DNA of 53,864 nucleotides from Schmidtea nova. Taxonomy: Eukaryota. Within the stretch, counting starts at the first letter, position 1. The number at the start of each line of letters is the position of its first letter. The DNA is taken from positions 133,486,001 through 133,539,864 of the forward strand of contig CM097882.1 of the NCBI GenBank assembly GCA_044892505.1, in the 5' to 3' direction. The translations under genes and the position numbers were made by a program. The notes below the pieces were generated by a model. That model was given only the letters and a program-made list of their open reading frames with translations, searched no databases and was not told the origin of the DNA. Positions 1-53,864 of the stretch are shown piece by piece.

Positions 1-29
1 GCAAATCTTATATTCCAACTCCACCAAGC

Positions 30-435
30 CAGTGGCGTACCTAGGGTAAATGGCGCCTATTGCAAACACCGATCTTGCGCCCTTCCCCGACGATAGGTTA
101 CTTACGTTTTATTTTCTAAAAAACTACTTTAGAATTGGGTAAAAAAAAGCACAAAAGTTAAATCTATTAACACTTTATTACAAATTTATCTTTCTTGCTT
201 TAGCTGACGCAAATTGTTTAATTATATTATCAAAGTCAATTTCTTCGGTCATTTCTCGTTCTATGCTAAATAAAGCAAGATCACATAATCGACTTTGGTC
301 CATCGAGGCTCTCAAATATAAAATTATCAATTTTAATTTGCTAAATGATCTTTCGCAACTCTCGCTTTTTCGCCCCCTCCTTCAGTTAGCGCCCATGGCA
401 CGTGCTATGTCTGCCATACCCTAGTTACGCCTCTG
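30..435. mobile_element. Non-autonomous hAT element carrying the 3' end of a hAT transposase (dimerisation domain, minus strand ~178-363)
   Basis: TIRs CAGTGGCGTACCTAGGG / CCCTAGTTACGCCTCTG; 8-bp TSD CACCAAGC (22-29, 436-443); minus strand reads ESCERSFSKLKLI..LRASMDQSRLCDLALFSIEREMTEEIDFDNIIKQFASAKARKINL*. Confidence 0.85.
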
Positions 436-1792
436 CACCAAGCATAAAAAGTAAATACATCATCAATGTTCAAAATACCGACAACAAATGAACACCTTTT
501 TATGTTACAAAAAACTGTTTATTGATATGGTCAAAAATGAAATGTTAAATAATTAAATCATTAAAAGATGAATCTTTCCGGCAAAATTTCGCAAAATTAT
601 ATTTTGCGGCTAAAATTTATCTTGTCAATTAGTAACCCTCCAAACGTCGCTTAGGAAAAGCAACTCAATATATCTTGAATGCTCAATTTCTTAAATCTAG
701 AGCACGAATAATAAATCCTTTCATGTCCGGTGCGTTTTTGTAATTGAAAAACTTTTCATACGCATGCGGGTGAAAGATATTGTATAGCTTAAGGCCATGC
801 AGTAAAGTTTCTGGCAAAAGAAACTGATATTCAGTAGTCTCTGTCTCTTTGACCTACATCATTAATTGAGGTTATTTATTAAAAAATTGTTGTTTTATTT
901 ATTTTTGTATTTTACCATCAAATATAATCATCATTCCTATATTATCAGTGAGTTTTACCCAAATTAGTAACAACAAATTGATATACCCAACGCTATGATT
1001 TAGCCCTCACTCTTCTTTTGCGGCATTGTCGTAACTACGATTTTTGCGCCCTGAAAAAAATTTAAATTGCGCCCTACTTCTGAGTTTTTGTTCGGACATC
1101 ATTTTCTTTGGACACCAAAAAAAGTATTAGTCACTATTTCACAAAACGCGATAATCAGTAAATCTTGATACTAAATAATTTATAACATTTAATTATAAGA
1201 AAATGAAGATTTCATTCAACTTAGTTCATATAACTAAGACTAAGACAGCAAAATAAAATTTTGAAAAAAAATAAAATATTCATAAAAAACGAAAAATTAT
1301 TTAATTTTTTTTGTTTTAACTATCATATAAGCTTATATTAATTTTTATTTCATGTTTTTGCAGATGCAAGATCTTCAATAAGTTCTTTAATGTCCTTTTT
1401 TAATTATATTAAAATTTTTTAATTTTTAGTAAACACCTTGCGCCCTGAACATTTGCTCACTTCGCGTAAAGGTAGTTACTCCTGTACTGTGGGGTTTGCA
1501 GTATCAGGTATAGGTCTTGAAATATATGAGGCAAAATATGGTAAATTCGTCTGTGGTTATAGTTAGGAAAATAGGTTGCTCTTCAAATTAACCCAAAAAT
1601 TTTCAAAACTTAATCATCTATTCAGTTGATTTTTTAAAACGTGAAGTAATTTTTAAGCGTTTATTACAATATTTTTATTAGTGTCATAAATATTAGGGAA
1701 AAGAATGAAGCACACTTGTTGAAGCAATTTTCTGTCTCAAACAAAATGTCACAAACACATACGAATACTGAATGTCTGAAGTGCTGAGGGAG

Positions 1793-2811
1793 TTAGTACT
1801 TCGTTATATTATCTTTCATCTGGATAACAAGGCACAGTCGTTTAAGAATTGTATCGACCACTTTTGCCAGGAAATCAGGATAGATGTGTGACCATTCCTC
1901 ATGCAGATGCGTTTCAAGTTCGGAGGAGTTACGGGCAATAGGAATCCTTTTGCTAACTCGTCTACCAAGGACGTCCTACAGAAACTCAATAGGATTCAGA
2001 TCAGGGCTTTGTCGAACCCAATCCAAAACATTGATGCTGTGCTGCAGAAAGAATTCCTTCATAATGAGCAAAGTATGGATTTGTGCATTATCCTATTGGA
2101 AAATGAGCCCCTCAATTTCTGGGAGAAAGAGAACAAGCTCATTTTCCAGAATGGCACGGTATTCCACTGACGTCATGTGATTGCTGCACTTCACTAGAGA
2201 ACCAGTTCCAAAAGCTGATAAAAGACTCCAAAACATGATGGAGCCTCCTCCATCTTTCACAGTTGACTGAATGCAGTCAGGATGAAATCGTTCTTTTACA
2301 CGACGCCAGCAGAATTGCTGTCCATCAGATTTGAAAAGAGTGAAGCGTGATTCATCACTCCAAATGACTGAACGTCATTGTTCTGCTGTCAACTCCTTCT
2401 CTCGCGGCACCACTTTAAGCGACGATGACGAATTGTTTCTGTAATCAAAAGCTTCCTTGCGCAGTATCTGCCATAGAAACTATGAAAATGTAATGCACAA
2501 CGAATGGTGGACATACTGACATGTACATGACTAGTGTTAATTGTGGACATTAACTTGGACAGGGGGAACCGACGATGAGCCACTAGAAGTCGTTTCAGCT
2601 GCCGTTGTGTACAGATGCTCAGAAGTTTAGGGTGGCCTGGCCGTTGCTTGTTGACATGTGTCTGCTCCTGGCGGTACTTCCTCAGAAAGTATTTAATAGT
2701 TCCTTTAGGATGGCCAGTCAATGCAGCAGTTTCCCTTTGACTTTTTCCACAAAGGTAACATCCGTAAATAATGCCTTTCTGAAAGTCTGTAAGCTCTCTC
2801 CGAGTAGCCAT
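1793..2811 (-). pseudogene. Tc1-family DD34E transposase, disrupted by one frameshift and several stops
   Basis: N-terminal HTH region (MATRRELTDFQKGII...GHPKLLS), then after a frameshift near 2390 WSDESRF, FQ*DNA and SPDLNPIE with 34 residues between D and E; matching TIR pair not found. Confidence 0.85.
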
Positions 2812-4023
2812 ATTGTAAGAAAGTGACAATCCTCCATTAACATGACTCACTGTTGTGTGCTTGTGTGAGTAGTCATATTCTGTGTGTGAGTGTGTGCGTT
2901 TGTACATGTGTGCATGCAGCACTTTGAAAGTGTTGGTGACCTTTGTTCCCATTGCTGTTCATATTTGCACTGCAAACGTTCATTATAAACTGATATATAT
3001 AAATAACTGCCTGACTGGAGATTTTTGGTATGTCGGGGTACAACAATGACAGTTGAGTATTTAATATTAATTTTTGACTTGAGCCATTTATTTGTCGAGG
3101 GAAGTATTTAAGTTAAGGTCTAATATTTGAAAAAATGAACAAATGTTGAAATTTTAATTTTTCACACTTAAATTACCAATCAGAATATTCCATATTTCAG
3201 ACACTTGAAAAAGGCGACACTGAAAATTTGTATTGAATAGAAAATCATAGTTTTTATCTATTGGAAAGTATTTGAAATATCTTACTTCATGTTTCTATAT
3301 AAATTACACTAAAACCACAATAAGCGAAAAATATGAGTAGTAAGTCCATCTAAGACAATTTTAAGCCGGTTTATCCAAGGCCCAACTTGGTCGCTTTAGG
3401 AAACAAACCAGCAATTTATATGTTTTTTGAACTTATTTTGTAGCCAATCTAATTTTCATGCTCGAAAACGCCTAAATTCTGCTTGATCTTTTTACTCTTA
3501 CTCATCATCTGGCTCAAAATTAATTTTTAAGAGAAAAAAAACAAATTTGAATGAAATTAAATATAAATATTTCATTCAGTTTATTTTTTTTATTCGTGAC
3601 TACGTCATGCAGTTCGTCATTCTGATTATGTCAGGGGAAGGTTTTAGGGAAAAGTTTTGGAACCAATATGTCTCCAAAAAGTTTGGTAATGACTCCTCTA
3701 AACTAACAAAAATTAAACATTGATTGTTAAATAAAACAAGTAGTAGGATGTGTCCCCGTCAGATCAGTAACCCCCCCCCCTCAAATTTTTTAAAGTTACA
3801 TAACACCGGACACTTGACCATTACATAACTCGTACGTGACCAGCGTACTCGTGCAAAGACACACTTATGGCACGTGTTTCCAATGGCAACTACTACTTTT
3901 AGAATTTTTTATATCATCCGCACGTGCCCGGCACACTTATTGACTATTACATCATCCGCGCGTGTCCGCCATGCTTATTGACCAGCACACTTAGTGACCA
4001 ACACACCATCAGGTAATCACTAC

Positions 4024-4137
4024 CCGCCAACCGCCAACCGCCAACAACCAACCGCCAACTGCCCACCGCCGACCGCCGACCACCAACCGCCATCCGCCAT
4101 CCGCCATCCGCCATCCGCCATCCGCCAACTGCCCACT
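4024..4137 (+). repeat. GC-rich 7-bp minisatellite (CCGCCAW) in the left TIR; mirrored at ~19072-19203
   Basis: Tandem CCGCCAA/CCGCCAT/CCGCCGA units. Confidence 0.9.
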
Positions 4138-4538
4138 GCGCTCCGCTGCGCTCAACTGCGATCCATTAAATTATCGAAAATCTATATTAGTATTATAATT
4201 ATATAGTTTTCAAGTTATATAAATGCAAGATTTCTCATCAGGATTCAGATTCGTAATGCTTTCATGAAGTCCATAAAAGTTTTAAGATATAACATATATT
4301 TTTATTCTTAATTCATGCCATTATTTAGAAAATATGTAATCAACTATCTTAATGGTAAAAAAATAATCCGGAATGGTCTTTATATAAAAATATACAAGTT
4401 TATACAATCTGTTTACTAACTACTTTATCAGTAGTATTTGATAATTTTATTTAAATTAATCAAATTTATTTTTTAATTACTTTATCTTTATTTCTATATT
4501 AGTCAATTATGGTCCGATTTTTATGAAAACTTGTATAC

Positions 4539-4880
4539 ATATCAAATTCAATATGCTGAATCCGAATTTGTTACAAAAAATAGGGAAAAAAATTAGTCCA
4601 AAGTGAGAGTTGAACCTGGGCCTCTCACATATAAAAAAATTTTAAATGATTTTTCTCGACTAATACTTGTCAGATTTGAACCAAAATTTCTATTTATATC
4701 AAATTCAATATGCTGAATCCGAATTTGTTACAAAAAATAGAAAAAAAAATTAGTCCAAAGTGGGAGTTGAACCTGGGCCTCTCACATATAAAAAAATTTT
4801 AATTGATTTTCTCAACTAATACTTGTGAGATTTTAACCAAAATTTCTATTTATATCAAATTCAATACGCTGAATCCGATT
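4539..4880 (+). repeat. ~156-bp tandem repeat (two full copies plus a partial) in the left TIR; mirrored at ~18325-18665
   Basis: ATATCAAATTCAATAYGCTGAATCCGA starts at 4539, 4696 and 4852. Confidence 0.9.
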
Positions 4881-5197
4881 CCTTAACAAAATTTTCATAA
4901 AAACGGCCAAAGAAAAAATTATTCAACCTTGAGAGTTAAAACTGGGGTCTCACAATTAGAAATCCATAGCCTTTCCAACTAAGCTACATTCCACACTTTT
5001 AATAAACAAAATTTTAACATATATTTGATTTTTCTNNNNNNNNNNNNNNNNNNNNNNNNNNNNNNNNNNNNNNNNNNNNNNNNNNNNNNNNNNNNNNNNN
5101 NNNNNNNNNNNNNNNNNNNNNNNNNNNNNNNNNNNNNNNNNNNNNNNNNNNNNNNNNNNNNNNNNNNNNNNNNNNNNNNNNNNNNNNNNNNNNNNNN

Positions 5198-5298
5198 TTG
5201 AACGCGCGTGAAACGCGCGTTCTTCTTCCTTGTTGTATAAGACAAATCACAGTACGCATTGAACGCGCGTGAAACGCGCGTTCTTCTTCCCTTGTTGT
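5198..5298 (+). repeat. 61-bp-period units each containing a perfect 10-bp-stem hairpin; mirrored at 17912-17998
   Basis: GAACGCGCGT-GAA-ACGCGCGTTC at 5200-5222 and 5261-5283; adjacent to an N gap. Confidence 0.9.
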
Positions 5299-5303
5299 TT
5301 AAG

Positions 5304-5378
<75 letters not shown>
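5304..5378. repeat. (ATA)25 microsatellite inside the left TIR
   Basis: Direct reading; the mirror position in the right TIR is an N gap. Confidence 0.95.
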
Positions 5379-5381
<3 letters not shown>

Positions 5382-5445
5382 CACACAAATAAAACTTGAC
5401 ACAAAATAAAAAAAAGACATTTTCAAATAACAAAATTTATTAAAA

Positions 5446-5895
5446 TCAAAATACGTGAGATATTCTGGCATTGTTGACTCTCCAAATTGGAGTCATAACA
5501 TCATTCAAATCAAGTTTATACCCTTGAATTGTAATGTTAATATACCAGCTTTCATTATCAATTAATTGAATCTCTTCAAATGAATCGAAGAATTTGGTTT
5601 GCCGATTATTAATGACTATGTTTTCATTGCAACATAATTTCTTATTGATCTGATTCAAAACTTTATTGAGAGATAATACATCTTCTTTCGATATAGTTCC
5701 ATAAAGATTCGAATATTGAGTCTTACTCAATTTAACAGGATTTGAAAGACTGAAATCTATTTCACTAACCAAAAAATACATTTTATGGCCATGATATATT
5801 TGAACTGGCTTCAAAATAGCTTTCTTTGATTTAACTGGTTTGTCTGAATCAATTGTATTAGATCCATTATTGCTAAATAATTTAGTTCCTAACAT
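5446..5895 (-). CDS. Polinton orphan protein, 149 aa from ATG 5895; weak resemblance to OB-fold ssDNA-binding proteins
   Basis: Open 450-nt frame in AT-rich DNA, TATAAATA 42 bp upstream, stop inside the TIR followed by AATAAA; SSB idea rests only on the C-terminal pattern YINITIQGY..PIWRVNNARI. Confidence 0.65.
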   Translation of the reverse strand: MLGTKLFSNNGSNTIDSDKPVKSKKAILKPVQIYHGHKMYFLVSEIDFSLSNPVKLSKTQYSNLYGTISKEDVLSLNKVLNQINKKLCCNENIVINNRQTKFFDSFEEIQLIDNESWYINITIQGYKLDLNDVMTPIWRVNNARISHVF

Positions 5896-6136
5896 TTTAA
5901 AATAATAATCTTTAATCACTTAAAGCTTATATTTATACTAAAATAACAATCGTGTATGCAACCAATCAAAATACTATGATTGAAATACATTCAAACTATA
6001 ATTCAATTAAACAAAAAAAAAAAAAAACTTAAATAAAATAACAATAAAAACTAATAACTATTTAAATACTTTAACAATAAAATATAAAAAGAAGATTAAA
6101 TAAAAATAAATACAATTAAAGAATAACAATTTATTA

Positions 6137-6497
6137 TTAAATAACATCTTGGGCTCTATGCCACCTTTCTAACTGATAAAGCAGCTCTTCTTTATCTTTT
6201 AAGAACCTCCAGTTTGGGCAACATTTGCAATGAATGCAGCAAATGGGCTCCAACTTTATCGGAGGCTCTTTCATATTCCTTTTGTGTTCCCCGATCACCT
6301 CTTTCAGGTTCACGCCGGAGAACATCCATACCTTGAAGGAAATGAACTCTGGAGCCCAAAACATCATTTCCTTCATTTCTTCAGGGTATAATCTTGCCAT
6401 TGTTTGCAATGCTATTTGCATTAGTGATTCTAAAATAATTAAATTAAAAATTAATTAAAATAAAACAAATAGGCTTACCGTCCAAGGAGCTAGACAT
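6137..6497 (-). CDS. Spliced Cys-rich orphan, 103 aa; exons 6497-6479 and 6429-6137 (49-bp intron)
   Basis: ATG TCT AGC TCC TTG GAC G|gtaagc...ttttag|AA TCA CTA ATG joins in frame (MSSSLDESLMQIALQ); CCIHCKCCP cluster; TATATATA 40 bp upstream; AATAAA after the stop. Confidence 0.7.
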
Positions 6498-6604
6498 GTT
6501 TTTTCATTTTTAACTGAATAAGTGTTTCGTATATATACAAAATTTTGAAACACACTACACCCAATCAGAAACATACACACTCATTACGTATACATGACAA
6601 ATAC

Positions 6605-7075
6605 TTAGGTAATACTTAGCAAAAAGTTTAGGAAATCTTCCTCCTCATTCATCGATTTTATTTCGTTAATAATTTGTTCAACCAATTCATGATAATCCAA
6701 GGTTTTAATACCAAGTATTACTACTTTGCCACTTGCAAAAACGTTTACACATAATGGATTAAATTTAGAATATCTCAAAGCTGGAAATATTTCTGGTTCA
6801 TAAACACAATTAGTTTTCTTCAATAATAAATTTAAATTAACACGGGATCCTATATCTGCAGTTACTGTAATTGATTGAATTTGAATATCTTCAATTGGAT
6901 ATTGTAAATCTTCAATTTTTAAAGGTTGTTTGCACCCCATTATTCGACATTTACCTGATTTGAAAAATAAAATCGGATACTTTCCACTTCTATCGACAAT
7001 TTGTTGTGGTTTCTCCATTGGAAATTTCATGTGCGAAACTGAGCATTTACCTTTATAATTTATGTTGGTCAGCAT
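6605..7075 (-). CDS. TBP-like: TATA-binding protein (TBP)-like protein, 156 aa
   Basis: Two TBP repeats: LTNIN...ILFFKSGKCRIMGCK and IQIQSIT...VYEPEIFPALRY...VNVFASGKVVILGIK, matching yeast TBP LQNIV...ALIFASGKMVVTGAK and FKIQNIV...SYEPELFPGLIY...LLIFVSGKIVLTGAK. Confidence 0.9.
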   Translation of the reverse strand: MLTNINYKGKCSVSHMKFPMEKPQQIVDRSGKYPILFFKSGKCRIMGCKQPLKIEDLQYPIEDIQIQSITVTADIGSRVNLNLLLKKTNCVYEPEIFPALRYSKFNPLCVNVFASGKVVILGIKTLDYHELVEQIINEIKSMNEEEDFLNFLLSIT

Positions 7076-7166
7076 TTATGATGTAATAAAATTTAAATAT
7101 TTTTTATTCGTGTAAAACAATTAATTAAAACAAATATAAACAATAACAATTTCTTTAATATATTAA

Positions 7167-7790
7167 ATGGAATTGAGAAACGACGCAGTATATCAAATTG
7201 TTGGTCCAAGTGGAAGTGGGAAAACATTGTTTGTTTGTAAATTGTTACAATCAAATATGTTTAAATCAAAATTTAATAAAATATATTGGCACCGGGGAGC
7301 TGATGATGAACATGGTTTGACACAAGACCAATTTTGTAAGATAAAAATGACAACAATTAAAGGATTTGATAAAAACTGGTCATCTAGATTACGACAAGGT
7401 GATGTTATTATTATTGATGATTTGTATCAAGAAGCTAATAAAGAAAAGGACTTTAATAATTTATTCACGAAAATAGCTAGACATAAAGGAGTTACAGTTA
7501 TTTTTATTACTCAAAATTTATTTCATCAAGGTGGAGCTCACCGAACTCGTAATTTAAATGTTCAATATCTAGTTGTTTTTAAAAATCCCAGAGATGCAAC
7601 AGTTATTGATTTTCTTGCAAGACAAGCTTACCCTAATAATCGTAGTTTTTTAATTGATGCATTTCAAGATGCAACTCAAATTCCACATGGGTATATTTTT
7701 CTGGATTTCACACAACAATGTCCTGATGAATTACGAGTTAGTACCGATATTTTCAATAAAGAAGGTGCAATGATTTATAAACAAAGTTGA
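7167..7790 (+). CDS. ATPase: A32/FtsK-HerA family genome-packaging ATPase, 207 aa
   Basis: Walker A GPSGSGKT, Walker B IIIDD, ARH..VIFITQNLF, FKNPRD. Confidence 0.93.
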   Translation: MELRNDAVYQIVGPSGSGKTLFVCKLLQSNMFKSKFNKIYWHRGADDEHGLTQDQFCKIKMTTIKGFDKNWSSRLRQGDVIIIDDLYQEANKEKDFNNLFTKIARHKGVTVIFITQNLFHQGGAHRTRNLNVQYLVVFKNPRDATVIDFLARQAYPNNRSFLIDAFQDATQIPHGYIFLDFTQQCPDELRVSTDIFNKEGAMIYKQS

Positions 7791-7810
7791 AATAATAAAT
7801 TACATCAATA

Positions 7811-8347
7811 ATGTTTTTAAAATCACGCACAAAGATATTAAAGTCGCCTAAAATTAAAAAAGTTTTTAAAAAGAAACGTCAAACTAAAGTACCACCAAAG
7901 ACTAGTTACACGTCACCGAAGAAACTTATTATTGAAAATATTCCTGCAAAGAATCTTATTTCACATAATCTGAAACCAAAAGAATCTTTAGAAAAAATTG
8001 AAAATGAAATAAAAACATCAAATCATCGTAGTTTCCCATTTTTCAATGCATTACTTAAGGCACCTAGTATTAAAAGAATTAGTATTTTACAATCGTTTCC
8101 AAATTATGTTATTGATGATCTACTTGATGTTATAGTTAAAATCGTCAAAGGTAAAATTAATATAAGTAAATCAAATAAAAAAGTTCTAAACAAACACAAG
8201 AAACCATTGTTATCACTTGTAAATACTAAAAGTCGGAAACAAATGCGTAAAATCATATATAAACAACAAGGAGGATTTATTGCTGCATTATTACCATTAG
8301 CATTATCTTTATTAGGAGGAGTTGGTTTATTAGGACAACAAACATAA
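7811..8347 (+). CDS. Basic Lys-rich Polinton protein with QQGGF motif and hydrophobic C-terminus (putative core/membrane-active virion protein), 178 aa
   Basis: Open frame, very high Lys content, C-terminal KQQGGFIAALLPLALSLLGG; function inferred. Confidence 0.7.
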   Translation: MFLKSRTKILKSPKIKKVFKKKRQTKVPPKTSYTSPKKLIIENIPAKNLISHNLKPKESLEKIENEIKTSNHRSFPFFNALLKAPSIKRISILQSFPNYVIDDLLDVIVKIVKGKINISKSNKKVLNKHKKPLLSLVNTKSRKQMRKIIYKQQGGFIAALLPLALSLLGGVGLLGQQT

Positions 8348-8414
8348 ACAATGGGACAAACACCTTTGAGTCATTTAGCTAATCTTACATTGAATTTTAA
8401 ATCTACTTGTTGTA

Positions 8415-9481
8415 ATGGAGAAGATATGGACAAATCCGAAAGATCCAGCAGGCTTCGGTGGGGTAGAAAAGCTAAACAAAAAAGTAATCAAATCGAAAAA
8501 AGAGACGCAAAATTGGTTATCCGGACAACTGGCATACAGTCTAAACAAACCAATGCTGAAACGATTTCCAGTAAGAGCATATAAAACATATGGTATTAAC
8601 GATCTGTGGCAAATGGATTTGATGGAAATGATTCCTTATTCGAAAATCAATAAGGGTTTCAAATATATATTAACTTGTATTGATATTTTTAGTCGATATG
8701 CACGTGCGGTTCCAACCAAAACAAAATCTGCTAATGAAATGGCAGTGGCAATCAAAACATTGTTTGCTGATGGGCAGCCGAAAAACTTACAAACTGATTT
8801 AGGTAAGAAAATTAATTAATTTAATTTAATTTAATTTTTAATTTAGGTAAAGAATTTTACAATAGCAAAGTTAAAGAAATTTTAAAGGGAATAAATCATT
8901 ACTCAGTATTTTCACAATTCAAAGCAGCGCATGTTGAAAGATTTAATCGTACATTAAGAGAAAAATTGAAAAAGTATTTTGTGCATCAAGGGAATAAAAC
9001 ATGGATTAATGTTTTACCAAAGATTATTCATAGTTATAATCATTCACCGCATATAGGATTAAAGGGAATGAGACCAGTTGATGTTTCAATAAAAAATACA
9101 GCAAAGATTTTATTATCTCGCAAAGAAAACGCGAAAATGAAAAAACCTAAATATAAAGTTGGTGATCATGTTAGGATTAGTAAAATATCTGCTTCACCAT
9201 TCATCAAGAATTTTGATAGTAATTGGAGTGATGAGGTATTTCAGATCTCAAAAATTAATACTAGCCAAGATCCTGTCATGTATGTTATTTCTGATTCTGA
9301 AAATAATGTAGTTAGTGGTAAATTTTACGAGCAAGAATTGCAAGTTATTCCCCCACCAACAGTATTTAGAATTGAAAAAATTTTAAAAACTAAAATAGTG
9401 GGTAAAGATAAACAATATTATGTCAAATGGCATGGATATCAAAACCCATCATGGATATCAGCCAAAGATCTAGTAAAATGA
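8415..9481 (+). CDS. INT: Retroviral-like DDE integrase with C-terminal chromodomain, 340 aa; exons 8415-8802 and 8847-9481 (44-bp intron)
   Basis: WQMDL; splicing restores LQTDLG|KEFYN; HVERFNRTL; KYKVGDHVRIS; FRIEKIL..YYVKWHGY chromodomain. Confidence 0.93.
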
Positions 9482-10474
9482 ATTTTTATATGATTTTACC
9501 AAGTAATAGTTGCCCATTAATTCATCTAGATAATCAAGCCAGTAAATTCATGATCAATTTACAAAATCCAATTTATTTACGTGGTAATTGGGAAGTTGCA
9601 TTGCAAGATTTCACATTTGTATATAACAAATTTCCTTATTACAGCCAATGCAAAATTTACTACACGACAGTTACAACTGAAACTGTAAATGACTACTTTA
9701 AAGTTCAAACTAATTATGAAGATACTCAATATTTGAATGATAAAGTTGAATTACATCTAGATAAAATATATTTACATATAAATTGTTATATAACACCATT
9801 TTATTTTAAGTTTGAAAATATAGAAGATGCGAATAAATTATGGGTTTAATGAATTAAAAATCATTAGCAACAATTCAACTTATAAAATGCTTATTCCTTC
9901 TGATTATTCATCAGAGAAAATGCATATATCAATAAGTTATGATTTAGAAACAGATTTACTTTATGAATTCCAAGATGAAATATACATGACAAAAGTTGAA
10001 GATTTATATAATTATTTGACATTTTTCTGTTCTCATATATTTAAAGGTGTTGAAATTATTGACAATGTATTCAAATTTAAACTGAAAGATGAAGTTAAAG
10101 AAGTTATATTTGATCAAAAACTAATCAATACACTTGGATTAAAATATGAAAAATATCAAGATAGAGAAGTTAAAGGAATTCGCAAAGCCAAATTATTTAA
10201 TCATCATCAACAAATGTTCATTTACAGTAACATTATTGAACCAATTATTGTCGGTGATTCTCTAGTTCCTTTACTGAAATCAGTTTGGATTAATAAATAT
10301 GAACAAGATGAAGTAGTACAAATTGTTGTTGATAATCCCATGTATTTATCGCTTTCTACTTCATGTATAAACAACATTGAGATTAATATTCGTGACGATA
10401 GTGGAAAGCTTATCAACTTTTCAAAAGATTCAAAAACACATTTGACATTACATTTTCGTAAATTAGATGATTAA
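9478..10474 (+). CDS. mCP: Minor capsid protein (penton, single jelly-roll), encoded in two frames with the break at ~9824-9849
   Basis: N-terminal MNFYMILPSNS...WEVAL in frame 1 (ATG 9478); C-terminal MFIYSNII..VGDSLVPLL..INNIEINIRD..LTLHFRK in frame 2. Confidence 0.8.
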
Positions 10475-10859
10475 TCCGGACATAATTTCACTGTACAGTA
10501 ACGGACAAACTGGTGGGGAAATACCATATTTTGTTGGGAAACAGTATGGATCTGGTTGGTTAAGGACTATTGGGCGATTTACACTCCCAATTCTCAATCG
10601 TATTGGAAGCTTTGGTTTAAAAACGGCTAAAGATGTTATCATGAATGATCAAAAAATATTACCTTCATTAAAAACAAATGCTTTATCTGAAATTGGAAAA
10701 GCATTACCAAGTGTTGCAAATATGATACCGGGGGTTTCAAAAATGTTTAATAAAAATGAACCAGAACCGGAATCGGAAGCACCAGAAACTAAACGTAAAA
10801 AACATAGAAGGTATATAAACAATCGAATGAAAGGACGTGGAACTATATTTGAAATATGA
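10467..10859 (+). CDS. Small Polinton protein with QxG motifs upstream of MCP (putative core protein), 130 aa
   Basis: GQTGG..YFVGKQYGSG..R..LPIL pattern; start and stop overlap neighbours (ATGA). Confidence 0.75.
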   Translation: MINPDIISLYSNGQTGGEIPYFVGKQYGSGWLRTIGRFTLPILNRIGSFGLKTAKDVIMNDQKILPSLKTNALSEIGKALPSVANMIPGVSKMFNKNEPEPESEAPETKRKKHRRYINNRMKGRGTIFEI

Positions 10860-12076
10860 TTTGTGGTAAATCTGAATTATGTCTTTTTGATCGGCCTTCA
10901 CCTCAAGCGGTTATTGAATATGGGGCCTTTGAAGAAGTATTTCCAATGAATTCAATCACTGATAGTAGGAATGACGTTGAATTTTACATTAATGGTTCAC
11001 AAACTGAATATTTGGATTTGAATGATACTTTATTATCTGTTCAAGTGAAAGTTGTTAGTAGTGACTTTAAAGATTTAACTGTTAATGATGACGTAATACC
11101 TAATAATTTTTTGTTTCACACTCTTTTTAAAGACGCGATTCTTGAATTTAATAATATCAAGATTGAAGGAGGAAATAATACATATGCACACAAGGCAATA
11201 ATTGAAACTATTTTAAATTATAATAGTGATACTAAATTCACATGTCTTACTCCAATGGGATATGGAACTTCTGAAGAGAGAAAATCTTGGATTAAAAGCT
11301 CAAAACCTTTCACAATGTGTTCATCATTACAACTAGATTTTATGGATCAACCGAAATATTTACTCCCTGGTGTCAATGTCCACATTAGATTGAAAAGATC
11401 TGATTCATCATTATCATTATTTTCTAAAATTGGATCACCAAGATGTCAATTAATAGATGCAAAATTAATGATTCGTAGAGTTCGTGTTGAAGCATCGGTA
11501 TTAGCTGGTCATCAAATCGGTCTTAACACGAAACATGCAATTTATCCTATGAAAACTAAAGAAATTGTTCATTTTGCCATTGGTCAAGGAGCATCATCAT
11601 TTTACAAAGAACAAATTTTTGGAGATAGGAGAATGCCAAATTTCATTCTTGTAACTTTTCAAAGTGAAACTCAATACAATGGTTCATATACAGCTTCATG
11701 TTCAAAATTTAAACATTTTAATGTTACTTCATTATCTTTATCGAAAAATACTGATTTTAGAGAAACATATACTCAAGATTTTGAAAATAATAATTTCTGT
11801 ACTACATATATGCAAAGTATAATAAGGAATATGGGATATTTAGACCGAAACTTGAATTGTGGTATATCTCTTGAAGACTTTAAATCAAAATATCCATTCT
11901 TTACATTCGTTTTGGCACCAGATTTCGATTTGAATCAGAGTCAATTACCACAAAACGGTAATTTGCGATTAGATATAAAGTTTTCTAAACCTGTTGAAGA
12001 ACCTGTACATGTAATAATATATGGAGTTTTTGAAAACGAAATACAAATAACTGCTAATCGAACTGTATTAGTTTGA
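10856..12076 (+). CDS. MCP: Major capsid protein (double jelly-roll), 406 aa
   Basis: CGKSELCLF..PQAVIE, VEFYI.G..EYLDLNDTLL, GNLRLDIKFSKP, VIIYGVFEN are Polinton MCP hallmarks. Confidence 0.92.
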   Translation: MICGKSELCLFDRPSPQAVIEYGAFEEVFPMNSITDSRNDVEFYINGSQTEYLDLNDTLLSVQVKVVSSDFKDLTVNDDVIPNNFLFHTLFKDAILEFNNIKIEGGNNTYAHKAIIETILNYNSDTKFTCLTPMGYGTSEERKSWIKSSKPFTMCSSLQLDFMDQPKYLLPGVNVHIRLKRSDSSLSLFSKIGSPRCQLIDAKLMIRRVRVEASVLAGHQIGLNTKHAIYPMKTKEIVHFAIGQGASSFYKEQIFGDRRMPNFILVTFQSETQYNGSYTASCSKFKHFNVTSLSLSKNTDFRETYTQDFENNNFCTTYMQSIIRNMGYLDRNLNCGISLEDFKSKYPFFTFVLAPDFDLNQSQLPQNGNLRLDIKFSKPVEEPVHVIIYGVFENEIQITANRTVLV

Positions 12077-12120
12077 GCAAATATTACTATAAATATAGGG
12101 AATAAGTAAACAAATTTGAT

Positions 12121-12514
12121 ATGAAGTAAGTTTTTATTTACAATTTAATTTAATTTAATTAGTTCTATTCAGGTTAATCGAATTGGAAAACAATTATTAG
12201 GAAATGAGTTTGTTGGTGTATTCCCATTAGACAAAATTCCTTATTTAGATATCAATCAAGCTATAGTTGTCAATACTCAATCATCAACTCTTGGTGGGGA
12301 ACATTGGATTGCTGTCTATGTAAAACCGAACAAGATACACGTTTTTGAACCAATGGGATTTTATTATCCAGCTCTATTAGTTAGTAAACTGCAAACAATA
12401 GGTAAACCAATTGTGTATAATAAACATCGGTATCAAAATCCATTGACATCAACTTGTGGTCAACATTGTCTTGTTTGGTTAAATTATATGTATAAACGAA
12501 TTGATTTTAAATAA
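12121..12514 (+). CDS. PRO: Adenain/Ulp1-like cysteine protease, 118 aa; exons 12121-12125 and 12163-12514 (37-bp intron); absent from the ORF track
   Basis: ATGAA|gtaagt...aattag|TTCTATTCAG gives MNSIQVNRIG..FVGVFPLD; catalytic GEHW, FEPMG, YQN, TCGQHC. Confidence 0.88.
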
Positions 12515-12528
12515 ATGTATTAGTAAAA

Positions 12529-12936
12529 ATGTCTTGTTATTTTATTGATATTAGTATTTTTAAAAATGAATTTGGTGGATTTGTTATTAAGGAATTATGT
12601 ATGATAAATACTAATAATGTTTTAAGACCATTACATTGGGTGTTTTCAGCAAATGAATATCATGATGATCAACTACATAACGGTCAAAATTACTTTTGTC
12701 CAACGTGTATATTAAGTCCTATTGGTTCTGATCGTAAAAATGCAATATTTTATGTCACTGATGACAGAAAGGAAGAGATGTTAAAATTTTATTTTCCTTC
12801 TTTAAGAATTGTAAGATATTCAATGAAAGAACATCAGAAATTTCCAAGCAATATATCGTGTCCATATTATGATCATGATGATGATTGTGCATATAAAAAT
12901 TGTTTACTTGGTGTGTTGGATTATTTGAAATATTAA
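12529..12936 (+). CDS. DEDD-fold/Maelstrom-like protein with putative Zn-binding E..C-H-C motif, 135 aa
   Basis: YFIDIS..FVIKELCMI, IFYVTDDRKEEML, CPYYDHDDDCAYKN; pattern-level recognition only. Confidence 0.55.
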   Translation: MSCYFIDISIFKNEFGGFVIKELCMINTNNVLRPLHWVFSANEYHDDQLHNGQNYFCPTCILSPIGSDRKNAIFYVTDDRKEEMLKFYFPSLRIVRYSMKEHQKFPSNISCPYYDHDDDCAYKNCLLGVLDYLKY

Positions 12937-13088
12937 ATAAATGTATTATCCTACTTGTGTGTATCTTTTTATTCATTTTTGATTGGTTATTTATAGTAAT
13001 TGTGTGTTTTTTTTTTATAAATATATACAGATATACTTTGAATTTTGAAAACACTTTTACAATCACCCAACTTGAAGATATTTTGAAA

Positions 13089-16000
13089 ATGGTAAGATTT
13101 TAATTTTAATTATAATTATTTATCATTATTTATTTAGAATACTAATAACAGTAACAACAAAATGAATATCAATAAAAGAAGCATCAACTCTAACTTTGTA
13201 AGAATTTAAATATTTAATTAATTATTATTATTGGTTTTTTAGAGTATAAAATCAATTTTGAATGAAACAACAGCTTCAACAACTGCTCTGAATAATAACT
13301 TTGTAAGAATTTTAATATTTAATTATTCATTATTTTTGGTTTTTTAGAGTATGAAATCAATTTTGAATGAAACAATTGCTTCAACAACTTCTATGAATAA
13401 TAACTTTGTAAGATTTTAATATTAATTAAATTTTTATTAATTATTTTAATTTAGAATATGCATTCAAAAATACAGAATAATGAAAAAATACCGATGACAA
13501 ATAATTCAATGGATCTTAAAACGATAAAGAAAACTAATGCCAAAATTGTAAATAAAAAAATCAAATGTAAGTATTATTTAGTATTATTATTTTTAAGTAT
13601 TATTTCTTTTTTGAATATTAAGTTATAAACTTAAATTATATTTATTAATAAGATAATAAACATTATGATAATAAATAGTGTATATAATATGTTTTAAAAT
13701 AAATTATATACACACTAATTATTTTCATAATCATTTTATTACAAATTTAGTATTAATAATAACCTTTTTGTTGTGAAAGGTTAAAAAATGTATAATTTAA
13801 GTTATTACCTAATAAATTTATTAACCTTTAACATAAAATCTTAATTATGTAATAAATCAAATTAATGTTAAAATTTTAAATAATATTTTATATTTACATA
13901 GGCCCACTCTATCAGAATTATTGTAATTCGTCATTGAATCACAGTAATGATTGTCATGAACTTATGACGAGATATTATCGTCAAAAGTTCAATGGTTTTG
14001 ACTTTTTTATATGTCCCGTTTGCAAAACGTATACTACCCAAAATTACTCTGTCTTTTATCTTGATCATAAGGATCATCTTACTCAATTTAATTCAAATAA
14101 ATTAGAGTTTCTGAAATCTATTTATAAGAAATCATCTACCTTCTCTATTGTTAATAAAAAACGACCTGCTGATGTTAGGGAAAATATAAATATTTGTAAA
14201 ATTCCTAGGCATGAAATAATAATATTAAGTGACGATGAAGATTATAATAATCAAATAGGAGGATCTATAGATATAAGTAAGGAACCTCTTGTAGAATCAG
14301 ATTTAAAAGGATCTCGTCGAGCATTAAAATTTGATATTAATGAATATAATGTTAACCAAATATTGTTAACTGATAGGATCATCGCAAGACTAAATAATGA
14401 AATTATTAAAATGGGTAGTGTTAAGGTCCAATTTGCTATTAATATTCTTTTTGAAAAGGATGGAGCTTCGAAAGATGAATTTTTATCTAATAACGCTGAA
14501 GTTTTCTCTGAAAATTTTCTAAGTGAGGGGGTTAGAAAATTAAATGAAAAAATTGAAAGATTCTCGCAATTAGGTAGTGGTTGGACAATTAATAGAATTA
14601 GGGAAATTCATTTTATTATTACTAAATTTTCTCTTATAAATAGATTATCTGGACATGGTGATGTTAAAACACCTGTTGCTTTGAAAGGAAAAAGAGCTAT
14701 AATTAATGTAAAAAACACAGATGAATCATGCTTTATATATAGTATTTTAGCATTACAAAAATATGATCAAATAAGTATTAACCGCACAAGATCTCAAAGT
14801 TATAGTAGTTTCTTGAAAGAATTAAATTTTGATAGAATAGTTGATTGTCCCATGAAACTCTGCAATATAACTCGATTTGAGAAAAATAATCCAGGTTTAG
14901 CGATTAATGTCTTATCTTATAACCCTACAGTAATTAATAATGACCTTGACGAAAATGATGACTTTGTTCCTCATCATCCACATTTAGATATTGTTCGTCG
15001 TACTTCAGTAACTGGTGTAACACCTTTATATTTATTATTAATCGAGGATAATGGAAATTATCATTATACCGCTGTAATTAATTTGCAGCATTTAATGAAT
15101 TCTCATAGTAATGACATTGTAAATGTAAGAATTAGGTGTAATTGGTGTCCGATTTGCTTAAATGGTTTCCGTCTTCAAGATGCATTTGACCGACATTATA
15201 GTTTATGCATTAAAAATCAAGTAGGTACCACACTTTATAGTTTACCGACTAACAAGTATTTAGACTTTACTGATTACTCTAAAACTGTAACACCTCCTTT
15301 CGTTATTTACGCAGACTTTGAGTCTATTTTACCTGAGGATATAAGATACCACCAAAAACATTTACCTATATCAGCAGGGTTGTTATTAATTAATAATTTT
15401 ACTAATACTAAATCTTATTATAGTTTTATTGGCTTAAAATGTGTTCGTAAGTTTTTGAAAAAGGTTGACGAAATTGCTAAAACTATAGTACTCCCATATT
15501 ATGATATTTACGGTAATGTTCCAATTAATACTTTATCTTTTACTGAGGAAAGAGATTTTCGGTCTTGTTCACACTGTTATCTTTGTAAAAAACTAATTAG
15601 AAATCGTGTAAGAGATCACGATCACTTCTCTGGTCGATATCTTGGTGCTGCTTGTAGTCTTTGTAATATTGCTAGGAGAAATCGAAAACACTTACCAGTA
15701 GTATTTCATAACTTACGTGGGTATGATATGCATCACATTTTGAAATATGGCCTTAAAAAATTTACTTCTTGGGAGTTGAACATCATTCCAACTACTACAG
15801 AGAAATTTATTTCTTTAATTGCTCATATTGATAAACTGTCTGTTCGTTTTATTGATAGTTATCAGTTCATTAATGCCTCATTAGCAAAAGCGGTTCAAAC
15901 TGTTTCAACTTTTCCATTAACTGCTTCTGAGTTTAATGGAACAATAATGGACTGCAAGGGTATTTTTCCTTTTAACTTTGCGACAAGTTTAGAAATTCTT

Positions 16001-17647
16001 GAAACGACTATGGAATTACCCCCTATCTGGGATAAAGTGTCTGAGACTGAATACTTGAGAGCTCAACAAATTTGGAGTGAAAATAATTGTAACACTTTGT
16101 TAGATTATATGATGGTATACTTGAAATTAGACGTTTTCCTTCTTGCTGATTACTTTCAACAATTTCGCGCGAAGTCTATTGCTCACAATAGATTAGATCC
16201 CTTGAACTTTTATGGAATTCCAGGAATGTCATGGGCTTCAGCATTGATGACATTGAAGGAACCGATTGAACTTCTTCAAGACATGGAAATGTACAATTTC
16301 TATGAAGGAGGAATACGGGGTGGGTTAACTTTTGTTAATAAGCACTATGCTGTTACTGATGAAAATACAGAATTGTTATATATAGATATTAACAATCTGT
16401 ATGGTTGGGCTCTTAGCCAAAGTCTTCCTTTTGGTGATTTTAGTTGGGTTCTTGAAAATCTTGACTCTGTCTTGTTTGAATGTATAAATTCAGATATTGA
16501 AAATCTTCCATATGGTTACACATTGGAAGTTGATATTGATATTCCTGAAAATTTACACGAATTTTTGGATAATTTCCCGGTGGCACCTGAAAAGAAACTC
16601 CCTCCAGGTTCCAAAGTAGAGAAGTTGATGCTTACGCATCATCCCAAGAGGAACTATGTTATTCATTGGAGACTTTTGAAAATGTTTGTTTTGCTTGGTG
16701 TTAAGGTTGTTAAGATTCATAGAGCTATTAGATTCAAACAGTCTGCTATATTTAAAGAATATATAGATATAAATACTTTTTTAAGAGCAAATTCGACTAA
16801 TGAACTGGATAAAAACTACTTTAAGTTACTTAACAATAGCTTATATGGTAAAACTGTAGAGAATCTGAAAAAGCGGATGAATTTGCGATTGTGTAATTCA
16901 TCTGAAAAGATGATTATATATTCTTCTAAACCATCTTTCAAAAAGTCTATAAAAATTGATGATAATTTGATTGCAGCTCATTTGAATAAGGATTTGATAT
17001 GTTTAGATAGACCTAGTTATATCGGTCAAACGGTTCTAGATCTATCTAAATTAAGAATGTATCAACTACAGTATCTTGAATTACAGAAATATAGGGAACT
17101 TTTTAATTGTAAGATTGACATTGTTGCTGGCGACACTGACTCTTTCTTCCTTGAAATTACTAATTGTAAATTAACTAAACTTTTACCTGCGATGATATCG
17201 GATAATCTTTTGGACACATCAAATTACGATCCTAATCATCCTATGTACAGTAGAAATCTTGATTCTGTAATCGGTAAATTTAAAGATGAGAGTAAAGGAC
17301 TTGGATATAAGGAATGGGTTTTCTTACGACCGAAATGCTATAGTCTTTTAGGTGAAGCTGAAACCAATAAAGCGAAGGGAGTTGATTTGGAAGGAACTGA
17401 GATAAAACATCTTTCTTATCTTGAGTGTTATAATAATAATCAAGTCTTTTCTGTTCCTCAAACTCGGATAGGGACGCGAAATCATCAATTGTATACTTTT
17501 AAGAATACTAAAATTGCTTTAAGTAACAACGATGATAAGCGTCAGTGGATGGGGAAAAATACTAGTTTTGCATTCGGGCATTATTTAGGAGTCAATTCAT
17601 TGAACGACGGAGAAGATGAATTCCTGATGTCTATATTTCCAGATTGA
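13089..17647 (+). CDS. pPolB: Protein-primed family B DNA polymerase, predicted 1346 aa from 6 exons: 13089-13091, 13138-13197, 13243-13302, 13348-13407, 13455-13566, 13902-17647
   Basis: ExoI YADFES, ExoII FHNLRGYD, ExoIII YLKLDV, Pol A YIDINNLY, Pol B KLLNNSLYGK, Pol C GDTDS, KCY; all five GT-AG introns join in frame; the track start at 13934 is an internal TTG. Confidence 0.93.
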
Positions 17648-17657
17648 AGAAAGAATA

Positions 17658-19512
17658 ATTTTGATTTTAATAAATTTTGTTATTTGAAAATGTCTTTTTT
17701 TTTTATTTTGTGTCNNNNNNNNNNNNNNNNNNNNNNNNNNNNNNNNNNNNNNNNNNNNNNNNNNNNNNNNNNNNNNNNNNNNNNNNNNNNNNNNNNNNNN
17801 NNNNNNNNNNNNNNNNNNNNNNNNNNNNNNNNNNNNNNNNNNNNNNNNNNNNNNNNNNNNNNNNNNNNNNNNNNNNNNNNNNNNNNNNNNNNNNNNNNNN
17901 NNNNNNNNNNNAGAACGCGCGTTTCACGCGCGTTCAATGCGTACTGTGATTTGTCTTATACAACAAGGAAGAAGAACGCGCGTTTCACGCGCGTTCAANN
18001 NNNNNNNNNNNNNNNNNNNNNNNNNNNNNNNNNNNNNNNNNNNNNNNNNNNNNNNNNNNNNNNNNNNNNNNNNNNNNNNNNNNNNNNNNNNNNNNNNNNN
18101 NNNNNNNNNNNNNNNNNNNNNNNNNNNNNNNNNNNNNNNNNNNNNNNNNNNNNNNNNNNNNNNNNNNNNAGAAAAATCAAATATATGTTAAAATTTTGTT
18201 TATTAAAAGTGTGGAATGTAGCTTAGTTGGAAAGGCTATGGATTTCTAATTGTGAGACCCCAGTTTTAACTCTCAAGGTTGAATAATTTTTTCTTTGGCC
18301 GTTTTTATGAAAATTTTGTTAAGGAATCGGATTCAGCGTATTGAATTTGATATAAATAGAAATTTTGGTTAAAATCTCACAAGTATTAGTTGAGAAAATC
18401 AATTAAAATTTTTTTATATGTGAGAGGCCCAGGTTCAACTCCCACTTTGGACTAATTTTTTTTTCTATTTTTTGTAACAAATTCGGATTCAGCATATTGA
18501 ATTTGATATAAATAGAAATTTTGGTTCAAATCTGACAAGTATTAGTCGAGAAAAATCATTTAAAATTTTTTTATATGTGAGAGGCCCAGGTTCAACTCTC
18601 ACTTTGGACTAATTTTTTTCCCTATTTTTTGTAACAAATTCGGATTCAGCATATTGAATTTGATATGTATACAAGTTTTCATAAAAATCGGACCATAATT
18701 GACTAATATAGAAATAAAGATAAAGTAATTAAAAAATAAATTTGATTAATTTAAATAAAATTATCAAATACTACTGATAAAGTAGTTAGTAAACAGATTG
18801 TATAAATTTGTATATTTTTATATAAAGACCATTCCGGATTATTTTTTTACCATTAAGATAGTTGATTACATATTTTCTAAATAATGGCATGAATTAAGAA
18901 TAAAAATATATGTTATATCTTTAAACTTTTATGGACTTCATGAAAGCATTACGAATCTGAATCCTGATGAGAAATCTTGCATTTATATAACTTGAAAACT
19001 ATATAATTATAATACTAATATAGATTTTCGATAATTTAATGGATCGCAGTTGAGCGCAGCGGAGCGCAGTGGGCGGTTGGCGGTTGGCGGTTGGCGGTTG
19101 GCGGTTGGCGGATGGCGGATGGCGGATGGCGGTTGGTGGTCCGCGGTCGGCGGTGGGCAGTTGGCGGTTGGTTGTTGGTTGTGGGCGGTTGGCGGTTGGC
19201 GGGTAGTGATTACCTGATGGTGTGTTGGTCACTAAGTGTGCCAGTTACTACCCATAAGTGTGCTGGTCAATAAGCATGGCGGGCACACGCGGATGATGCA
19301 ATGGTCAATAAGTGTGCCGGGCACGTGCGGATGATACAAAAAATTCTAAAAGTAGTAGTTGCCATTGGTGTAGTAGTGCCATAAGTGTGTCTTTGCACAA
19401 GTGCGCTGGTCACGTACGAGTTATGTAATGGTCAAGTGTCCGGTGTTATGTAACTTTAAAAAATTTGAGGGGGGGGGGGGTAACTGATCTGACGGGGACA
19501 CATCCTACTACT
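17658..19512 (-). repeat. Right TIR of the Polinton (~1.85 kb, contains two N gaps)
   Basis: Begins ATTTTGATTTTAATAAATTTTG 11 bp after the PolB stop; mirrors 3739-5452. Confidence 0.92.
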
Positions 19513-21272
19513 AAAACACTGATAAAATTTTTTCGAATTTTAAAAAATAATTACAAATCTTTCTTGATACTTACCATGTAATTCGTTCATTAGATATTTA
19601 TATCAATAATTTTCATAATTGTATGTCTAACAATCAAAATTTATTTATTTGGGTTTTATGGTTGTTAAGTACACGATATTTTGGCACTGCATTTATCAAT
19701 TGTGTATTTCCACTTGTGCCGACCAAAAAAACTCCAAAAAAATTTTGATCTATAGTCATACAATTATGAAAATTATTGATATAAATAAAAATAGATCATA
19801 GGTGAAACCAAAAAAAATTATGATATTATAATTAGATCCAAAAAAAATTTATTTATTAATATGCAGAGTATGTTTTATGAAAATTTCTAATCAAGAATCT
19901 CTGCAGTAATTAAAAATCATAATTTTTCAAATTTTCTATCGAAAACTACAAAAGTTTAATAAAACATTCATTTATTTTGAAGTTAAAAAACTTTAATATA
20001 AATTTTTAAGAACAATTATAAATATTTATGAAGATATTTCCGATTTATTGACAATATTAACTATTCTATACAAACCAAGATTATTGGAAAACATTAAAGA
20101 TAATCAATAGGAATTTTGTTAACTTATTCATTACTAAATTTTTTTATATTATTATTTTTTATTATGAAAAAATATTTTATTAGTTTCTGAAAATATTTTT
20201 TAAGAAAAATTGTATTTATTGAATCAAAATCAATTATTAAATTTCAGAAAAATTACCATTAAAAATTACAATTACAAAAGAAAATTACAAAGTCACATTA
20301 GCACATTTGAGAAGATGTGGCTAAATAATGACAAAAAACTCCAATAAATCGCACGTTAGTGTAGCATTGCCTGCAAATTATTAGCGTCAGAGTATAAAAT
20401 TCAATTTTTACAACAAGAAATTAAAACAATTTTTGATACAATTTCTTTTTTACTATGGCAATAAAATAATAGTTTTAAATAATAGATTTAAACTCCCGTA
20501 AAAATGACCAATTTGTTTAATTTAATTATAATGAATTGTTAAATTTAATTTGAAAAAATTATCGACGCAATTTGCAAGGCGATGTCAGCGGTTCATAATA
20601 AATATACAACAAATGACCATTTACTACCAATATCGATCTTTTAATGAGTGATTTTAAAGCAGCAAAGCTTGAAATGAGTTTGGTAGTCAAATTCCATGCA
20701 TGCATGCATGGTATTGCACACCAACAAAACACACCATCAAAGCACACCAAACATATTGCTCACACACCAATACAAGATACAGTTAGAAATTTCTCTCCCA
20801 CGTTAAATAATTGTCTCTTTCTTCTCATTGCGCTTCCGGACTTTTTAAGTTAAAGGTGTGTTAGTTCACAAGGAAGATGAACTACTTACAAGAAAACTAC
20901 TAAAGAAGCCTAAGATGTTTTTAGTAAATTTCAGAACTATTATTGGCTGATTCTCTCAGATGGTGAAAGAAAATTTACAGATCAGTCAATTTTCGTTTTT
21001 GACTACTAACAGCAAGAAATTACGTTCTGATTTCGGTTTCAATTGCTCAGTTGATGGAATATTTAAATATGCTGGAAAATGAGATATAAAATTTAATAAA
21101 CGCAGTTAGCATTCTAGAAATTTTGAAAATTACTCAATTCAACAAAAATAAATGGATCAAATCAATTTTTATCCCTTTTTTTTCTTAATAGTTTTTTCTT
21201 TGAATTTCGTTAAATAATTTCTCAACAACAATAATAACAACAACATCAACAACAAAAATTTAGAAGAAAATT

Positions 21273-21519
21273 ATGAAAAATCATTCAAAATTTGGAAAAA
21301 AAAATTCATTAACAATTTTAACTTGCTTAACTGCCTGTCTTGGTTTTATAATGCTATGCGTTTCTGTGTCAACTGACAACTGGCTGACGACGTTTGAAAG
21401 AGACAGTCAAGACAACGGAACAATTGTCATTGCGATCCATTCTGGTTTGTGGAGAGAGTGCAAACAATTGCAATTTTTCCCGACAGTGTCTAAAAAAACT
21501 TCCTGGAACTCGAAAATGA
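21273..21519 (+). CDS. First coding exon of a host claudin-superfamily tetraspan protein (stargazin/CACNG-like)
   Basis: Hydrophobic TM1, then STDNWL...HSGLWREC signature; ends at a GTAAG donor (phase 1); downstream exons not identified. Confidence 0.65.
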
Positions 21520-22644
21520 GTAAGACCTTTTCGTTAATGATCCTTGAATTGAAAATAATTAATTATGTTTGATTAAGTCTCTGTGACAAGAAATTTTAAA
21601 TTTATTTAATTAAAACTTAAATATTTATCTATTAAAATTTTACATGGTTTGTAAATGTAATTTTATTTTTTAAAATTTTATTTTAATATTTTTAATTACG
21701 ATTTTTAAAACACTTTTTTATGCTGATTTTTGGTAATTAATAGTTATCAAGTTTTGATTGGTGTTTTTGAATTTCAACGTGCTACATTAACACTTTAGTC
21801 GCGTTGTCAGGCATTGGGTGCGCTTTGCGCTTTCAACTCGCTACACGAATTGAAATGATGTTGATACACGATTATGCGAGGCACTTTTGTGACGTCATAC
21901 GATAAAAAAACTTGTCTGGCAACTATTGCGTTAATCACAATTTATTTAATTAAATTATCACACTTGAATAATGAAAATTTCAGTGATTTTACCGAGAAAC
22001 AAGTCACGAAAAATTAAATATAATTTTTTAGTTTTTTTAATATTTTTATTTTTTACAACTACTATAAATGTTTTTTTAATATGTTTTTAATAAAATTTAT
22101 TGATAGTTAATTCATTAAAATTTTGTAACCTAACAATGGAATATTATATTTTTTTACACTATTATTTTCAACGAATTTAAAATTCTTTTAACAGTAAATT
22201 GTTGCAATTTGTTATAAATAAAAAATTTCCATATGACAAAAAAATAGAATATATTATGCCCATTTGTATAAACATAAATATTTAAAAATACATAATAAAA
22301 TTTTATGAGTTCTATAAAAAAATTTTTTATACCAATTAATTATCCAATCATAGTTATTTTAACATTTTAATTTTTATACTTTTAAAAATGACACAAATTC
22401 TTATTTTAAATTATAGGCATTTATTATTTTTATCCTAACCCACATAAATATTGAAACAATATTATACAAAAAAGTATTTTCTCTGGATAGTTCTCGCCAG
22501 GTGCGCGCATAGAGTGCTCATAAGCTTGAACTTCCACTCCAAGACAATAAAAATCATTAAATTTATTGCGATGATGAGGATATTAAAATTTAGCAAATAT
22601 CCTCAACAAATTTAGATTGATGTTGTTGTTCAGTTGTAGGATGC

Positions 22645-22890
22645 TTAAGTTCTTTAGAATCAAAATATTTTCCTCTATCTACATAAATTGTTTTTGGTGA
22701 ACTAAACTTTAAAATCTATTTACTCAATAAATCTTTGAATTTTGGTTTTATTCATGTGTGTTTTTCAGCCTCTAGAACTATATATCTACTAAATTGATCT
22801 ATAATTGCTATAAAATATCATTTCCCACTTGATGTCACTGTGAGAGGTCCATAAAATCAATAAATATATTTTCAAATGACTCATTGCAGG
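22645..22890 (-). pseudogene. Gypsy-type integrase core remnant
   Basis: FENIFIDFM/GPLTVTSSGK*YFIAIIDQFSRY...PKTIYVDRGKYF with a frameshift and stops. Confidence 0.65.
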
Positions 22891-23001
22891 TAAATTATGA
22901 ACTTTCTCTTTGTTTTCGACATTAGTGCCTTTTTTATTGACAAATTTCACAAATATTTATAAAATTTTTAGTTATTTAATATAAAAATTGGACCATAAAA
23001 T

Positions 23002-23430
23002 TGTTGGGTTGAATAGATGTTGATATAAAAATTATTGACGAATTCCAGGGATTAATACAACCCATGCCGCAACATAAATATCAATTTACACACTCATGTA
23101 CCCATAGTTATTCCCCAATTAACTATATTGGTACTGTACACAGTGGCGAGAATCTAGTGAGCAGGTGAGCTTCGTTTCCAAAACTACTCCTCACTTTATT
23201 CACTCTGTCAGGTTCTTGCTGCCGATAGAATGACTTACGCATCATATCACATGATTAAATTCTAGCTTTCTATCACCTTATTGTACCTTAGATCTACACT
23301 TATGTATTCTCCCAAATATACGAATAACTCTTCTTAACCCGCTCTGGTTTCTTTTCCAATCACTTCCTGAGCTATTTTTATCCATTACCAAAATTTAGGT
23401 ATCAATAAATTTTAGTTAATTCTCACTATA
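23002..23430. repeat. LTR-like interspersed repeat; diverged second copy at 49719-50172
   Basis: Shared core GTACCCATAGTTA..GGTACTGTACAC..GCGAGAATCTAGTGAGCA..AAAACTACTCCTCAC..GACTTACGCATC; TG start and AATTCTCA end; no TSD found. Confidence 0.45.
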
Positions 23431-25499
23431 CCTTGGAGCTATAAACAGCCCCACTCGTACGGAATCACCCTCATAACTTTCGCCACAGAGGACGCTTCTA
23501 CTTATTTTATGTGCCAAGTTTAAATCGGAATCCCTTAAACAAAACATAAAATCAAAATCATTTCTCAAATATTTATTAATCAAATATTTCTTAAGCAAAT
23601 ATTTCCAATTACACATTTAATGAACAAAAACGTACTTACGAATCGTTCCACTTGACTGAACAAATACAATGTCTGTAGTTGCCTGGTAGAATCCCTCACC
23701 GTGACTTTTAATTGAAAATTGTGAATAATTGTAAAAATTTAGCCCACACTGCTTAAGTTATGATTTTATAATCAGGACTCCAAAACCCATCAATATCATA
23801 ATGTCTGTATCGTTCTACTACCAGATGCTTTTGCTTTTCCAAAAATAAAAGTATATAAATTTACCTGTATAAAATACGATGCTACCTACAGGGAAAAAAC
23901 AGGGAAAACGTTTCTTACCCGACTTACTGAACACTAAAAATAAAACCTGTAATTATTACGAACATTGTGAAAAGTAAATAAAATGATTCTATGCATAGAC
24001 AAAACAAAAAGCCAAATTTTACAAAACGGATTCAAAATTTCTTTACAAAGATTAGCTCGCAAAATTTCTTATATCAAAAATCTCAAACTGTCCAGCAACA
24101 TTCAATTCGCACAAAAAAGTCATGTTTAAAAAATTCAAAATTAAATAAAACTAATATTTATTAAATAAAATCATTTTAAATATAAAATAAATAATTAAAT
24201 TTATTATTTACCCCTTTCAATTCTTGAATTTTTTTGTATGACATACCTGTAACTCCAGCATATATTTTTGCAAATTCAAGCAAAAATGGTAGACAATATT
24301 AATTAAAAAATAAAAATGTATCGTGAAAAATTGCATTCAAAACACTAGATATATTAGTAACTGATGAATTGGGTTTGTACCTGCTCTCATAGGTAACTAG
24401 ACCATTTTTAAAATAAACAATACATGTATACATAGTAGCGACATATAGTCGCCAACGAATGCAAAAGGTTAAGATTAAGTTAACGATTGAAACACACATT
24501 TTATAAAGGCGGTGCCAAAATATAGTGTACCTAACAATCAAAAATTTTTTTGATTGATCTATATATTCATACAATTATTAATACGAAAATTATTGAATTA
24601 AATATAATCTTTTGTTTTTTTATGTCAGAATGAAGAATTTCTCTATGAATTTCTTCTATAAAGACATCATTGTTATTTATTGTAATATAGATTTTATTTT
24701 CTTATTTAATTATATTAACACTTAATTAATATTTATTGGGTTTTCTTGATATTATTGTATAGTTTATCTTTTCAATTTCATCATCACCTCTGGAGTCAGA
24801 TCAGTAGCTGATAACAACTTATTGTACCGACAAACTCCAACAGACGTGATAAATTCGCTAATAACTTTCCTTTTTCCATCGGCTCATCGCTTCCCAGTGA
24901 AATACTATTTTTTTATTTTTCATATTTTTTATTAATTTTTTTACTTAATTCTTGTTTTTGGCTTGTTTTTGAACTTTAATTGATTTTTCATCCAATTTTT
25001 ATTTATTAAATTTTTATTTACACTATTTACACAAGCCCAATAATACTTCGAATCGGATGATAAAACTTGGTAAATCATCCCTTCGTGTTATTGTATCTAT
25101 TTATTAGTTTGAGTTATACATTTTCATAGTTCCGTCATTATTTCTTTTAATAAATATTTAAATTTATTAAATTCAATTTAAAGTAGGCAATGTTACCGCT
25201 GGCACGATAAAATTTTGTGGCGTCCCTATAAATGTGTTTTTCAATTCTTACACCCTATATCTGCATTCTACGAGGACGTTTTAAACTCTGATTTGCACTT
25301 TACCGGTGGTCCAAAAATGCGAGACATATTGAAAATAACATTGAATATTATTATTAATTTTTGTTAAAAATAAAATTATTTAAGAATATATGCACCCTTT
25401 TTGTACTTGCTTTATGAAATACAAATAAAAATTAATTATTTCTTTTTTCATAGATTACTAGATTTTTTTAAACTCTTTTTCCTTTTTGATTTGAATCTG

Positions 25500-25770
25500 T
25501 GTTTTCTCTCTGACAAATAAATTCTATTTCTAAAGTTGCCAATAATTTCATAGTGGCAATGACTCGTTGTAAAACAGCTCACCAATACTTCTATTCCGAA
25601 TCAATTTCGTGTTCTAAGTGTGCATCGATACGTTCAGCAATGGGCGGAAATGATAATCATTCTTGACGAGCCATCATTAATTTCATATGGCTATTAGAAA
25701 TTTTGTGACTTCTTAAGTTTCTGGCTAAATGTTTCCAATCATTGAATTCTGTGATTTGAGAAGCAGTCTA
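25500..25770 (-). pseudogene. hAT transposase N-terminal remnant
   Basis: FNDWKHLARNLRSHKISNSH...KYW*AVLQRVIATMKLLA. Confidence 0.6.
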
Positions 25771-25816
25771 GACACGTAAAAATAAATGCATTTACTTATT
25801 TCTGAATACATCAGGC

Positions 25817-26169
25817 CAGCGCCGGTTCGAGATAATTATACGCCCCAGGCGAAAATTATAAAAAGCGCCCTATTTTAAAAATTAGGTACAAAAATTATGA
25901 TAAAATAAAAAAGATTAACTTTTTTTTTTCAATACATATCAGAATTTCTCAGAATTGGAAATTCGTATATTTTTTGTGTACTTTTTTTTGTTTTTTCTTA
26001 TTTTCAAATTTTTTTAAAACGGTTGGTTTCATAGAGAAATTTTAAAATATAAAGTTTTGGAGGCTTATTTTATAATTTTCTTTGATTGTTTATAATAAAT
26101 TTTGGCGCCCTCTAAAAAAAAGGCGCCCTAGGCTATGGCCTAGGTCGCCTGGCCCTTGGGCCGGGCCTG
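25817..26169. mobile_element. hAT-type MITE, copy 1
   Basis: Ends CAGCGCCGG / CCGGGCCTG; 8-bp TSD CATCAGGC; near-identical to 36931-37328. Confidence 0.88.
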
Positions 26170-27862
26170 CATCAGGCAATGACAGAATTCTTTAGCATTA
26201 CTTTCTTTCAAACAATAAAAATTTGATTCACACACATTTTTATAATAAGATCGGTTTCTCTTTTCATATTTTACTCTAAGGGTTCTAATATCTCTAATAT
26301 TGCAAGGCTTATTTTTTCAAATAGTATCGAATCATTTCATCATTTTTGCTGGCTCCAATTTAATGTCATTTTAAAACACAAAGTCGTCTTTATTTAATTT
26401 ATTTTGTTGTTTTGAATCCTCTTCGCTTTTTGGTTCTTTATTGATGACATTTGTATCATAAAATGTTGATATTTTGGTTTCATTTTCAGCTCGCTCACCA
26501 GTTCCTTCGGCTTCAGATTTTGCTTTAACTCGTTCATAAGTTATTTTGAACTCACATTTTAATTCAATTTGATTCTGGGTTTTTTCAGAATCATTCTGTT
26601 TTTCTGAAATTGAAAATTTATCCAGCTAATTTTTTTGCCTTTCTGCATTGTTTTTTTCCTCTCATTGTCTATTGCGTTATCAAGATCCTGATTTAAATTT
26701 TCTTCTCATGGGCATGGCTAAAACATAAAACAAATAAAGAAATAGATTGACTACATAGATGTTATTTTAATACTATTAAGTTTTACATATACTAGTTGGT
26801 AACAAAACAAATGTACTATACTTTTAGATGGTAATTATGTCAATTTAATCTAGGGAATACTGCTAAATTAATAAATAACTTTCTTATAAAAAAATACGAT
26901 GTAAATGAATTTTTTTATTTTGAGAGTTGAATCTTTGAGGCCATAGACAGAAATCCACCACTGAATGTTGATCTAAAAAAGACAAAAATTAAACTAATTC
27001 TATCTAAGAATATTTTATTTTTTATAGCTGTCCAAGGGTTGTTTCACTAAGATTTACAATGGAAATAATGACAAATTGGTTAAACCATAGGGGAATCACT
27101 GGTAATCATTTGACTTAGACTACATACTGTATAAAATAGCACATTTTTCCTTGATTAAAATTTTTTGATTAAGATTTTTCTGACTTTTAATGATCAAAAT
27201 AGGAGGCATCCTTCGATGCTAATTTACATGTACTTTTGCAGTGTATAATCAAACTTCCCTTGCATTATAGGTCCTGCTATCGCTATCACCCATGTCTTTC
27301 TTTTTTGCTGGTAAATAGTCCTCAACCTATTTTCAGAACTCCTTATTTATTTTAAATTTTAAAAGCAAATTTCAAAAATTTATTTTAGATGCATCATGTT
27401 TTCTTTAATGTAATGATACAGTAATTCAATATAATATTCATTTATTTTGTAAAATTTTTATTTCTTAAATAGTTTTAATCGATACAAATAAATAAAATAA
27501 AAAAATAATAATTTTTATCAAGAAAATTTTGCAAAAAATTAAATTTAAGTTTTTATTGTAGGAAATGATTCACGACTTAAAGCATCCTAGATGCATTAAA
27601 ATGAAAGTAGCCAATAAAATGTCTTTAAATCACGATTTTACAAGGTTCGTGAAATAGTAAAATATTCTGTATTTTTAANNNNNNNNNNNNNNNNNNNNNN
27701 NNNNNNNNNNNNNNNNNNNNNNNNNNNNNNNNNNNNNNNNNNNNNNNNNNNNNNNNNNNNNNNNNNNNNNNNNNNNNNNNNNNNNNNNNNNNNNNNNNNN
27801 NNNNNNNNNNNNNNNNNNNNNNNNNTTTGATCTTTTTTTATTATTATTATCAATAATTCTCA

Positions 27863-28003
27863 TAATGACTATAGATCAAATTTTTTTTTATAAACAATAA
27901 CACAATATTTCGGCACAGCCTTTATGAAATACACACTTGATAAAGGCTGTGCCGAAATATTGTGTTATTGTTTATAAAAAAAAAATTTGATCTATAGTCA
28001 TTA
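27863..28003. repeat. Near-perfect palindrome (63/64-bp arms, 14-nt loop) of a repeat family also seen at ~19674-19760, 28251-28273+30082-30170 and ~32170-32260
   Basis: TAATGACTATAGATCAAA..CACAATATTTCGGCACAGCCTTTAT-loop-ATAAAGGCTGTGCCGAAATATTGTG..TTTGATCTATAGTCATTA; N gaps on both sides. Confidence 0.85.
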
Positions 28004-28273
28004 NNNNNNNNNNNNNNNNNNNNNNNNNNNNNNNNNNNNNNNNNNNNNNNNNNNNNNNNNNNNNNNNNNNNNNNNNNNNNNNNNNNNNNNNNNNNNNNNN
28101 NNNNNNNNNNNNNNNNNNNNNNNNNNNNNNNNNNNNNNNNNNNNNNNNNNNNNNNNNNNNNNNNNNNNNNNNNNNNNNNNNNNNNNNNNNNNNNNNNNNN
28201 NNNNNNNNNNNNNNNNNNNNNNNNNNNNNNNNNNNNNNNNNNNNNNNNNNTCAAAATTTTCTTTAAACAAGTA

Positions 28274-30081
28274 CCGGTGTTACTCTTAAATAAGACCCCT
28301 GTCTTATTTTTGAGGGGTCTTATTTTCAATTTTTTTAATAAGAATTTTTTTATTTTCAAGCATTTTTTTATTTTTTTACCTTAAAATTTAAATTTATTTT
28401 CTATGATTATAAAATAAAAGACAGTGATCATTATTTTTCAATTAATTTTTTAAAGAATATCAAATGGTTTACATGAATTAATTTTATTTCGGTAATTTTA
28501 TTTATTAAATATTATTTACAATTTTGTTAAATTGATCTGGTATAAATAAAATTTAATTATTTAATTTATTTATAATATTTTTATATATTATGGATTTTAT
28601 ATTTTAATTTTTATATCTCATGAAAAGAAGGTCGTACAGTACAAAAGAAAAGCTAGAAACACTCGAAATTTTAAGAAAAAACAACAACAACATAGGCAAA
28701 ACAGCGATGGACTGTGGAATAACAAACGAAATGGTGCGGGATTAGAAAATAAAGGAGAATAAAATATCGAAGTAAAAAAAAATCAACAACCTTTCGCATA
28801 GGATCCGGTAGAAAGGCGTTTTTTCCTGAGTTAGAAGTGAAGCTTAAGGTTTGGTTGGCTTTTGAGCGAAAAACAAATAAACGGCTAATTTCTTACAACT
28901 CCTTGCGTGAGCAAGCAAAAAAAAATTGCAGCTTCTTTATCATTAAATGATTTCATAAGAAGTAATTACTGGATTGAAAACTTTATGAATAGAAATGAAT
29001 TTTCGGTCAGAAAAATCACTAACGTTGGACAAGAAGACAATCGCTCAATTGATGAAACTAGGTCGGTTATCAATAAATATTTTGAAGTTTTAAAGTTAAA
29101 AGCAACAAATATTTCATCTATGAATATATATAATATGGATGAAACACCGATGTATATTGACATGATGAACTTAAGAACAGTATCATTCAAATGTGAGAAA
29201 AATACCGAAGTAAAAACAACTGGCCATCAAAAAACTCGGTTTACAGTAGTACTAGCCATTAATCTTGACGGAAAAATTATTAAAACAATGATAATATTAA
29301 AGGGATTAAAGAATATCCCCAAATGCCATTAACCAAATAATATAACAGTTTTTACATCAAACTCGGGCACAATGGACAGTAATATTATGAAGAAATGGAT
29401 AAATTCATGTTTAAAAAATAAAGGTCCGTTTAAGAATTCTGAAAAATCACTTTTGATTATGGACAATTATAGATCACAAAAAGACTTGGATGTTTTAAAA
29501 TTGCTGGAGAGTAACAATTTTGAATCGGTATTTATTCCACCTCGTGCAACTTCTTATCTTCAACCGCTTGATGTGCTAATAAATGCTATTTTTAAGGCTA
29601 AAATGAAAAAAAATGGGAAGAGTGGTTTATAAATGGAGAAAAGATATATACGAAAGGTGGATATCGTCAAAGACCTTCATGGGAAAAAATATTTTCATTT
29701 GTTTCTGAAAGTATTTTGAAAATTCAAGCTAAAGACGTAGTTAAATCCTTTCGACTCTGTGGGTTATCTCAGAACGGTATAAATTTGAACGAGGAGTTAC
29801 TAAATACTAAACTAAAAGACATATTATACTCCTCCAATGTTGAAATAATGAATTCAATTGATACTAATGATAATGATGATATTGATTCATTATAAATTAA
29901 TAATAAATAATTTTTATTACTTAGTTTTGATTTAAAAATTCATATTCAATTTTTTGTAAAAATAAGACCAGGGTCTTATTTTCAATTTTTTTACATTTGT
30001 AGAATCCTATATTACTCCTATATTACCTATATTACCTATATTACTCCTATATTACCTGGTCTTATTTTTCAGGAAATCCGG
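28274..30081 (+). mobile_element. pogo-like DNA transposon with decayed transposase (28620-29895, DD35D)
   Basis: TA TSD; 24-bp imperfect TIRs CCGG..AAATAAGACC; MKRRSYSTKEKL HTH, CENP-B-like HTH, NMDET, IMDNY, QPLDV with 35-residue spacing; stops and frameshifts. Confidence 0.88.
30006..30056. repeat. Short CCTATATTA(CT) tandem repeat in the pogo 3' region
   Basis: Five copies read directly. Confidence 0.8.
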
Positions 30082-31089
30082 TACACAATATTTCGGCCCA
30101 GCCTTTACACACACTTGATAAAGGCTGTGCCGAAATAGTGTGTACTTGTTTAAAAAATATCTATAGTCTTNNNNNNNNNNNNNNNNNNNNNNNNNNNNNN
30201 NNNNNNNNNNNNNNNNNNNNNNNNNNNNNNNNNNNNNNNNNNNNNNNNNNNNNNNNNNNNNNNNNNNNNNNNNNNNNNNNNNNNNNNNNNNNNNNNNNNN
30301 NNNNNNNNNNNNNNNNNNNNNNNNNNNNNNNNCTTATTATCATTATTATAGGAACATTTCCAAAGATTCATCCACCAAATTGCACATATATAAAGTATTT
30401 CAAAGGAAAACCGAAAGGGATGGCAGAAATTAAACCTCCTGAAGCTATTCTCTGTTAGTTAATATTAATTACCACTGAAAATAATTTTTATATTTGATAA
30501 AATATCTTGTTAAATGTGACAAAAGTATGTTCAATATTTAAAATTTTTCATAGATCAGATGTTTTATTTTCTTTGGTATTTGATTATCGAGACTGTCTTT
30601 AATTAACTGGTTCATTATTACTTTTGAGTTTGTAAGTAGTTCATCAATTATAAATTTAAGGTGTAAAGGTCTTATCTCAAAATTTAAAGTTTGAACCAAT
30701 TATTATTTATCTGTTACTAATCTCTATCACAAACTATAATAAAAATATATAAAGTAACAAGAGTTAATTCGAATTGTTCCATAACTTCAGGTTGTACTAA
30801 TCTAGAAACATTATATATCTACCGAGAAACCTCTAATATTTCCCGATTATCACGAAGTTTCATTCTTCATAATTGTAGTAAGATGCATTTTTGATAATTA
30901 GAGTATTTGGCTCAAAATATTAACAAGAACAGATTGTCATTCAAAGTTAATAAGATAACTTGACATCAAAACAGTTTTGATACACGTTGTAGAGTATAGA
31001 TGACATGCAATGAATTACCACAAAAAGGATATTACATAACGAAAATCAATGGCTATATATATTTTTGTAAACATTTCCTCTAATTTTTA

Positions 31090-31900
31090 TACAGGAAAAT
31101 ATACTTACTTAGGACAGATCACAATGCGATACCCTTCAAGCTATTGGAAAAATATTACAACATAGTTCCAAGTGTGTCTAAATATTCAAGGTGGCTTGAA
31201 TATTAAGATTGTATTTAGTAAAAGTACTAAGTATACTGATGAAGAACTACTTTCCAGGAACGATTTGCAAATAAGCTTTCAATGTATGACGGAGCGCAAG
31301 GCCTAAAAAAGAAAAAATTCAAAAAGACTATTATCGATACCAATGAGGAAGAAGATATAATAATGTCAAGAAAGTAATGATGAAATTGAGAAGATAAATG
31401 ACAATAAAAGAAAACAAAAGGGTTAAATTCAAATTAGAGAATGATACTATGAATACAAAGAAAAAATAGGACATGAATACCAGAAGCAAAGATACGAGAA
31501 ATGATTAAGGAAACATATAGGTTATTATTTCACATTGAAATACAAAGGATAACTGATTATATTCAAAACGATTTCGATATGAAGAACCTAACAAACAAAG
31601 TAAAGTCAATAGTCTCTGGATGCTAAGCATATCAAAAAGGGAAGACATTTACCGCAAAGGTTAAGGAAGCAACAAAGACTATCATGAGTACAGAACCGTC
31701 CGAATAAATGTGGACTATGGAGAGAACTAGCGAACAAGAGAAAATACATGTGTGGATAATTGATCATTACAGCAGATATATTTAATTAAAATCAAAAAAT
31801 AGGCATAGCAAAAAGACAATTGACAGGATCTTGCAAAATAATGGATCACAAAGAATTACTTGTCGATTGTAGAAAGAACTTCGAATTCAAAAGCATGAAA
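31090..31900 (+). pseudogene. Highly decayed Gypsy pol (RNase H to integrase) remnant
   Basis: TDHNAI, KIVFSK..DEELLSR, IPEAKIREMIKE..LFH..VSGC*AYQKGK, RINVD, IIDHYSRY. Confidence 0.55.
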
Positions 31901-33129
31901 GAACTAATAGAAACAACTCGAACAAGATTGATATTTTAAGTTCGTATCACAATATAATTAGAGAATACATCAATACATCTCTGAAAGATAATCATATAAG
32001 GAGTTGAGCAGAGATATTACCAGAATTCGAGTGCACATACAACGCAATGAAACAAAATAGGAGCTGAAATGATATTTTGATGAAGGATCAGCAGATCAAA
32101 ATTAAATAGATTTTCATATTAAAATATGTAAGACTATAAATAAAAATTATTTTGGTTGTTAGAAACTCGATATTTTCACATACTTTATCAATTGTGTGTT
32201 TCCACACTTGATAACGTGTGTGCCGAAGTATCATGTACATAATAACCAAAAAAAAGTTTAATCTATATACTTAAAGATTTTATGAAAATTACTGAATTTT
32301 AAAAAGAGATCAAAATTGAAACCAAAATAAAGTTATAGATCATTTAGATTGTTTCCATCATATAAAGATGCAAAAAATATAACTAAAATTAATTAATAAT
32401 TTTTAATTATATTTAATTACATTTTATTAATTAAATGTTTTTTTCAAAAATTATTATATAATATAGATTTATAAAGTTTATCAACAAATTAAAGAAATTT
32501 ATTTTCATTAAAATAATTTTCTAAAATTTTAAATATTTGAAGATAATCTCCTTTTTTGTTTAAAAAAATCTTTTTTAAATGAGACAGATCTGATGGGTAT
32601 TGACGATAATACAAAAACAATTGTTTGTCGTTTTGATTTTGAAATATTTCAATAATAATATTCATAATTGGTTTGAAAGGAAGCCATTTTATTTTCAACT
32701 CGAAAAAAATATTTTAGTTTTTAGACAATTAACTTTCCACCAAAAACTTTATTAATAAAATTTCACTTATGGGAAAATTATTAAAAATTTAATTATTATT
32801 ATTAAAATACTTTGAATAATAAATTACAATGAGACAATGCATATGTTAAAAAAATAAATTATTAATCATGTAAAAATAAATTATGCTTTGACGAGCACAA
32901 TAAATAAGGACACTAATTAAAATATAATATTATTAGAAAACAGAAATGAAACAGTTAACCTAATGTCATTGGCNNNNNNNNNNNNNNNNNNNNNNNNNNN
33001 NNNNNNNNNNNNNNNNNNNNNNNNNNNNNNNNNNNNNNNNNNNNNNNNNNNNNNNNNNNNNNNNNNNNNNNNNNNNNNNNNNNNNNNNNNNNNNNNNNNN
33101 NNNNNNNNNNNNNNNNNNNNNNNNNNNNN

Positions 33130-34284
33130 TAATAAATATTAATTTTTTTTTAAATTAGTTTTTCGTCATAAAATAATGTTTTTAATGTAAGATATGAATT
33201 AAATATCAGAATTAAATGAAACAACTAGAAAAACTGTTGAAATTCTTTCAAATATGGAAAAATCTGAAAGAGAAATCTTGCATCAACTTTACCACGTAAA
33301 GGTTTACCACAAATATATAGATGCAGAAAAGCATCTTAAGAAATTGACACCAAAAATTTGCTTTTATGTGAAAATTCTCAAGCTGAAGCAAGAACAGCTC
33401 ATGATAGACTTAATGAACACAGTTTAAATTGTAGGTCATTGGTCAAAAACCTTTTATTCAAAACATAAATATTAAAGCATAATTAGATTTTGCAAAAGGA
33501 TATTAAAATTTAACAGTAAGGATTAGGATTAGGGTTAGAGGTGAAAAATGTAAAAAAGACTATCAAATATGACCGTTATTGTAAAGGGATATTTCAATAG
33601 CAATTGAAAAAAATATCTTGAAATTAACAATGATACTATTACATCTGCTAAGTATGTTAGGATCCTTTCAGACCATATGGTACTATTTACAAGACACCAA
33701 ATTGAACAAAACATTATATTTCAACAAGATTATGGCTATAAGTATATTGCTAAAAATATCAGAGAATAGTTCAAAAATAATAAAAGAAAAAAGTGCTTAA
33801 AAAGTCAGCTCAAAGTTCACAACGGAATTCAATTTTAAATTTATGGTTTCAACTTAAAAAATAGATTTTTTTAAGAAGGTTTTTAAAATACTAAATATTT
33901 AATAGACATTATTAAAAAATAGTAGAATTTTATAACTCCTGATTATTACAAGGCACTAGTCAAACTAATGGCAAAAAGCACAAATGATGTTAAATGTTCT
34001 AAAGAATTGAGGACCAAATATTGAATTGAATTATTTTATTTTTTAATATAAAAAGTTAAATTAAATTAATATTTCATAAAGTGGCCAGATACTTTTTCTC
34101 TTGATAAAAATAAAAATTTTTGTTTATCAAGTTATCACATGCAAAAGTATTATGTAAGTAATATTGCATATATCAATAATATTTTGTGCACTATATAAAT
34201 ATATATAATAATTGATATAATCAAACTATATTATGTGAAAATATTTTAAAACACTAAGTGGTCTGATACTATTTTCTTAAACTG
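33130..34284 (+). mobile_element. Decayed, internally deleted Tc1-like element
   Basis: Homologous to the catalytic region at 37540-37830; ends GGTCTGATACTATTTTCTTAAACTG|TA. Confidence 0.5.
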
Positions 34285-34952
34285 TATACTTTAGAAAATT
34301 AGTTGGTATAAAATATTGCTAAAAAAATTCATTTTTAATCAAAATTATGATTTAAAATAAAAAATTCAATTGATAAAAAACGGAAATAAAATCAAGCGAT
34401 CACTGAATAAAAACAAAGCACACATAAGACACAAGAAAATGATTAAAGTAATTTTTTAAAAAAAATTTTAAAATTCTTGAACATTGAACCGTTCAAAAAT
34501 AATCGACCTGCTTTTTTAAAAAAGAAAGTAATTTTTACGTTATATCAATTTTAATTAGATATCTTTATTGATAAATGTTAATAAATTGCATTAAAATAAT
34601 AAATAATAAAACTCACATTGTACTGGATTAAAAAAATTTTTAAAAATATTATTCATTATTGATATAAAGCATATTTTATTTAATGACTGATTGATGCTTG
34701 CAATTAATACATTCACAGTCCATTTCACTGTTAACATAACAAGCATTCATTTTTTATGTCCGAACAATGGATGAGACTCATTTAACATTTGGCATATAAC
34801 ATTAACCCTTTCCAAATGAGGTTTTTTTAAAAATAAAAGTTTGAAAAGTGTTTACTTTTTATTATATTTTATCAATTAGATATAAGCTTTAGTATGGAAC
34901 CCTTTGAAACAGTTTGGTACATATAATTCAACATTGCACTCTTCATATATAC

Positions 34953-35364
34953 CAAGGGTGGGCACGCATGAGTTCAATGAGAGACAATTTCCGATAATTT
35001 ATTTTTTAAAGAGCCACCATAGTAAAGTACACATTTTTTTAATTTCATTAATTTGATTAAAAAAGACTTAAACGCTATTAAAACAAAAAGAAAATAATTA
35101 TTTCAAAATTTAAGTAACAAAAATATAATATAATAAAAATCCATTAATAAAAAGTAATGAAAATCCATTAATAAAAAGTAATAAAAATCCTTGAATTAAC
35201 GAAGACTCTTGGTCAAATCTTTGAAATTTGGTGTTTACTTTGTTAAAACTGTTCGCAGCAATTCTGTAAGATGCTGATTGGTCAACTGTTCAATTATCAA
35301 TGAGCCGCAGTTTACTCAACGAAGAGCCGCATGCGGCTCCAAGAGCCGCATTTGCCCACCGTTG
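34953..35364. mobile_element. hAT (Charlie-like) MITE
   Basis: TIRs CAAGGGTGGGCA / TGCCCACCGTTG; 8-bp TSD ATATATAC; GAGCCGC subterminal repeats. Confidence 0.85.
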
Positions 35365-36559
35365 ATATATACACTACTAGTATAAACCTTAATTCATAAA
35401 TATAAAACAAGAGTAATGCATCACCATCTTTTAGTTTATCAATAGCCTATTGACATTTGGTATCAAATAAAAATTAAATTAAACTCTTTTAAAAAAGATT
35501 AAAAAAGTCGAAAATCTTTAATCCGTTGACGAATTCAAGTTAAAAACTTGAAATTCATACTCTCCGTTAAGAACAGGTTGACGAACAATCAAATAGTTTG
35601 ACATTGTTAAAGTATTTGTGTTGATGATTGCAGTAACGATTGATTTCAAAAATGCTAACAATTATAGAAGAAAAAAATTAAAAAATATTGATTTATTTAT
35701 ATTTTTTTTCATATTTTTTTAAAAAAAAAGTTTTGGAATTATAAAATTCTCTAAAATTATTTGCTAATTTCAATTAAAAATATTTTTAACTGCTGCCAAA
35801 TGAAATTCGTTCCAAAAATCTGTAACAAAATGAGAATCAATTTATAGATTAGTTAATTTGACCACAATAATATTTATAAATTTTGAAAAAATTTCCAAAA
35901 ATTAAATTAAATTTATGGAAAATTTGGCATAGATAAATTTAGAATTTTTTAAATAATTCAAGATAATAAATAAAATAAGTTAACTCTATGAAGACATATA
36001 AATCACTGATTATTTANNNNNNNNNNNNNNNNNNNNNNNNNNNNNNNNNNNNNNNNNNNNNNNNNNNNNNNNNNNNNNNNNNNNNNNNNNNNNNNNNNNN
36101 NNNNNNNNNNNNNNNNNNNNNNNNNNNNNNNNNNNNNNNNNNNNNNNNNNNTAATGTAATACAAATAGATGTTATTAATTATGAATATTATTTTTAATAT
36201 GTTACTTTTTTGTTATTGTTGCAATTTTTAATATTAGAAAATAATTCTCTAAATCAGTGGTTCTTAACCGCGTGTGCGAAGTTGTAATTCTACAAATTAA
36301 CAATTAAATTTAATTGAAGTTAGTAAAATAAAAATCTTAACTCTAAAATTATTTTTATCCTTCCATGATAGTTGTGTATGTGATAACTTAATAAACAAAA
36401 TTATAATTTTTATTATAATTTTGTAATATTTAATTAAAAAATTTAATTAACAAATTAAAATATTCGAGTAAATATTAAATTATATTTTGAAAAATATTAT
36501 TTCCGTTATAAAATAATGGGTGTAATGTAAAATTTGAATTAAACAAGAGAATTAAATAA

Positions 36560-37830
36560 AACTACTAAAAAGGGGTTAAAGTTCTTCCAAATGTGGTGAA
36601 ATCTGGATGAGAAAGCTCGCATCAACTTCAAATACTAAAAACAATTGTGAATGATACGTATTATTAATATTATTAAAATATTAATATGATTGAAACATAG
36701 AAGTTTACCACAAAAATGTAGTTGTAGAAAACTAACTAAACTAATTGACATATGGTCTGAACGTATCTTAACATACGTAGCAGGTGTAAGAGTTTTATTA
36801 ATAATGTGAGAATCACCAATTCCTTTGCTATTAAAATATCCAATATTTGAAAATCTGTTTTACATTTTAGAGTTAAGTGGTTCTCCATGCAAATTTAAAG
36901 TCCATCGTTTTTCTTCATTACTCATGCAAGCAGCACCGGTTCGAGATAATTATACGCCCCAGGCGAAAATTATAAAAAGCGCCCTATTTTAAAAATTAGG
37001 TACAAAAATTATGATAAAATAAAAAAGATTAACAAAAAACAATCTATTTATTACTTCATTTCATTTTTTTCGATTGATTTACATATATATAAAAAAAATA
37101 AATTTCTCAGAATTGGAAATTCGTATATTTTGCATGTACTTTTTTTTTGTTTTTTCTTATTTTCAAATTTTTTTAAAACGGTTGGTTTCATAGATAAATT
37201 TCAAAATATAAAGTTTTGGAGGCTTATTTTATAATTTTCTTTGATTGTTTATAATAAATTTTGGCGCCCTCTAAAAAAAAGGCGCCCTAGGCTATGGCCT
37301 AGGTAGCCTGGCCCTTGGGCCGGGCCTGCATGCAAGCATGATAATTCCCAATTTACAAGTTTCACAAATATTTCAAAACAGTTAGCAAAAATAAATTTTG
37401 CAGATATTTCTTCAAGAACATTTCAAAATTAGACTAAATTAAAACGGTTTATCCTTTGTTAATAAATTATTTCTTCAAAATCGACATATTAAAACATTAT
37501 TAGTCTTATGTCAAAGAATATTGAAATTGGACTGTAAAAATGTATGGTCAGATGAAACAAAAATATGCTTGCACGATAGTGATGAAAAGCGATGTATTTG
37601 AAATATGGATGGAGAACCACTTAAATATAAAAATGTAAAACCGACTATCAAATATGACCGTCATTGTATGGGAATATTTCAGTAGAAATGAAATTGGGGA
37701 TTCTCACATTATTAATAATACTCTTACATCTGCTAAGTATGTTAGGATCATTTCAGACCATGTGGTACCATTTACAATACGTTAAATTGGAGAGAACATC
37801 ATATTTCAACAAGATAATGGCTAAAGTATT
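36560..37830 (+). pseudogene. Decayed Tc1 transposase interrupted by the MITE at 36931-37328
   Basis: VWSDETKICL...KPTIKY..LTSAKYVRII..IIFQQDNG at ~37540-37820; 5' boundary approximate. Confidence 0.6.
36931..37328. mobile_element. hAT-type MITE, copy 2
   Basis: Ends CAGCACCGG / CCGGGCCTG; 8-bp TSD CATGCAAG. Confidence 0.88.
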
Positions 37831-38758
37831 ATGATCTTTATTGCGTGGAAGGCTATTAATTCACTTTTTTATTTGTTATTTAGTTGCTACTATTTGCTTC
37901 GATAATAATTAATGCCAAATTTTGTAATGCTAGTTGTTGAAATATTTTTATTTATTTGGCCTTATGAGCTTTTATATAGTTTTATGTACAAGAGATTTGT
38001 AAAGCTTAGCAGAGTCTACGATAAAATCTGTCTTGAGACAGCTGGGGTGAATGTTATATACTTTTGTGTGCATGTGTGCGTGCGTATGTATATTTATTCA
38101 ACAAGAAACCGAATATAAAATAATAACCAAACTTTATTACTAAAAAAACGAAAATTGAAAATTACCCACAATAATAAAAATCGCAATCCTGTATTTCTAC
38201 TTTGACAAATTTCTTTGGAGTTATTGTTTTCTGTTTTTCTATTATTTCTGTAGTTATTAAATTTCCAAGCCAATTCCTTAGTTTCCTTTTAAATTATCTG
38301 TTTTTTCCTTTACTATTGAATCTTTTCTCTATCGTTATTCCAATTTCTTTTTAATACTTTTTTTTCCTTTTTAAAATTTTGTCTTCCAACTTTTTAATAT
38401 TAATTTTCAATTGTTTATAGTTAATGTTCTATTGTCCTAGTTTCATCGATTTTTTTAAATTCAATTTTTAATTTTTTTAATAATTATTATTATAACTTTC
38501 ATCAGCATTGGCATTCAGACAAAAATAAAAAAGGGGCTTATCCGGTGTCCGCAAGAACGCCCACCGTAATAATGACAGCGACGATAACAAGCATAATAAT
38601 ATTACATCAACAATAACAATAATAAAAATATACAGCATTAAAAAAAGTATGCTGCTAAAAATACCAAAGAATAGTTGAAAAGTAATAAAAGATAAAAGTG
38701 CCTATAAAGTCAGCTTTAAGTCCAAAACAGAATTCAATTAAAAATCTATGGTTTCAAC

Positions 38759-41700
38759 CAAGGGCGCTGGCAGAATTTTTTGAAAGGTGGTGCAGAATAA
38801 AACAATGTCTATGTTAAATCTTTATAGTCCCCTCAACATATTTTCGAGAAATTCAAAACTCTATGAGACCAAAATAATAACTAATTGGCTATTTTGGTGG
38901 AAATTTTCGAATATAGATTACAGTAATCTCTACTGACCTACGGTAGTATTGTACTCAAATTTAACACTAAGACTTCAATAATTCTAATTTTTTTCATGTT
39001 AGAAACATGTTTATTACACATTATAACATTATTTAAAAACAAACGAACGAAAGCAAAAATTATGCGTGAATTCGTACGTTGATGGATGATGAGAAACTCA
39101 TTGACATATTACGATTCATAACGTTTTGTATCGTTTTTATGTTTGCTAAGTGAATAAGCGGACTTACATTTGGTGAGACCAATAATAATAAGTATGCTTA
39201 TTATTTTCCATTTTGTCAATATATGGTTTCTAGCCTTCTAAATGTAGTAATGTACTGTTTATTTTAGTGCGAAATGTGCAATATTAACATTGTATAGGCT
39301 ATACCATAAAATTAACAAAATTATCTTAGTTATTTGTTTAAAAAAATAAAAACCTCATTTACCCAATAATGAGTGATATAAGGAATTTTTTTTATCAAGA
39401 ATTGAAAGGAGAATGAAAAAATTCAGGAGAGCTCTCAGATACTTCATTCGGATCCTTCCACTTCTATGTCATTGCCAACGTTTATCGTCTGATTTTTCAA
39501 TAAAAGGAGATAATTTTGAAGAAACTGTACAGTGATTTAGATATTGGTATGTATTTAAACAAGCATATTAATGACGAGGAACGATTGAAACTTTTAAAAA
39601 CCCACTGGGTACCCAGTATAGAATATAATTTCAAAAAGGATGTAGATACTATTGCAAAACGAGCATTTCGTCTGGAATAGTTAGCAATTTATTCTTGGAT
39701 AGGTTACTCTGCCGCTCTAAAAGGCCAATTTTGCCGCTTGTGTGTATTGTTTCAACCTATAGTGCATTGCAGTTTACTTGGAGCATTTATTGTAAAGCCA
39801 TGCGTTCAATATAATAAATTTAATGAATTGGCAAAAAAGTCGTGCATCCACTTAATGGCATCGTGATGCAATGAAACAATCAGAAAATTTCTTAGAGTAG
39901 CATCAGGAAAACAAGCAGACGTATATCAGCTTTAAAACAGTGCTCATGCCAAAGAAATTGATGCAAATAGAGTGAAACTTTGATCTATAATAGCTTCGAT
40001 GATTTTTTGTGCGTGTCATGATCTTCCTTTTCGGGCTGTATTCACAGACTTACTTCATTTTCGAGTGATTTCTGGAGATAAAATTTTGCAACAACACTTG
40101 GAATCAGGGGCTAAGAATGTACTATATATATCTCATCAGTCCCATAATGAAATTATTGATTCTCTAAAAAGTTCGTTGAGAGAAACGTTGATTAATAAAG
40201 TTAAAGAAGCGCAAGTTTCCTCTGTTTTAACTGATGAAACTGCTGACATTGCAGTGATAGAATTGATATTTATTGGAATTCTCTATTTATATCAAGATGA
40301 AAATAATATATTCAAAATTCATGAAGAATTTATGTGATTTTCTGCTCTATCTGACTTAGATGCCAAATCTATATCTAGGGTAATAATGAAGGCAATACAA
40401 GATTTAGGTCTAGATCTTAACCTTTTGGTTGGTCAAGGATACGATGGATGTGCTACAATGTTTGGTCAAATAGGTGGGATTCAAAAAATAATACGATACT
40501 TATACCCAAAAGCAATTTTTTTTCATTGCGCAAGCCATCATTTAAATCTTGTGATTAATGACACAAACAAAATGAATGAAATTAGAAATACAGTTGAGAC
40601 AATTAAGGAAATAATAAACCTTTTCTGGGAATCTACTCTACGAAGAAATATGGTTACCAATATTCCATTACTATGTGAAATTCGCTGGTCTGCCAAACAT
40701 AAAGCAATAAGAATTTTTAAACAGAAATTTAAAGAAATAATTGCTGCTTCGGAAAATATTGCTGAAAATGGAAACTCACAAAAAAGGCAAAAGGCACACA
40801 TGCTTTACACTGCAGCAACTAATAGTATTTTTGTAGTAGCACTGCACACAACTGCTTTATATTCATCAAAATTAGAACCAATTACTACTGCGTTGCAAGA
40901 AATTCAACTTGACCTGCAATCTCTCAATACAGAAATTGGCAAGCTATTGAAGATTTTCCATCGACACAGAGAACATGTTGAAGAAAATTTCAAACTTATC
41001 TTTCAAAATATTAAAAAATCATGTGACTTAATGAATATTGACCTTAAATTTCCCTGTATTGTGAAGAAAAAGGCACACAAATCCAATCAACCAGCAGATT
41101 TTATTGAGGAGTATTTTAGAAGATTGATATTCATTTCTTATTTAGATTCGATTATTTGTGCCTTGAATGAGCATTTTTCTGAGACCCATAGTACACCCTT
41201 CTCACTTTTGCAACTGCACCCAGGGGAAATAAAATTGTTGAAAAAAACTGATTTTTTAAAGATTGCAACAAATTTAGAAGAGTTTAATGGAAATTTTCTT
41301 ATGTATAACTTTATTAGTGAAGCTTTTACATGGTATGAATCTTGGGCCGAAGATGACGTAGATACATCAAAGGTGGAATATATAGATTTATTAGATAAGG
41401 CTAAAAGATTTTATCCTGAAATTTTTTAAGCTATTAAAATTGGCCTCACTCTGCCCATCACAACATGTACTGTGGAACGCTCATTTAGCACATTACGAAG
41501 AGCAAAGACATGGACAAGGTCAACCATGCCAGAAGAACGATTTTCAGGTTTATTTATGATGAGCGTACATAGAAAGAGAATTGATGGCAACGAAGAATTT
41601 GTGAACGCTTCCATATCAAAGTTTGACGAGAAACCGAGAAGATTACAATTTATATTTTTAGAAAATGACAAAAATAAATGACAGGTTTAATTTAAAAATC

Positions 41701-41899
41701 TTATTCTGTTTTGCAGAGTTATTTTATTATTTTGTTTTAGACTTATTTCTTTGATATTCATATTATATAAATGAATTTTTTAGAACGTAAAGTTTGTTTT
41801 AATAGGTCAATTAAAATTTCAAAAATTTTGTATTGTATTATTTAGAAAATGAAAGGTGGTGCACTTGCACCACCTTGCACCTCCCTGTCGGCGCCCATG
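38759..41899 (+). mobile_element. Full-length hAT transposon with decayed transposase (~39369-41681)
   Basis: TIRs CAAGGGCGCTGGCAG / CTGTCGGCGCCCATG; 8-bp TSD GTTTCAAC; LTDETADI, GQGYDG..M, FFHCASHHLNL, LCEIRW, ERSFSTLRRAKTW..M...RFSGL; many stops. Confidence 0.9.
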
Positions 41900-43447
41900 G
41901 TTTCAACCTAAAAAAAATTTTTTTAAGAAGGTTTTCAAAATATTAAAGATGTACTATACATTATTGAAAAATAGTAAAGTTTTATAACTCCTGATTATTG
42001 CAAGGAATTTGTTGAACCAATGACAAAAAGAATAAATTATGTTATATGTTCTAAAGAATTGATGACCAAATATTAAACTGAAATATTTTATTTTTCAATG
42101 TAAAAAGTTAAATTAAAATAATATTTCATAAAGTGCTCGAATACAGATTTTCTTGATAAAAATTAAAATTTTATTTATAAAATTATCACATGCAGAAATA
42201 TTATGTAAGTAATATGTTGTTTTTATTTCTGACACCAGTTATTATGTATAGTTATTATTGGTTAGTATTGTTTAATGTGTAAATGGTTGTGTATTGTCTA
42301 GTATAGTTTAATGTGTAAATAACTGGGTAAATGGAAATTATTGAAGTGCCCAAAAGAGTCTCCCAGAACTTATTGTGGTGACAATTGGGGTGTTGGTTTT
42401 GTTTGTGGGTGAATGTATGCGAATAAATAAGTAAACAGATTTTACATATATAACAAAATATTTAACACGAACTAGTAAACACAATTTTTATTATTACGAT
42501 AACGAAATGTTAAAAATATAAATTAATCTAACTCTGAAATTCGGTCGAAACTTTCTGGGTAGTTGGGATAGTAAATTTTAGGCTTGTATGGCTTTTTAAA
42601 CTTTCTTGGATTTTTCTTATCTTCAATTTATTTCGACTTATCAAACTATAAAATAAGACTATAAAACTTTTATTGCACTATATAAATATAAAATAATTGA
42701 AATAATTAAACAGCACTACTCAGCTTTATATACATGAAATAGCATCAAAAATAAGTTAAATGAAACTTAGAAAACAATTTGTAAAAGTTTCATTTAACTT
42801 TATTTTAAATGTCCTTTCATTTTTTTAGATTACTACAATATCTATATAATTTCTCACATTTTTATGAAACAATATTATATCCACTTGGGAAACCCACATA
42901 ATGAGAGCGAGATAATGACTTCAAATTGAATATTTTTTAATTAAATTATATGAAAATAAAATACAATATAATTTTAATTTTACTCCCCTTACGCTCATAT
43001 TTTTTAGTGACTTTGTTTGGATGGAATATTAGTTGAAATGTTTTTTTTAGTATTTCTAAAAATTTGAACAAAATTTTATATTTAGAAATTTGCATTATTT
43101 ATTTCTCATATTGATATATGCTCTGTTCTTTTTATGTCTCACTTATTACAGATAAATTATATATTAGATAATGATAGCGAGTACTTCTTTAACATTCTAC
43201 TCTAATTATATTTATATTATATTACCAATGGGACAAATTTGTGAAGTTAAAGGTAAAAACAGATATCGCTAGTAAAATAACGAATATAAAACTCACAATC
43301 TATTGTCCCAATAGTTAGTAATTAACAGCGAAAATTTAGTTCAAAATTCTCTTTTTATACTGAAAGATTCTCTTAATCTTTAGAGGAAAACAGTTATTTG
43401 TCACTAAATGCATACGTAAAATCCAGATAAACTTTTATTATGTAGAC

Positions 43448-43658
43448 CAGTGTTTCCCAACCTGGGCGATATATATATACACACACATATATATATATAG
43501 CACAGACACACACAAACAAGTCCTATAAATGACCTACATCTATATATACCTCTGCCCTCAATTTGTCAATCTTTATATTATAACACTATATGGCGCACAC
43601 ACATCACCTTACAGTGTTTCCCAACCTGGGCGATAATCTAAAGGGTTGGGAAACGCTG
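43448..43658. mobile_element. Small hAT (Charlie-like) MITE with internally duplicated 5' end
   Basis: CAGTGTTTCCCAACC / GGTTGGGAAACGCTG; 8-bp TSD ATGTAGAC; 23-bp 5' end repeated at 43612. Confidence 0.8.
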
Positions 43659-46600
43659 ATGTAGACTATTTATATTATACTACTAAATATTATGTACACA
43701 AAATGTGAGCTTGATTTTAGAAATTGGAACCTCGTTACTATTTCATTTGTTCCTGAGAACATGTACGACGTTCTTATTAAAGCAATTTAAATAAATATGA
43801 AACTATTTTGCCACGACTTTTGTCACGAAAAATTTGAGATTATTTTAGTTTGCCGCAATCCATTTAGAGTCGAGATTCAATGATGTACTCCATTTGCATA
43901 TTATTTTCAAAATATAGATTTTGCGCACCAATGATTTTTAATCTCTCGGCTGATTCCCAGTCAGACATGATTCCAACCAGTAATTCTCAGGAATACATAT
44001 TCCTCCAGAATCGACCCACATCTCTTTCATTTAATATACAATCATACTTATCATTAAACTTTTAAGCTAAATAACATGTTCACATAAAAAAGACACTCAA
44101 TTTTTTAAAATATAAAATTGATAGTCCAGGGGTTAAGAATATCATAAATACTATGTTATACACTTTTGTTAAAGACGCTTAAAAAATAAAATAAAAATAT
44201 ATTATTAAATAAGTAAATGATTGCGAGAAAATGGATAAAAAAATTATATGCTGTTCTAGGAATCTGTGAAGCAGGAGTGAAACGAAGAAATTGAAAAATG
44301 AGAATGAAATTGGAAAAGTAAATGAAATCAAACAATGAAACAAAACAAGGCCGATAGTAATTAACAAGTAAAAGTCAGAAAAAAGAATTTTAAAAGCAAC
44401 AAGAAAATCAAGTCAAAGTTTACATATCTTGACAGCTTGTCTGGGTTAACGAATGAATCACAAGAAAAGTCTGGAAAAGAAAAAGAGAAGGGATTTTATA
44501 TCTTGACAGCTGTCAGAGATAATACGGGAATGAGAAAAATGAAAAGGAGATTGCAAAAGTGAGAGTTGGAAATGGAACTGAGAAATAAGGATCAGACAAT
44601 AGCAGACAATAGAATATAAAACACTAAACAAAATTGAAAAACAACACAAAAAAGAGAGACAAATTATTCTTGCCGAAAATTCGTGTATTAGAAATTATTG
44701 AAACAGAAAACCTTGAAGTAAAAATAACTTAGAATTTAACCGGAATTGGAAGTAGAGAGAATCATATGTATCCAGAAACAATCAAAAAGCCTATTTATTA
44801 AAGTTATACGAACTCGATGAATCCAGCTGGAGGAACGCAACCAGATTGATTTGGCAATTTTTAAATCCGAGGTGGTAGTAAGTAGTCGTAAATTCAAATC
44901 GCTATCCATTGTGCTATTCGTTATAAAAGTGCCTTTATATATATATATATATACGGTCTTTTTTTGCACGATTTTGAAATAACACGAAATATAAACAATC
45001 TTAATTTTGGAATTTTTTTATTCTTTTACACGGACAAAAATTCTGCTTCTAAAAAAATTCACAAAAAAATGCATGAAATATTTTGTGATTTGGTTATAAT
45101 GTTCACAGGTCCAGCCATGGTGTGTTAACAAAATTAATAAGTTTTTATTTTATTTAATTTAATTTATTATAATACATTATATGTACTTATAAAACTTGTT
45201 CAAATGATTTCGTAGCGTATTTTATTTGTTCAAAATGTTTAACTACCAAGGGAGCCTCAAGATAAATTTTGTTATGTAACTTTATGTTAGCTGCATGATA
45301 TTTTTTAGTAATAAAATTTTGATAGTTTTTTAGAAGACACATTAAAAAGTTATTGTTCTTAATAACGTTTGATTTGCTGTTATTATAAGTAACGATAAGT
45401 AGTTTTAGTCAAATTTAAAAGAAGTACTGTAGAAATTAAGACCCTCGTCTCTAAAATTGGACGAAGGAGGTAATTTTGAAATCATTTTTCTAAGTTTTTG
45501 GGAAAATTGTAATCTCTTTTTTCATCTTATCTATTTATAATAACTTTTGTATATTCATTACTTTATTCCTGATTTTATATCAACCAGATCACTTAATAAC
45601 AGTTTATCTTCAAGTATCACTTTAAATAGCACCTTTATCTAATACGTAAAAATGTTTCTTTCTAAATTTTATTATTTATATATCTTATTAAAATTTTATG
45701 CGAATAAATTTTCAGTTATATATTATTTAAATAAGACATTTTTATAATACAGATTAATACATATGAAATTTATTTTTAAAATAGTTATTGTAGTAACTCT
45801 GAAATATATTACTATCAATAATGAACGTTTATTATAACAAAAATGTCGGCGCGTTGAGTTTTGAATTTCTTCCTTCTTCATATTTAAATAAATCGCCATC
45901 TTTGAATTTGAGTTTGTTTGCTGCTTTTTATTTAATAAATCTTTCCTCTTCGTCTTTGTCTTCGCATTTGAATTAGTTTGCTGCTTTTTATTTAATAAAT
46001 CTATCATCTTCACATTTGAATTTGTTTGCTGCTTTTTATTTATTGAAACTGTCATTTTTTGCATTTGAATTTGTTTGCTTGCCATTTTTTTGTCAACATT
46101 AAAACAACGATTACTCAATTTTTAAATAAACTATATTTAATTTAATAATATATATATACTTATATAATACATAAATATATGACGAAGGCACTACAATTAT
46201 AAAATATATTTTAAATTTACATGCTCATTTAATTCCAAAAATTTATGCAATTATTTTCTAATGTAATAAAATCTTCACACCTAATAAATACTACTTAAAT
46301 GAAAATATACGGAAAAATAATTATTTTTAAAATTAAATAACATATATCATTTTCGTTCTTCTCATTTAGAGTGACATGGAGTTAGATCTGACTATTATAA
46401 AATTATATTTTTCTTCATTAATATTATCAGATCTTGTTAAAATTGAAAATTACAATCATAATTTAGTTAAAAAAATCAAAAATTAATTAACTCTTAGAAT
46501 CGTCAGAGTCAACGATTCTCTCTGGGTTATGTAGTAATTTGAATGGCGTCATTCAATGATGATTTAGAGTAGGTTAATGTCATATTTTCAGATGAAGAAA

Positions 46601-47393
46601 ATTAAACATTAGATAAGAAAGTGAAATATTCTGCTAAAAAATGTTAATTACTACTAAATGAAATTTCTGAATATTTAAATTTATAAGAGATTTTTTATCT
46701 GTTAATTTAAGATGATATTTATAATGAATATTAAATTTCGTTTTTTTCCAATTTGATCTATCGTCTGATGAAAATGGGAATAAATGAAATTGTATAAAGA
46801 TCAAAAGTGAAAAATGTTAAAGATTTTAATGATAATATTTAATTAAATAAATCATTAATGAAATACATGTAATTTTTTAAAATAATCTTACTATTTTATT
46901 ATTTATTTACGATTTCATATATTTTTATTCTTTCAGATCAAAATGAAAATAAACGTAATTTAAAAGTCATTTTAAATACCACTCTTGTTGAGCCCAATAA
47001 ATCAGCAAAAAGTGATAAAAAATATTGCAATGAATTAAAACAAAAATTATACAATAAGAATTAATACATAAGGGCCCAAAAGGAAACAAAATAAATAGAA
47101 ATAAAATGAAATAAAAAAGAAGAACAAATTACCAGTAAAATACCAATTTTCTGAAAAAAGAACAGAACAAGGAAACCTGAAATAAAATTCCAACCTGGTG
47201 ATAAAATTAATAAAATAGATAAAAACAATTAAAACTTACTTTGAAAGGCGGTATGATCCTGATTGGTCAATCGGACCAACGCGATAAGTATAATTATCGA
47301 CCCAAAATCATTAATTCAGACTTTACCATTTGGTGAACTAGATCAATTCGATTAAACTTATGTTGATACTAGCATCTTGAGAAATTCGATTTA

Positions 47394-48271
47394 TTTGGCG
47401 TGTCTGAAAAGTAATGAGATTTCGTATGCCACACACATAAAACTGCTAGCTATGCATTGGTACTGCGTTAAACGAATCACAAGACTTTATACTTTCTGAC
47501 CAATCAGGTGGCTACTCACACATATGTGTGTGTGACCCTATATAAGGCATGATTCGTAGAATACTTTGTCTTCGTGCAACGACTGCACAAATGGACAACA
47601 ACAACGTGGACGAACAGCTACAGAAGTCTATGAGCAGCTACAAGAAACACAGATGACTGATCTACCATCCCGTGCCACAATGTTTCGCTGGTGTAAGGAT
47701 TTCACTGAAGGTTCACGAACATCTCTGTGTGACCAACCGAAGAGTGGAAGGCCTTCAACATCAACAGCAGATGAGAGCATTGCTAAAATTAAGCAACTGG
47801 AGATGGCAAGTGCAATATTCATGCTGTCCACCTGGTGAAACAGTAAGCTCTCAACAATACACTGAGTTTGTCCATGATATTGGTGAAAAATGGAGGACTC
47901 TGCGTTCTTCTCCAACACGACTTAACCAGCTCTGGTGGCAACATGACAATGCGCAGGTCAAGCTAATCCGTCAGTCAGCTTACAGTCCAGACTTGAATCA
48001 ATGTGATCGCTGATTGTTCAACCACCTGAAAAAAGACCTCAGAAAGAGGGACTTCCACTCCAAAGAAGAGGTCCAGAAGGAGTCGTTGCAGCTGTTCAGA
48101 CGCATTGAGCGGGAACTCTTCCAGCATGAGCTGGAACGATTGTATACCCATTGTAAAGATGTTATTCTAGTCAAGGGGGACTATGTTGTATGAAAATAAA
48201 TTGCATTACTGCAAACTGTCTGTCTTGTAAGTGGGGTAAGGGGAGTCTCATTACTTTTCAGACACGCCAAA
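47394..48271 (+). mobile_element. Internally deleted mariner element (878 bp)
   Basis: Perfect 26-bp TIRs TTTGGCGTGTCTGAAAAGTAATGAGA, TA TSD; TATEVYEQL..FRW..F..G..SL.D.PKSGRPS HTH, WQHDNA, AYSPDLNQCD. Confidence 0.9.

Positions 48272-53864: not shown

Follow-up and report, generated by a model that had tools for sequence, protein, structure and literature searches.

Virus-encoded readers of altered TATA boxes are best known from the beta- and gammaherpesviruses, whose late genes combine TATTWAA promoters with the TBP mimic ORF24/BcRF1/UL87 (PMC6541308). As far as the available portion of that account goes, a virus-encoded TBP-like protein is paired there with a one-base-altered TATA box on structural genes, ~30 bp upstream of the starts, and the mimic works as one of six proteins in a complex and binds Pol II directly. 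The Polinton described here shares the pairing of a viral TBP-like protein with an altered box, but its protein is a stand-alone 156-aa TBP fold with the TFIIB-type stirrup still in place. The base that is altered is C7 and the two virus lineages are unrelated; the Polinton system is described from sequence. The resemblance, a viral TBP mimic plus a non-canonical box on structural genes, is one of sequence and covariation, and would be one of working principle rather than of homology. The enriched box is NATAAAC[AG] and not TATTWAA. A Pfam search of the element's ORFs (E<=0.05) matched none of the proteins of the six-protein complex, and several of these ORFs have no family.

Polintons and adintoviruses possess terminal inverted repeats (TIRs), PolB, an integrase, an ATPase, a protease and a capsid module (PMC8502044; 10.1101/697771; PMC8097293), all of which recur in this element. 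A figure legend in this group of papers names a TBP-like gene for related viruses, and their available text describes no promoter motif or TBP target, the word 'promoter' being absent from that of PMC8502044. Animal Maverick particles were still unobserved according to the accessible part of PMC8097293. As in the Polinton, many ORFs of the virophage and Gezel/PgVV genomes are preceded by a short motif, which has been interpreted as a sign of monocistronic expression, but in the excerpted account a giant virus is the source of these motifs (10.1101/2022.07.28.501842), whereas the Polinton box seems to go with a factor that the element itself encodes. No description of such a Polinton box/TBP pairing was found in the literature searched.

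Gene layout and two classes of box

The window, i.e., the whole 53,864-nucleotide stretch of Schmidtea nova DNA analysed, holds a Polinton/Maverick of ~29% GC, recognised by its TIRs, PolB, retroviral-type integrase, ATPase, protease and capsid genes. The approximate TIRs lie at 3771..5452 (plus strand; inverted arms I1, I8, I10, I25) and 17658..19478 (minus strand). Encoded on the minus strand are a 149-aa orphan ORF with a host-type promoter (orf149, 5446..5895; weak, sub-cut-off DUF7006 match), an orphan gene spliced by prediction (6137..6497, ATG 6497) and the TBP-like gene (6605..7075; 156 aa; PF00352, E=1.9e-18), whose first repeat is shortened. The plus strand begins with an A32-like packaging ATPase (7167..7790; PF04665, E=1.3e-6), a basic protein without Pfam match, putatively a core protein (7811..8347), and a 77-aa ORF with homologues in relatives (8351..8584), which overlaps the 5' end of the chromodomain integrase (INT, 8415..9481; PF00665, PF00385; predicted GT-AG intron near 8803-8846). 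Next come a putative minor capsid gene, labelled by gene order (mCP, 9451..10474, ATG 9451), a conserved 130-aa gene that we take to be PZ-like (10467..10859; the 10467 gene) and the 406-aa major capsid protein gene (MCP, 10856..12076; no Pfam match); the capsid labels rest on size, order or position, and homologues instead of a Pfam match. The mCP frame is broken near 9840 in the window copy and is a single frame in related subfamilies. An adenain-like protease (12121..12514; PF00770, E=3.3e-6; predicted intron 12126-12172) is followed by a 135-aa gene (12529..12936) and by a protein-primed-type PolB with an endonuclease-VII-like insert, the 5' exons of which are predicted only (13089..17647). 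The label Maelstrom-like, earlier given to the 12529 gene, finds no Pfam match, although the gene itself is conserved.

The original prediction listed seven TATA boxes at a fixed 32-42 bp upstream of start codons and treated them as one class. Their letters and spacings hold on re-reading the sequence, as does the embedding of three of them in upstream coding sequence (7776, 10814 and 12491), but they fall into two classes: TATAAAC[AG], with C at position 7, and canonical TATA accompanied by GATTGG. The first class, all on the plus strand, comprises TATAAACA at 7135..7142, in the head-to-head intergenic region 32 nt from the ATPase ATG (7167); at 7776..7783, within the ATPase frame and 35 nt from the basic-protein start; and at 10814..10821, within the 10467 frame and 42 nt from MCP; as well as TATAAACG at 12491..12498, within the protease frame and 38 nt from the 12529 gene. 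Boxes had been thought missing before the TBP-like gene, INT, mCP and the 10467 gene, which is borne out for the TBP-like gene alone: TATAAACA occurs within the basic-protein frame (8258..8265, 93 nt from the 8351 ORF that overlaps INT) and within the mCP frame (10366..10373, 101 nt from the 10467 gene), and GATAAACA within the integrase frame (9407..9414, 44 nt from the in-frame mCP ATG 9451). In the window, the TBP-like gene has neither NATAAAC[AG] nor a clear promoter of the other class upstream.

In the second class, GATTGG lies 29-35 nt upstream of each canonical box. On the minus strand, GATTGG 5967 is paired with TATAAATA 5937, 42 nt from the orf149 ATG (5930..5967), and GATTGG 6566 with TATATATA 6537, 40 nt from the ATG of the spliced orphan (6530..6566); on the plus strand, GATTGG 12981 precedes TATAAATA 13016 (12981..13023), which was correctly placed 73 nt before the predicted PolB exon-1 ATG (13089). 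Only these three boxes, together with TATAAATA at 12088..12095 (plus strand, 33 nt from the protease ATG), conform to TATAWAWR. The 12088 box is intermediate between the classes and stands as a local substitute for the NATAAAC[AG] of many relatives. Among homologues, the GATTGG..TATA pair accompanies 10/14 non-redundant orf149-like genes and was not seen in two metagenome orf149 homologues; outside orf149 the class is weak, with the pair in 2/5 homologues of the spliced orphan under a strict pattern and weakly conserved, in 1/7, for PolB.

Within the element, TATAWAH starts 32-42 nt upstream of 7/13 gene starts as against 2.5% of positions drawn at random from the element (binomial P ~9e-9, for a window and motif picked post hoc), and at that distance from 17/468 ATGs, the seven noted ones included. 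The suggested clustering beyond chance is thus upheld, and the AATAAA motif reported after several stops lies at or just past 6 of the 13 stops. The proposal of gene-by-gene promoter-like boxes, some overprinted on coding sequence, is supported.

Enrichment, spacing and selection in relatives

In diverged relatives, NATAAAC[AG] occurs within 130 nt upstream of 146/169 non-redundant virion-module starts, whereas 200 dinucleotide shuffles give 12.7 +/- 3.6 (maximum 25); these counts share ancestry, and P values overstate their independence. The motif precedes 0/11 TBP-gene starts and appears in 1/269 MCP-interior windows. It is found on the sense strand only, with no enrichment of one-base variants or of the reverse complement (3 versus 4.7 shuffled). 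Canonical TATAWAWR reaches 28 against 19.8 shuffled (maximum 30) upstream of the same starts; since this stays within the shuffle range, C7 is selected for and not merely tolerated. The first base is degenerate. Thirteen of the 23 starts without a box are those of proteases, for which the window copy uses TATAAATA. The element's own family adds 30 TBP loci, with the box in all 29 that match the anchor, but these loci are near-identical and therefore uninformative on selection.

The fixed distance originally proposed gives way to a floor and a mode: the distance to the ATG of the 156 boxes in relatives is 30-49 nt for 87, 50-129 nt for 66 and 8-10 nt for three, with none at 11-30 nt and 54 at 31-39 nt. 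The box is sense-only and, save for those three, no closer to the ATG than 31 nt, a placing that would suit a directional promoter about 25-30 bp upstream of a transcription start.

Conservation at synonymous sites, proposed at the outset as a check together with shuffled controls, points the same way. Ile-Asn pairs are written ATA AAC in 117/167 cases near the end of a CDS and in 7/130 elsewhere, and the box is depleted in CDS interiors (sense, 6 versus 12.7 expected; antisense, 1 versus 17.7 expected). Additionally, a box precedes 29/29 starts of the 10467-type gene, and on an MCP tree covering 27 of these starts it has shifted position at least 3-4 times with no loss. These sequence comparisons demonstrate nucleotide-level selection on the box. 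Chance matches in AT-rich DNA combined with conserved peptides (Ile-Asn, Tyr-Lys) could be invoked for an element of ~29% GC in which many boxes fall in conserved codons, but the shuffle, synonymous-codon, strand and turnover tests all refute this explanation, to which we give a negligible probability.

A signal acting in RNA is quite improbable. The box might serve re-initiation or shunting on a polycistronic message, or be a NATAAA poly(A) variant that ends the upstream gene; the genes do abut or overlap, the first base is degenerate, and TATAAA, CATAAA and GATAAA are each one base away from AATAAA. Nevertheless, that first base is A in only 5% of boxes, and 96/145 boxes precede the stop codon of the upstream gene, so that cleavage there would truncate its frame. 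Moreover, the box stands before ATPase in 6 loci where the neighbouring TBP gene runs on the other strand, and the hard 31-nt floor suits promoter geometry. As a poly(A) signal the box was rejected on its position before upstream stops and beside the opposite-strand TBP gene.

The TBP-like protein and its covariation with the box

The TBP-like protein belongs to the TBP family by both profile (PF00352, 66.5 bits versus a cut-off of 22.9) and predicted saddle fold (model pLDDT 95.9), the model aligning to TBP over 144 residues (Z 12.9, rmsd 2.6). Like cellular TBP, the reader of TATAWAWR, it combines this fold with the predicted box-to-start geometry and the YEPE-FP motif. Both Phe of the second-repeat pair are retained, as is the acidic YEPE stirrup; within the latter, a predicted TFIIB-type contact, E93 is conserved in 102 and E95 in 107 of 108 homologues. 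Unlike cellular TBP, it has a shortened first repeat, polar residues on the DNA-binding face and three intercalating Phe (F38, F97, F113), the lost fourth being one of the first repeat; its box likewise departs from TATAWAWR in a fixed C7 and a loose first base.

R101, C109 and N111 stand where yeast TBP has the three residues that determine its base-2 specificity, and align with I, V and L of host TBP; we assume the yeast numbers for the aligned residues. The trio is conserved in 107/108 close homologues. In yeast TBPm3, substitutions at these positions (I194F, V203T, L205V) alter base-2 specificity, according to the accessible part of PMC1636458; the Polinton residues differ from these in being R, C and N, natural and nearly invariant.

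Comparison with TBP-less Polintons, another proposed check, also agrees with a link between box and protein. One family in the same genome shows no TBP match in six regions; its one complete copy has no box before the core, ATPase, 323-aa, MCP, mCP, protease or fibre-like genes, and its MCP copies have the box in 0/10 cases. On a contig with a divergent TBP (L089), L, H and T stand at the three base-reading positions, no ATAAAC box is found at ATPase or MCP, and TTAAGC occurs 39-94 nt before 6/11 virion-module ORFs, a pattern matched in strength by 1/1000 random window sets. This covariation rests on two lineages, a single family for the TBP-less control and a single contig for the divergent TBP. 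A scan of viral_contigs for relatives found none, so no further TBP-less or L089-type elements were added; in genome G000, a PF03175 search brought up nothing beyond the same clade and PolB-only elements, and PF04665 and PF00770 searches gave few weak matches. A TBP gene was seen on 9/70 metagenome contigs, most being too short to show it.

It is unlikely, though conceivable, that the box is a real promoter read by the host, through canonical TBP that tolerates C, one of the host's TBP paralogues or a factor of the forkhead type, with the viral protein acting elsewhere, e.g., as a TFIIB decoy. Host TBP may tolerate C, as wild-type TBP was crystallised on a C(-25) TATA variant (entry 1qn3, partially available), and two of several host TBP paralogues have F and T at the 194/203-equivalent positions. 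In addition, the viral protein lacks one intercalating Phe, and TRF2, in which such a residue is lost, does not bind TATA in the portion of PMC10005294 available. Against host reading stand the selection for C7 (see above), the absence of the box from the TBP-less family of the same host, its one-strandedness and its occurrence across loci of 27-49% GC. As for a forkhead factor, ATAAACA matches the forkhead consensus, RYAAAYA, but the other forkhead form, GTAAAC[AG], is not enriched (9 versus 6.0). A forkhead site, for which GTAAACA should be no rarer than ATAAACA and either orientation would be expected, was accordingly discarded.

A virophage-like use of a helper giant virus's late promoter appears very improbable. 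Virophages and one Polinton-like virus do use helper promoters, in the available text of 10.1101/2022.07.28.501842, but here the predicted GT-AG introns point to nuclear transcription, and the element has its own TBP-like gene, with a box that differs where this gene differs. We know of no helper virus for the element.

A candidate virus-specific promoter switch

We favour, with a probability of roughly 65%, the reading that NATAAAC[AG] is a virus-specific promoter for which the element's own TBP-like protein is the predicted reader, like the TATT box and ORF24 of herpesviruses. The box would be a directional, element-specific core promoter upstream of virion-module genes; the reduced TBP would bind it and recruit host TFIIB and Pol II, yielding separate mRNAs that start ~25-30 nt past the box with 5' leaders of a few to ~75 nt. 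Genes with GATTGG and canonical TATA would be read by host machinery and presumably fire first, after which the TBP-like protein would activate the packaging and capsid genes. The early suggestion of a link between the boxes and the encoded TBP is supported for NATAAAC[AG], through its synonymous conservation, its absence from the TBP-less family and the different box beside a divergent TBP; the two orphan boxes form a separate host-type class and are unlikely targets. From this arrangement we infer monocistronic transcripts with short 5' UTRs and an early-to-late timing.

About evenly balanced, in our estimate, is the broader proposal of a one-protein orthogonal switch, in which a minimal viral TBP with base-reading residues co-evolving with a private box (ATAAAC[AG] or TTAAGC, depending on the clade) reprogrammes host Pol II for virion genes. 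If true, Polintons would have their first promoter code, one that parallels the herpesvirus late complex by convergence and is far simpler, and the viral proteins would form a natural series of TBPs with altered specificity. Since few DNA-binding proteins are as conserved as TBP, a natural family with rewired specificity would inform basic transcription biology. The box and its candidate reader offer handles for start-site mapping, binding assays and the finding of true gene starts, and could mark the cells and times in which the virion programme is on.

A Hoogsteen reading may apply to the C7 variant, on which nothing was found in the literature searched.

A directional box upstream of virion-module genes

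The Polinton is about 15.7 kb long, is bounded by long terminal inverted repeats (TIRs; about 3771-5452 and 17658-19478) and encodes an A32-like ATPase, an integrase (INT) with a chromodomain, an adenain-like protease, a TBP-like protein and a PolB carrying an endonuclease-VII-like insert. At least 150 copies (a lower bound) reside in the 1.25-Gb host genome, their TBP-like proteins being 99-100% identical. The original prediction placed TATA boxes at a fixed 32-42 bp upstream of seven start codons, as possible targets of this protein. Direct checking confirmed the sequences and distances of all seven, and AATAAA indeed follows several stops (at or just past 6 of 13). For 7 of the 13 genes a TATAWAH begins 32-42 nt before the start, compared with 2.5% of random element positions (P about 9e-9, in a test chosen after the fact). 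The non-canonical form NATAAAC[AG], hereafter the box, occurs in the element interior 11 times on the plus strand and never on the minus strand, and 10 and 12 times on the two strands of 34 kb of host flank. Seven of the 11 interior plus-strand sites (7135, 7776, 8258, 9407, 10366, 10814 and 12491) are the nearest box at least 30 nt from a start (those of six genes and the 77-aa ORF at 8351), two are second boxes (8343 and 12419) and two lie without a nearby start (6799 and 13655).

A scan with the MCP alignment recovered 70 metagenome loci (28-60% identity), to which host-genome subfamilies (66-89% identity) were added; starts were placed by homology (the window's mCP start manually, at 9451), leaving out those with less than 130 nt upstream or at least 75% alike over the last 60 nt. 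The box lies within 130 nt upstream of 146 of the 169 retained virion-module starts, against 12.7 +/- 3.6 (maximum 25) in 200 shuffles, counts that are not independent across loci because these share ancestry. It precedes the ATPase in 14/15 cases, the basic protein in 9/10, the 77-aa ORF in 5/5, mCP in 14/16, the 10467-type gene (a 130-aa ORF before MCP) in 29/29, MCP in 42/46, the protease in 18/31 and the 12529-type gene (a 135-aa ORF) in 15/17; it was found before 0 of 11 TBP-gene starts over the same 130 nt and in 1 of 269 MCP-interior control windows. Its first base is T in 82%. Neither canonical TATAWAWR (28 against 19.8 shuffled, inside the shuffle range), ATAAAA[AG] (18 against 32.5) nor the reverse complement (3 against 4.7) is enriched upstream, and synonymous-Ile forms fall inside or under the shuffle range. 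The forkhead form GTAAAC[AG] is not enriched either (9 against 6.0). The fixed spacing did not hold: among 156 boxes in relatives, 87 fall 30-49 nt from the ATG, 66 are farther upstream and none is at 11-30 nt. The box is genuine and conserved, with greater specificity than the first description gave it: a selected, directional motif that has a distance floor of 31 nt ahead of virion-module genes.

Tandem duplicated mCP genes occur in six loci (L049, L050, L051, L088, L114 and L125), with a box before most second copies too.

Selection on DNA and a host-type class

Conservation at synonymous sites bears the boxes out: Ile-Asn followed by a purine is written ATA AAC in 117/167 cases within 130 nt of the CDS end versus 7/130 deeper (about 7% expected from codon usage), and in the other reading frame the coding is that of the box in 52/73 cases near the CDS end versus 5/21 deeper. 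In gene interiors the box is depleted on both the sense (6 observed, 12.7 expected) and antisense strands (1 observed, 17.7 expected). The box of the 10467-type gene has two placements, about 100 nt upstream inside mCP or 33-43 nt upstream, and these switch at least 3-4 times on the MCP tree (27/29 loci), the box never being lost. Because 96 of 145 boxes precede the upstream gene's stop codon, and the ATPase box is present in six loci whose TBP neighbour lies on the opposite strand, a reading as poly(A) signal is excluded and one as translation re-initiation signal is weakened. On these sequence patterns, the box is most probably a core promoter (probability about 0.85).

Not all seven predicted boxes form one class. 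The element holds just three GATTGG sites (GATTGG being a CCAAT box in reverse), each 29-35 nt ahead of a canonical TATA: before orf149 (a 149-aa orphan ORF), the 6497 orphan gene and PolB. The pair recurs in 10/14 orf149-like homologues (spacing 26-27 nt), 2/5 homologues of the 6497 gene and 1/7 PolB genes, and in neither of two metagenome orf149 homologues. Owing to this pairing, the two orphan boxes belong to a host-type class, an assignment well supported for orf149 only. Canonical TATAWAWR occurs in 3/11 TBP-gene upstream regions, the window's TBP gene being without one. Additionally, five loci (L107-L110, L123) are PolB-only elements, often in inverted pairs, with GATTGG and TATATAAA upstream of PolB; they are possibly non-autonomous derivatives.

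The TBP-like protein and its covariation with the box

The 156-aa TBP-like protein has 108 homologues (39-72% identity; 60 clusters in the profile search, E up to 1e-30), and its confidently predicted structure (pLDDT 95.9) matches TBP with Z 12.9 and rmsd 2.6 over 144 residues. Its second repeat is complete, keeping F97, F113 and the acidic stirrup; the first is shortened and misses one Phe. In 107/108 homologues, R101, C109 and N111 replace Ile, Val and Leu of the PGLIY and VLLIF of the host's canonical TBP, presumably equivalent to yeast I194, V203 and L205. Substitutions at I194, V203 and L205 give yeast TBPm3 its altered base-2 specificity (PMC1636458). Read on the opposite strand, the box is YGTTTAT, with G at base 2; binding in reverse may be considered.

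Several points speak against the element's TBP as reader. Its missing Phe is paralleled in TRF2, which lost such a residue and does not bind TATA (PMC10005294). Host TBP may tolerate a C(-25) TATA variant (1qn3, by its title), and two host paralogues (L148 and L149; G000:C1 473.81 Mb and C2 358.71 Mb) carry F and T at the I194- and V203-equivalent positions, matching two of the three substitutions of TBPm3. Additional host TBP paralogue copies are L147 and L150.

A second Polinton family in the host genome has TIRs, integrase, ATPase, capsid genes and PolB. With a wide profile and ORFs down to 25 aa, no TBP was found in six of ten fetched regions (best E 0.11), the other four holding adjacent copies of the TBP-bearing family. 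The comparison with this TBP-less family came out as anticipated: in one complete copy, seven virion-module genes have no box ahead of them and one box-type site lies 127 nt upstream of INT; none of 10 MCP copies is preceded by a box. In this family (L126+L127; G000:C3 near 29.27-29.29 Mb), TATAWAAAA or TTATAAA abuts the ATG of INT, core, ATPase, a 323-aa gene, MCP and mCP; these motifs resemble poxvirus-type late starts and may serve as a promoter or translation signal of another kind. A relative with MCP 28% identical (L089:3581-13073) encodes a longer, divergent TBP-like protein with L/H/T at the three specificity positions. No ATAAAC box was found at its ATPase or MCP, and TTAAGC lies 39-94 nt before 6/11 virion-module ORFs (a further copy, 23 nt away, falls outside the window tested); 1/1000 random window sets held an equally strong hexamer. 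The TBP is remodelled, and the box is absent or changed accordingly in two lineages, a covariation drawn from one TBP-less family and one divergent-TBP contig; the TBP gene was seen on 9/70 metagenome contigs, most of them short.

It is likely that the element's own TBP reads the box, and a late action, after the host-type promoters, is slightly favoured: these would fire first, the viral TBP then acting at virion-module boxes. The closest known counterpart comes from beta/gamma-herpesviruses, where a TBP mimic is paired with TATTWAA some 30 bp ahead of transcription starts (PMC6541308); the Polinton pair, known here from sequence, would work like it and is not a member of it. It is apparently a further variant of the strategy that couples a viral TBP to an altered box. 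In papers on adintoviruses, a TBP-like gene is mentioned in figure legends only (PMC8502044, 10.1101/697771). Neither TATA nor transcription is matched in the accessible text of PMC8097293, and the mostly open-access literature searched held no paper on this box; supplements may list TBP-like ORFs.

Gene structure, repeats and flanks

Short GT-AG introns are predicted at 8803-8846, 12126-12172, about 6430-6479 and from 13092 onward; the integrase of metagenome relatives is uninterrupted, and an intronless condition is reported for vertebrate Mavericks (PMC8097293). A small Met-Gly...Cys-Cys ORF (8351-8584) overlaps the integrase start in another frame. An ATG is missing where the integrase starts in several relatives, so integrase expression may go through this unit. 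Near 9840 the mCP frame of this copy is disrupted, and related subfamilies have a single frame. Both TIRs contain tandem repeats of 156 nt and arrays of GC-rich heptamers (4477-4903 and 4001-4146 on the left, with mirror copies on the right). The host flanks hold a Tc3-type transposase fragment (PF01498; 2389-2952) and a 347-aa ORF that matches DUF659 weakly (40386-41429).

Follow-up and report, generated by a model that had tools for sequence, protein, structure and literature searches.

A Polinton in the Schmidtea nova genome encodes a conserved, minimised TATA-binding protein homologue and shares with its relatives a TATA-like word upstream of capsid-module genes

A Polinton in an animal genome carries an intact, shrunken homologue of the TATA-binding protein (TBP) that is found in every near-complete relative, and the elements of this clade also share a TATA-like word, TATAAACA, placed just upstream of the capsid-module genes. 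It is inferred from these two features, although not demonstrated, that the element steers transcription of its own late genes. The window analysed is a 53,864-nt stretch of Schmidtea nova contig CM097882.1 (assembly GCA_044892505.1, positions 133,486,001 to 133,539,864), and the element occupies 15.8 kb of it (3739-19512). The initial annotation, which described an intact and minimised TBP gene inside the element, was correct in that observation, whereas its interpretation is only partly supported.

The open reading frame runs from ATG to stop on the minus strand, and a Pfam search matches its product to TBP (PF00352) with E=1.9e-18 and 66.5 bits against a cut-off of 22.9, residues 63-140 covering profile positions 1-83 of 85. 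The first 62 aa alone score only 15 bits (E=0.022, residues 32-55 on profile positions 49-72), so that by sequence the N-terminal repeat is below threshold, but it is supported by two other results. First, the family profile aligns from the N-lobe S4-S5 strands of M. jannaschii TBP, across an 11-residue gap in its H2 region, into the C lobe; the hits in sequence searches of the PDB are all TBPs. Second, the AlphaFold2 model (pLDDT 95, pTM 0.83) is a two-lobed TBP saddle that matches whole TBP cores over 164-177 alignment columns with TM 0.58-0.71, and the top 44 Foldseek hits in the PDB are all TBPs. In the model the C lobe has the full S1-H1-S2-S3-S4-S5-H2 order, whereas the N lobe has strands at residues 2-10, 25-28, 35-38 and 42-48 and no helix of four or more residues, and thus departs from the canonical topology of the repeat. 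This agrees with the shorter N repeat and short H2 linker of the initial annotation, and the shortening is family-wide.

Among 42 family members, the residues singled out in the initial annotation are well kept: E95, F97, F113 and F38 are invariant, and N4, S68, E93 and P94 occur in at least 90%. Invariant residues lie in both lobes (N6, F38, R44, M46 and G47; E95, F97, R101, P107, C109-N111, F113 and G122). The C-lobe Glu-Pro-Glu-x-Phe motif of the acidic stirrup aligns column for column with archaeal and microsporidian TBPs, and the Phe-x-Ser-Gly-Lys strand motif is also present. Of the minor-groove Asn residues on strand S1 of each repeat, the N lobe keeps N4 and N6, but the C-lobe position, aligned with the strand-S1 Asn of archaeal TBP repeat 2, is Ser68. 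A point missed by the initial annotation is that the N-lobe partner of F97 is not conserved; by our own repeat-to-repeat reading it is I26 in the window protein, and the position varies among I, F, Y, C and others. The protein keeps three of the four intercalating-Phe positions, the concave sheet that by homology binds DNA and the acidic C-terminal stirrup, but lacks the N-lobe helices, which form part of the convex surface that regulators of cellular TBP use.

The gene is a fixed component of one clade of capsid-encoding Polinton/adintovirus-like elements. At least 108 proteins of 99-213 aa share the architecture, and in a library clustered at 50% identity there are 62 clusters at E<=1e-30 and 682 at E<=1e-10. 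The gene is syntenic with ATPase, integrase, capsid protein and PolB in relatives on 16-22-kb contigs (labelled L below), and is present in three of three elements chosen only by their capsid protein, one of them as a 56-aa fragment. pN is 0.28-0.46 against pS of 0.63-0.91; dS is saturated, such that dN/dS of 0.15-0.39 comes only from the pairs in which dS could be computed, with no close sister copy by which to judge selection on this particular insertion. The condition that the initial annotation had set for its own rejection, a neutrally evolving host fragment absent from sister elements, is thereby excluded.

The element has the hallmarks of a Polinton (Table 1): long inverted ends of about 1.7 kb, 98% identical over 1171 nt, a 6-bp target-site duplication, protein-primed PolB, an rve-type integrase, which in this copy is frameshifted once, a packaging ATPase and a predicted double-jelly-roll capsid protein, while the protease rests only on faint hits in orthologues. 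Searches of Pfam and the PDB with the neighbouring 149-, 94-, 178- and 130-aa ORFs gave no match, and Rfam found nothing in the window. An animal host is suggested by a claudin-family exon 1.8 kb from the element and by a Bcl-2 gene in relatives L005-L008. Scans of IMG/VR with the capsid family returned nothing, and scans with the TBP family returned only an unrelated mirusvirus- or giant-virus-like contig, considered below.

Table 1. Features of the element, in positions of the 53,864-nt window
Position	Strand	Feature	Evidence
3733..3738		Left copy of the 6-bp target-site duplication (AAAACA)	Read directly; identical hexamer at 19513-19518
3739..5452		Left terminal inverted repeat; starts AG..., then a C-run, and holds internal tandem repeats	Arms 4027-5197/18008-19178 at 98%; outer arms 3771-3873 and 3880-3993; inner arm 5399-5452 at 94%
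5446..5919	-	Accessory ORF (149-157 aa); upstream region has a CCAAT-type box and TATAAATA, not TATAAACA	Homologues next to the TBP gene in L001, L002, L015 and L024; no Pfam or PDB match
6137..6421	-	Cys-rich 94-aa ORF; a CCAAT-type box and TATATATA lie upstream	Read from the sequence; no Pfam or PDB match
6605..7075	-	Viral TBP gene (156 aa): predicted helix-less N lobe (aa 1-50), short linker, complete C-terminal TBP repeat (aa 62-155)	Pfam, PDB and family alignments, AlphaFold2, Foldseek
7135..7142	+	TATAAACA word in the non-coding spacer between the divergent TBP and ATPase genes, 32 nt from its first T to the ATPase ATG	Word search and reading of the sequence
7167..7790	+	A32/FtsK-type genome-packaging ATPase, intact	Pox_A32, E=1.3e-6; 70-73% identical to relatives
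7776..7783	+	TATAAACA word inside the last codons of the ATPase gene (read as Tyr-Lys-Gln), 35 nt upstream of the next ATG	Word search and reading of upstream stretches
7811..8347	+	Conserved small virion-module ORF (178 aa here, 104-119 aa in relatives)	Comparison with relatives
8415..9481	+	rve-type integrase with a chromodomain; broken (one frameshift-type break; no stops inside the aligned pieces)	Pfam; comparison with relatives
9427..10474	+	Orthologue of a 345-365-aa conserved virion-module protein; broken (one frameshift-type break)	Comparison with relatives
10467..10859	+	Conserved 130-aa ORF; the tail of its coding region holds the capsid gene's TATAAACA word	Comparison with relatives
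10814..10821	+	TATAAACA word 42 nt upstream of the capsid-gene ATG, read as Ile-Asn, a different frame from the copy at 7776	Word search and reading of upstream stretches
10856..12076	+	Predicted double-jelly-roll major capsid protein (406 aa), intact	AlphaFold2 pLDDT 90; Foldseek matches to the major capsid proteins of the iridovirus SGIV, PBCV-1, Sputnik and mavirus at E=1e-17 to 1e-12
12529..12936	+	Probable adenain-like maturation protease (135 aa)	Faint Peptidase_C5 hits in orthologues of L011 and L068; aligns in a single frame without stops over 154 of the 159 residues of the L005 orthologue; no Pfam hit of its own
13934..17647	+	Protein-primed family-B DNA polymerase (1237 aa), intact, with a weak Endonuclease_7-like stretch	45-63% identical to orthologues, which carry PF03175
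17658..19512		Right terminal inverted repeat	Inverted-repeat alignment
19513..19518		Right copy of the 6-bp target-site duplication (AAAACA)	Read directly

Across the clade, the exact word TATAAACA sits 33-38 nt upstream of the start codons of the capsid, ATPase and neighbouring genes. The 9-mer TATAAACAA is the commonest upstream of genes, preceding 17 of 58 genes against at most 6 for unrelated words, and it or an overlapping word is the top upstream 7- or 8-mer in 12 of 15 elements tested. Of 85 copies of the word in ten elements, 48 lie 20-45 nt upstream of an ORF start against 2.4 expected, and 76 of the 85 are on the coding strand of the module; since the elements compared are related, the associated p-value overstates their independence. 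The distance from the first T to the ATG peaks at 33-38 nt. The word occurs in two different reading frames of upstream genes as well as in a non-coding spacer, and is kept upstream of the capsid gene in 34 of 43 metagenomic loci, down to 38% protein identity. By gene class it precedes the capsid gene in 16 of 20 cases, p178 in 12 of 15, the ATPase gene in 11 of 18 and the TBP gene in 0 of 14, while the integrase and two other module genes mostly lack it at the close spacing.

In light of these observations, the open reading frame is best regarded as encoding a lineage-specific viral TBP (vTBP). The analysis itself establishes the TBP homology, a modelled saddle with a complete C-terminal repeat and an N lobe reduced to its strands, conservation under constraint, and the spacing of the word ahead of virion-module genes but not ahead of the vTBP gene; what follows is inference from sequence and prediction alone, DNA binding, TFIIB recruitment, expression and resistance to regulators included. 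In this view, vTBP is made from a different, host-type promoter and binds the TATAAACA elements through its concave sheet, with the complete C lobe on the TATA half and the reduced N lobe on the AACA half, and recruits host TFIIB and RNA polymerase II through the conserved acidic C-terminal stirrup. Because it lacks the N-lobe helices, it would escape factors that handle cellular TBP through that surface, giving the element a private switch for its late genes. This explanation is about as likely as not. TATAAACA contains a perfect TATAAA core, such that host TBP could serve these promoters without help, and the implied 5' leaders would be only a few nucleotides long if the usual TATA-to-start distance applies. 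A search for a sister element without a TBP gene, in which co-occurrence of gene and word might be judged, found only two candidates, L019 and L020, both too short to exclude a TBP at the alternative position. Furthermore, as two other genes of this copy are broken, the vTBP gene may no longer act here. Of the two functions proposed in the initial annotation, a regulation-resistant late transcription activator or a dominant-negative decoy, the former gains circumstantial support from the promoter-like word and the latter gains none.

Alternative explanations, each less likely, can be considered. It is possible, though doubtful, that the word is real but unrelated to vTBP, being read by a host forkhead factor or by host TBP, or acting as a polyadenylation signal for the upstream gene, with vTBP having some other target. 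ATAAACA fits the forkhead core (RYAAAYA), TATAAA is a minor, weak polyadenylation hexamer, and many copies lie within the last codons of the upstream gene. However, strict orientation and a 33-38-nt spacing to the downstream ATG fit a core-promoter element better than an enhancer site, and the copy at 7135 lies between divergent genes with no upstream co-directional gene to terminate. In the upstream stretches examined, moreover, the distance to the next ATG was read as steadier (27-29 nt) than that to the upstream stop (about 1-6 nt).

Less likely is a decoy or host shut-off role, wherein vTBP occupies host TATA boxes or sequesters TFIIB but cannot complete a productive pre-initiation complex, because its N lobe lacks the surfaces for TFIIA and other partners; host transcription would be dampened in the element's favour and the TATAAACA promoters would be served by host TBP. 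The absence of the N-lobe helices, a remodelled N-lobe stirrup region, the retained C-lobe stirrup and the canonical TATAAA core are compatible with this reading. It does not explain, however, why the C at position 7 of the word is kept across the clade in different reading frames, or why the vTBP gene is itself in a separate promoter class. In addition, both lobes keep invariant residues on the strands that by homology form the DNA-binding sheet, so DNA binding rather than TFIIB capture alone appears to be selected.

An architectural role outside transcription, in which the saddle bends AT-rich DNA at the element's ends or origin to assist protein-primed replication, packaging or integration, is unlikely. 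TBP-fold proteins bend DNA sharply, and the gene often lies next to the packaging ATPase, but its position moves within the clade between two sites, upstream of the ATPase or downstream of the protease; the acidic stirrup, which in cellular TBP contacts TFIIB, is conserved; and the repeated word with fixed spacing lies at gene starts and not in the inverted ends, which were checked for TATA-like sites in this window only. Finally, a recently captured and neutrally decaying fragment of the host's own TBP, for which nothing speaks beyond the shortened N repeat, is refuted by an identity of only 22-28% to solved TBPs from animals, yeast, plants and archaea, together with the shared architecture, synteny and mostly synonymous substitutions described above.

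Cellular TBPs, archaeal and eukaryotic, share the fold and clear sequence homology with vTBP, which at 156 aa is smaller than a core TBP of about 180 aa; scores give no clear affinity to either archaeal (56-74 bits) or eukaryotic TBPs (47-68 bits). The novelty claimed in the initial annotation was overstated, in that a "TBP" gene is already labelled in midsize linear dsDNA (MELD) viruses with adintovirus-like PolB (Starrett et al. 2021, PMC8502044, Fig. 5 legend, and its bioRxiv version). The gene is labelled there, in datasets of non-animal eukaryotes, as a homologue of a host protein, without structural, family or promoter analysis; the setting is likewise a midsize linear dsDNA virus or Polinton-type genome with PolB and integrase. 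The helix-less lobe and the promoter word are undescribed in the literature that could be searched. The late-gene vTBP of beta- and gammaherpesviruses (BcRF1/ORF24/UL87) is a TBP mimic that reads a non-canonical TATA-like late promoter and brings in host RNA polymerase II, and by inference may work alike. It is not a family member, however, being a large protein with only a remote TBP-like domain (Foldseek E=6e-3 and TM 0.37 for BcRF1; E=0.05 for a UL87-domain protein) that binds polymerase directly rather than through TFIIB. The TBP homologues of Nucleocytoviricota and mirusviruses are the best viral structural matches (E=3e-7 to 1e-3), but identity is 8-19%, the targets are 186-842 aa, and they serve viruses that mostly bring their own polymerase. 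The IMG/VR contig L009 carries such a canonical two-repeat TBP, which is not of this family, beside ribonucleotide reductase, PolB and heliorhodopsin genes.

Polintons are generally assumed to depend wholly on host transcription, and how their genes are switched on is an open question. A conserved element-encoded TBP and a fixed-position promoter word give that question a concrete and testable form: which promoters are involved, which factor reads them, and in what order. Tentatively, vTBP and TATAAACA may form a self-contained cis/trans late-transcription switch, in which a helix-less half-saddle TBP would read a C-containing TATA variant and by-pass the TFIID-level control of the host; this would be the first transcription system assigned to Polintons. 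The word at 33-38 nt from start codons could also serve as an annotation aid for the clade. The protein is, to our knowledge, the smallest natural two-lobed TBP and, with one lobe stripped of its helices, is a natural experiment on which TBP surfaces are needed for DNA binding and polymerase recruitment.

A single ATG-to-stop ORF of 156 aa occupies 6605-7075 on the minus strand. In a Pfam search it scores as TBP (PF00352) with E=1.9e-18 and 66.5 bits against a curated cut-off of 22.9, residues 63-140 covering profile positions 1-83 of 85. All 35 sequence matches in the PDB are TATA-binding proteins, the best of them archaeal (2z8u at 9.4e-18, 1pcz, 1ais and 1mp9), with eukaryotic cores following at about 1e-12. 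The TBP-encoding ORF recognized in the initial annotation is therefore real, and its match to the family is far above chance.

The presence of two repeats required further evidence. In the alignments to the three archaeal TBPs, both matched stretches reuse the same query segment, residues 63-144, and these alignments therefore do not show an N-terminal repeat. Tested alone, the first 62 residues reach only 15 bits (E=0.022), with residues 32-55 falling on profile positions 49-72, the S4-S5 strands. Two further results nevertheless show that the N-terminal part is a homologous, reduced repeat. First, a profile of 42 family members aligns in one stretch from the S4-S5 strands of the first repeat of M. 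jannaschii TBP, across an 11-residue gap in its H2 region, into the second repeat. Second, an AlphaFold2 model built on that 42-member alignment is very confident (mean pLDDT 95, pTM 0.83), and its top 44 Foldseek matches in the PDB are all TBPs, aligned over 164-177 columns with TM 0.58-0.71 normalised to the query and 22-28% identity. In the model the C lobe has the canonical order of strand 62-74, helix 81-87, strands 90-92, 99-102, 109-113 and 117-123, and helix 129-155, whereas the N lobe has strands 2-10, 25-28, 35-38 and 42-48 and no helix of four or more residues. The initial annotation was thus right in describing a shorter N repeat with a short linker in place of H2, to which it can be added that H1 is missing as well. 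This copy also has an acidic-hydrophobic C-terminal tail of about 12-15 aa that most of the relatives shown lack, and through which AlphaFold2 extends helix H2'.

Conservation was read from the 42-sequence alignment. N6, F38, R44, M46, G47, E95, F97, R101, P107, C109, V110, N111, F113 and G122 are invariant, and N4, I5, Y7, P23, G41, C43, S68, T70, L81, E93, P94, A99, L100, G116 and K117 are present in at least 90% of sequences; the window protein carries the common residue at every one of these positions. Residues for which the initial annotation quoted yeast TBP numbers were placed here on archaeal and microsporidian TBPs, where E93-P94-E95-x-F97 falls on the Glu-Pro-Glu-x-Phe stirrup motif, F113 on the Phe of the Phe-x-Ser-Gly-Lys strand, and S68 on the Asn of strand S1. 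F38 holds the F113-equivalent place in the N lobe. By a manual repeat-to-repeat reading, the N-lobe equivalent of F97 is I26 in this protein, in a column that varies within the family, so that three of the four classical Phe positions are fixed.

The ORF lies within an element bounded by inverted repeats that are 98% identical over 1171 nt and flanked on both sides by AAAACA, the 6-bp duplication typical of Polintons. The features of the element, of its surroundings and of related contigs are collected below. The 406-aa protein was modelled (pLDDT 90) and matches the double-jelly-roll major capsid proteins of the iridovirus SGIV, PBCV-1, Sputnik and mavirus at E=1e-17 to 1e-12. Two genes are broken, the integrase and the orthologue of a 345-365-aa module protein, each with one frameshift-type break and no stops inside the aligned pieces, whereas PolB, ATPase, capsid protein, protease and TBP each align in a single frame without stops. 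The weak Endonuclease_7-like stretch of the polymerase, also weak in the polymerase genes of two relatives (L010 and L011), suggests a small nuclease or zinc module inserted in the N-terminal half. Beyond the element the region is rich in transposons and contains several N-runs, and the claudin/PMP22-family exon marks the host as an animal.

Coordinates of features in the window and in related contigs
Feature	Coordinates	Strand	Remarks
Viral TBP gene	6605-7075	-	156 aa
C-terminal tail of the TBP	7033-7075 (aa 141-156)		acidic-hydrophobic
Element, ends of the inverted repeats	3739 and 19512		start and end as read directly
Paired inverted repeats	3771-5452 with 17658-19478
C-run and internal repeats of the terminal repeats	3771-3780 / 19470-19481 and 4000-4150 / 19060-19210		C-run on the left (G-run on the right) about 30 nt from each tip; short CCAACCG-like tandem repeats and longer internal repeats offset by about 157 nt
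ORF whose orthologues lie next to the TBP gene	5446-5919	-	149-157 aa with its orthologues
A32-type ATPase	7167-7790
rve integrase with a chromodomain	8415-9481		broken
Major capsid protein (predicted double jelly roll)			406 aa
Probable adenain-like protease	12529-12936		faint Peptidase_C5 hits in orthologues
Polymerase	13934-17647		1237 aa; orthologues carry PF03175
Endonuclease_7-like stretch of the polymerase	about aa 546-580		PF02945, E=0.007
Word copy in the TBP/ATPase spacer	7135	+
More distant word copies	8258-8265, 10366-10373	+
Claudin/PMP22-family exon	21273-21569	+	PF00822, 27.2 bits against 26.7; 1.8 kb from the right end
Fragments of Tc1, pogo (DDE_1), hAT-like and mariner transposases	2389-2952, 28907-29632, 39999-41429, 47566-48013
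Bcl-2-family gene, contigs L005-L008	9398-9775		PF00452, E=5e-10
MATH/TRAF-domain gene, contig L069	3952-4941		just upstream of a TBP fragment

The gene is not a host fragment. A word-index protein search found 108 proteins, mostly of 144-165 aa and all with PF00352, at 39-72% identity over about 90% of the query, and an exhaustive profile search of the 50%-identity library found 62 clusters at E<=1e-30, 682 at E<=1e-10 and 3293 at E<=1e-3. Contigs of 13-22 kb that carry these proteins are collinear with the window element, with TBP, ATPase, integrase, capsid protein and PolB at 55-73% protein identity. Among 55 metagenomic loci fetched with the capsid protein, six hold a TBP of this family; L020, the one further locus with a long flank on one side, has none there. 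Three more elements were chosen only through their capsid protein, and all three carry the gene, one of them as a 56-aa fragment. The gene sits in one of two places, upstream of the ATPase or downstream of the protease. In L005-L008, which are virome-type contigs of 13-16 kb, the Bcl-2-family gene lies between the TBP and ATPase genes, and the window element has no counterpart. In the relatives that have it (L001, L002, L015 and L024), the orthologue of the window ORF at 5446-5919, an ORF of 149-157 aa with no detectable homologues, lies next to the TBP gene and could be a partner that covers the helix-less face of the N lobe. Against relatives, pN is 0.28-0.46 and pS is 0.63-0.91; dS is saturated, and dN/dS of 0.15-0.39 comes only from the pairs where it could be computed. 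In light of the 22-28% identity to every solved TBP, including animal ones, a recent capture from the host is excluded.

Inspection of the stretches upstream of genes in four elements revealed a recurring, promoter-like word, and the counts bear it out. TATAAACAA is the commonest 9-mer in the 70 nt upstream of 58 genes, occurring at 17 genes and in all four elements, where unrelated words reach 6 at most. With automatic ORF calling, TATAAACA or an overlapping word is the top 7- or 8-mer upstream of ORFs in 12 of 15 elements tested; elements L012 and L019 are the exceptions, and in the window it ties. In ten elements, 48 of 85 copies lie 20-45 nt upstream of the ATG of an ORF of at least 50 aa, where 2.4 are expected (binomial p about 4e-51, a value that overstates independence because the elements are related), and 76 of the 85 copies are on the coding strand of the module. 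When copies are anchored on TAAAC, the two preceding columns are T (87/118) and A (85/118), the following columns are A (85/118) and A or T (102/118), and the distance from the first T to the ATG peaks at 33-38 nt. Upstream of the capsid gene, TATAAAC is kept in 34 of 43 metagenomic loci, down to 38% capsid identity.

The signal is in the DNA, not in a protein. At the end of the ATPase gene the word is read Tyr-Lys-Gln, ahead of the capsid gene it is read Ile-Asn in another frame, and one copy lies in the non-coding spacer between the divergent TBP and ATPase genes, where there is no upstream co-directional gene to terminate. In the window the word occurs five times inside the element, all on the plus strand: three copies lie 32-42 nt upstream of the ATPase, 178-aa and capsid ATGs, and two lie about 93-101 nt upstream of other ORF starts. 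With similar copies in relatives, a second set of TATAAACA copies lies 85-107 nt upstream of ORF starts (integrase region, 130-aa ORF, protease), and these may serve longer leaders or small uncalled ORFs. The word is unevenly distributed among gene classes, and the gene for the viral TBP (vTBP) and its left-arm neighbours instead show assorted canonical TATA boxes, several with CCAAT-type boxes.

Presence of the word at 15-65 nt, by gene class
Gene class	Loci with the word
Capsid	16/20
178-aa ORF	12/15
ATPase	11/18
PolB	2/8
Integrase	0/19
vTBP	0/14

Virus-encoded TBP homologues are familiar from giant viruses and mirusviruses. The matches in BFVD are of that kind, at 8-19% identity, and the one IMG/VR hit (L009, IMGVR_UViG_3300020438_000074) is a 45-kb viral contig of mirusvirus or giant-virus type, with ribonucleotide reductase, a split family-B polymerase, heliorhodopsin and a canonical two-repeat TBP (123 bits), unrelated to the Polinton family. 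Beta- and gamma-herpesviruses have a remote TBP mimic for late promoters, which is the closest known analogue of the function inferred for vTBP but not a relative. For Polinton-type genomes the only mention found is a gene label in the legend of Fig. 5 of Starrett et al. 2021 (PMC8502044), given under "homologs of host proteins" in the preprint, which refers to viruses from non-animal datasets and carries no analysis. "TRAF" and "TBP" labels are listed in the same figure legend, and because in L069, a 28-kb contig, a MATH/TRAF-domain gene adjoins a TBP fragment, those genomes may belong to this clade. No paper was found that combines TATAAACA with Polintons, Mavericks or adintoviruses. Thus, the presence of the gene is not entirely new, whereas the family-wide helix-less lobe, the status of the gene as a fixed gene of a clade, and the promoter word appear to be new within the literature that could be searched.

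The interpretation offered in the initial annotation is borne out only in part. Nothing yet ties the word to vTBP except that the two travel together, and no TBP-less sister clade was found against which to test that link. Among the alternatives, each of which is unlikely, the word may be read by host TBP, by a forkhead factor (ATAAACA is its core), or as a poly(A) signal. Orientation, spacing to the downstream ATG and the copy in the spacer argue for a core-promoter role. A decoy role is a further alternative, and a role in DNA bending for replication or packaging is the weakest of the three.

What the analysis itself establishes is a conserved, constrained TBP-fold protein with an intact C lobe and stirrup and a strand-only N lobe, a fixed-position, oriented TATA-like word at the virion-module genes, and the placement of the vTBP gene outside that promoter class. 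That vTBP binds these elements, recruits TFIIB and Pol II through its stirrup, and escapes factors that need the N-lobe helices is inferred, and is judged about as likely as not. In TBP-DNA complexes the C-terminal repeat lies on the 5' half of the box and the N-terminal repeat on the 3' half, and the altered lobe would therefore face the half that carries the unusual, conserved C.
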